Source of the DNA: Trichoplax adhaerens
Taxonomy: Eukaryota; Animalia; Placozoa
Direction: 5' to 3'
Assembly: GCF_000150275.1 (NCBI RefSeq)
Contig: NW_002060947.1
Span: 1,973,740-2,037,739 of the forward strand
Length of the DNA stretch: 64,000 nucleotides
Part shown: positions 1-64,000 of the stretch, in pieces
How positions within the stretch are numbered: position 1 is the first letter of the stretch
Layout: every line of letters starts with the position of its first letter
The notes under the pieces: generated by a model
Databases searched by the model: none
What the model saw: the letters and a program-made list of their open reading frames with translations, nothing else
Told to the model about the DNA's origin: nothing
Translations under genes and position numbers: made by a program

Positions 1-396
1 AAATTGCATATGCTGTATTCAACTTATAAATATTTCAATCAATAAATTTTTATCTAAGGCAAATCAACATAATCAAAGATTATGCGAACTTTGCAAGCAG
101 CTACTATCAATACTATCAATATCATTTAGACTCGTTAATAACGAATCTTAACATTAGATAAGCTATGTAGTTTAAATTGAATAATAGTATACGTATGCTA
201 GATAATATATAATAATACAGTAGATAATGTTATAAAAGGAATAGATTAGATGTTTATACAGTTTTATAACCAGATAGAAAGTAATTAGAAGCAAATACGA
301 GGCAGTTAATAAAGTTGTTTATATTTGACATAATGCCTTATGATATAGGTGACAACATCCATATTATAAATTTATAATAGTCTTAAACCATTTACT

Positions 397-2993
397 TTAG
401 GTATTGGATGGATTATTAGGATCTGAGTCCGCTTCATCATTAGAAAAAGCTGCTTGACGTGTTGATTTCCAACTTAATAATTCTCGTAATGACTCACGGT
501 TATTTATGTTAATGAATTTCATATAATCTTTAGTCATTTTATGAGCCCTTGCGATACCGTACTGCACCCTAGCTTCGTCAAGTACTTCTGTATCTGTCAT
601 TTCCTGAGCAACTTTAAAAGCTTTACCAAAGTATTCCACTGCTTTAGAATAATTGCCCTGTTATTTAGAAATTGTTTCAATAATAAAGAATATAAATGAT
701 AAATCTTGCATTTATAGTAATACCGTTATTGACTAAAAATTAGAAGCTAATACTGCTATAGCAGAACTATTATTACAGATGTCATTACCATTGAGTTAAA
801 AATTCCTCCCAGTTTGGTACAAGCTTTTCCGAATTCTTTCTGCTGATTACATTTTTCTGCTACTGTAGCAAACTTTTCCAAGTTTTTAAAAGTATTCTCT
901 ATGTCGTCTTGACTGATATAAGTAAATAAACAGAAGAATCGTTATTGTTTGCGCTAAATTATTATATTAGCGTTGTTTAGATTGAAGTACTCTATTAGGA
1001 AGAGATGATTAATAAATTACCTTTCGTAACAGCTTGCCATAGCTTCATATGCACGAGCTGCGCCAATATCATCTCCTTCTTGTTGGCATATTTCTAGATA
1101 TGAGTTGTGATACTAATATACAAAATTTAGCTTTAGTCTGGCAATCGATACTTACGTATAACTATTATGATAGCATATTATTAACATTATTAATTATTAC
1201 CGTCAGAGCCATTTGTGGATCTCCATTTTCGCTAAATGCCCGTCCAAGCCTGTAGCTTGTTATTCCTTCAGCATGTTTACTACCACCTGGTAAAATACGA
1301 AATAATAATATCTAAATTTAAGTATACCTTCTCTCACGGTATACGCTTTTATAGTTTTGATTAAATGTTGTACAATAGTGGATGTAAACACTACTATATA
1401 ATAAATACTATGTTAAATCTTACCTTCTTTAGCTACATCGTATGCTTGTAGTAAAAATTTAATACTAACTTCAGAATTTTCCCTTGACGTCTATTAGATA
1501 ATAATCATTTCAATAAAATGGTATCAAACATTTTGAAAAGTAATATTTTATCCTAAAGAAACATTAAATTATAGTAGGGGATACCTTAGCAGCAATTGCT
1601 GTATAAACACGGCATAAATGCTCGCAAGCTAAAGGAAACAATTGTTGGCCATCGTCATTTATCCAGTCACGGTTTTTAGTCAAATTATAAAACTCTTCCA
1701 AGTAGGGTAGTGCTTCATTATTTTCGCCTTCAAAATTGGATACCTTAAAATTAGTTATTGTCTGTTTGTATGCCTAAATACACTATTACTTTGGTAAGTT
1801 TTTAGGCGGATTCGATTCCAATATAAAATCTCGCTCTTACGAAATAATCCGATACAGTTAATAACAGTTTATATTTGCACTAAAATAGGTTGTTCATCTA
1901 GATCTGAATACCTCTATCAACAAGTGAAACTCCGAGATTACAATTTGCTTCACTCTGAGTTTTTCCATCATCATGTTCTATAGTTTGTGCTATCTCAAGG
2001 CATCGAAAATAAAAGTGATCGGAAAGCCAGCTATCGTTATGATTTTCAAAGTAGACAGCTAAGTTTTTTAATTCTCGATAAAGTAAGCCTTGATCATCTA
2101 GATATTATGATTGATAAAAGATAATTTATGGCAGTATTTAGTGGCTTATACAATAATAGTTTCTGTATTTCGCGGATATGAGAGTTGGAATTTAAAATAA
2201 TACTATACCATTTCTTTCTGCATCCTCAGCGCGGCATAATTTTTCGCTTAAATAGCTTAATTTCTCGTGTTCATCCTTAAGCAAAGGTGTCAATGTAGCA
2301 ATAATGTCGTCGCCGAGAGCTTCTCGCTCTTCCTTTTGTCGGTTAATTAACTCGAATATCTCAGCGAATGCTCTGTGGTAACCTTCTTTTAAAATATCCA
2401 TGCATAAATTGTGCATGTAATCGTTGCGATATCTAGGGATAAAAGTAGTTTATACCGTTATTTTGGATTATCTGACTCATCTTTTTGGGTTAAAGTATCA
2501 CTATATCGTTACAATGAAGAAAAATCACTTTTTCTAAGGTAAGTTTAAAATTTTGGCTAAACGAAATATTATTTAAAAGAAGTATCAAAACCAAATTATC
2601 TTAGGTTGGTTATGGCGTAAAATTGAAATGGGATTGATTATGTACATTTTGAAAATAAGTTGTTGTATAAACGCATGAAAAATGAAATAATTACATGTGC
2701 AACAGTTTTGAGATTCATAGTTAAATAATAAAATCAACTACAACTTCGGATAGTATAAGCTAACAAATTTAAGCAATATAAATGAACCTGGCAACATCGA
2801 TCTTTTTGTCGTAGGTTTCCTGTACTACTGGATGTTTTTGTTTCTTTTGCTTGTTATGACCGTTAATTGGCCTTATGTTTCGTGTACTTCGATTGATTGT
2901 ATTTTTATGGGGTGGTGTTGTCGGAGGACTTGGCTTGATATTACTTTTGCCTAAATTTGGATCTATCATAGGCAAGATATTAGTCGACGACAT
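397..2993 (-). CDS. TTC29: Tetratricopeptide repeat protein 29 (cilia/flagella TPR protein), 9 coding exons
   Basis: Hand-spliced exons (minus strand): 2993-2788, 2432-2209, 2097-1912, 1727-1585, 1490-1424, 1286-1201, 1112-1021, 912-789, 657-397. All are GT-AG and frame-consistent. The peptide 'DVARYRNDYMHNLCMDILKEGYHRAFAEIFELI...KLSYLSEKLCRAEDAER...NLAVYFENHNDSWLSDHFYFRCLEIA...ARVQYGIARAH' matches the TTC29 family as I recall it. Confidence 0.88.
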
Positions 2994-3198
2994 CTTGACT
3001 CTTCTTATTACTGCTTTCTTTTTAACTATGCAATTTGGGCTGTGTCTCCTCAAAAGCCTAAAGGTGGCTCTGTATACAAGATACCTATCGCCTTTGCCTA
3101 CTAAACGACCGCGTTATTGTATAGAATTCTTTGCTATCCCCATATCAATTTATCTAACTCCATGAATTACTGATTTGTATCTTATCGAAATTCAATCA

Positions 3199-3212
3199 GT
3201 ATCCATAGCAAC
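3199..3212. promoter_or_regulatory. RFX X-box upstream of TTC29
   Basis: GTATCCATAGCAAC fits the 14-bp X-box consensus GTHNYY-AT-RRNAAC and lies about 205 bp upstream of the start codon of a ciliary gene. Confidence 0.7.
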
Positions 3213-3449
3213 CTTCTCATGATTGATTGTGCATGCGTCGATAGAAGTCCATCGAGCGTGGTCTTAAGACTGCTCTACTACGCAAATCATGCGCCGCGTT
3301 CGAATATTTCCTTATGCAATACTGCATTAGAGAGTGGATAATACCTGAGAATAAGCACGCTACCGAGACTATCTATAACTTGCATATTTCATTAAGTGTT
3401 TTTGTAGCAAATTATAGAAAAAGTGAAACATTCTACTTAAAGTACTGGC

Positions 3450-3511
3450 ATAGCCGGTTAAAGCCCAAAATTCCATTATATTTGTTTTTGATTTGGACTT
3501 TAACTGGCTAT
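3450..3511. repeat. Short inverted repeat (20-bp arms, 2 mismatches)
   Basis: ATAGCCGGTTAAAGCCCAAA (3450-3469) pairs with TTTGGACTTTAACTGGCTAT (3492-3511). Confidence 0.7.
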
Positions 3512-4036
3512 TACACATCATAGCCGAGTTTAAGCTAAATCATATATTGTATGTATACGGTAGATTTGAGTATTAAAAACACACCTTATAAATAATAATG
3601 CCTTAATTTAAAAAAGGTATTGGTGAGTCGAATAATGTTATCAACTTTAGTACTAATTGATATAGTGCTTGATGGACAACTGAGTTGCTAAATGATGCAT
3701 AATTTAATATTGAGTACTCTCGTGGCTAAGATTTTATTTCAAGTAGACATCAGTAAAATCGATAATAATAATTAATAATCAATAATATTTGATATAGTGT
3801 AATTTCGGGGAAATAGAGTTGAATAACTCAGGACTAATCTGATTTTTAACGTTTACTGAATAGGAATCAAGAACGATATATTTCATTGAATGATACTGAT
3901 TATGTTTTCTATTCTTATACTTTGTAACACCAAAGCAAACACTCTAATATCAGACTTGATAAATAAAATATTTAGTAAATGCCAATGAGCTGACAGTTGA
4001 AATGAAGATTGTTAGATCCGACTAAAAGAGAAAATA

Positions 4037-4127
4037 CTGATATCCTGCTGGATAGTTCGCTCAGTTATAAATCCATTTTAAATCAAAATTGGCGAAGTAT
4101 AACATCATCCATCAACAGCACTATCAG
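4037..4127 (-). promoter_or_regulatory. SECIS element in the deiodinase 3' UTR
   Basis: Minus strand reads CTGATA-G-TGCTG-TT-GATGG-[ATGA T]-GTTATA-CTTCG-CCA-ATTTTG-ATT-TAAAAT-GGATT-TATAAC-[TGAG]-CGAA-CTATC-CAGCA-GGA-TATCAG. It has helix I (CTGATA/TATCAG, TGCTG/CAGCA, GATGG/CTATC), an AUGA/UGAG core, helix II (GTTATA/TATAAC) and an apical mini-stem. It lies about 490 nt past the stop codon, with AATAAA further downstream at 3738-3733. Confidence 0.85.
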
Positions 4128-4616
4128 ATAGTTTCATGTGGCATTACGATACCCCTTTTAGGATAGATCAATCAATTGATAAAGTATCGTTATGATACAG
4201 TTAAGTTCGAGTAGATGTTCGTCTACATCTACATAAGTATATTGTACTTACTAGTATTTAAAAATTAAAAATCATCATGACCCATTTGTAGCATAACACA
4301 TATTTTTTCATAATACGTTTTTTACATATTGTAGATGACCTTCCTGTATATACTACACAAATGGCATTATTAACATAATTAATTTAACCGATGTAAAAAG
4401 ACAGGCATGGAAAGCAACTGTCAGCCATTAGATAAGTGGTGACACTATATCGTCCTTTTATAAGAGGTCAATCAACACTATAGCTCATTTCTTGACAATG
4501 TAAGTTAACAATATTAAAGTGATGTTGATTAGTATGCAGCAAGATATGAGTGATCTAAAGTTCGTGTACATAGCTATGCAAGGATAAAATGAAGGAATAT
4601 TTCCCAAGAGAGCTGT

Positions 4617-5363
4617 TTATAATTCTTGTAAATGCGATTCTAATTCGTCTAGATCATAACACATAGGACCTGGGCCACCTTTATAGCTGATTTTACCATC
4701 TCTAATCACGTACAATCTCTCAGGCGTTGCACTATATTCCTTTGCCATGGTATCTTTGATATCATCCACATAAACGGGCAATTTAATGTCGAATCGATCA
4801 ATAAACTGCTTTGCGAGTGACATCCGCTCTTCAAGGACTCTTGGTTTCTTGAAAGACACATCCATACTATCGTTTAAATAATCTAAGGGCCATTCGTCAG
4901 ATGCGTGCGCTTCTTTAATATAGATTAAGATAAATTGTGCTTTATCGGCGTATTTTTTTCCCATTTCATGAAATCGCTGTAGCAGATTGCGATACGGGGG
5001 TCAGCTATAAGACCCAAAATTCAAGACAAAAGTATCCGTTTGAAATTGTTGAAAAATTTCTTTTAAATTAAGCATTTCCCCCTGGATGGAATAGAGTTGA
5101 CCAAGTGGTGCAAGATGATTAGGCTTTAATCTCCCAATACATGGTAAGCAACCGTCCTTGGTGAAATTGATAAACGTTTGTTTGGATAAACTATGAATAA
5201 AACCGGGACTGCCATCTGTTGGTTCTAATGTCTTCAAATACTTTGATCCTTTCCGAAGCTGTTTGGGATAGTGCCATTTAATCAGCATTCCACTTTTAGC
5301 GAATAAGAATGCGCCATAAAAGGCTAAGCACCATGACCAGAGCCAGGATAGGGGATTGGCCAT
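4617..5363 (-). CDS. DIO: Iodothyronine deiodinase-family selenoprotein (248 aa, intronless, Sec at TGA 5001-5003)
   Basis: ORFs 5001..5363 and 4617..4964 are in the same frame. Reading through the TGA gives VLNFGSYS-U-PPYRNLLQRFHEMGKKYADKAQFILIYIKEAHASDEW...PERLYVI...YKGGPGP, matching the deiodinase motifs LNFGSCTUPPF, IYIEEAHxSDGW and ERLY/YxGGxGP. There is a hydrophobic N-terminal anchor and a downstream SECIS. Confidence 0.93.
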
Positions 5364-5441
5364 TATCCAGTAGAAACGACAGTAATCAAATTGTCCGCTG
5401 CTGTATTCTTCGGCTACAAGCGGTCCGTGACCACTGATTGA

Positions 5442-5674
5442 GTATCCTTAAAATGCACTCTTGCTGCCTGTAATTTAAGTCTATTGATAGATATCGTAAA
5501 TATTAGAGCTATCATTATAATTAGTCAAAATCAATAATTTTACTGACTTTGTACTCTGGGTATTCTTAAAATGCACTCTAGCTGCCTGTAATTTAAGTCA
5601 ATTGATAGATATCGTAAATATTAGAGCTATCATTATAATTAGTCCAAGTTAATAATTTTACTGATTTTGTACTC
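5442..5674. repeat. Tandem duplication, 118-bp unit x2, just upstream of the deiodinase start
   Basis: gtatccttaaaatgcactcttgctgcctgtaatttaag... at 5442 recurs as gtattcttaaaatgcactctagctgcctgtaatttaag... at 5560, with few substitutions. Confidence 0.92.
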
Positions 5675-6619
5675 AACATGATTAATTAATGACATCAATG
5701 AGTTAATTGATTGATGATGGCATTCAACCATGATACCACCGGCAATATCGTCTACGATACGATATTATAGTAGTCTAATCCTTCCGCTAGATACGACAAA
5801 TAATGCGTTTCAACTGCTTTTAAGCTGTATTCAGGGTAGACGAGAGGGTCTACAATTACGATTACACTGTCTAAATGGGTGTATATCTCATTTGAAAGTA
5901 ATCACATCAATGTTATAGGCACTAGATTGATTGATAAGTTGATTAGAGGTACAATTGAAATTTCGCAGATCTTTCTGCATATAGTACAGTACAGTACAGT
6001 AGTCATTTTACATCATAAGTGATTGACTACAGGCCGAGCGGATATGATGACGGGCTCATTTCAGTCATCATTTCATTTCAATTGACTGATTCTTGATATC
6101 TTAATTAGGAAAACGTACCTTGTACTGATTTGATTGCCGGTCTGCAAGTGCAAGGATAACGATTGAAGAAAGGATATGCTCTGTAAGTCAACATGTAAAC
6201 AAAGTCGAGCTGTAGAGTGCAAAGTACATGTACGGTACAGTATTGTATTAGGGGTAAGAAGTTGTTCTTCCATGAAAATCAAAATTGATTTTCATCAAGA
6301 AACCCGTAGTATAGTCATGATGCATGATGGTACTGTCCGTGTTAATCAAATGCTGTATTCGACAGTAATTCTCTGATTTAGAGTCGGAAGCTGAACATTT
6401 TACTGGTCTTTGGTTTTGACTGTCAGCTGCTAAAAGGTCGAAGAGATTTGGCGGTCATTTTACTATGCCCCACAAACTCAAAGCAATCTTTTGCAGCGAA
6501 TTTACATGCCAATTGCAGACCGTATAGTGTACCGTTGTAGACATGCGATACAGTCGAAATGATCAATTTTAGTATTGTCAAGCCCGCTTTGCATCCCTCT
6601 CTTTCTTTCTTTTTAGTAC

Positions 6620-6808
6620 AGTAGTCCATGGGCAGAAAAATCATGGACTACTCCATCCAAATTTTCCACCGCCGTGCATCAAAATTGTCACCCCACCGTA
6701 AAAATAGAACAAGGGTTTGTAATGCTAGGGGTGACAATTTTTATCCACAGGAAATTTTTGATTGAGTAGTCCTCGGTAAAATTAACAGTAGTCGTTTTAC
6801 CATGGACT
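6620..6808. repeat. Nested inverted-repeat cassette (MITE-like)
   Basis: AGTAGTCCATG/CATGGACTACT (6620-6652). A long imperfect IR spans 6645-6772, with perfect inner arms AAAATTGTCACCCC/GGGGTGACAATTTT and outer arms GGACTACTC/GAGTAGTCC. GGTAAAA/TTTTACC and CCATGGACT follow near 6800. Confidence 0.65.
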
Positions 6809-7130
6809 TCGAGAAACGAGATTTTATTCTCTCTTATTGATTGATCTTGTACCACTGACTCTCCACCTTTGGTAATTCTAGTTTACTTTCTATTGCTGAA
6901 ACAGTTCCTAACAGGTAGTAAAATAGAATGGGGAATTTACTCAAATAGCTCGCTTTAAAACGGTAAAATAGAATTCCAAAATGCCGGCGACTACAGTGTA
7001 CAGTGTACAGTACTTTACTGTCTACTCTAACTGTTGATCAATGCAGCTGACATTGTGTACCGTAACGGTACTAGCAGCCGCCACAGCGTGTGTTGGGGCC
7101 AATGACGTCATAGTTCCCTTACTGATACAA

Positions 7131-7701
7131 TAGTCAACGACACCCCTTGCTGTATCAGCGACAAGAACCGCGATGGTGGATTGGTTCGGGTACAGGATGG
7201 ACAGACGGTAGAACCGTGTCATACGCACATCCGAGACTGTGCAGTGGCCAGTCTAAATCAAGACTTTATGTCTACCAGTGTGCACAGTTCAACAATAATA
7301 ATAACATGGATCGCAGAATATTGCCAACCAATTAATTAAGCTAATAAACTTGTAGTCAAAAGTCCGTAGAAGGCAGTAGTCGAGCTATTTCCGTCTTTTT
7401 AGTCTACGACACCACTTGCTGTATCAGCGACAAGAACCGCGATGGTACCCGGACCAATCCGGGTACAGGACGGACAGACTGTGGAACCGTGTCATGGTCA
7501 CGTTAGCTAAGCCAGTGAGCCACTTGACCCATCCGAGACTGTGCAGTAGGCAGTCTAAATCAAGACTGTACGTCTACGAGTGTGCACACTTCCATAATAA
7601 TAATAACATGGATCGGAGAACATTGCCAACCAATTAATTAAGCTAATGAACTTGTAGTCAAAAGTCCGTAGAAAGCGGTAGTGGAGCTATTTTTGTCTTT
7701 T
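7131..7701. repeat. Tandem duplication (~270 and ~300 bp copies) immediately upstream of ATP7 copy 1
   Basis: tagtcaacgacaccccttgctgtatcagcgacaagaaccgcgatggt... at 7131 recurs at 7400. Both copies end in ...gagctattt..gtctttt, and the second copy carries about 30 extra bp. Confidence 0.92.
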
Positions 7702-7880
7702 CGTTGTGACTGTTCATTAAGTGAAGACTACATTAATTAGAAGAAAGAGCCTGAAAAGGCAACTACAACGCAAGCTTGTGCTTCCGTTTGAGGGAAAAAG
7801 TGATTGCTACTTACTTTGGTAGCGCGTCTACAGTACAACGGATTGCATCGACGACTTGATTTAGAATTGATTATTGTGCC

Positions 7881-10800
7881 ATGGAGATCGAGAACAACAT
7901 CACTCAAAAGATCCTGGTTACCATCACTGGAATGACTTGCAATTCTTGTGTCAAATCGATCCAGGGCAACGTGGCTACCATGAAAGGTCTTGAAAGCATC
8001 AAGGTTAGTGTTTTGGAATCGTTTTTAGACGGTACTATCCAATTGCGATCGTGGCAAGTTAACCGTTATCATGCTCAATTGTTCACCCTATCTTACGGAT
8101 TGAGCAAATGCTTTCTATTCAACATGTTGATGGATAGCCAAGTGAGAGGAGAAATTTCAATATGTCATGACCGCTATCCTACAGTAACGTCGATGTTTAG
8201 CTTCATGGTTAGAATAATAGGAATCATCCAATCTTGTCGGCATCGTGAGTTACTCTAGTCGATTCAACGAGTGCATCGATAGCCACATCCAATGCTTCCA
8301 TTCAACACCTTCAGTTATAGGCAGTGTTGATTAGGTTGGTTGTCATCATCACCATCCAATCTTGTCGGTATTGGGATTGGATTGAATAACACTTTGATCG
8401 ATAGTCACGTTAGAGTGGAAATCCAATACGTAGTAACCTATATCCCATAGTAACATAGAGTAAGAGTATTATTAATATTACTATCAATTAATCGATACCG
8501 ATTGGACTGGCTGTAGCGATATCCATCATCAAGTGTCGTCCTACTTTAGGAAATGGTTAGGCGATAATCTCAACTTTACCGTATTCGCATGGGCAAAAAA
8601 TGACTAAAAATGACAATATTGTACTGTATACGTATAACATGTATAGTTGAGCAAGTATAGTATACTTGAAAAAAAAAAGCCCGCTGAATGAATTCGTTAT
8701 GATACAACCATTCAAAATTAGATTGAAAATGGCCATCATCAGTTGCTATGAATCGATGATTGGCAAGTACAGTAAATAGCAATTAGACGAGTATAGAATA
8801 TAATCAGTCCAACAATTGGTTGAATCGCTAAATTTTTCATTAAACATGGAGGTAATAATGAAACACTCATGGGCAACGTTACTTGTGCATTAGTGGAATA
8901 CAGTAGTTGTGACTTTTTTCATCAATATACGATTGCAATCATGGTAATAGTTTTGACTCGATCAAGTAATTAATTCATAGACCAACGAGTCAGTTCTAAT
9001 TCACTTTACTACGTTGAAATTGACATCAATTACAATATTGACCGTCCATCTCGTATACGATAGACCATCATCAATGATTCACTTCAAGTTTACCACCTAA
9101 GAATTATTCTAGTCAGGATTAACTTACCGTTGACGATCACATCAATTTGTTGTCATGTCATGTCGGAAAGGAGCTTTTTTTTCGGGGGGGGGGGATAGGA
9201 TAAATCGATTGTTCCCAGGACTGACAATGTTTACCAGTCAATCAAAAAATCTGTTAATCAATATTATGCAATTATTTTTTAATAGGTCTCACTAAGTCAA
9301 GAAGAAGGTGAAATTGCCTACTTTCCTCATCTCATTGATTATCGTGCCATTATCAATGAAATTGAAGATATGGGCTTTGATGCCAAATTAAAATCCAACC
9401 GAATTGATTTACAACTTAAGCTTCAGCCTTTCTCTTTTGACCGGAACCAATTAACACAAAATCTAATGGAAATACATGGTGTAGAAAATTGTAGCATCAA
9501 TGATGAATTAAATGCTCTCATCATACGCTATAATTGTGACTTATTACAATCACATCGCATTCTTATCGATTGCTTTAACAAATTAATGACTATGAAATCA
9601 AATGATAGTCATGATAATTCACCCAAGCAAGCTAGCTTAGCTGTAGTAAGTGTTATTGGAATGACTTGTAACTCATGTGTTAAATCCATCGAAGGAACAT
9701 TATCTGATATGAATGCGATCAAATTTATTGGTGTATCGCTTGAAAAGAAACAAGCTACAGTTCGATATGACAGTAAAGAAATGACAGAAAGAGATATTGT
9801 CGAAAACATCGAAGATATGGGATTTGATGCTACCATTTTACAGGTTTGTCAAGCCAAATGACAATAGCTCTTTCCTAATAAGATCGAATGAACATTATCT
9901 GAATTTAGTGAATAAAAAGTAAATAAAAATTCTATAACAGGAGTTTACTCATCAGATCTATTCTTATTCTATTTTCTGTAAAAAAACAACAGCTATTGCT
10001 GTTATAGTAAATTGCTAGATGTAGATCGGAAATACTCTTACTAATACATTTCTATCGTACAGTACTACTAATTATTCAGCTAAGAATAATGTACTTCTCC
10101 AATGGCATCTAATATTGTCATAATCAATCCGCCAACTTACAGTATTGGAATATGCCCATTGATTGACACGGAAACGATGATGCTTTGTAGTAGCCACGTC
10201 ATAATGTTTAATGGAAATAGTTTTTTAAGCTGTATTCTTGGATACTACTCCACAGTCTATGCTGCAGCTAATGTTTAATTTCCTAATTTATCAACTCCAT
10301 TTTCATCCTACCCAATCAAAATACACATATGCGTGAACACTTTCAGCGTCATCAATATTGCTGCAACGATTTTAAAAGCAACATTATCCTTTTAGTTTAA
10401 CTTTGAAATCAATCCATCTATTTTCTAATCCTGAATCATCATAAAAAACATAATTAGAATAGTAGACAAATTTTTTTTTTATCTATTTCATTATATAGAC
10501 CGAAACTAACAATGTAACATACACTGTGATGGAAATTGAAGGAATGAGTTGTAATTCTTGTGTGCAACACATTGAAAGCACTGTCATCGATCTACCTGGT
10601 ATTTACTACATTCGTGTTTCACTACAGCAACGCAAGGCCGATATCTTTTATGCTCATGGTCATGTTACTGTTGCACAAATTTCTGAAGTTATAACTGACG
10701 CTGGATTTGATGTAAAGATTAAATCGGATGAAAACAATATCAGTGGTACGACGGTTAAAATGATCTGCTTATAGTTCAATAAAATATTACTAAACAGAAT

Positions 10801-13800
10801 ATGTAATCGTAGAATCGGGTTGTAATAACAGTGTAGCCAATTCTTACCAAATCAATTTCTCTAACTTTCATCATTTGACAGGTAACTCGTCAGACTCATC
10901 CCTTAGCGCAAATGGGTCAGATAATGAACCTAAGAAAGTTGCAACCGTTGAAGTCTCGACGACTTCTGTTATACTTGGTGAAAACGAGGCACTTCATTAT
11001 ATCAGTAAATCACATCAATTTAACCAACGAAAGCATCAATCTAATGCTGGCAAAAGCATCAATATTGATAACACACTTGCAGCAGCTATGAAGTCTGTTC
11101 AACTCTCTATTACTGGTATGAGCTGCTCTTCTTGCGTTGCTAACATTGAACGTGAAATTAAGAAAAAGAAAGGTTAAGTCTTGATTCGATTCATCGTGGA
11201 AGTGTTAGCCAGTATATGTATCATAAAATTCATTACACTAATTTCCTGAAAGTTTTCTGACAAATCAATCGTTATATGCATGTAGGTATCATTTCCATAG
11301 CAGTAGCACTCTTAGCTGAAAGGGGCGAAGTTACCTATGACGCAAACGTAACCAATCCTGAAGCTATTGTAAACGACATTACCGAATTGGGCTTTGGAGC
11401 GATAATAATCTCATCAGGAAATAATTCAAATAGAATCGAATTATCGGTAAGAAAGCTGTTGTACTACGACCAACGGGAAAATACGTATGCTATATTGAAT
11501 GGCCCTATTCCGGATATATTTTCAGATTGATAATATTGTTAGTCCCTCTTGCATTGATCATGTTGAGAGCTATTTTCGAGATCGTCCTGGGATTATTTCT
11601 GCAAGCGTATTTTTATCGTCAGCAAATGGTGTTTTTGAATATGATGCTTCTGTTACTGGAGTGAGAGATATCATTCGTGCATTAAATGTAGGTTTCATAC
11701 AAAAATTTTTCAAATTATATCTACTATTTGTAGCATCTTGATAATATTAATAACCCTATTCATTTACTCCTACTTTTATGCTGCCTTGTGATTATAACAG
11801 GAACTTGGTTACCCTGCATTACTTGCTACGAAAAATGATGCCTCAAAACAATTTAATCACCATAACGAAATTAAAAGGCAATGCTACTATTACTAAATTG
11901 TACATCAGTAATTCTTTTAGAGAAATTTATTATCTTTAATTATCTAAATTCGGCTGGCTAGAAAGTTTTCTTTTTAACAATATATATAATTTCTAATTTC
12001 CAGATGGAGGAATACTTTCTTTTTTTCGCTTATATGCTTTATACCGGTCGTTGCAATCTTGGTAACATCCGCTGCCTTGAAAAGTGATAGTAAGCCAATG
12101 ATAATTTTTCCAGGACTATCGCTTAAAAACCTTTTACTTCTTATAGTGGCGACTCCAGTCCAAGTAAGCTCTGTAGCTTGTTTATATAGTTTCCTGTTAC
12201 TGTTGGTGATAAATTTATTGAAGACGATGATAAGATTACAAATCTCTTTCCGACTGACGATCATTTATTTACTTGATTTTGCTCATGACTGGATAGTTAA
12301 TCGGCTGCAAACAATTTTACATCATGTCTTACAAAGCTCTTAAGCACCGTTCAGCAACAATGGATGTTTTAATTGTGATGGCTACGACAATTGCATATTG
12401 CTACTCGGTGTGTAGTTTAATATAACACTTCCGAAGCACAGTTCTGATACTGTCATATTTCTTTATCCCAACACTCTAGATTCTGTAATGCCTCATCTAT
12501 AATTTACTATTTTTCATTCATAGGTTACTGTAATTATCGTTGCTGCGATATTACGACCAGATAGCAGTCCACTCACTTTCTTCGAAACGACACCGATGTT
12601 GGTTACCTTTATATCGCTAGGTCGTTGGCTCGAGCATAGAGCAAAGGTACACATTTACATCTGTTGTGTAAACCAGTATAACATAATAATTCGACGTCAT
12701 GCCTTATACTCTAAGCTTGTAGTGAACTACAATGTAACGGAAAAGGTGATTACTGAGTCTTGTTGGAAGCACTGTACTTTTATGATAGCATTGCTTGCGT
12801 GATGTATATTTAATAAAATAGACAGTAGAGACGACTATGTGAACGCTTATTGTCATGTTAAACTAGTATACATGATATTCTTGTTTTAGTACAATGCTGT
12901 ATATTTTACACCGTACACTCTGATCACTTGTGGCTCGCTTACTTATAATGTTCAAAGAGCACAATTTTACTGTATGCATTGTACGACATAATTTTAGTGA
13001 TCAGTTTTAACGAAAATACTGAATTAATTGTATTCAGCGCAAGACCTCAGAAGCTCTTAGTAAACTACAATCTATGCAACCAACTGATGCAATTTTGGTT
13101 GAACTGGATTTTGATAACCAAGTCATCAAGTGAGTCTGTCTTTCGCATATGTTGGTTCTGAAATGAATTAAGCGTTACTGTAATAAAATGAAATTGTGTT
13201 TTTAATATTTCAAAAATGTTTCCCATTTCTCCACTAATTATAACAACTGAATCATTAAAGAGAAGAGAATATCTCGGTTAACTACATTCATCAAGGTGAT
13301 AATTTAAAAGTACTACCCGGAGCTAGAATCCCAACGGACGGTTATATTTTAGCAGGGTCATCTATGATTGATGAATCTTTAATTACTGGAGAATTCATGT
13401 CCGTATCTAAAAGTAAAGGAGATATGGTTATTGGTGGAACAATCAATGAATCTAGCGTGCTGATAATGAAGGCTTGTAGAGTTGGCGTCGATACAACTCT
13501 TTCTCAGATCGTCCGATTAGTTCAGGATGCTCAAACTTCTAAGGCGAATACTAAAAATGGTTGATTTCGAAATTTCTAACGAATTTAGCTATAATTAAAA
13601 TATTTGAAATTTTTATGCAGGCCCCAGTGCAATTGTTAGCAGATCGAATAGCCGGCTATTTTGTTCCTGGAATCATGTTACTATCTCTAATAACATTAAT
13701 TACTTGGATTTGTATTGGATTTGGGAACGTGGCCATTATAAATCCAGATATTGGCGTAAGTTTAGAATTACGATTATTAGCATCTTAATTCAACTATGTC

Positions 13801-16008
13801 ATTGATTGTAGACCCTGACATTTGTTTATATGATTAAATAATACATTCGATTGCTCACTTTTACGTACTGAATTAGATCAATGAATATAATAAAACAGAA
13901 ATCGTTGTGGAGTTTGCATTCTTATGTTCTATAAGTGTACTTGCGATAGCTTGTCCGTGTGCCCTTGGTCTAGCTACACCTACAGCAGTCATGGTGGGAA
14001 CTGGTGTAGGTGCACAATTAGGGGTGCTTATCAAAGGTGGATTGCCATTGGAGATCGCTCATAAGGTTGGCTTTGAATAAATGAAAATAAACATCGGCTA
14101 TGACAGTACTTACGCATGCGTTTAGACTTTTAAGAGTTTTAATATTATTACTTTTGTTTAGGTTTCTGTAGTAATGTTTGATAAAACAGGTACGTTGACT
14201 CAGGGCAAGCCAAAAGTTAAAGAAGTTTTACTGGCTGATGAATCTTTAGTCGACTTTAACCGATTAGTTGCACTGGCATCAGCTGCTGAAAGCAATAGTG
14301 AGCATCCCTTAGGAACCGCTATTGTACAATATGCAAGACAGGTTTGTAATGACCTAATGAATATTTGCTTTAATTCGATTCAAATATCAATTATCATCAA
14401 TCATGTTATAAATAAGGGGAATGTTTTAATATTTCTATTTACAAAACGATTCATAGAAAATTAATATATCCTATTTGGGAAAGACCAGTCAATTTGAGTC
14501 AGCGACCGGATTTGGCATACGGTGCTCCGTTGCCGAACCAAAAAATGTTAAAGGTACAATAATTTATTTAAAACGCATACCTTCCCTGCCTACATATGAT
14601 ATGGAATACGCATCGTATTAATAATATGTAATGACAGTAATCAATAAAATGCATAAATACTTGAAAAGCAGATCTATATCAGAGCGAGACTTCAAGCAAA
14701 TTACGAGATGTGGTAATTGGTAATAGGCACTGGCTCCATGCACATAACATTAGTCTAGACTCAATTTTTAATGAGAAAGTTTGTTGGCGTGAAAGTAAAG
14801 GAATGAGCGTTGTTTTAGCTGCAGTTGACGGTACGGGATTGGTAGCTTAGCTCCACTTATACTCTGAAGGAGATTAAAAATATTATTTTGAAATTGTCTG
14901 TACAGGTCAATTGGCTGGTGCCTTTGCAATAACTGATACGATAAAGGATGATGCAAAGACGGCAATACGTAGTCTCCGCCAGATGAATATAACTGTAGTT
15001 ATGGTAACTGGAGACAATAAAAGAACAGCTGATGCCATTGCCGAAGAGGTTTTACCAAATAGTAGCTAAAATATATACATAAAAATGATTTTTCGATCGA
15101 TTACTGAACCACTAGTTGATCATTTTGGGTGATATTTGTTAATTACTACTACAAGATCGATATCGACGCAGTTTATGCCAACGTAAAGCCTTCCGATAAG
15201 ATTGCAAAAGTAAAATCATTACAAGATAGAAATAATACGGTCGCCATGGTAGGTGATGGTATCAATGATTCGCCTGCATTAGCTCAAGCGGATGTTGGAA
15301 TTGCCATTGGTAGCGGTACGGATGTAGCCATAGAAGCCGCTGATATTGTTCTAGTTAAGGTTCGATTGCATTTTGTTTATCTGCTTCATTTTAAATTATA
15401 GAAGTTATGAACCAAGCTACTTACTAATGTAACTTTTATGTTGTCTAGGATAATTTGATGGATGTTGTTACTGCAATTGATTTATCCCGAACAACATTGA
15501 AAAGAATAAGGTGGAACTATTTTTTCGCAGTTATTTATAATATCATCTGTATACCGACGGCAGCAGGTGTTTTCAAACCACTTGGATTTGTCATTCATCC
15601 GTGGATGGCTAGTGCCGCTATGGCAGCATCTTCAGTTTCGGTTGTTTTGTCGTCATTGTTACTAAGAAGGTAATACAATTCAGATTAATGCTGTCGTAGA
15701 TACATTAATAATAAGTATTTTATATGATAATCTGTATCAATAAGTTATTGATTACTTCAAAAAAAGATGTTAAAGTCTGCTAGCTTGAGGTAACGATAGT
15801 CATTGATGATGTGGAATCATTTTTCTTAAGGTATAAAAGGCCAGTCGATAGAACAAAGTTCTCTAAAAAATGGGATTCAAGTACTCACTATCGTTACTCG
15901 AAGTTGCTCAAAGCCAGTAATAGAAATGCTACCAACTATGGCAGTGACTTGTCAGATAACGATGATGACCAATCGACAGCACCAACGAAACAATTATTAA
16001 AGGTTTAA
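7881..16008 (+). CDS. ATP7: Copper-transporting P1B-type ATPase (ATP7-like), paralog 1, 21 exons, catalytically intact
   Basis: HMA motifs GMTCNSC x2, GMSCNSC and GMSCSSC plus two degenerate HMA folds; [38 protein letters not shown] and [10 protein letters not shown] are all present. Exons approx 7881-8003, 9286-9843, 10499-10745, 10882-11172, 11286-11446, 11526-11687, 11801-11877, 12004-12163 ... 15831-16008 splice in frame, using two GC-AG introns. Confidence 0.95.
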
Positions 16009-18097
16009 AAGTTATTTAAACCTTACTAAAATTTATCACTACAGTTGGTTTTAATAACCAGATATATTTACTATCAAGCATTGCCTTTATATGGAACCGA
16101 TAATATTTTGTTTGGATATATTAATAAGATTAAGAGGGTCAAATGTTAAACTTTGTTTCTTAAATTCATTTAAGATTATACTTACTAAGAATTTAATCTT
16201 TATTTCGATGATTATAAATACATATTGTTCAGTACAAATATTTAATATACCGATATGTAGATACTATGATATTTTAAGACTATATTTTGTAAAGAAATCT
16301 GCTTAAAAATGGCTACATACCATTCTTATTGATTGATGCTCAGCATTGAAATGACAACGATATATTAATCGATAATAAGTATACATTCGTCGAAAGTTCC
16401 TAGTTGCAACACAGGTAGACTCGATCAGTTTCAAGTTATAGATAACTATTTAGAATACAATTCTATTTACGAGAGAATTTACGTTTTATATATTGCATGT
16501 GAAAAATTTATGAAAGACGTTGATGTAAATGCATGCCCGTGTTGTCACGTATAGTTTATCTTCATGTATCATCCCCTCTGTAGAAATTAACCTATAGTTA
16601 TCTTATACCAGCAGTCTCTTGTTGTATGAAAGAGAAATAATAATCCTCTATAAATCAATGTAGTGATATATAAAATATATTTAATGAAGATCCGTCATAT
16701 TATTTCATATAACAGCAATGCCGTTGTGATAACGTATCTTCTCAAAAATACAACAAGAACTACAGTTTCTTGTAAAATTCGCTGTATTACACAAGATTAG
16801 GTTCATCTCATAACTACCAAGGACTATCTAACTGCAATCAGACTAACCTAGCGTACAATTTATTAATGTTTGCATTATTCCATAATGTTAGTCTCAAGCT
16901 TATTTGGGGCTTCACTACAGCAGTGTATATCGAAATGGGCATGTCACCAACTGTACTTGTATGTTGTAGTCATGAATCACTCTAGCAGATAGTACAAAGT
17001 TACTGATTAATTATCACTCTTTCCTTATTATGGCTACTCCACCTAGTGCCAAAGTTAACAAAATGTCGCTATTCCGTATGTAATAATGTTACTGTAAGGG
17101 CAATACAGCTTAACTGCATTAGCTGCCATGATTGTTGACACCTTTTACCCTTGAAATCTTTCTGAAATCTACGACGCCCTAATCGTCGATTACATCATAG
17201 TGGACTGATTTGAATACCATAAATATAATTTATATTCGGTTGTAACAACAGCTATTATAAGCGTTAATACCATTTATCTTGGACTCCATAGCTTGGTAAT
17301 TTATTATTTTTGCTACTGCTAAATATATAGTTCCTAGTATATTTACTTTAATATGTAAATATACACAGAACTCACAAGCATTAATATGTCCATTTCATGA
17401 AAAGACCTATCACAACCGCTATATATCACTTTTATTGACGTTAATAAAACGTCATAAAAATCAGCTAATAAAGATGGGTATAGTATGATCAATAATAAAA
17501 AAGATAGCAATTTCAACCATCTATTTGCCATCAATACGTAGATATGTTGGCAATTTTAAATTTCAAAATGTGTTTTGGATCATCATTGGATACGATTAAC
17601 CCAGATTTTAAGCTACCATAGTCCAGCAAAGTATTTACAAACATATGATTATGCCGTGATAAGGCAGTTTTAATTAATCTCATTAGCATACTATAAAACA
17701 ACCCTGACTTAAACTGAATGACGGCGAATTTTCATTCGATATACTGTAATAATATCGAGAGTTAACAGGCGCATCCCCGTAGTCTATCGTCTACCGTTTA
17801 CCGCGTCCGTCCAAATTAGAATTTATGCATGAAATTATTTTTTCCATTGTGACGAAATCAGCATTAATAAATAAATAAATTGGCCTATAGTATCCTACTG
17901 TTTCTAATTCCCCTATTGCTTAGCTACTGATTCGCCGCAGGCTACATACGACTCAATCCGTATTTTGCTCTCGCCGCTAATTATTTTTTGGCAATCAGGT
18001 CGTGATAACCTTTCATCATCCTCTTATTTTGTTTTTCCTACGCTACCTCTTTTAGTTAATACAGTAGCTGACTATTGGTGTTACATTTAAGCCTAAA

Positions 18098-21000
18098 ATG
18101 GATAATACGCAAATAACCCAACATATACTAGTAAGTATCGAAGGAATGACATGTAATTCCTGTATTAGATCTATCCAAGGAAATATTGCCGAAGTCAAAG
18201 GCCTTGAAAGTATTAAGGTATTTATTACAAAGTTAGAAGTAATTGGAATAATTCCGCAAATAAAAACTTTTATGATAAATGAATCAATAATCCTTTCATT
18301 TCGTTAGTTTAAAGCATAAAACTATGTATTTCCGGTAACGTGGATCAAATTCTATCCTATCAACAGCTAGTGTTCGAGTTGTGAATTCAGTTAATAGATG
18401 TATCAGTATCTGTATAACAATTTGATAGAATTCTCGAAAACATCGACAGTAATTTACGTCGAGATTCAATTTATTTTTATACATATCGTTTCTGAGTATG
18501 ATTTTAATGAAGTAGTCCTTTCTAGATCAATCCTAACAGATCTCTTAGTGTTGAGTTCATGTAATTTATAACAGCTTATACAGCATCGTTATAATTTTTA
18601 AGGTTATGTTAATCCATACTTTTTAGCTTAAAGTCCACAATCTGAATATCTTTCTATCATTTCATCACTTCGCGTAATCAATTTCTTAGCAACGATTGAT
18701 TTTTCTATTAAACTCTTCAATTATTACGCTATAGCCAGTTCAATCATCTTTTGAAATGATTTATTAGATATCCTTAACGCAAGAAGAAGGAGATATTGTC
18801 TATTTTCCTCATCTTATCGATCATCATCAAATCATAAATGAAATCCAAGATATGGGTTTTGGTGCTCAACTAAAATCCAATCTATTCAATTTACAGCTCA
18901 ATCTTCAGACATTACCTGCTGATTATGACCAATTAATAAAACATCTAATGGAAGTCTCTGGCATAGGAAACTGTTACATAGATGAGAAGTTAAATGCTCT
19001 TATAGTACGATATAATTACGATTTATTGAACTCTCCCAGTCCCATAATAGACTATTGCAACAAGTTTACTACTATGAAAACCAAAGAAAACGATAACAGC
19101 AATCTATCGAAGCGAAATGATGTAGCAGTATTAAATGTTACCGGAATGACTTGCCATTCATGTGTGCAATCTATCGAAGGAACATTATCCGACGTAAAAG
19201 CGATCCAATTTGTTGGGGTGTCACTAGAAAAGAATCAAGCCGTAGTCCAATATGACGATGAAGAAACAACTGCAAATGATATTGTAGAAAGTATCAAAGA
19301 CGTAGGATTCGATGCTAGTATCTTACAGGTATGTTGTTCATAATACTGTAAAAATGGCTAAGTATCTGTACTAGTTCTGCAAGAGCAAGCTATAGTCCGA
19401 TATAATGATAGGGAAATAATTGCGAGTGATATTGTAGAAAGAATCAAAGACATACCGGTAGTTTACGAATAGAATATCGTATAGTATTCACGATAGTGTA
19501 GAAATTTGAACTAGTTCTACTAGTTACGCAAGAAGATTGCTACTCTTTTACTGTTATACTACGGTCTTGACATTTGAACAATCATGGATTAGTTTACCGC
19601 CGCAGGAAAGTATGACATGTAAAATAGAGATTAGATTTTTATATATTACTTGCTACAATCTTTTTAAATGCTATTTTATAGACTAAAATAACGATGATCA
19701 GTATATTGCTAAGATTCAAGTCAATTTTTTGTAGTATATTAATCTACGTGTATAACGCTAATAGAGAAAAATATTTAGCTTAGGATTCGAGATTTATCGA
19801 TCATGTTTGCTATATAAATACAAGTAGATCTGCCGGTATAGCGCTAGTAGAAAAGTAGTTAACTTAGGATTCAGGATTTATCGATCATATTTTTGCTTAA
19901 ACACAAGTAGAATTTAATATTTCTTATGAAAATTATAGTATCAAAAAAATTGACTAAGATTAAGCCATTTGTAGATTAATTACAGTTTGTTCTACATACT
20001 TAACGATTTTCATTGAGCTATTTTTACCGCAATTACTAAGTTTGTGACTTCATTTTGATCCTTCTATAGTCGGAATCCAAGATGGCTCGCTATATCGCTG
20101 TAGATATCGATGGAATGACTTGCAATTCTTGCGTTAATCACATCCAGAGCTGCGTTCTGGAGCTAGCTGGCATCCATTTTATCCGCGTTTCTTTACCATT
20201 ACACAAAGCTGATATCGTCTTTGATGGTAATATTATAGCTCAACAACAAATTCTAGACATTATCAACGATACAGGATTTGATGCAAGCCTGATGGTAAAT
20301 GCAGCAGTAGCTCAAAATAATGGTAAATAAATCTTCTCACAATTTTCAAGTGATTCTACTTTGTTTACCCTACTTAATTCGTAATATAATTTTAAATTGT
20401 ATGGACTCATATTTATATGAACAATTCTTCACATTATCCTTTAAATAAATAGCATCCAATACCACCAATTCATCTAATTACCTTAATGACAAATCAAACA
20501 ATAAGAATTTAAATAATGTAACTGAGCAAAAAAAAAAACCAGTTGATGAAAGTAAAATCGATGTCAGCAAGAATAATTCAGAAAATTTCCAGGATGACTG
20601 TCATAAAGCTCCTAGAATAGATAAAGATCGAGATAAAGATCAAGTTATTGAATCAAAATCAATCCAGTTATCCATTAAAGGCATGACTTGTTCGTCTTGT
20701 GTCGCAAATATTGAGCGGGAAATGAAAAAAAAACAAGGTAATACTCAAGATGACTAAATTGCCTTATGAGGTATCCTTTTTACATCACCATTTGTAATTT
20801 TTCATCTCATGAATTTTATAGGAATAATTTCCGTTTCCGTGGCTCTGCTAGCGGAACGAGGAGAAATTAAATATAACTCTAACTTAACCAATGGCGAAAA
20901 AATCATAGCTCATATATCAGAATTAGGTTTTGACGCATCGATTCTACGACACATTAATGCCTCTAACCAGGTAGAATTACAGGTAAATGAATTATAAGTA

Positions 21001-24000
21001 GGACCTCTTGGCCATGATTATCATATGTGCATGTATAATATACGAGTATTTATGCAAAAATACTGATTTAGAAAATATTCTGTAACTCATTTATTCGCCG
21101 GATCATAGCAGGTTAAAATGTTAAAAGTAGAATTTGGTTCCAATTTTAGATTGATCATATTATCGGCCAAGAAAGCATTGAAGATATTGAAAGCACATTC
21201 CAAGAGCTTACAGGAGTTACAGTTATATCAATTTCTCTTGAATTTAAAACTGGAATATTTGAATACGATCCTTCCATTACTGGAGTTCGTGACATCATTA
21301 ACCTGCTAAAAGTTAGTTGGATCGGAATTAGATACTTAATTCACGATAGTAAAACTAATAGGCCAGTGAATTAGATCAATCTATTTGAACGTGCAAAAAC
21401 CTAGTTGGATCTAAAGTAGATGCTAAATTTATGATAGTAAAACTAATATGCCAGTAAATTAGATCAGTTTAATTTAAGTTGCTAAAAGCCAGTTGGATCC
21501 ACAGTAGATGCTACATTTATGATAGTTAAAGTAATAGGTCAGTGAATTAGATCAATCTAATTGAATGTGCTAAAAGTCAAATTGGATCTAAAGTAGATGT
21601 TACATTCACGATAGTAAAACTGATAGGCCAGTGATTAGATCCATCTAATTGAAGGTATTAAGAGTCAGTTGGATCTAAAGTGGACGTTATGATCATAATA
21701 TTAAAATTATTAATAGGCCCAGTAATTTGATCATATAATATAATATAACGTGCTAAACGTCGGTTCAATCTAAAGTAAAATACTAAATTCATGATAACAA
21801 AAGTAATAGGAAAGTAATCAATCAGGTCAATCAAATTCTATATTCTGCATTAATATTACTGTTGTATATAAAACAGGATCTCGGTTATCCTTCATCTCTG
21901 GCTATTAAGAATGATGTGTCAAATAAGTTGCAACATGGTAGCGTAATTAAAAAGTAAATCTCAATTACTTAAAGTCGAATAATGTATCGTAAATTAGTTT
22001 AATACTTTGTTCATTAAGCCAGAATTTTAACGTTGTAATGATAGTCTATCATCTCTTAATATCTTTCTATTTCTTTTACAATTTAGGTGGCGAAATACAT
22101 TTTTACTTTCACTCATCTGCTTCCTTCCGGTTGTGACTATCCTGATAGTATGGCCTGCTTTAAAGTACGACAATAAACAAATAATCGTTGCTCGAGGACT
22201 ATCGTTGAAAAATCTTCTTTTTCTTATAGTTTCAACACCTGTTCAAGTTAGTAGAATGAGGAGAATGCTTTCTCTTCTCTTCTATGAAACATTATTCTTG
22301 TAATGTTAGCGCTATATAATAAAACTAAATGATATATTCTTTGGAATTAAAATCTTTTTCTGTAGGTATTTGGCTGTAAACAGTTTTACATCATGGCATA
22401 TAAAGCATTACGGCATGGCTCGGCTACAATGGATGTCCTCATTGCAATGGCAACCACGATTGCTTATTGCTATTCGGTAAAATCAAATGGAAACAAATAT
22501 ATCGCAATTTCCTTGTTTAATTAATACAAAGTTTTCAAACTTTCTCTTGCTATAACTGTTTGAAATAATGAATACTTCTATAAGCCAAAATTTCTTTTCT
22601 CATTAAGGTTACGGTGATTATTATTGCTGCAGCAATAAGACCCAATGAAAGTCCTGTTACGTTTTTTGAAACAACGCCAATGTTGGTGACATTTATATCT
22701 TTAGGCCGCTGGTTAGAGCATCGAGCAAAAGTAATTCGTCATTCACTTATAATCAGTTAATTATAATACAGTTAATCAACATTTCCGGTTATTTTCTATC
22801 CTTCGAGGATAAGACCTATATTCATAATTATAATTATCACGCGCCAATCAACAATTAAAATTCTAGCATCTAATCGCCTTTAAACATTGAGAAAATCGAA
22901 CTTAAATTCAAACATAAATCATCATTTCAATTTTTCTGTTATTGTTTGAATTTGATGAATTTTATTTTATTAATGAATTTTACTGGTAACTCATAGAAAA
23001 AAACCTCCGAAGCACTTAGTAAGCTCCAATCGATGCAGCCTACTGATGCTATCTTGGTCGAATTGGATGACGACAATCAAATTATAAAGTAAATTGTACA
23101 TAATATTTTGTATGAGTTATGAACTCGCTCAGCTAAACCTTATTTATCCTTTCTTTCAATAAAAATAGGGAAGAAATTATTTCTATTGATTATATTCAAG
23201 AAAGAGATATTCTAAAAGTCATACCAGGAGCTAGAATCCCTGTCGACGGTTTCATTGTAACGGGCTCATCGATGATTGATGAATCTCTCATTACAGGAGA
23301 ATTTATGTCTGTTGCTAAAAATCAAGACGATATGGTTATCGGAGGCACGATTAATCAAACCGGTGTGCTAATAATAAAAGCAAGTAAAGTAGGTGCTGAT
23401 ACTACCCTAGCGCAAATAGTGCGATTAGTTGAAGACGCCCAAACATCGAAGGTATAGTAGTTTTAACAATCTCAATGAATTTGAGAACAGAACTAAATTA
23501 AAATGCTGAAGCATAAATTTTCAATTGTAGGCACCAATACAGCTTTTGGCCGATAAAATTGCCGGCTACTTTGTACCTGGCATTATACTAATATCTATCG
23601 TTACCTTCCTTATTTGGGTCTGGATTGGGTATACAAATATCCATGCCATTAAGCCAGATTTTAATGTGAGTCTTAAAGGAATGAAAATACGCCTAGCTAT
23701 TATTTCCGGCGTCAGAGTTGATCGATGCCTACGCTTCATATTGATATAGAAAGTAAAAAACCATGGGAATTTTAGGCGAAATCGAATTAGATGATGTATT
23801 AGTAGAAATTATTAGAGAAAATCTTAACCTAAGGATCATCAAATGAAATTGCTTTCGGTTTATTTTAGGGGTAGAAGTCGTTTGAGATAAAATCTAGCCT
23901 TCAATTTAAAGATTAAATATATGCAGTAGATATTTTGATATAATAGAGTGTGCAGAAGCTTGATCATAAAATCATCGAGAGGAATCTGATTTGATTCCTG

Positions 24001-26473
24001 AGATGAAAATTTGCTATTTACGCAGCTATCTTAACTTAATGTCGTAGAAAACCCTTGAACCATGTCACCACCGTACGAAAATAACTTTGATCTATTCTAT
24101 TTTGGAACTCAAAACTAGGTCCTTACGGATAATGTAGCCGATGTTGTCCTAGAATTTTCCTTTTTATGTGCTATTAGCGTGCTAGCAATAGCCTGCCCAT
24201 GTGCTTTGGGCTTGGCAACACCTACTGCCGTTATGGTTGGTACTGGAGTAGGAGCTCAGTTAGGCATCCTTATTAAAGGCGGACTACCGTTAGAAATCGC
24301 TCATAAGGTTACACTGTCTCAATAATTATTACCCAAAGTGGATAATGTCATCTCATACCATAAACATCACTATCCATCTATATTAACATTTGAAATATTA
24401 TTTCTTAGGTTTCCGTAGTCATCTTTGATAAAACAGGTACCTTAACACAAGGTAAACCCAAGGTGAAAGAAGTTTTATTGGCCAACAGCTTGCTTATAGA
24501 TGCTAATCAGCTGATTAAATTGGCTGGAGCCGCTGAAAGCAACAGTGAGCATCCTTTAGCTCAAGCAATCGTGCAACATGCACAAAAGGTTTGTATTAGT
24601 CTTTGCAGTTGCTGGCTAATAAAGAGGTGCTTATACAAATAGGAGTAGTTCAAGCTATGACTAACTACGAGCATTCTACTCAAATCTTTCGTTACAGGAA
24701 ACCAAAGAAACAATCCTTGGTAAAACTAGCTATTTCAAATCTAAAACTGGATTTGGAATAAGTTGCAGTGTAACTTTATCAGAATCGAATGGTAAAACAT
24801 TAGACAGAATACTGTAGAATATCTTAGCTAAAATGATTTCAATACGTTTCATTTTCTAATTTTGCATGATGCAGTATATGTTTTTAAATTGATTGAAATT
24901 TACAGGAATATATTTTGTTATAGCTTATTTTCCAGTCAATTACAGAGCAACGTAATTTCCTATTTTCGTGTAGACGAATAACTGAACTTTAATTTTATTA
25001 CAGTTAACTATAGTAAATCATACCGATTTAAAAGTATTACGGAAAAAGATCGTGATGTTATCATTGGAAACAGACATTGGATGCATGCTAATCATATTAA
25101 GATCAAAACTGAATTTCATCATAAAGTCGCAACTTATGAAAGCCAAGGAATGAGCGTTGTTTTAGTTGGCATTGATGGTGAGTATGTTGGAATTAAAGAA
25201 ATGATCACAAATACTGTTACTATTTCAATTAATGAAGAATTGAAACTGCAACTGAAGCTATAAACATGGACAATAGGTGAGATCGCTGGAGCTTTTGCTA
25301 TCTGTGATACGATTAAATCTGATGCAAAGGATGCCGTGCAGAATCTACACAAGATGAATATTGAAGTTATTATGATGACTGGAGATAACAGAAGAACTGC
25401 AGAAGCTATTGCAAAAGAAGTAATGTATAAATTGTATTCTTACTTTAGCTATTATAGATCAAAGTAGAATACGAATTTATTTTTAATAATATCATTTAGG
25501 TCGGAATTCAAGCAATATATGCTAATGTCAAACCAGCTGACAAAATCGCTAAAGTTAAATCGTTACAAAGTCGCAATAATGTAGTAGCTATGGTTGGTGA
25601 TGGCATTAATGATTCGCCTGCGCTAGCTCAAGCAGATGTAGGAATAGCTATTGGTAGTGGTACTGACGTAGCTATAGAAGCCGCGGATATAGTTCTGGTT
25701 AAGGTTAGGCAAATTTTTCCTCGGTATTATAACCTTCTTTTAATATTCGCCTATACTGATATGAGCATGTTGCAACTAAAGTTCATTCGACATTTCATCT
25801 TCAATCAGGAGAAATTGATGGACGTTGTCACAGCAATCGATTTATCCCGAACTACCCTAAGGAGAATAAGATGGAATTACTTTTTCGCAACCATATATAA
25901 TATTGTATGTATCCCAATAGCTGCAGGTGCTTTTAAGCCAGTTGGATTTGTTATACGTCCTTGGATGGCAAGTGCTGCTATGGCTACCTCATCAGTCTCT
26001 GTAGTGCTATCTTCATTGTGGTTGAGAAGGTATTACTAAACAATTTTATGATTATACACGAAATGCAATGACCAAATTATGACTTATTGCTACAATTAAA
26101 GGGTTTAAGAACAAAATATGATGCACTCTAGTAATTACCTAAGTATTCTGTTATAAATCTACAACATTGTTTAATACTATAGTTACTCTGAGAATAGCTT
26201 GTAATATATAGTCATCTCATTTCACCTCACAAATATAATTACATACTTCTACAATACTGTAAAGTATACATATCGTATGCATTGACACAAAAAAATTCCT
26301 TTTACAGATACAAGAGACCAGCAGGTACAAGATCGATTACAGAATACTGGTTTAAAGGTACCTTGGGGCGAAGTCCGAAATTAAATATACATGTAAGCAA
26401 TAATAGCTATAGAAGTCTGGCTGACGTAGAGGCAGCAGATACTCAAGCCACGGAAAATTCTCAGTTGCTGTAA
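18098..26473 (+). CDS. ATP7: Copper-transporting P1B-type ATPase (ATP7-like), paralog 2, 21 exons, catalytic motifs intact
   Basis: Same exon structure as paralog 1 (18098-18217, 18768-19328, 20070-20322, 20453-20737, 20822-20982, 21150-21311, 21878-21954 ... 26308-26473). Motifs GMTCNSC, GMTCHSC, GMTCNSC, GMTCSSC, TGE, CPC, DKTGT, SEHPL, GDGIND, YN and MASAAM are present. Confidence 0.95.
19386..19454 (+). pseudogene. Intronic relic copy of the 3' end of ATP7-2 exon 2 (HMA C-terminal half)
   Basis: caagctatagtccgatataatgatagggaaataattgcgagtgatattgtagaaagaatcaaagacata resembles exonic 19236-19304 (offset 150 bp). It translates as [23 protein letters not shown] versus [23 protein letters not shown] and is flanked by in-frame stops. 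Confidence 0.75.
19751..19912. repeat. Diverged ~87-bp tandem duplication in ATP7-2 intron 2
   Basis: cttaggattc..gatttatcgatcat..tttgct...acaagtaga occurs twice (about 19778 and 19863). Confidence 0.7.
21304..21835. repeat. Minisatellite, ~88-bp unit x6, starting at the exon 6 splice donor of ATP7-2
   Basis: Units start at about 21304, 21392, 21480, 21568, 21655 and 21751. Consensus is roughly tgctaaaagtcagttggatctaaagtagatgctaaattcatgatagtaaaactaataggccagtgaattagatcaatctaattgaa. Confidence 0.92.
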
Positions 26474-29400
26474 ATATCATCCGTCATCATTTATATTTGG
26501 TTTATACGGGTATGAATGCAAGGCTTTCCAGCGAAATGGCTTACAATTTACTTCAGAAAATAGCGCTGATGTAGATTTTCATTTATATCTAAATTAAAAA
26601 AACGAATTAATAAACGTTACTTAAAAGTCGATGGAAAAGTACTTGCAGATTGATATTTTGATAGTAAGTGATGGCTAGGTCCAGGCATTAAATTTACACA
26701 TATTTTTATAAATTATAAAATTTGGTTAGAAATTTTAATAGTAAAGCATTGATTCTCAATACTAGTAAACTGCGTTCCTGGAAATGAGTAAATGTACATC
26801 ATGTACTGTATACTATTTCCGAATGATTATGTTCATTCTTGTAAAGAATAACTTATTCAATTTTAAAAATTTTTTAATTTGACTACTAATGTGATAAGAA
26901 AATCATCTTAACGGTTTGCGATCTCAATACTTACCGAATGTACGGAGAAGTCAAATCTATTATAAGTCAAGATCAATTTATAGAATTTTACTTCGAAATT
27001 TCGTATTGAAATAAAATATTACAATGACTAATTTAGTTTGTAACAAAGTAGAGCTTATTACTACATATTATAATCTTGTACCAGTAGCCATTGTACAGGA
27101 TAGCTTTCAGGTTGATTTTATCAAACTTACAGTCTAATCTATCGCCATGTTGAATGAAAACAATTAGGTTTAGATCGAATTCTTATATTGGTTACTTTGT
27201 TACCGTTATACTTGCTTCAGAGTATTTTAGATACATTTAAGTGCGGATATATATTAATGTTTACAATAATTTTATAGAGGTAAAATTTAGATTTTACATG
27301 ATCGTACACCATTCCTATAGTAGATCTTTAAATTGAGTGAAAAGAAAAATTGTGATATAAATTATGCCGTTAAGTAGAGCATAACGTCCTTATACGAGTT
27401 TCTGTTAGAGATATTTTAAAAGCAGTTGATTTCTAGATATCCAGACAATGGAAAATGGGATAGTCGATTTTGCACCTTCATTAGCACATTGTTACTCAGT
27501 ATTTTATTGTAGTCATAATCATATTATTGTGTGATCGACAGCTATGCAAGAGTGATATTGCAATTTCCGTTCCAAAATCAAAGTTATTAAGAATAAATCG
27601 CCATTTTTTACCAAATTTTTGTTCTACCTCCATTCATTGAATCATTATTAGAACTGAGATATTTGCCGTTCAAATATACCACTAGAAAAAGTACCTTCTA
27701 TACCATTGCTATAATCTGAATATTTACAGTATATCCATTTATATATTTTATTCGGAAATTGAATATTATGGCATGTTTATTATAATGCTGATGTGTAGCA
27801 CAACGCTGCAAAATATACCCTGGGAATAAGTAAATGAATTTTGCAATTGATTAATTAATCATTTTTACTGATGAAGCATTAAAATGATAGTAAATGCAGT
27901 CATAAAGATTTATCTTAAGCAAGCATTATCACTCAGGTAAAGCTACAATTTCGCAATAAAATTGTATTGATAAAGACTAAAGATGGGAGAAAATTCAATG
28001 GTTGAAATAGGTCATGGTCGATTATGACATAAAAGAATCATAACGTACCATACGATACATACAGGCTATTATTGATCAGTTATCATATTGATACAGAAGA
28101 ATAATTTCGCCACATGATTTATCTTTGAAATTTATGATAACTTTAGGCGATAAAAATCGAATTCGCTGCACAATTACATAGGTCTATAGCGTTTTGTTGA
28201 TGCAGACAGTGCTTATTTTGATAAGTGCCAAGGATAACAAAAAATTTCAACAATTGGAATAGCCTATAATGGATCGCTTAAAGGCCGTGATGCTGTATTA
28301 TTCTTCTTATGACAGTAAAATGAATAAATAGATACATCAACATTAAATAATCAATTTCATTTGGTGAGGGTTTATCATATAATTATTATTGATGAACTGT
28401 TATGGTGATAGAAAGAGCAATATTTCAGTTTACAAGGTTATAATACCCATCTCCACTTAATATTTTATGGCATTTTAAGCGATATAATTATGAGTAATGG
28501 ATAAGAATAACAGATCAATATTCACGATTGAAATACTTTGCTATCGATAACCATAAGAAAATATACCATTAGTTGAAAATTGAACGGGGCTGAAGAGAAT
28601 AAATTTTCGCATCAGCATAAAATTTTATTCTATATTAAGACTACAGCATTTTTATTTTTAGTATTATTTATTATTATTGATGAAGTATCAAGACAATAAG
28701 AAATACTACTGCAATCAATTTGACAGCAGCAGACGGTAATAATGAATAATTAACAAAACTTTTAGGAAGTGATCATTGATAACAATAAGGATTAATCTTG
28801 CAATAAGATAATGTCTCTTATCTAAGAGCTACTGCTTATTTAAATAAGGTATTGATAAAAATATAATTATTTACTACAGTAATCACGTAGTGCCATAAAG
28901 CGTGAATGATGAGGAATATTTATCTTTCCTTAGCTTAAGAGTGTGTTATATCGTGTTTTTGTATGTTGATATTGCATTTTATAACAGTAGGAAGAAAAGC
29001 CTACATCTATTATTGTATGCGTTAGAGGCTCTATAAATAAGTTTAAAAGATGAGGAAAAATCAATTGAGTTTATATCAGTTAGCCTATAATGATCGATGA
29101 TATTGTTGTATATCAAATCAATCATTTCTAAGCAGTATGCTTTCTCAGATCTAGTTGATAAAAGCAATATCATAATTGGATCTTTTCTAATATTTTATTT
29201 TTGAAATTGAAAATTTATCTAAATTTATCTTATAATAAGCTAATGGCATGGCTGCATTCCTTAACAACCAGGACAGGTGTTGTAATATTGAATATTTAAT
29301 CCATCAAGGAGTTACGTAAATTAAGTAAACAATGGAGAAAGAAGCTCCATTAAGGTGATAGCATGAAATTGCTTTATAGTCAGGCAAATTAATAGAATAT

Positions 29401-29634
29401 TACTTACGTAAGATCTTGTAATCTATTGTATGTACCTATCTTTAATATTAAAATCGGTGATTCTACATTTGTGCATTACCTGATTTTGACTTTATTGTAG
29501 TTTAACGGCATGTGAGTTATTATTTGAGCAATACGCAGTAACATCAGGATAGGAAACATTCTGACTAATCCAAACTCAAAAAATAAATTTGTCAAGATTG
29601 CTGAGTGATAGTAAAATTATTTTTCCTACACCTG

Positions 29635-32600
29635 ATGGCTTCTAATCTACTTGGACTTAGCCCGAAAGAATCCGATGCAGTCTCTGTTAAAGCTAGTTGT
29701 TTGTCGTTGTACATTTCAGGAATGACTTGTGCATTTTGTGCCAGAACTATTGAACGAGAATTGCAAAAACAAGAAGGTAAATTCGATGCTAGCATATCGT
29801 TATATTTTAATCTGTATAGTTGTACCATTTACTTTAATTTCAAGATTTTAAATAGTATATTTCTTGTATTAATTCTATCGCAATAAAATTATGAATGATC
29901 AGTTCAGGACTAGTTGTAACATGCTAACAAATTGAACATATTTAGGAAGTATTCTAAATTAGACATGATATAATCCTAATGCCGCATGTAAGTGTTACAA
30001 AACAGCTCTGCAGCGAGATAACGTGAAGTGCGATCAATAAGTTGATTCTCTAATCTACGTATTAGGGAGCAATATCTGCTCTATCAGAAAGATTTTTCCT
30101 ATGCTAGTAGACTACGCAAAAATTTATAAGCCTCGTATTTTACGTAAAACATTAATCTTAAGAACTCCCTTTATCATACGATATACCGCATTTTTATACT
30201 CATTTACAATAGTTAGACATCCTAGTTAGTAATATTAATATTGAAACCTTCAAATGAATCAAAAAACAATTTTATCTACTTCTACTTAATGAAGACAGCA
30301 ATATTTACGAACATAGACGTCTATTGACTAATACAAAATAGTCAGATTACAATATGTCCTATCACGGAACATTTCCATGATAATTGTAATCTACAACCTA
30401 CCATAAGTAAGTTATAATTGCAGTGATTAGAATTGCAAGAATATTTAAATCAGAATCTCACTGAATAAGGGTAAATCAAAAAATTAACCTAACATATATA
30501 TTTCTACTATAATCTCAATATTACGGTGCATAACTCTGTAACAGTAAGATTTCCCATTACCCTATCATTTAGGATATCTGGTTTTGAATATTTATTCGAA
30601 AAACTTTGTAGGGGGTTTTTTAATCAATCTAAAATATTGCTGTCAGACCGATAAGTGTTAAATTAAAGCAATTTTAAGTCATCTAATAGTGGAGCATCTG
30701 TATTAGGATTACAAGCTCCTATTTTCTTTTTATGTCTATCATATTCAGCCTTGCAAAACAAAATCCTATTTGTGGCATTCAAATTAGATCTTTTACTATT
30801 CTTACGCATAAGAGTATAATTTTATCGTCTACAATAGTACTGCAGAAAATATTCATATATCAATATGCAATCTGTTCAATAAATTTAAAATTATAAGACT
30901 TATATATAACATTTAAATTAGAGCAGCTCTACTACCAAAAAGCCAACAGCTGATTACTTTACGCTATCTATTAGTGAAAATCGATCCTAAGATCATAAAA
31001 CTGCGATTACTCGCTTCTGATTAGTTTCTGACTAGTTTTGTCATATTAGCTTTGTTAAATAGAATCTTCATGACACTGTAGAATTGGTCAATTGGATATA
31101 ATTTCATAGTTATATGTGAAATTTAAGGTATTCTTATCGCCTAGAATTGTATCGAAGTGAATATATGTTTATGCCGTTACACTTTTTATTCTATCTATCT
31201 CAAGTACAGTAGCCGTATAAATATAAAGTTATAGCAGTTGTATTATCTAACATGCGGTAATTGATTAATTTTAGGCTATTTAATGTTTTGAAAATTCAAT
31301 TCTAATGCCCTAAATTAGGAACATTTATCCTCTAATTGGCCCTTTGAATCATTCGTCAGGCTGTCCTTTTAAAATAAACCTTTTAGATTGCATACACTCG
31401 TCAAAATTAGATATTAACCTAATCTCACTATTCTCTTCCTATCATCATTGTAAGCAATGGAGAATATTTATGTTAGCATATTCGCATATGACTTTACTTG
31501 TTATTAAACCATTTTAAACATTTTTCACTCGCAGATACGAATATGACGTAAGTTATAATCAGCATATAAGTTAACTTTAACGAATCCTTTTTTGGTATTA
31601 GTTTAACAAATTTTGCAGCGTATTAATTTGCTTTAAATCATAATATTTAGCTAACTTTCTACTTTAATTTATCAGTTCATTCGCATTTATTGTACACGAC
31701 ATAACTGTATAAATTTTTATTTTGAGTGATAAAAAATAAGGGCCAAATATCTATTCAAATGTTTGTAACATGTATTTTTATTTATAGAAGCTTTCGCATA
31801 AACGTATACAACCGTAAAATTAGACTAATTCTGTCAAAAAATGAAATAATGTAAACAGTCAAGAGTACATCTATATCTTTTCCTAATGTAATGCACACCC
31901 TTCATCCTCTCGGTAGTCGTATAAATTTATCCATAAGTAACATTAGAGCAGTACTATTATTAAATCATATAAAGTCAAACTATCAAAAGTACCTCCATAC
32001 ATTCTCGTACGGTTGCGCTGGTCTTTTTATCAATCAAAACTGTCGTATAAATATAGATGATCACTAAATTAGGGTAGTTTCATCAAGCGATGAAATGATG
32101 CCGAATAGTAAGAAAGCATTTGTATCCTGATACTTGTCTTTTCATCACTTAAGCTATCGCTTAAATATAGACAAGAGTTAATAAAGCAATAATATGATAG
32201 CGTTGATTGATCATGTTTGATATCGATACTGGAAGCTAAGGTATTGTGTGCATGCTTAAAAATTACAAAAATACAAAATTTCATCCTTTTTGCTGCTCTT
32301 CTAGTCCTTTTATTGTGAATTTATAACTATTATACAGGTATGAAGATAAATAAGAGTTAATTTTGAAAAATTTAAAGAACCCCCCCCCCGTCCGTAAACT
32401 GCTTGAAATTATCCTGTACTAGATTATTTATGCATACAGTATATCAAAGTGTTACCTAAATACCGATCGACAGGAAATAAACTAACCCATTAGTTTAACA
32501 AATTCATACTATTTTTGGTTCTCAAATTAGGAATTATTGCTGTATCAGTGGCTCTATTATCATCAACAGGAAATGTTATTTACGATACTAATCGATTGAA

Positions 32601-35600
32601 AGCTATTCAAGTGCAAAGTCGAATACAACAACTAGGTTTCACTGCCTCAATATTATCAGAAGATGATCAGAATAAAAGCCGCATCGAAGTTATGGTAAAT
32701 AACCTAGCACGGGTACTGTAATAATCGTTTGATCAAGTTATAGACTTAATATCCCATTTTATGGCCTAGATTGAAAATTTAACATCCACCACTTGCATTG
32801 CTGATCTCAAATCCTCATTGCAAAGAATCCAAGGTGTTCAAACTGTAACAATCGTCTATCAAACTAAGCGCGCTATCATCAAATTTGATCCTAATCTAGC
32901 TAATATTCATCAGATCGTTAAGAAAATTCAGGTTGAATAGTTAGAGCTGACACTATAAAAAATTTATAGCTAATTCTTTACAAGTACAGAAAATAATTTA
33001 TCCTATAAAACTTGTAAAATTTTGGGCAATAACCTCGCTAATAGAGATTTTCATTTTCAGAATCTTGGATATAAAACAAATCTAATCACGCATGATTCTA
33101 TGCAAAATAACCTTCAGTGTGGGAAAGATATCCTAAGGTAATTTTATTGGAAGATCTTTATCTAACTATCTGTAATTTTAATCTAACTTTTAAATAAAAA
33201 ATTAAATGTTAAAGTTAGAAGCTATTTTTATTTTAACTGTAGATGGAAGACTGTATTTATAACTTCTATAATATTTTCCATACCTGTTGTGGTTGTCCTG
33301 ATCGCTTTCAATCAAAATAGACGAAAGCAAATTATTATTTTTCCTGGTGTATCATTAAAGAACCTACTTTTACTCGTGCTGTGTACTCCTATTCAGGTCT
33401 ATTACCTCATTTATTTCTTGATTTTACAATATCAGCGAGCGATAAATGTTAAAAAAGCTGATTTATTTTTTGTAATAGAATAATACATATAAGTAGTTAT
33501 GGCAAAGGTTTACAGAGTTAAAAGCTGAATTTAATTTAGTAGTAAGATAGGTGTTGCTTAAATTTCGAAGTCAAGAAATGACATCGATCGATAAGAACTT
33601 CCTATTCCCAATTCAGATAGCTTGCAACTTACGACTATTATAGCAGGGACAGTTCGGCAAGCATGGTAGTTATACAGAATCATTAAGCACATGTATTCAA
33701 AAGCTATTTTGTAATATTTATAATTAATTCTGGGAGCTATAAAAGATTAATAGGATTAGCTATAGATTGGACTAAGGGAGAATGAGCAATTGCATACAAT
33801 CATGAAAGTACATATCTAGAAGCCTTTTCCTTATATCTACAATTCTGCCTTAGAGCTATAAATGATTAATAGGATTGAATATGGCCTTAAGGAAAGAACT
33901 AGGATTTGTGCAGAACTGTGTGAATATTATAAAATTCATCTCAAATAATCTGCTGTAGAGAAGAAAGTCCCAAGCCGTTCAGTCTATAAACTAGATAACT
34001 AGAAATATTGTTAATCTATTTGAATTTCTAATGTTATTGTAGGTTCTTGGTAGTCTTCAAATCTATCCAGCCTCTTACCATGCAATAAAGTATCGTACAG
34101 CAAATATGGATCTATTGGTGTTTATAACAATCACTATTGCCTATCTATACTCAGTAAGTTTCGCCATTCACTGACTATGCATTCTTAAAATTATAACTAT
34201 TTATGAAACATTCAGTTAAATATTACCTTAACTTAAGAGATATTTTAGTCACTTACCTTAACATTATATAATTATAATTTGTCTTAAAATTGACTTCTAC
34301 AAATCAATATCAATATGAAATTTAGCAGAAAACAGCTATTGATTTTCAGTAATGGAATTATTTTCAATCATATGCCTTGTTATATTAATGCTATCGTATT
34401 ATTTACCTATAAATGAAATATATGTATTAACTTCTTGCGCTTCGCATAAGTAATTGACTGTAACTTTGAGATACGTAAAAAACATATAATTTTTATTGAA
34501 AGAAAACGGCTGTTAAAATATTAAACATTACTAAACTACTCTAACGGCTAGTTTTAAGCAGTAACATACTGTAGCTTTGAGAGATTGAAAATAAGATGGC
34601 TTCAAAACATTCGTCTACCGAAGTTTTTAGTCGGGGAATAATTTTTAATCATATACCTAATTATACCGATATTATCGAATCAATTACCTTTAAAGATATA
34701 TTAACTGGATAAACCTTTAGAAGCTTGTGCTCCTCAAAAGTAGCTTACTATAATTTTAAGATAACTATAAAATGTACAATATTTTTTATTAAAACAAAAT
34801 GTCTACTAAGATATTGAACATTAACAAAAAATTTCACCGGCTAGCTAGTAGTAGCATACTGTACGGCATTAGAACATCGAAATAAGATAGCTTTAAATAT
34901 AATATTGATCTACTAAATTTTCAAATATTAGCTGGATACAGTATCATAACTATAAAACAAATTGCAACTTTCGGATATAATTATAATAGCTTGTACTGCA
35001 ATCTTTGCAATCATGCTATTACAGAAACTATCTACAAAGATTGTAAACATTAATTAAATGATCCTTTCTATATCCATTATTAAATAGTATGACAATAAGC
35101 TATATTAATTAAGTATTTCGAGTACAATTATATGGGAATTTACGGGAATCACTACGAACTAAACTATTCAACTTTAATGAATAAGTTTTAAACAGTGGAC
35201 ATCTTGTTAAAAATATAAATTTAAAAAATAAATTACTGTGCAAAGTTACTTGAACAGCTATCATCGCTTTACTGAAGTTTCACAATGAATGAATCTCGCT
35301 AAATCCCATTTTAATAATTACCAATAGGTCATTGCAATGATTGTTTCGGCAATAGCTAATCCACAAACTAGCCCAGACACATTTCTTGAAAATCCTCCAT
35401 TAATCATGACATTGGTTTCACTAGGGCGATGGATAGAAAGTCTTGCAAAGGTAAGCTATGAATACTTTTCTATGTTGTGTTTAAATTGCCTGTTTACGTG
35501 GATATTTTCGAGATAATTATCCTTTAGCTAAATCTTAATTTGTATTGTGTTCATATAAGAATAAAGCACTAGAATCTGCTAGACGATTTCTTCCATCGAC

Positions 35601-38600
35601 AAGTACAGAAGCTTTACTGGTTGTTCTAGGAGCAAATGGACAAATTGAAAAGTAGAATCAATTTAAGCACATCTACCTCTAATTTCTAATATTATTCATT
35701 TGGATTTGAAGCTATAGCGTACAATAAATTTTTCACTTATTTAACTAGAGAAGAAATGATCCCTACGGATTTAATGCAACGTGGAGACACAATTAAGATT
35801 TTACCAGCTACTCGAGTACTAGTTGATGGAGTAGTCATCGCTGGATCATCAACGGTTGACGAATCAGTTATTCTAGGGGAGACAACACCTGTTCAGAAGC
35901 AAATTGGTGATAAAGTATTTAGTTTATCTATAAATCAACAGAATCCTCTTATCATTAGAGTGGAAGGAATGGGTATGAATACCTTAGCATCGCAAATTGC
36001 TCGCTTAATTTATAAAGGACAAAGTTTAAAGGTTATCCATTGCTAATGAACAGTATAAAGTAGATCATTCTTTTGAATCTTTTCAATTCTATTTGCTTAT
36101 GCTATTATTTCATTCATGGCTACTAGGTTCCTATCCAGCTATTAACCCACAGTATGGCTAATTACTTTTTCTGCATCATTATTTCTTTATCTATGATCAC
36201 ACTGATATTATGGATCATCATCGGCTATAGTAACGTCCAACTTATAGATTTTCAATTTAATGTAAGTAATAGTTGTTTCATAGCTGGGTAAAATTTGGAT
36301 TAAATTAGAATGTGCTGTATCCAATTATACATAAAGCATAAGCATCCTATACTGAGGCAGGAAAATTAGTTGCAGGTTATCTCAAAAATTGATCAATGTA
36401 ATTTTCATATGTTTAAATTAGAATGCGATATATCAATCTATCTTATATCAGCATATCTGCTCATCACGAGCTAACTGCTGTGCTTTGTGTTGTTGCAGCC
36501 AAAATTCTACAACATCCACGAAGTAACATTGGAATTTGCATTTCGTACTGCTATTGCTGTTCTTGCTGTTGCCTATCCATGCTCTTTAGGCTTAGCAACA
36601 CCAATAGCTTTGATAATCGGGATTGGCATTGCTTCAAGAAATGGTATTCTTATTAAAGGAGAAAAGCCACTGGCTCGTGCAAAAGGGGTTAGCTATAACA
36701 AGATTTGAAAAAATTAACTTGAAGAAAATTAGAATGGTTGTGATTTAACGAATTAATTGAGGTTTATGGTGCCTTAGAATTACTTAAACTATTCCATTAT
36801 TACAATTTTTTTAAGTAAATAAAATAGAAACTAGCATCGACTAACGATGATGCTGATAATCTGCAAGTACATAGAATCGAACCAATTTTCTAAAAAGTTA
36901 TCACTAATGCGAAGATGAAACTTTCTATCCAGCTCACAACTGTTTTCCTAAATAAAACTGGAACAATTACAACAGGAAAATGTAACGTAAAACTTGTGCA
37001 CAGTTTTGTCGACGAAAGACAATGTTCCAAGTCGAAACTAATAGCCTTGGCAGGTGCTGCAGAAGCCTGTAGTGAACACTCCGTTGCAGTAGCTATTAGC
37101 AATTATGCCAAAGAGGTTAATCAGTGATGTAGCCTAATTTATAATTTTAATTTTGACTCTTTGGTAGTAAGTAAGCCTTTCTTCAATAATCTTTTTCTAT
37201 TACTATAAAATTAATTCCAATTTGATGAAATCCATCCAAATTTTACAGCGTTATCGCTTTTTTACAGTTTTTTCAAGTAGACGTTCTAGGCGATGTTAGT
37301 GATTTTCAGGAAATGCAAGGCTTGGGGATACAATGCACCGTCACTGATATTGATAACTTGCTAGAAAATACAACTTATGAAGGTTTTTGCGCGGATTTAT
37401 TAAGGATATAAATATATATTAATGAAAACTGCTTAAACATATGCTAGAAAATACAATATAGAAAAGTCTTAGTTTCAATATATTATGAGCAGAGACATGT
37501 GAAAAATGATCTTCTGCTTGTATTCATCAAATAATGTTCCTATTACTATTTAACACTAATAGCTATATCTACTGACTATAATAATACATTTTCTATTTCA
37601 GATATACCCATTAGCCCAAATTCCATCAATAAATCGTATAAGCTAATGCGTATCGACAGTGTAAGATCATATAGGGTTGTTATTGGTAATAGGCAGTGGA
37701 TGCATCGAAATTGCATTTATATCGGTGATGATGTCAACGATTCTATGCTGAAAGAGGAGAGAAATGGAAGAAGTGCTCTATTGATAGCAGTTAATGGTGA
37801 ATGATTATGTAGTAACAAGAATAAGTTACAGCCTTGAGCTTCCATACGTTCATAATTAATGCCTACTATTTCATTAGATTTAGCAATTGGAATGATATCT
37901 GTAGAAGAAAAGATCAGATACAATGCACAAAATGCCATCGATGCTATGCGAAGAATGGATCTCGATGTCATCATGTTTACCGGTGATAATCGTCATACTG
38001 CAACAGCAGTAGCAAGTCAAGTATGCACAATTAATCCATGAAATAGCTGTCACCAAAGCAGCTTTAGAATTATTGACTATAAAATGCAATAGATAATCAT
38101 ATTAGCATGCATTAATCTCGCAGAATTGTTTAAATTAAGAGTTGCTAAGTCGTAACTCTGTAATACATGTATGTGAAGCCAAAGCAATTACCGGTAGGCT
38201 TGCAAATACTATTGCTAATCAGATCGATATAATTAGGTTGGAATTAAACATTTATTCGCTGAAACGACTAAATCAAGCCAACTAGCCATCTTACAAGCAA
38301 TGCAAAGGAAGGGTAAAGTTGTTGCTGCGCTCGGGAATGATTCATCAGATTCGTCTATTTTAGCTAATGCGGACATCGGCATTGCTATTGGCAGTAATGC
38401 ACATCTTAGTATTGATTCAGCGAGTATTGAGATTATAAAGGTAACTGCAAAATTTGGAATGCTGTTAGTGTAAATTGATTTTTGGATACGGATGCTGCCG
38501 GTAATAAGATAATTCTAATCAAATTAAGAAATACTTCGCATCTATTATACAATATGAAAGCATATATACTATCACTTAATAAAATCATGCGATAATAGCT

Positions 38601-39288
38601 AATATTTTAGCCATCTAGTAGCAAAAGCTTCTAAATCATTAATGTTAATAGAACAGAGTAAATTATCCGTTCATATGCTATTTTTTAAATTCTTCTGTCA
38701 AGTTTGTAATTACTATAAATTGGTGTTTAGTTATGCTTCTTTCATGTAATGACTAATTGATCGATTTCACCTTGAATATTAGGATAACTTGGTTAATATC
38801 GTATTTGCAATTAAATTGGTTCGCTCAATCAATCGAAGAATTCATTTCAATCTCGCTATTGCCATCATGTTCAATGTTGTCGGAATCTGTCTAGCTGCTG
38901 GCATTCTACATCCTGTTGGGTTCACCCTCAGACCTTGGCAGGCGAATGCTTGTGCGGTATCAATTTCTGTCCTAATAATTTTATCTTCTCTTTCACTAAA
39001 ATGGTACGAAATTTGTCCTTATTAAGTATTTCTACCTTTTACAGACTGTTATATTTGCATATTGATATCTCTATACTTGTTTATAAATTTAGGCATAAGT
39101 CACCAAAATTTAAGGCAAAATCACAAACATTACCCAAGCGATTCAAATTTAGGGAAGGTAATGAAGAAAATGGAGTCGAAATTTGGGCTGATAATAAATG
39201 TACGAAATCTTTAGAATCCTCCAAGGAATCATCTAAGTCTTTATTAGGTGGTACTTACAGCACAACAAATGACAGCTCCTTTATGTAA
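29635..39288 (+). CDS. Divergent ATP7-like paralog 3, 18 exons, intact frame but predicted catalytically dead (pseudo-ATPase)
   Basis: Exons approx 29635-29776, 32531-32694, 32770-32931, 33061-33137, 33243-33396, 34043-34153, 35328-35450, 35560-35651, 35749-36031, 36127-36261, 36499-36687, 36933-37115, 37268-37382, 37602-37796, 37878-38020, 38237-38440, 38783-39003, 39093-39288. They are homologous to exons 4-21 of the paralogs, all GT-AG, with no stops or frameshifts. Motifs read GMTCAFC, LGE, YPC, NKTGT, SEHS, TGDN, GNDSSD, FN and WQANACAVS. Confidence 0.88.
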
Positions 39289-42200
39289 ATGTGGAAAGAT
39301 AGTAATAAACAATGATGAAATTCGTAAATTAGAATAAATGATTGATAACTACATACGATATAGGATGAAGCTATTACTGTAGCAAATAAAACCACTAGTT
39401 TGGATGCATGAGGCTTTCAAAACTGCTTCAATGGTGAACTATGGAATGTGTAAAGTATCTTTTATTCGGAGTAACTATTCTTTCCTATACGAGAATCTTG
39501 GAGTGGTCTATTGTAAGAAACATGAAATATTGAATCATGTTGATTGTGATAATGATGATATATTCATAACCATTTCAGTATCATTTAATGTAGCACCAAT
39601 AAAGGCTAAAGCAAACTTTTAGAACCCTTCTATGACATCGTACTTTGATAGCTAGACATAGCCAATATCATCAATAACGATTAAATCATTAAACCGTAAT
39701 CTTGATACAAAAAGAAGAATGCTAATTGCATCTGAAGGAGAAATTAAAGTTTCGTATCTATACTGACTATTATGTAGTAACCTATAATATTAACGTATAT
39801 TATTGCTCGATTTCTAAAGTAGTTACGAGTACTGATATAACACTAGTCTAATAATTACAAATGTCAAGAATTTAACGCTCATATAATAGCTACTTATGGA
39901 TTAGCCGATAATTATCTAGCTAAGATTATTAATAGCATACTCAAGTTTTTTTATTTGATCAAAAACTGTTTATACCACATTTTGACTTCAAAATACTTAA
40001 TTAATTAGCTATATCACTTATTTTACAGCTTTTAGATCATATTTTTCCAGAGCATGGAAGTAGATTTGCATTAACAACTATAGAGCATTAGAATTAGACA
40101 CCTTTTGTCACAGTTTATTTAAGTTAATTGCTGACTAGCTAGCTTGCGGACCCGATCGGTGAAAAATATCTCACTTAGCCACTAAAGTGCTTCTTATTAA
40201 CAACTGGAATAGGTTATATCTTGAAAGTCACGGATTGTGTGAGTATGTAGTAATTTTCATGATCTATCCTATTTTTGCATCATTCAATTCTTAGTAGAAA
40301 GATAGTATGCCCGTATGAGCCATCCTATTGTAAAGACATCGTAACTTTTTGAAAATAATTGATCGAATTTGAATGGAAAATCTTATTTGCATATTTTAAC
40401 TTCATTTAGTATATTAATAGCCTTTCAGTTATGCAGTGAGTAAGGATTTTTAAATGATTTACATTAATAATTTTGCATCACTTAGCGATATGATGCCATG
40501 ATTAGCTAAATGTTGCATTCTATCGTAGTTGCGTATATAATTCCATCTTCAATTTCAACAATGACTATAACGTACAAAGCAGCATTTAAGAGCGCACGGT
40601 ACATCCAAATGATCTATTCAATTGAATTAAAATTGGTAATGTCCGATAGTCTTACTCCATTTTATCAATATGCCTAGTCATAGATAATTACCTCCATTAT
40701 TTTAGTATTTATTAATTGAAAATCTATTACTAATTAATTAAAAAATGATTTTATGGCATAAATCTGTTATCGATTTAACTTCTTTTACAAAAGCATTTTA
40801 AAATTGCTCAAAATAGGCAGAAAAAATTAATTTATCTCTATCCATAATGGTAAAAATACAAGCAAGTTGATAAATTTCTTCTGAAAATTGGGCAAAGATG
40901 CAATAAGAATAAAAATAAGCAAGGTGATTTTAATATGATGTCGCGCAGCTATGGGCGATATGATATCCATACAACTGAGTAAAGTATATTATAATCTTAT
41001 GAATTATAAATAATCAATACAAGCAGCAGTAGTTTTTGAATTGCAAATAATCATTAGAGGCAGTAGATGCCTAACTCATAAAATTACAGCTGGCCACCGG
41101 TTTCACATGTTCAGGAACGAATGTGAATCACAGCAGGTGGACAAAAATCGAACGATAATCTTTATTAATACTACGTCAGATTACAAATGTTTATTTTTAC
41201 TACAATACAAACGGCGCAATGATTAGCAAAATTTATAAAATACTTCCGATAAAAATAATTATAATTGTGTCCAACCCTACATTATTAGGTCGAGCGTATA
41301 TATTGATATTTATCAAATTGAAATTAGTTACAGTAATTGCTATAATCAATCATCAATAATGTATCGTTATTATCTTCAGTCTAATACTCTTAGAAATAAG
41401 ACTTCGTTCTACATAATTACTCCTTATTTACTCGCAAATAAAAGTGCCATACAAAGTTCAGTATTCTCAAGCATTATATAATATCGCAATTAATTAATTT
41501 ATTAATGAACTAATCGACTATGTCCTTAAATTTTACGTTAAGGAAGGACGTATCTTGAAGTAATTTACGGAAAGGCTCGTAAATTATTTAAATTATTATT
41601 GTGATAGCCAGCAGTGCTGCACACATAATTATGGATAATTCTAATTTATAAAGATATAATTAGAGCGTTGATATTGCAAAAATTTTATTGTTATCTAACT
41701 GTTTCACATATCCTTGCTAATTTAATTAACTGTAATAAATACTTTCAATGCTGCATGAAATTATAAACTTAAAAAGTGATTTGAGTTACGTAACAATTTA
41801 TGCCATCCATGCTAAAAAAACAGAATAGCTAGCATGATATTAAATCCAATGATTGCAATAATAAAAAATAATAAATATATCAATGACAACGATTGAATTT
41901 CAATTCTAGAAAGTGTTTACCATTAATGATAGTAGTCTGTTACAGTAGTTATTTCGTTATCAAAATACATTGTAGTAGCGTTCTATCTATGAATATAATT
42001 AAATAATAGATTGCATAATAAGGGATAACTTTTCATGTATTATCTGTTGACTACCTAAGTATCTCGTATTATGACCATAAGTAATCGTGTACCAATTTAT
42101 AAAAGCAAGCTATATTATGTCCTAGTATCAATATGAAAAACGATACATTAGTTGGAAATGAAAAAGGGAAAACTTGGTCATATCGAAATCATGTAAAATA

Positions 42201-43297
42201 TCAATACATTGATGAGTTATAAAACTATCCAGATGGATACTTTACCGAACTTGTGTTTTATTATAATCATTTCACACGGAAAGGATATTGATCTCTTTGA
42301 GAGAACTGTTATCTAGACATTGAATGAGTTAAACAATAGCCGTCCTAATTAACTTATCAATTAATAGATAACGATAGAAAATAACAATAGGAAAGGGCTA
42401 AATATCGGTCATCGATTACATCACCAGTTTATTACTATTGTTAGAATTAACAAAACGATTGTGCAAACAATAGACCTTATCTACCATGGTCAGTAATCAA
42501 AAATGATCCATTGGTGGTAGATTAGCTACTATCATCATTAATTAACCGTTACTATAAGATTTAGAACAAAATGGCGTATAAATGGCGTTAAAACTAAGCT
42601 ATAAATTTGCTTGCAATTGTCGGCTAGATACTGAAGGGTATCATGATGCTAAGTTGGTACTTTTAAAATTACAGCCGGTATGCTTGGTTTTTTACAATCT
42701 AAATATTTTTGAGAGCATGATATTGTTTTTCAATTTCGTTAATCAATGTAATGTAGAACTTGATTAATCAATAGGCCTAAAATAATGGTAAACGATATGC
42801 AAAACAGATACGTTACATTGATTACTAATGCATAAGTACTAAAATTTTACGCTCAACCATCTGTTTATATTGAATGTAAACATTGCAAGACTATACAAGG
42901 TGCAATACGACAATAACGTATCTTTCGTAATATACAATATACAGTAAATTAATTAATCGATCAGTAAGGAATGAATCACCGATTGTCTATAAACTAAAGG
43001 GGGGAAATTAGCGGCTATTCTTTTAATTTTTATAATCTCTAAATTTCTCTATTAGTTTCTTCAGTATACTGTAGCGCATCTTACTGAATCTCATCGACTG
43101 AATTAAAATAATTTCATAGCAATGCCGATTAGCCTATCTTCAGCATTATATCATTCAGAACATAGCAGTAAGCGATACCTTTTACACATCAGGCACAGTG
43201 AATGTTATTATCATTAGCATTGCTCACCCGATTAAATATATCTAGTTTTGGAACAGATCACAAATTGTGTCTTTAGAGCGCAGTATGGCATAAAAAA

Positions 43298-43381
43298 TAA
43301 GGCCGATTATGTTCTTAAGATTAGAAATGATCGAATTCGCTGTATTGGCCATGACCAATCTTAAGGACAAAATCGGTCTTA
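43298..43381. repeat. 84-bp hairpin/MITE-like inverted repeat bounded by TA
   Basis: TAAGGCCGATTATGTTCTTAAGATTAG pairs with CCAATCTTAAGGACAAAATCGGTCTTA (27-bp arms, 4 mismatches, two of them G-U compatible on the plus strand). Confidence 0.75.
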
Positions 43382-46300
43382 GAAATGGCCGTCACGTATA
43401 CCTAATTTGATTTTAAAATATACTAAAAATATCAGGCTCTATTTCAACTAAAAATGTCAGATATAAAGACCATATAAAAAGTCTAGTTATAAATTCTCTA
43501 ATCCTATACTGCATGTAGGTATATCATAGATATTAAAAATTAGTCTTACGACGTATTTCTCATCAATTAGTTTATAAACGGTATAGCTTTATGTAATTAA
43601 GTACGTGCAATATCTCTTATAAGAGTTTTAAAGGATTTGTAGTAAATTAGAGTAGTTTATATATTCCTCACCAATTAGATATTTATGACTCTTGGTCAAT
43701 TTAATCATATAGAATTTTTTCAGAAGACAAGTACAACGGTAAGCCTGACGTATTAAGCTATCGCAGCCCTTCCATAAAAACTGGTTACTCTTTTAATTCT
43801 GCTATGACAAATTCCGATCAATTTAATCATGAAAAATAAATATAGAAAGGAAACCATTGATTCTCAAGTTAAATTAATTTTTCGATCTTCCTTCAGCCTT
43901 TACATTAGCGGCTTTTAAATCGGAAAAAGTAGGTGAATCAATTGAAAAATGATATAATTGCAGTCATTCCTCATTCTACCAATTGGCAGAGGAAAAATTT
44001 CCTCCAAACTAGTAGATTCCAATACATTAGTATCTGTACTGGTAAAGAATCTAGAATATAATTTAATAATAGTCACTATACTGTAACCCATTACACGACT
44101 TGAACTTTCTTACTGTAATAAATTACTATTCATTACTATTCATGACCAATCAGATGCAATACTGCAATTTAATAACGAAAATCTTTCGCTGAGCTTATTA
44201 ACTCTTAAATACCGCATATACGAAGATATATGAATATGTAATAATCATAAGATTCGATGAGACCTTGACAATAATCACTTATTGAATTGTCCAGTAGTAC
44301 AACATACTGTATGTATACATCTAACGTATCAAACATAGTTAGCAACAGCAAATACACTTATTCCTGTGATCAAATTTTGTTACATTATAAATGCTTATTA
44401 TTTGTAGTATTTTAGTACTGCAATAAATTTTTTATATATGATTAAATGAAAAGTAGATAGACTTATTAAAATATAATATGTCAATGTGGCAACGGAACGT
44501 TAGCAAATTAAAAAATAGCATCATTGATAGTCTGTCAATACTGCAATAAATCTTGTACATTTTAACGACATTTAAAGTTAAAAGATTGTTTGAGTGCTGT
44601 AAAATCTATGCAGTGCAGTGAAGATAGCTTTTTGTGAGATGGCTATGAATACTAGAGATAGAAAGATTAAATTTTACTTCAATGTTGAAGTAATGTGCTT
44701 AATTACTAATATTGACTCAAGATTTCCAAAATAAGTTTCATTTTAAATCACTATGAATCAGCCAACGTTGATGTGTACGTGGAATTCTATTTCCTTTAGG
44801 TATGCTTGTTCTATTTTAGAATTAAAAGAACGTGAAATATTGATCACTATCAATTTGCAAGAAGTGTAAGACTAATTTAAAAAGTATCAAATGCTATAAA
44901 TAATATAGGAATGACAAATTCTATCACATCGCCATAACTTGATTTAAAAGCCCAAGAAGAATGTCGAATTTATAAATTTTTCAACTCATTTGCCGATAAC
45001 ACTTACGATAAAATAAACTAATTACAGTTGCGGTTTTGTAACTGTCAAAATAGGAAATCTATGTGCACATGGTAACCGATATTAATGATTCATAATGACT
45101 AATGAAATCGTCCTGCATAATATATCTTGTTTATATGGATACTTTATTATGCATTTTAGCGAATAATTTTTGCAATAAAACGCAATAGAGACATAGTAGG
45201 ACTCTGTGCTTTGACATTAAGATAAGAATTTTAACAGTTATTGAATTATGCTATTTTTCTGCAAATTTCTATAGAATTTCAAGACCTACAGCCGAGTTTT
45301 ATAGTTACAATTCGTTAAAAAGGACATTTTACGTACTTAAATTCCAATATAATTGAAATAATCTTACTAATATTTCTCTATTTCAAATAATGAAAACATC
45401 TATGTTTATTTGATTTATTGTCAAAATAAAATCATCTTAATTTCTATAACTATCCATTATGCAAGATATTTAATCGAGTACCCTTTAAAATTAAAAGATA
45501 AGTATTTAATTGATTCTGCTCACTGAATTATGAAAAGAAAATGTATTCTAGCTATGCAAAGTAAAATGAAACATCTATTGATACCATGAGCAGAATAACA
45601 TGTCGTAAATCGTTAACAGAGTAGTATAAGAAAATCAAACTTTTCAACGCTACCATCATTTTCTAAAGTAATAGTTATCTCCAGTTATTTGATCTACAAT
45701 TTCTACCTCCGACCACTTTTCTCTACTTTATGCCAATGTCACAACCCTCACTTGTGGCAAAGGAAAGTAAAGAACTCTAGTGTAGTTGCTTAAAACTTGG
45801 GCTATTTCTCCCAGTACTTTCAGTTTCTATGAGAGAAGTATTTGAGAACTCGATTTCTCGGCTGATCTCCACAGACAACTGACTAATTATTACACTATTC
45901 TTCACGATATGAGTCTTGCCGTTTCTTGAGCAATTTCTTACTTTATTCTAAAAACACACGCGCTTAAATAGGTTTCTACAGTGAATCCCAATATTAACGA
46001 GTGAGAATTCATGCTTTATAAGTTACATTAATTAGTATAATACCATTACTAAATATACATGTCGATATTCTCAGACTTAGATAGCTACAAGCTATCAGGT
46101 GTTAAGACGCTTAACCTTCGTCCATATACAGCTCAATTTTTAGAGATTAGCACACCTTATAAACCTACAGTAAATTAACTGCTAACAACTTCTATTTTTA
46201 TCTCATTTCTACCATCCTATTATCAGCTACAAGCGCATTAAAACATAGCACATAACCTTATCTTATCTATTCATAAGCATTCATTAATTTACAGTTACTT

Positions 46301-49300
46301 AATTAGTAACGGCGTACCGTGACAGCCAATCAATTCTACAGCAAAAATATTTAAAATCGAGCATAATGTATGAGTTATCAAATTAGCTCTTTAAATTAAA
46401 GTAGATCAACTACAATTTATAACTTTGTAAATTATGTAAACGCTATGCATAATCTCAGCACAGACCTTTTCTAAATCAGTCTTTTAAGCATTAGCTATTT
46501 CTAAAACTCAGAATAAAAGGTTCCATTTTTTAAACTCAGGCATACCATTGGGGATCTATCAATATTATATTCAGGTAAAAATAATAGCAACTTGACCCAT
46601 CTAAGTGTAAGTAGAAATATACATGAGAATAAAGTATATAAAATTTTCCATTTTATATAATTTGAACAAGCTACAGACTCATTTTTATATTAGGAAACTA
46701 TAATAAGTAAATAGGTAAACTGAAGATAAACTCTTACATAAAATCTAAGTACTTATACATAATATCGAATTCAAGAATATTGCTTCTGCTCCTTCTATGA
46801 TCACTTTTGAGGCAATGAATAAGTTCTCAATATACCAAAACTAATATTTCGAGCATTTTTATTCAAAATTTTTTATACACTCCATTGTCTCACCTGGTAT
46901 GCCACTGCAAAAATTTGACTTTTGATCGATTAAGTTACTATTGGTAGATACAAATGTATCTATACTTATCTCTTCAACCTTGCAGTAACCGAAATCATTA
47001 CATTTAAGTGGTAGATTTATTATGATATAATATCCAATTTACAAATTGAGTTAGATACCACAAATATTCAAATTCATAATCAATTATGTGCCGTTAGTTT
47101 TAAGTCACCCAAATACGTTAACTTGATGCTTGAAACTCTCCTAGGGAAATTTACTATTCCATACGCCATTTTTCAGACCTGATGGCATCATATAACCATT
47201 TTAGAAAATTCCGTATCGCAAACTTGATTGCTATTCTTAAATTAAGTCTAAAGATACCTTTTCTGAATACTAATTCTCATGGTTCTTGCATGAACACATG
47301 AATACTTGCATGTATATCTTGCTTTATACAAGTAGTTATGGTAAGATTTATTCTTTATATGCATGACATAAGCATAATTAATTAATTTTAGTACAAATTG
47401 ACTAAAAACTAAAAGTCTATTGCATTTTACCAATATTATCGAAATAGAAATCAAATAACATTTTTTCAACCTTTTACTTCTAAGATTTTGCAATATCAAT
47501 TTCTATATCCAAAGCATCTTACAAGTATTGATGCATCATCAGCAAAAGAACTAACGTAATGTAAATTGCAACATTAAATCAAAAAGGATTCAAAGCAATC
47601 ATTTTATTAAAGATAATCCATTATATTTCCCGCACATAGTTGACCTCTTAAAATTAGATTCATCTCGAAGGATTTCTTGCCGATAGATTTTAATTCTCAT
47701 TATTGGCATCAATCCAAAATAGATTTATATGCTAAATTGAGACCGAGGAAACCTATAAGCACATTATCAAGATATCCTAATAGGTATTTCTTCAACTTTC
47801 CCAAGGTAAACTCTACTTATTATCCTAAATATTACGAACTCTAGATAGCTCAAACTTCATCAATTCTCTCAATCTAATCCCAATCAAATTGTGGATGAAG
47901 AGGAAAAGTACAAATGTAAACATAATAAACAAGAAATTAATTATTCGATTTCCAATGCATTAGCAATTAAAATGCCTTACAGGCTTTGAAAGAATGTGAC
48001 TTTAGCTTCAATCAAAGAAAATTTTATAACTGTGTATTGATAGCTAGCTCCTTACCAAATACTTAAAATCGAACAAATCTCTAACTGAGGTACAGTACGC
48101 TATAAATTCTTAATTACAGTGTTGCCCGCGTAGAAACTCTATTTATAACGAAAATTTATTGCCTAAGACTAGATAGGGATCGTAGATCATAATTTTATTT
48201 CAAAGCTGAAAGAAGTAGTTTCAAAAAGAATCAAATGTAAAAACTGATACCCAATTTTTGAGTAATGCTTTTCGATCATAATGCAACTTTCAAGAACACT
48301 AACTGTAATATCAGAAGCGATATTGAAATCAATCATTTGATAATTTGATCGCTTTACCACTTCAAAATAATATTAAAAGAATGACACACGTGAAATTCGA
48401 ATGTTAAGTAAATATAGCATAACGATAGCATAGAATATTATTGCCATCACTATTTCAAGATTTGAAGGATATAATTATATAAATTATCCGTTGCCGGTTA
48501 ATACATATTGATCTATAGGTTAAATATAAACAGCTTCATTCTGAAAAGAGACTTAGATGACCATACTTTTAAGGTCCAAAGTCGAATTTTGTTTGTATTT
48601 CCATGCCACAAGGCGTTTACAATGGCACGTACAAAGCAACGCCAAACCTTTGATAAATTTGTACTTTATCCGATATTCATGGACTGCAATACTATACATA
48701 TGGCTTATTATTCCAATTATTTATTGGTTTTATTTGCCTTTTCCATTTTTTAGATGGATATCCGATCATTAACATTACCGAACAATAAGCTTTATAGCCA
48801 TTGAAATAAACATTAGCCAGCCAATGCAATAAGGTTAGTCAAGGGCTCAAGAGAAAAGGATATCTTTCTCGTAACGTATTATAAAATTCATAACAATGAC
48901 ATGTTGAAATTTATACGTAAGCAATTTTTAGCTTATCTTTACGGAATATTATTTCTAAGTTATTAATTTCACAGACAAGATTTTCGATAATCCTCTCTCG
49001 ATATTTTTAACGGTTACATGAAATAGATTTCTATGTATAACACGATATTAGCAATATGCTACTGCGTCTAGCTATCAATACCTCTAAGTCAAGGTCGAGT
49101 CGAACTTGGTAACCCAACAATATCATTTTGTATTACCTATGAGTATAGCCGAAACTGATTCTTAGTCGAATTAGCTCGAGCTTTCATGATCAGTATGAAC
49201 AAAATTACTTAATATATCGAATCATGTATTACTAATGTCATTACTATCAACAGTCTGTATCCACTTTCCATATATCCCAACTAAATTAACTCATGCTCTT

Positions 49301-52300
49301 GATATTCTACTTCATAGGCAATCATAGCCATTGACGACAATCTAACATTACTAACAATGTTGTTAAATAAGCTAGGTCGAAGTCTAACTTTTCTCCTATT
49401 AAACACTGATAATGCCGTTCATATTTCATTAATTAAAATAATAGACATAATCAATTATATATGATAGCAAAACAAGATAATAGTTTCAATTTATTGAATC
49501 CAAATTGGAATAATGTTGTGACATTTGGTCAAAATAATGTTTATTTATTCAACTCTCTAACTTAATTGATAGTATTTGTCCACATGAAGGTGTTATATCT
49601 CCCTCCTATTTTATAATCAAATTTTCTATTAAAAGCAGCTAGAAAAAATGACTCACCATGCTATCAAAAAACTAATTCAAACCGATATAGACATGATTCT
49701 ATTAGAATATAATTAGATCGTATAAATCATTCACCTAGAAAATTTTATCATAGATAATAATTTATAACAAGATAATGTTTTTTTTTAATATATACAGAAT
49801 AAAGCTATTAAATCTACAGATGATGCTCGAAGATACGTCATTTGCTATATTGCTGGCATAGAAAGCCATTCTGTACATTAAAATTAATTTCATTTATTAC
49901 ATTAATGAATATACGACTTAACATAAGCAATTAAGTGATATTTCCATCTCCTGCTGTTTTCCTACAGTAATTATATCAACAATCAAAGCACAGGAAGCTG
50001 CTATTCTGATGGTATACTATACAAAAAAATATTTTCTTTGCTATGATTCCGCTTGTTAGTTGTGTTAGAATACCGATCATGATGCAATTGAATTACAATG
50101 TTTAGATAGTAATAATACAATAAAAGCGGATTGAATGGAAAACTAAAATTAACTCTATGACTGAAATTCGATCAAAAGTCAAGTATGAAATCTTTTCTTG
50201 CATAATATCCCTATGTCTTATAATCTGTTTTGCCTTTGTTCTGCGATAGGCTTTATATCTTTGCTTCCTTTTAACTATTTTATCCAGCTTTAAAACCTAC
50301 TGACCGGATATTGGTGGTATTTTGTTTATCATGCTTCAGTTGTTATATTCAAAATAAGGATCGATTCTATAAGATAATATGAAAGTAAATGGCAGTAATT
50401 CAATAAATAATAATTGTTGATCATTATTCTTGAACTGAACGACTAGACATAGGGCATTTGCAAATTTTAAGTGGCGTTAGTTCTACTTTCCTGCGAACTT
50501 TTGAGGAATGATAGACAGTTATATCGATGATGTATTTACGTTACTTTCTATACTTGCGAGTATTATTGTAGAACTTATTTAAACTGATTATGACTAATAC
50601 TTCAGTTATTTAATCATAATCATTACTGATTCTATTCCATCTCAATTACAAATTATCATGACTCAATTAATTATTTTAGCTTATTATGTTATTAAAAAAA
50701 ATAATTATGATTTCGTCTACTTTTCTGGTCCATGATGAGGAAAGTACTAAAGCATGATAAAGGCACCTTTACCGTTTATCTAGCAATAACGAAACCATTA
50801 CATCATTCTTCTAACATTAAAAATTTACCACAGTCATGATCATATTGCTTACTGCAGAGTGGGAAAGATACTACCTGTCTTCGTTTTGATTCATCACGAT
50901 TAAGATTGTAATAGAATATAAATTATTTACTTCTTTCTTGCATCATCAATTGATTCTTTGATTATATTTCTATCTTGAAAAATTAAATAATCAACAAACT
51001 GTTTCTATTGTTAAAATATTTGAGATATACAGCATTCACTTTATTTTATTCATGTGTATTCCGGCATTCCCATAAAGCATAACATACTAACAAACAAGAA
51101 TAACCTTACATTAATATAGAGTGCTAGCTTACAACGCAGCTGGATAGTTTCATAATACAGATATGCAAGAGGCTTAGCATCTGCCAACTGTGTAACAATT
51201 AAACAAGAAACAATATAAAAATGTATATTCTAAAAATTGATTAACAAATACAGTGGACGGTCAAGTCATTCAGCTGAGAAGTAAACGATGATAATATAAT
51301 AAATGTTTCTATTTAAGGTATAATGCTAAAATTACTCAAAGATTTGTAACAAAAGCATTAACCCCAAATTTTAATTAAATAACAGCAAATCAACCATAGC
51401 AGAGCAATTGCTAGAGATATTAACGTACTTCATTCAATGCTGTTTGCTTATTATAGTATAGTATAGGTTTATTTATTGGTAAATGTCAAAATTATCAACT
51501 CCACTACTAGAATATAATGTAGAAAAACTGTATAGATTCAATCTGATTTATTCTTCCTCCTTGAGATATAATCCTTGCATCCATAACCGCGAATAATCCC
51601 AGTTTTATATCATGTTAGCTGGTTAAATTTTAAAAAATTCATTACATTGCTGTTAATCAAGACGATAATGATGATGATAACAACACTACGGCATATGTAT
51701 ATGATCCATATAACCAATCAGAGAAAACTAATTTACTATTGGATGGAAACTAAGAAAATCAATCCATATCGTTATTCATTATTGTTAAATTTTCTATTTA
51801 ATCGATTGCTTGTAGTTTAATTATTGATAGCTTATGCAATAGCATCTAGTCAAACAATTCCTTTTAAAATAAATGCGCTTCCTCTCTTTATGATGGTTCC
51901 TACTCCTTCATCTATTGATAGTTGATTAAAAAATAGTCAGGCTTAGCTAGTATTTGAACTGTTTATGCTATCCTATAGGTATGAATTCCCGTTTTTCCAC
52001 TTAATTTAAGCGTGTAGCACCTACTGTACTAATTATTGAACAAATGCTACTTTCATCAACATATTGCAACGATTTCAGATCATCGAATACAAATATATCA
52101 ACAAATTATATCCGATCTTTCATTAAATAAGGTAATTCTTGTTACAAAGTTATTTACTCTTGATTACATTCTACGAATAAGTAGATGACTAAAGATGAAA
52201 ATGAAAGATCAATATCAACACAATAGACTGTAGCGTATCATAACCGAGGTCATAACCGGAGGACATTATTGCATCGATATGCTAAGTTATCAAGCCTATT

Positions 52301-53871
52301 ATAGTGAATAAAACGCCTAAGTATTAGTAGAGGTTTCAATTGAGGAAACTAAATGCTTACAATTTAACTAGTACGGATATGAAAGCTAAGTATGAAAAAA
52401 TGAGCTAATCAACATAATAATTTAATGAATTCACAACATCTACCGTACAAATTTAATGTTGAATTGAAGTTACGCTGACAAAATACTGTATGCTGTGTTA
52501 TAATTATTGTTAAAAATCATGGAAGAAAATAAAATGATAGTAGATAATCCTATGGTTATAAATAAACAACTTATTATGATAGAGTAGGAAATAGTATTGT
52601 TATAAAGGTTTGTCATGTGAACACTAAATAACAATATCTTAACTTGTCATAATAAAAGACAGTAACAATTATGACGATGAAGGGGTGGAGTAGTAGACGG
52701 AATAATGACTAACGTCACGATATCTTGAATAAAGTTTTGAAAAATAATTCTAAAGATAGCAGAATATGCATCAAGCTAAAGCTGTAATCTTACACTGTAG
52801 GAATGATTTCTTGTGATTGAGAAATCATTAGCTTACTCTTCTGATCTACTCGCCTGGCTATAATTTATTATCTTCAATTTCTTATCGTTTCAATTGCATT
52901 AGTAGACTAATTTAATTATTATACTGTATTCTACCCAAATCCTTCTTTATTATTTAAGCTGATATTTATATCTGTCTTTTATTGCTCTAATCGCATACTA
53001 AATCAAAAATCAAGGAAATCAATACAATCCTTGGTAGAAGAACAATTCTTTACAGTATTTTTCAAAATAACTCAAATTATATCAAGATATCTAAGAGAGC
53101 ATTAGATTGAGTAATACTGTATAGATATTTCTATTTATTGTAACAGAAACATTTGAGAATAGTCAGCCAATATATTTTCCTATCGATAAAATGCCTAGAA
53201 ATTTTATCAAATTAATGACCGCCCATCAATATTAGTAGTGTTCTTACTACATCATGCATGAATGCATGTCTATAATCATGATGATAAGAATGCAATAAAC
53301 ACTTTGACGAGCTAAAAATTATTAACATTAACTCTACAACCGATGTCACGTAAATATGCTTATACGTGGAAATTACTTTCTACAATACTCGTACATACCT
53401 GAAATTGTTTGCCTATACGATATTATCAGTTCGATCTTGTATCGACTACGCTACTAAACAGCAAAGATCAAGCTCAGCTTAATGCAATTGACTAATTTCA
53501 AATAACTAAATATGCATTGCTATACAGCAACAACTCTCATCATAATGTGATATCGCTTACAGTATGTAAGAAAGTAATGAGTGGATATATACAAATACCG
53601 CTATGCGTCAATTTGTATATTAACAGTCTATCATGATCGCTAGACTTCAACTAAATATTGCTTTATAGTAACAATAGGCATTAGTTAAACCTTGCTTTTA
53701 GTCTGTTTTAGTCACTATAAAATAGATTGAATCCTGTAATTGATCTATTTTTGATAAGATGTTGTCTACAACATAGCATAGCAATGAAGAAAATGTGGTA
53801 TTGACCGATCGATATTAAAAGTGTAACTAACCATTTTTATATTATTTAAACTTTTGATCATAATAATTTTA

Positions 53872-53921
53872 ATTGATTGACTGATTGATTGACTGATTGA
53901 TTGATTGATTGATTGATTGAT
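53872..53921. repeat. (GATT)n microsatellite
   Basis: attgattgactgattgattgactgattgattgattgattgattgattgat. Confidence 0.9.
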
Positions 53922-56900
53922 CGCCAATACATAGAGTGATAACGTTATAAGATGGCTATATAACAATAACAATTGTTATTTGTAACAAATTAATATTTAC
54001 TGTAATCATATTTGACTGTTAGAATTAAAATACAAACGTGATAGCTAGCCATCAAGACGGTAAAGTTCATCACCATAATAGCATGAATTTCCTAATGGGT
54101 AGTATAATTTTAGCCATTTATAAACTTCTTCTCATCAATATTGATTAGAGATAGACGATTAAACTAAAGGCATCTGTTGTAGTAGCTAGTTTACAAGTCG
54201 TTGTAAAGCTATGCTGGTCAATTAACTCCATTGGTTGCTTACTATTCTATCCATTATGATCTTAGCAGTCGCATGGATTATTGGCAAAAGATTAAAATTG
54301 ATAATTGATCCTAATATCAACTTGGCAATCAATAGTCACCTATATCGCCATAGCCTTTACAGAAGGTAATATTCTTCCATTTGGTCTAAAGTGAAATAAT
54401 ATAAAAACCAATCATTAAAACAATATTGTAATGATAAGAATGCTCGCTAATAATAGTAGACAAAGAAAGAATGTACATGATAATTAAAGATGGTAGAAAT
54501 GAAATAAATAATAGAAATGATAATATTCAATCCTTTATCAATGCGATAACATTGAAAAAAATTTTGACACAAAAATAGTAAATAATGATTCATAGATATG
54601 ATTGATGATAAGCAGCTCTATCTACAGTAAATACAATCAATTCGGCCATCAACTAGTCATCGTACTGTATTTCAATCAATTAGACTACAAAGGAAACAGA
54701 ATTATCGCTTTAAAATACATTCTGTAGCCTAAAACAATTTAACGATAACCATTAAAGTTCAAAAGTAGAAAAATTTAACGGTAAGAAAATATTTAATACT
54801 GCTTGCAAGGATGAATCCAAAATCTACTAAAGACGTAAAAATGGAATAATCGCTATTATTAGTACAATCTAAAAATACTCAAATCCCCTGCTAATTAGTC
54901 GACTGTCTGATCGTGCAGGCTAAAAAATTTCAAGCTAAAAATAAAATGATATTAACATCAAATGAGAGAAGAAAAATATGAATATAATAAATGTCTATCT
55001 TCAATCAATTGATGTGAATGCTTAGCTGTTATTTTATTTTTTCTAGCCTTTTCACTTTTAACTATAGGTATTTTAGCAGTTACACTTCTTAATGTAAATT
55101 AATAGGGAGGAAATATAAATATCATAACCTATGCAAATGGGATTGAAAGATCAATATAGCACAAGATTAAAATTGCCATAACATTTGGCCTATAGCGCGT
55201 ATTGTATTATAATTAACTCATGGAATGGCATTGCCTAATGTTATCCATCCTTCATCTTACCTCCTATTGATAATTTTTATTGAATCAGATTACGATACTG
55301 AACTTTACCATTCTACAGAATATACCGTGCACTTATAGCAATATCTTATGGTTGATTTAGAATAAAATTGTAAAGTATTAAGCCTATATTAAGTATTATC
55401 TTATGAGTAGCTAGTGCAAAGAATACCATAATCTCTCATATCTATCATCATATGATGCCTTTAATTGGATCAGATTATTACAGTTAACTCGTGCATCATG
55501 TATATCAACCGTTCAAAATAATACCATACTTGATTGTAATGAAAGTTTAATAATTATAATATGTAGAGTTATACTACTTGTGCCTTACATGAATTGACTT
55601 TCTAAACTAGTTGTGCTTTACCTTGATATTAGCTATACTACGCGTACAGTGTTATTTCTATTAATACCTCATAATGTAGCATAAATTTATTGAGCAGTTG
55701 AGTACCTAGCTAGTCAATTTGATAAACTTCTATATGTACTCAGTTCAAGTAAAAATTGAGCGATCACATATCACAGCACGTAGTTATTGCTTATTACTTC
55801 CTCGTCACGCATTGAACTATTTTAGCTTTATGCTCTTTTGTAATAATAATGCTGTTGCAGCAGTGCAATTTCTTCAATTAAAATGCCTAATCTTGATTAC
55901 CACGTACCTTCTTTAGTCAATTCGATAAATAATTCATTCACTAATTAATTAATACAGTCAATACAAATGGCTAAGAGCAAAAGAAGATTAGACCAACAAT
56001 ATTAGCTAGAGTAATTTACACTGAGAGCTGCAGCAGTTGTTACGAGGAATCAATATAATCGATTTTCAGTTACATTTATCGTATAGACAATACTGTGGTA
56101 AGAATATATTAGTTATAGAGTCATTCAGAAATAAAGAGTTGATTAAGTAATTTTAGATAATAAACTGTTATTCATAAAAGTAATATACAGCATTAGAAGA
56201 TATTGATAACACAATCTTATTAGTATTACTATTTATAAACGCCAAATTATACACGTCCTTGTATCCAACAGATCGATGCTATGAAAAAATGTATACCACC
56301 TGACTGAACACAGTCTTAATTATGACGCACAGCTTTTTTATCAGATCAGAAATTTTGAATTTGTATTACTAAAAGCTAACTGCGATGACTAATACTCATG
56401 CCTTTGATGATGGAATTGTATATCCAATTATCAAATAGCCTAAGCGAGCAATGATCTCTTGGTAAACGATGACGATCGCCACCGAGAGGATATTAAAATA
56501 CAACCCTCTAAATAATTCTCAGTTTGATTACTGATATCACTGTTTATGACTCAAAAGAAACAAGAGTGGTCTTGCTGTTAGAGAGAATTGCTGACTAATT
56601 TTCTTACTTTACATAAGACAGCAATCTTTTATTACCCAGTATTGTAATAGTAATTTTAAGGACTAAATTAAATCGATCAATGTTATTTACTACGTTGGCC
56701 GTTGCATGTTAGCACCTAATCAGTCTATTAATACAAGGAATAAAATGTCCAAATATAGTATCAATCCATGATAGAAGAAGTAGACTTTCACACTTATCGT
56801 CTTCCCTGCTTAGTTAGTAATGTATATGAGCCAGAAGACTTTCCTTACAGGTTATGAATGAATTAATTAATTAATTAATTATTATTATTAATTTACTCAT

Positions 56901-58434
56901 TTATTTAGTGTACAGGCAATGTTGGGATTTTAGTATGGATATTTTTTTATAATTTAGTCCAGTAGATCGATAAAAGTGGACGTTATCCATTCACTATGAT
57001 CGAATATCTAGCCAACGTAGCAATTCAACAACCCTAGACATTATTCTACATCGATTGCAGTGGTTACTTTGCTATCAAAGTAATATCGCAACTCACTTGG
57101 AATTGAATAGTCCCACTATTGATCAATATTGTATGCTTCTGTCAAGATAGAAGAGAATGGATCGATATCCATTGCTCAAAAATATTCTACAAGCTTATCA
57201 TGTCACTCTATGGAGTTGATATTGGTTATCATCATCATTCAATCTATTGCAAAATATCTAAACTTATTTCTAAGTAAAATTGTCATCCTGCTGTTTACAA
57301 CTGGTGAAAAAATGATCATGATGACTGGAAATACAGTACTTTGCGATAGATAGATCATCAATAAAGCATATACAATCAGCTTGATATTGACGATACACAA
57401 TTCCATTGCTAGCAGCCCCTATCCACTAGCAGAATATCATCCGTATTCATTGAATAGTACGATGTTTCTCCTACTCATCAAGTTAGCAAGATTTTACTTC
57501 TATTCCCCATGGCGCCATTTTTTATCTTCTTGACAGTGTAAAAGTAGCTAGAGATAAGTTGATAATAAACACGATATGAAGCTGAAACAAGAGTGAAAAT
57601 AGAGAGATTGACTATACCATGATCAACATCAATTGAAATCGAGTCTATCCCATAGTCTGCATGACCCATTAGCAACAGTATGCTAAACAAGTGTGCGATC
57701 AACGTGTTTTCCAATTGGCTATTGTCTTCGACTACAATACAAGTACAATAGTGAAGACAATAGCTATTGTCTAGCATTGATTATGTATCAAACGATCGTT
57801 TTACTATCGATTCACCTGCAGTGGATGAAGCTGGCGTGTGTCACGTTTGTTTCAAATCATTTGTATGACAAGATGGCCTAGTGCAACTGTTTAAACATGA
57901 CTTGTCCAACAATACAAGAGAGAGTCTTTTTAACTGATAGAAAAAACTTATGAGTACAGTCATGTAATCCACATTGTATTGACTTCAATTTAAAGGATCG
58001 ATTTGACTGGACTCACTGGATCGAATAGAAGCATGAATGATGAGCGGAAATTCTCTCCATCCAGAAATAGTCGAATTATCCATTGGATTATTTCGATGTT
58101 GATGAACAACATGAAACTTAATATCAATCCTTTGCTTAACATTAAATTCTATTTTGTGTCATCCACACCAGCTGGTAAATTGGACCAGCACCGCCATGCA
58201 ATGAGAAATTGGCATACGATCGCTTTTAACCTGACGCCAACTAGCTTGAAGCAATAGTAGTATCAGCCTAGGCCACCCCCACTGTCTCTCCATCAGCCGT
58301 CTGATGATGAAATATTACAATACCTTGTACTGTAGTCAAATGATCGCCAAGATAAACAACAAGAAGAAGAATAACATCAATCTCAATGCCGGCCCGACCT
58401 TCCCCAAATCCTTTTCAATGCTATCAGAATATAA

Positions 58435-58530
58435 CAGGTGCAAATACAGGTGCCAATCAACTTGATGCCTTGCAAGCAATTTGATTGCAAATCTTATTCA
58501 AGTATTCACCTTCGATCGGCTATATATATA
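58435..58530 (+). promoter_or_regulatory. Putative POU4 proximal promoter: two CAGGTG E-boxes, CCAAT, TATA
   Basis: CAGGTG at 58435-58440 and 58447-58452, CCAAT at 58453-58457 and TATATATATA at 58521-58530, about 90 bp before ATG 58620. Confidence 0.5.
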
Positions 58531-58619
58531 CGAGTTGATGACAAATTGGATCCACATTGAAGCATTTTGCATTGCGTTGGACGAGCTCAGCTACGGTATT
58601 TCATTCATTGGATCACAAC

Positions 58620-58742
58620 ATGAATCAACATACTTTTGGCAATACTGAAATGATTCTCAAACCTGAGAATACTTATAGCCGTTATGGAAGTGTTGTACCT
58701 AGGCCATCGGAAAGTTACGCTAATATTAATCCAAGCATTAAT
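58620..58742 (+). CDS. POU4: Probable first coding exon of the POU4 gene
   Basis: MNQHTFGNTEMILKPENTYSRYGSVVPRPSESYANINPSIN is followed by a perfect phase-0 donor GTAAGT (58743), which is frame-compatible with the phase-0 acceptor at 63485/63486. It loosely resembles POU4 N-termini (MN..F....L.E..Y). Confidence 0.6.
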
Positions 58743-61700
58743 GTAAGTTATTCCAACTTTTCAACACATTTCAATTTAGTGGTTAATTGCTTTGTTACTC
58801 GTCTAATTTTTTAAACCCCCTTTGACCTCCTTTATATTCATATTACCGACAACCACTTTTCTGGTTTTTTTCTTGCAATCTACTAACAGATCATAACGTA
58901 TAGATTGGTGTACAGTTTGATATTGCTACAATGATAAGGATCTTTTTCTGTCTATCTTTTGTCAAATTCACTTTCTTTTTAAAAGTATACATTTTCCTTC
59001 TCTTTGATTGTACTATCTCTCGCCATCTACCTATCTCCATTACAAAGATAATCTAATCCAATGGTTTTTTTTTAGATTGAAATCATTCGTTATATTCTCT
59101 ATTTTATTATCGTTAGATAAAAGATCAGCAATTAATAATCTTTTCTACAATTTACCATCTCTAATTGTATCCATCTACTGTCTTCGATCATTTCAAATTT
59201 CGACTTTATAATGCACTTGAGGATCAAATTGTAGTATCAATAGTACAATTGTATTCAATACATACACTTATTACTATCTTGATAGTATCAATATTAATTT
59301 ACTGCTACTTACTGCGTGCAGTATATTTACAGCTCTTTTCATCCAGTTAGAAAAATTAATCCATAAATGAAACTATTTATTGAGCTAAACGAACAAAAGT
59401 GCAATCGAAAATCAATACACGCGGTCGATAGAGCATAGCATCAACATCGCTGTCATTACTATACACTCCAATTTAAAAACTAGATTGAAAATGAATCCTC
59501 TCTATTTTTGATGTACTTTTTCAAAATGAATCTACCCTCTATCTTGCCTCTATTTACTATATATTAGAATAAAATCACATGCCTTTATCCAACCGAAATT
59601 TTAAGCATACTCTTAGTGAATTGTTACACTGGATACTGTATCAATTATTTTAATATCGATACGAATATATCAAACTAGCAGTTGGCTACTTTTCCTTTAA
59701 CTTTATCATCATAGGATAACACCTAATTCTTTTACTAGAAAGTTTGCAGAAAAGCTAACTGCAAGTATCAAACATCCAACATTTTTCTGATGCAACATAT
59801 AGACAACAAACTGCAGTTGATTACAACAAGGTTCAAAATTAACTTTTCGTGGGTGCGACCGTAAACTCAGTCTGATGAGTCAGTAGATATCGGATAACTA
59901 ACCAACCCTTTATCTTAATAAATACGTCCTGACTATACATTATGCTATATAGTAAAGGGGAAGCTCGATTACCATCATCAATCAATCAATCAATAACCCA
60001 TCCAACATTATTTTGAATTCGTTTTTTTTTCAGTCCTTTAACAGCACTACCTTCTTTTTTCTTTCTGCAAGAACATGAACTATGACTAGTAAAATATAAT
60101 CGTTCCTTTTAACATCTGCACTAAAACGAGTTACAGACAAATAAACTGAATTTTTTGAAGGGATATTTAAGGCTAAAGATCAGCGACTAACTCATTTCTC
60201 CTGATAGATAGATTAGTGATCGATGTTCTAGTTTAATTTTAGAAATATATTTTAAAATTTCCATTGATTCTAATTCGTCACGTCGTTGTCAAGCCTTGAT
60301 CTTCAATTTATTATCGAGTGTAAATACACGGATGAACACTATACACTATCAAGTCAGCATCGATATCAAGCCTTTCCCAACCCATTTCTATTTCTTGTCA
60401 TTTTCCGTAAAAATATTTTTTCTATTAATATCAACGTTTGAAAACAAATTCATTATATCGTCATTAATCGTGTCAACTGCTATCAACTTTATGTTGACAA
60501 CCATCGTCTACTGCCATGCTTTTTTATTATCCTTTGATAATTTTAATACAAGACAGCATTTAACGGTCGCAATTAAAATTGATGATAGTTTGTCTACTAA
60601 TCGTCGCCTCTAATAAAAGTTGCGTATTCTCGACGTTAATCATGATACAATGTAACTTAGTATAGAACCCCAAACAACAACTAACCACTTGAATTTAACT
60701 GATATTGTTCTCCAGGTTATACTGTAATTAGGTCCCATAGTCGCACTTTGATCAATGCATAGAACTATTGTACTATTCTTCCATTCTTATTGTATATTCT
60801 ATTCTGCTATTTTTTTGTTACTTCATTGTTTGACTGGTTTTGGCATTTTATATTGATACGAGCATATCAGTAAAATTATAAGAAAGTTTAGCATCATGTT
60901 ATGATGGACATTTTCCATCATAAAATGAACGATAATATCCGTCAGTTTGCTTATATTTTGCCCCTTGTTGATTTCGATTTTTTGTATTATTGCTTAGAGT
61001 CAATTATAGAACATTACAATCATTATTTGTCCCCTAATAGATAAGGATACTCATATAAACAAAAGCGAAAGCGATCAATAACACAGAAAATGATACTATA
61101 TAACTTTAGAAATATTCCGATAGTTTGACTGAGTAAGGAAAAAGATCGATTATCAATAAAAAAGAAAGAAAGAGGATAATTTCAAAAACTTGGTGCTTGT
61201 ATTAAATGGATAAAGAAGCTCAATAAATATAATGTTATGAATAATTTCATTGACGTGTAATTGACGACTAACTTGATACTGCTATTGACGAGCGGGATAA
61301 ATAATGGTTTTAACTTTGGTTTCTTTACTTATTCTTGTTTTGTCTGATCCCTTTCCTTAATTGACTTATTTTTCTTCGCTAACTAAAGGATTAGTTCAAA
61401 TGTATTAATCGATGTTCGTGATCATCCTTCTTATTTACCAGTCTTGCAATAAATTTAGACTACTTTCGTCGTTGGTATGACAAAATATTCAATTCTATTG
61501 CACCACTGATATTGTCGAACTAGCTTAACGAGTCTAATTTCTATATTTTCTCTCTGGTAAATGTTATAAAATTAGCAATTTAGTTTACCATTTTCAATAT
61601 TATTTTTACTAATGAAGTGCATCCTATTTTTTTAAACAGCAATGATAATAAGTTTCATTATAGCGTCTATTGATCAGCATATAATAGATAGTAAAGAAAT

Positions 61701-63485
61701 TAGAGATAGCTACGCCAGACTAAAATTGAAATCAAATTAGAAAATTTCTCTTTTTAACTCTTCCTAAGTTTCTTCCTATAGACCAAATACAATCAAGAAA
61801 TAGCCAAATGTTTGAAAAATGACCGTATTACATTGATAATGAAAACTGCTTCGATCTTAAAGATATCACTTATTGAATACTAAGATGAGCTAATAAAAGC
61901 TTGCTATCGCATCCAACCCCACGATGGTAGACACATTTAAGAGAAATAAACCCCTAATGAAACACTTAACAATATTCTGATGTCTTATCCTTCTTTCCAA
62001 TTCTATCATTACTTAAATAGTAGTTAACATTTAGATATTTTTGGTAGTAACTACTGGGCGTTAACAGTCGTTGCAAAGTAGGGCAGTGTTTATTCTACAG
62101 TACGATATCTGATGCCGTGGAATTATGACCGTAAATATATTTCTTTCAAAATGCAAATTATCCCAATAGCTTGCGTCTATCCCATTCTAGAATAAAAGAT
62201 GATTTTGTCCGTTTTCAATAAAAACTATAGTAATCTTAAATTTAAGCGCCATATTTTCAATTTCATGGACTAAATTCGGCATGAATATTTAAACATTTCG
62301 TGACTTTAGTTTTACACCATTGACTAATAATCCTTTATTTCTGGCTTTAAAAATTTTGAATATACAACAAGAGATCCATTTTCTTCAATATGTTGAATTA
62401 TTATTGCCATTAAGTTTATTAATTATATACAATAGCAGTCTTCATTCCTTTTTGTAGTGTAACTGTTGGTCGATACATGATATTGCGTAAGTGGATCTTT
62501 CTGTGTTAAAATTGATAAACGTTACATATACTTCTAGCAGTTTTTTTTAAATATTCATTAACTGTATGAAAGGCCACTTTTTTCTACGATAATTTATCAT
62601 TCAAATATACGTTATAAAAAATTCGATTTACCTGTAGATACTCATAAGCTGCATCTAATTTTAGTACAAGTACATTATTATGCAAAATTATTTTCTATAA
62701 TTTCTTACACAGTGAATAAAAACATTCTATTGATGTCGTTATTCCTATACTAATACTGAAATTGATAAGTAATCTATGACTTTGTATAGTATACCATATG
62801 CTTTTATTTCACCTTATTTTATTAAATGACTACAATCATGCTTTATCATTGAAACTACATAACAAATTCATGGTAGGATATGCAATAGTTTGGGACAATT
62901 TTAAAACTTAATTGGCATTTTATAAGCAGATTTTAAACGTCCGTGTAGAGCCTACTTTAAATCATTCCAAGCCATATAAATTACTGATTTTTCCTGCATT
63001 AATCATACTAGATAAGTTATCACTTCATGTGAATAAAAGGATGAAAACTTTCTATTTCGCAGAATTATTTATTTTCTAAAGTAATTGGAGTGACCTTCTT
63101 TCTTGTAATCTATCTATCCAACATATTAATATTATCATATGCTGTTATTTAATGAACTTTCAAGAGACTCGGCTAAACAAACAAGAAATGATCTAAACGC
63201 TATCATTGAAAGATAGAAGTTTGTGGTCAACTCCCATGTAGTAGATTAGATAATCAGTATCATTCGTGTGAGCTAATCTAATTCTCTCAATCAATCTTTC
63301 TAATCATATCTGTTATTAGTATCTCTTGTTATTTTATACGACCTTTATCGTTATACTTTTTATCGACCTTGACCTTGATATCATAAATTTATTTCAATCC
63401 TATATTACCTACACGAGGTCTTAGAATTAATTAAACATAATTCAACTAATTAAAGACAATTTTTTAAATATTATTTCATGATTAG

Positions 63486-64000
63486 ACTGATGGTAATCCT
63501 TATTTAAAACGTCCTGAGCAACATGGCCCTGGACCTATCAGGACATTACAATTTGATCAATTTCGCGGGCCTGATCATTCCAAGCATGATCGACGACATA
63601 TGCCTTGCCATTTCACTACCGATCAATTTCAAGCTCAACTAGGTGCAACATTTAAAGATTCAGCTCTACATAACATGGTACATCATAGCCTCCTTGATCC
63701 TATGCGTAATGATGGCGCTTCCAATATGATTTCCATGCAAAACGACTCCCAACAATCGGATATCGAAAATGAGCGTTTGGGATTGGAATTGTTCGCTGAA
63801 AATTTCAAACAACGACGGACTAAACTGGGGGTAACACAAGCCGATGTAGGCGCTGCTTTAGGTAATTTAAAAATTGCTGGAGTCGGTTGCTTAAGTCAAT
63901 CAACTATTTGTCGCTTCGAATCGTTGACATTAAGTCATAACAATATGATGGCATTAAAACCAGTCTTGGCTGCATGGCTAGAGAAAGCAGAAGAAGTTTA
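63486..64000 (+). CDS. POU4: POU class IV (Brn-3/unc-86/acj6-like) transcription factor, POU-specific domain exon, truncated by window end
   Basis: Open frame from ttag|ACT GAT GGT to the window end. It encodes [71 protein letters not shown]. The [27 protein letters not shown] segment is diagnostic of class IV. The ORF track misses it because there is no stop within the window. Confidence 0.95.

Follow-up and report, generated by a model that had tools for sequence, protein, structure and literature searches.

The ATP7-type gene that we call P3, on the forward strand of the Trichoplax adhaerens window (the whole stretch of 64,000 nucleotides analysed here), has been maintained by purifying selection as a transcribed, spliced and intact gene from a time before the split between two deeply diverged placozoan lineages. 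P3 belongs to an enzyme family and lacks residues essential for its catalysis; these losses are common to both lineages, with a dN/dS of 0.14 between them, supporting that P3 is a selectively maintained non-catalytic derivative of ATP7, that is, a pseudoenzyme, a reading to which we assign a probability of around 0.8.

Gene structure, descent and motifs of P3

P3 spans positions 29635-39288 of the window and consists of 18 exons with 962 open codons. Once joined, the exons produce a 2889-nt ORF with a single terminal TAA (39286-39288), an in-frame stop is found 10 codons 5' of the ATG, and the 17 introns are all GT..AG, so the 18 in-frame exons with canonical splice sites described in a previous sequence-only reading of this DNA were confirmed. 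The exon pieces, each searched separately, match the Pfam families HMA, E1-E2_ATPase and Hydrolase and align with human ATP7A and ATP7B structures, which rules out chance as an explanation for the ATP7 identity of P3. A retrocopy cannot account for the spliced form, given that the genome has exon 12 only once. The genes and exons of the window are as follows:

10500-16010 (+): paralog 1 (P1), canonical ATP7-type gene, every catalytic and Cu-ligand motif present
20070-26480 (+): paralog 2 (P2), canonical ATP7-type gene, every motif present
29635-29776 (+): P3 exon 1, start ATG and first half of the sole CxxC metal-binding (HMA) domain
32531-32694 (+): exon 2, second half of the CxxC HMA domain; ag/gt flanks
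32770-32931 (+): exon 3, second HMA fold without CxxC; Pfam HMA, 41 bits
33061-33137 (+): exon 4, linker; ag/gt flanks; 77 nt as in paralog 2
33243-33396 (+): exon 5, membrane helices MA and MB; acceptor placed by homology
34043-34153 (+): exon 6, encoding with exons 7 and 8 TM1, TM2 and the start of the A-domain
35328-35450 (+): exon 7, part of the same block
35560-35651 (+): exon 8, part of the same block
35749-36031 (+): exon 9, A-domain with LGE; Pfam E1-E2_ATPase, 7.7e-21; RNA joints
36127-36261 (+): exon 10, TM3; RNA joints
36499-36687 (+): exon 11, TM4 with YPC; RNA joints
36933-37115 (+): exon 12, phosphorylation loop of the P-domain (NKTGT) and SEHS motif of the N-domain
37268-37382 (+): exon 13, N-domain, with exon 14; RNA joints
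37602-37796 (+): exon 14, N-domain; RNA joints
37878-38020 (+): exon 15, P-domain with TGDN kept at 37979-37990; Pfam Hydrolase; RNA joints
38237-38440 (+): exon 16, P-domain hinge with KSSQ and GNDSSD; RNA joints
38783-39003 (+): exon 17, TM5-TM6 (TM7-8 in the 8-helix count) with FN and PWQANACA; RNA joints
39093-39288 (+): exon 18, cytosolic tail with the SLLG di-leucine motif and the TAA stop

P1 and P2 form a tandem pair, with P3 downstream of both, and a fourth, canonical paralog (P4) is located on another contig. P1 and P2 are 77% identical over 581 codons, and both carry the canonical motifs, PWMASAAM among them. Intron positions and the exon lengths of 111, 123, 283, 135, 189, 143, 204 and 221 nt are identical in P1, P2 and P3. 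The introns of P3 are longer than those of the adjoining paralogs.

At the N-terminus, the CxxC motif GMTCAFC is encoded at 29719-29739 in exon 1, which gave a partial Pfam HMA match and is a homology model with a GT donor whose location matches that in P1 and P2. Exon 2 is homologous to the paralog exons 11286-11446 and 20822-20985, and the HMA fold of exon 3 (162 nt, as in paralog 2) is degenerate in paralogs 1 and 2 too. P3 has one CxxC domain, seen in the genome of the window only, and P1 and P2 have two each. A crude hydropathy scan gave peaks where expected for MA, MB, TM1 and TM3-6, those of exon 5 covering residues 186-241, with TM2 below the cut-off. Exon 12 aligns to residues 1015-1081 of human ATP7B, and exons 13-14, where GLGIQC and IGNRQWM are present, align to the N-domain structures of ATP7A and ATP7B (2kmv and 2arf).

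The assignment of P3 to the P1B-1 ATP7 group by descent is given by the intron positions and exon lengths shared with P1 and P2 and by its position in the tree, where P3 and its ortholog (described below) are sisters (support 100) inside the metazoan ATP7 clade (SH-aLRT 99); the six placozoan sequences form a clade with a support of only 75, which bears on the origin of P3 inside Placozoa. The stem of the P3 pair is long (1.2-1.3) and its terminal branches are short (0.3), pointing to a phase of rapid change after which constraint returned.

The motif changes listed by the sequence-only reading were all found, at its coordinates wherever it had given any. The phosphorylation motif DKTGT is NKTGT (LNKTGT, 36948-36965, with the Asn codon AAT at 36951-36953), and the dephosphorylation motif TGE is LGE (35873-35881, within VILGET, 35867-35884). 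GDGxND is GNDSSD (38333-38350), and the Lys of PxDK is replaced by Gln (KSSQ, 38270-38281). In the membrane, the CPC of TM4 (TM6 in the 8-helix count) is YPC (36574-36582, within AYPCS, 36571-36585), YN is FN (MFNVVG, 38867-38884) and PWMASAAM is PWQANACA (38933-38956), with the Met of TM8 (TM6) gone. Of the functional signatures of a Cu(I) pump, P3 thus lacks the Asp of DKTGT, TGE, GDGxND and CPC/YN/MxxSS; among the four positions of Cu(I) ligands in the membrane, three are lost (CPC, YN and the TM8 Met).

Other elements are kept, including the Pro-Cys of CPC with the flanking LGLATP and, unlike GDGxND, the TGD of the P-domain. The nucleotide-contact motifs of the N-domain (SEHS or SNHP, GLGIQC and GNR(Q/E)WM), which align to those of human ATP7A/B, are also preserved. 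Asn cannot form an acyl-phosphate, and changes of the phosphorylated Asp to Asn or Ala are the standard dead controls in the field; the human ATP7B chain 7xuk_A, aligned with exon 12, has AKTGT at this position. From established P-type ATPase enzymology, P3 would be unable to run the P-type cycle or to occlude Cu(I) in the membrane.

Transcription, a second lineage and selection

The transcription of P3 was analyzed in contigs assembled from RNA, not in raw reads, belonging to four runs from four studies; one run is declared as an RNA-seq library and the other three were only guessed to be RNA, a guess for which their spliced junctions argue. These contigs contain 13 of the 17 P3 junctions, all of them GT..AG, which provides the spliced transcript that the sequence-only reading had proposed to look for. 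The joint 33394>34041, present in X6 and X7, confirms the donor of exon 5; 34153>35328, 35447>35557 and 35651>35749, all GT..AG, were seen in three or four runs, 36029>36125 and 36261>36499 in all four, 36686>36932 in X5 and X7, and 39002>39092 was also detected. Upstream of 33394, the junctions of exons 1-5 come from homology and from one contig with an 825-nt upstream extension (699 nt expected). The Asn codon at 36951-36953 is AAT, without any alternative base, in the two contigs that cover it (X5 and X7), so at contig level the sequencing check suggested for this codon gave no other reading.

In three runs intron 11, just 5' of the NKTGT exon, is partly retained, and read-through would lead to a stop after seven codons. 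Of the exonic differences between strains, six out of eight are non-synonymous, above the prediction from a dN/dS of 0.14, an excess that could come from constraint having relaxed recently in the Trichoplax lineage, or else from clonal variants that are slightly deleterious.

A search of a representative library with the A-domain exon gave no full-length P3-like protein, and yielded an exon ORF of 85 amino acids (P0002) that led to metagenome contigs (L001-L004, ENA) with an ortholog of P3, from a relative at about the Trichoplax-Hoilungia distance. This is the only other lineage in which a P3 ortholog was found, and the gene is known there from the A-domain to the stop, with more than 600 open codons. 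Its exons have the same lengths as those of P3 (283, 189, 183, 115, 195, 143 and 221 nt), with ag/gt at every boundary. The equivalent of exon 9 (L001, 184-466, 283 nt) encodes LGE, that of exon 11 (L003, 207-395, 189 nt) YPC, and that of exon 12 (L003, 947-1129) NKTGI, with Asn encoded by AAT as in P3. The equivalent of exon 16 keeps the Lys (QDK) and has GHCTDILD in place of GDGxND, with a 6-nt insertion, and that of exon 17 encodes FN and PWLANAS, in such a way that the TM8 Met is gone in both genes, being Q in P3 and L in the ortholog. The tails of both proteins share K-PKF, FKF-E, G-EIWA and SLLG.

Protein homology searches with the exon-1 ORF did not detect a first exon (CxxC) of the ortholog, and the L003 tail showed no detectable similarity to the sequence that follows P3 in the window, so synteny was of no help. 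When JGI metagenomes were scanned with the N-domain exon alignment, only L007 was found, 43% identical and presumably encoding a canonical Cu-ATPase.

Over 607 codons, the dN/dS between P3 and its ortholog is 0.14 by NG86 (bootstrap 0.10-0.19), 0.11 by ML and 0.20 by LWL85, with dS of at least 1; the prediction of the sequence-only reading, a low ratio with the Asn conserved, was thus borne out. Codon positions 1, 2 and 3 are 78%, 84% and 53% identical, and the similarity of the introns is at the level of shuffled sequences. The pair differs by 31.5% in protein and 28.3% in CDS, and the genome-wide means between T. adhaerens and H. hongkongensis are 28.3% and 28.5%, respectively (PMC6067683); hence, P3 is as constrained as the average placozoan gene.

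For comparison, the ortholog of P1 on contig L005 is 82% identical, with a dN/dS of 0.05-0.10, around half that of P3. The P1 ortholog contigs (L005 and L006, Logan) and those of the P3 ortholog (ENA) come from different samples, so the species pairs may differ, and although dS values of 1.4-1.9 in both pairs suggest a similar depth, this comparison of rates is approximate.

Constraint has also moved along the protein. The N-domain exons 13 and 14 of P3 are the best conserved of all with respect to the ortholog (87% and 83%), followed by values of 76% for the A-domain, 71% for the TM4 exon, 64% for the TGD exon, 57% for the GDGxND exon and 56% for the TM7-8 exon. The pattern is the reverse in the canonical paralog, where the identities are 81% (A-domain), 91% (TGD), 91% (GDGxND) and 86% (TM7-8), with only around 58-74% in the N-domain. 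Furthermore, 51 positions that are invariant in seven canonical ATP7s are changed in both P3 orthologs, and at 28 of them the derived residue is the same, including eight of eight in the A-domain exon and seven of nine in the YPC exon. Altogether, the RNA contigs, the AAT codon, the ortholog and the dN/dS support the proposal, made from the sequence alone, that selection maintains P3 as a non-pumping protein, as opposed to a pseudogene in decay.

Alternative explanations and a possible role

An unprocessed pseudogene that is still transcribed, and whose open frame is a temporary survival, could account for the joint loss of the catalytic motifs and for the long branch, and it would also fit the six non-synonymous strain variants out of eight, the partial retention of intron 11 and the introns longer than those of the neighbours. 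Nevertheless, a 962-codon frame remains open in P3, as do more than 600 codons of the ortholog after a synonymous divergence of more than one change per site, the dN/dS interval is 0.10-0.19, the two lineages agree in splice sites and exon lengths while their introns are randomised, and the divergence equals the genome-wide mean of functional orthologs, so that decay is largely refuted and we regard it as extremely improbable. It is also highly unlikely that P3 still transports, whether as a pump with a changed chemistry or by conducting copper or another ion, passively or with facilitation, through its 8-helix domain. The eight hydrophobic helices, the 71% conservation of the TM4 exon and the retained Pro-Cys and LGLATP speak in favour of transport, but the acyl-phosphate cannot be formed on Asn, TGE and GDGxND are lost, both lineages have other residues in place of the Cu ligands of TM4, TM5 and TM6, and no part is less constrained than the TM5-6 exon (56%). 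Among the roles that the sequence-only reading suggested for P3 (sensor, partner of the adjacent pumps or passive conduit), a passive Cu conduit would be the least likely, as neither lineage has kept the membrane Cu ligands.

The canonical GMTCAFC motif that is kept would also be compatible with P3 being a mere anchor for its N-terminal CxxC, that is, a membrane-tethered copper chaperone or buffer, but this leaves unexplained why the N- and A-domains are the best conserved and why derived residues are fixed there in both lineages, and we find it very unlikely.

In the preferred reading, a maintained pseudoenzyme, P3 derives from a metazoan ATP7 copper pump by duplication, followed by loss of the Asp, of TGE, of GDGxND and of three Cu(I)-ligand positions. 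The parts now under selective protection are the 8-helix scaffold, the A-domain and the P-domain in its first half, and most strongly the N-domain (the His of SEH/SNH, GxGI and GN). Judging from its motifs, P3 probably binds nucleotide and, through its one CxxC domain, Cu(I), and probably traffics, since it keeps SLLG, a di-leucine that resembles the trafficking signal of ATP7A/B. In the most likely mechanism, for which the confidence is nevertheless clearly below even odds, this non-transporting membrane protein would bind nucleotide together with Cu(I) delivered by a chaperone, and, by a copper-dependent interplay between its metal-binding domain and its N-domain and by its trafficking signal, it would sense or buffer copper or regulate the three active ATP7 paralogs, for example as a hetero-oligomer partner that moves no copper itself. 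That placozoans have kept a non-pumping ATP7 derivative over crown-group depth as a copper/nucleotide sensor or as a pump-regulatory subunit is, in our opinion, a tentative proposal, with the odds somewhat against it.

Significance and comparison with known systems

Pseudoenzymes have been studied in depth in the kinase, phosphatase and protease families and, to our knowledge, are almost unknown among primary ion pumps. In a full-text literature search, of incomplete coverage, no animal ATP7 pseudoenzyme was found, in agreement with what the sequence-only reading had stated; nothing relevant appeared on Trichoplax ATP7 or on an NKTGT motif, and for P-type ATPase pseudoenzymes only the P4GC paper cited below was retrieved. 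If P3 is indeed a non-pumping sensor or regulator, it would be the first natural P1B-ATPase pseudoenzyme, an active transporter turned into a signalling or regulatory protein. P3 may be seen as a natural separation-of-function mutant of ATP7, in which the chemistry and the membrane Cu sites are lost and the pocket, the CxxC and the trafficking signal are kept, and as such it could reveal which functions of ATP7A/B other than transport are able to operate on their own, be it copper sensing by contacts of the metal-binding domains with the N-domain, trafficking or the binding of partners, a question with a bearing on Menkes and Wilson diseases. As Trichoplax grows in culture and its ATP7 genes number only four, the question is experimentally tractable.

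With ATP7A and ATP7B, P3 shares its descent, the intron positions of the canonical paralogs, the HMA domains, the 8-helix topology and the A/P/N order, as well as the SEH-type His, GxGI, GNRxW, TGD and the C-terminal di-leucine. Missing from P3, in contrast, are the phosphorylated Asp, TGE and GDGxND, as well as the Cys that opens CPC, the Tyr of YN and the Met of TM6. The engineered Asp mutants (ATP7B D1027A, SERCA D351N/A) have the same single-residue lesion, but they are laboratory constructs, whereas the lesion of P3 is natural, is conserved and is accompanied by the losses of TGE, GDGxND and Cu ligands. SERCA mutants at the phosphorylation Asp still bind ATP, some of them with higher affinity.

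The only described parallel in that search is P4GC, the guanylate cyclases of alveolates and stramenopiles, whose P4-ATPase modules, some of them without the Asp of DKTGT and the Glu of DGET, are retained and essential, and for which a supporting or sensing role is suspected (PMC13466520). In both cases P-type modules without the catalytic Asp have been retained, but P4GC is a protist protein of the lipid-flippase P4 class fused to a cyclase, whereas P3 is a free-standing derivative of a P1B heavy-metal pump, in an animal and with active paralogs adjoining it.

An array of ATP7 genes and its altered member

The window is AT-rich (GC around 30%) and holds three ATP7-like genes, arranged head to tail on the forward strand. 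Genome-wide searches covered an assembly of 105.6 Mb in 1414 contigs, in which a fourth paralog lies on another contig.

P1: ~10.5-16.0 kb, + strand, ATP7 paralog with canonical motifs
P2: 20.07-26.5 kb, + strand, ATP7 paralog with canonical motifs
P3: 29.6-39.3 kb, + strand, ATP7 paralog with catalytic and Cu-ligand motifs altered
P4 (locus L008): G000:C1397, ~709800-713000, - strand, outside the window, canonical motifs including PWMASA

As P1, P2 and P4 are canonical and P3 is dead, the genome would encode three canonical copper pumps and one dead one. P1, P2 and P3 agree in exon lengths and intron positions, and the tandem position together with these common introns makes local duplication the simplest origin of P3. 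Identity to P1 per exon is only 35-53% for P3, and 50-77% for P4. The top E1-E2 ATPase match of the genome (109 bits) was a stop-free frame of 392 aa on a small contig (G000:C254:833-1177), which looks intron-less and may be of bacterial origin, symbiont or contaminant.

When the 18 exons of P3 are joined, the spliced frame has 2889 nt (962 codons), and its sole stop is the terminal TAA at 39286-39288. Thirteen junctions within 33394-39092 were read from spliced contigs of public runs, all of them GT..AG once the cuts were shifted; for the four upstream junctions, the GT-AG rule was combined with homology to P1 and P2. The replacements described in the sequence-only reading were all found in place, that is, NKTGT for DKTGT (AAT at 36951-36953), LGE for TGE, YPC for CPC, FN for YN, GNDSSD for GDGxND, Gln for the Lys of PxDK, and PWQANACA for PWMASAAM. 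The encoded protein lacks the residues on which the phosphoenzyme cycle and Cu(I) coordination in the membrane depend and, from established P-type ATPase enzymology, it would be unable to pump.

HMA domain 1 of P1 and P2 is missing from P3, and no exon for it was found between 26 and 29.6 kb, upstream of the gene, which leaves P3 with a single CxxC domain plus a degenerate HMA fold. Since the last HMA-fold domain has no CxxC in P1 (11499-11738) and P2 (21150-21371) either, the degenerate second HMA of P3 is inherited, and so falls outside its decay. In a hydropathy scan every helix of P3 scored as hydrophobic, TM2 being weaker.

Transcripts of P3

P3 is a real gene of ATP7 descent, transcribed and spliced at the RNA level. 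Four runs from four studies (one declared RNA-seq library and three guessed as RNA) were compared with positions 33300-39290 of the window (5991 letters). The in-frame splicing proposed from the sequence was borne out by the contigs of 4/4 runs, in which introns were removed at GT..AG sites, with at least nine spliced junctions per run and 13 distinct ones in total. Exon 12 is single copy in the assembly, therefore the spliced contigs do not come from a processed copy. The AAT codon at 36951-36953 also stood, with no alternative letter in the covering contigs of runs X5 and X7, although contigs mask rare variants and low-level editing is possible. One X7 contig reaches 825 nt upstream of 34041, and as exons 1-5 total 699 nt this extension would leave room for the modelled 5' exons and a short UTR.

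Contigs of X6, X7 and X14 run from exon 11 into intron 11 (36688-36932), so part of the P3 RNA is unspliced there; the spliced joint 36686>36932 was seen in X5 and X7 only. The read-through frame meets a stop 7 codons in, just ahead of the NKTGT exon. Within intron 5, short unspliced contigs of X5, X6 and X14 cover a single-copy island (33647-33976), with the other long introns at zero coverage; the island could represent an alternative exon, a small transcript of its own or remnants of the intron.

A P3 ortholog and the selection on the gene

Single P3 exons were searched with phmmer against a representative library, and the family and PDB searches likewise took one exon at a time. The A-domain exon returned an exon ORF of 85 aa, 75% identical and with LGE kept, and the NKTGT exon an ORF of 106 aa with NKTGI. 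The ortholog contigs, from two ENA metagenome assemblies, are L001 (686 bp) and L002 (519 bp), and L003 (5591 bp) and L004 (1722 bp), which jointly cover the A-domain and all that follows up to the stop codon, minus the end of exon 10, the N-terminus not being recovered. The reading frame is open along this whole span, and the exons, flanked by ag/gt (283, 189, 183, 115, 195, 143, 210 (204 + 6) and 221 nt, then a shorter last exon), agree with P3 in lengths and boundaries. Both genes have LGE, YPC, NKTG (AAT codon) and FN and are without the TM6 Met, and therefore the catalytic and ligand losses are older than the lineage split. The PxDK Lys is still present in the ortholog, and GDGxND is wrecked differently (GHCTDILD, against GNDSSD in P3); this hinge motif went on drifting after the split.

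In the tree, P3 groups with its ortholog as sister (support 100); their stem measures 1.2-1.3 substitutions per site and the terminal branches ~0.3, and the pair lies inside a metazoan ATP7 clade (support 99) with (P4,(P2,(P1,L005))) and bilaterian ATP7s; placozoan monophyly appears in the best tree, weakly supported (75). The bulk of the excess change in P3, thus placed on the stem, precedes the lineage split, with the rate dropping afterwards, as expected for a loss of catalysis and then new constraint. Logan contigs L005 and L006 (two runs) carry a P1 ortholog from a divergent placozoan-like organism, most exons of which are nearer to P1 than to P2; the P1/P2 duplication is therefore also older than that split.

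The proposal that P3 is selectively maintained, and not a decaying pseudogene, agrees with the substitution rates calculated from 607 aligned codons, with a dN of 0.20, a dS of 1.0-1.9 depending on the method, and an omega of 0.14 by NG86 (bootstrap 95% 0.10-0.19), 0.11 by ML and 0.20 by LWL85. The two genes are identical at 78%, 84% and 53% of first, second and third codon positions, and seven intron pairs are similar only at the level of shuffled sequence (within ~1 SD). The P3 pair differs by 31.5% in protein and 28.3% in CDS, matching the genome-wide means for orthologs of T. adhaerens and H. hongkongensis (28.3% and 28.5%; dN/dS <0.5 in 97% of pairs; PMC6067683), thus P3 is constrained like a typical placozoan gene. 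The organism of the ortholog lies at about inter-genus placozoan distance from Trichoplax. P1 and its L005 ortholog are 82% identical, with omega 0.05-0.10 and similar dS, therefore P3 is ~2x as relaxed as a working pump, although the comparison organisms may differ. Between strains or runs, six of eight exonic differences were non-synonymous, all conservative; we estimate the chance of at least 6/8 under omega 0.14 at ~0.02, and mildly deleterious clonal variants, or selection that has relaxed recently, may explain the excess. With one further lineage compared, these data show that purifying selection has acted on P3 from before two placozoan lineages split deeply. The change 38385 C>T (Ala806Val) was seen in 3/3 organism-A runs, therefore the assembly allele may be strain-private or erroneous.

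Constrained regions, putative role and relatives

Identity between P3 and its ortholog is highest in the N-domain exons (87% and 83%), followed by the NKTGT exon (77%), A-domain exon (76%), TM3 (75%) and TM4 with YPC (71%), and falls in the TGD (64%), GDGxND (57%) and TM5-6 (56%) exons. The P1 pair ranks oppositely, with 91%, 91% and 86% in these last three and ~58-74% in the N-domain pieces. Among seven canonical ATP7s (lamprey, sea star, abalone, P1, its ortholog, P2 and P4) 214 positions are invariant, 137 of them retained in P3; 51 are altered in both P3 orthologs, with the same derived residue at 28. This coincidence is found at 8/8 in the A-domain exon and 7/9 in the YPC exon, and at only 4/13 and 3/12 in the last two exons. 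The ATP-contacting N-domain residues of ATP7A/B (SEHPL His, GxGI, GN of IGNREW) are kept in both P3 orthologs and align with the solved human N-domains. The tail is poorly conserved (47% identical), yet retains SLLG, which resembles the di-leucine/tri-leucine retrieval signals of ATP7A/B.

This conservation pattern suggests that what matters now in P3 would be the ability of its N-domain to bind nucleotide, the surface of the A-domain, a single domain that binds Cu(I), and trafficking. It points to a putative role as a sensor, regulator or scaffold in copper handling, perhaps in concert with P1, P2 and P4. That P3 conducts copper passively is unlikely, since constraint is weakest in the helices that bear the ligands.

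Full-text literature searches gave no publication on ATP7 genes of placozoans, an NKTGT P-type motif or a P-type ATPase pseudoenzyme. In protist P4-ATPase-guanylate cyclases, the flippase module of some lineages is without both the Asp of DKTGT and the Glu of DGET; this degenerate module is suspected of a supporting role (PMC13466520). It is the closest precedent for P3, which would belong to the known class of pseudoenzymes but derives instead from a heavy-metal pump.
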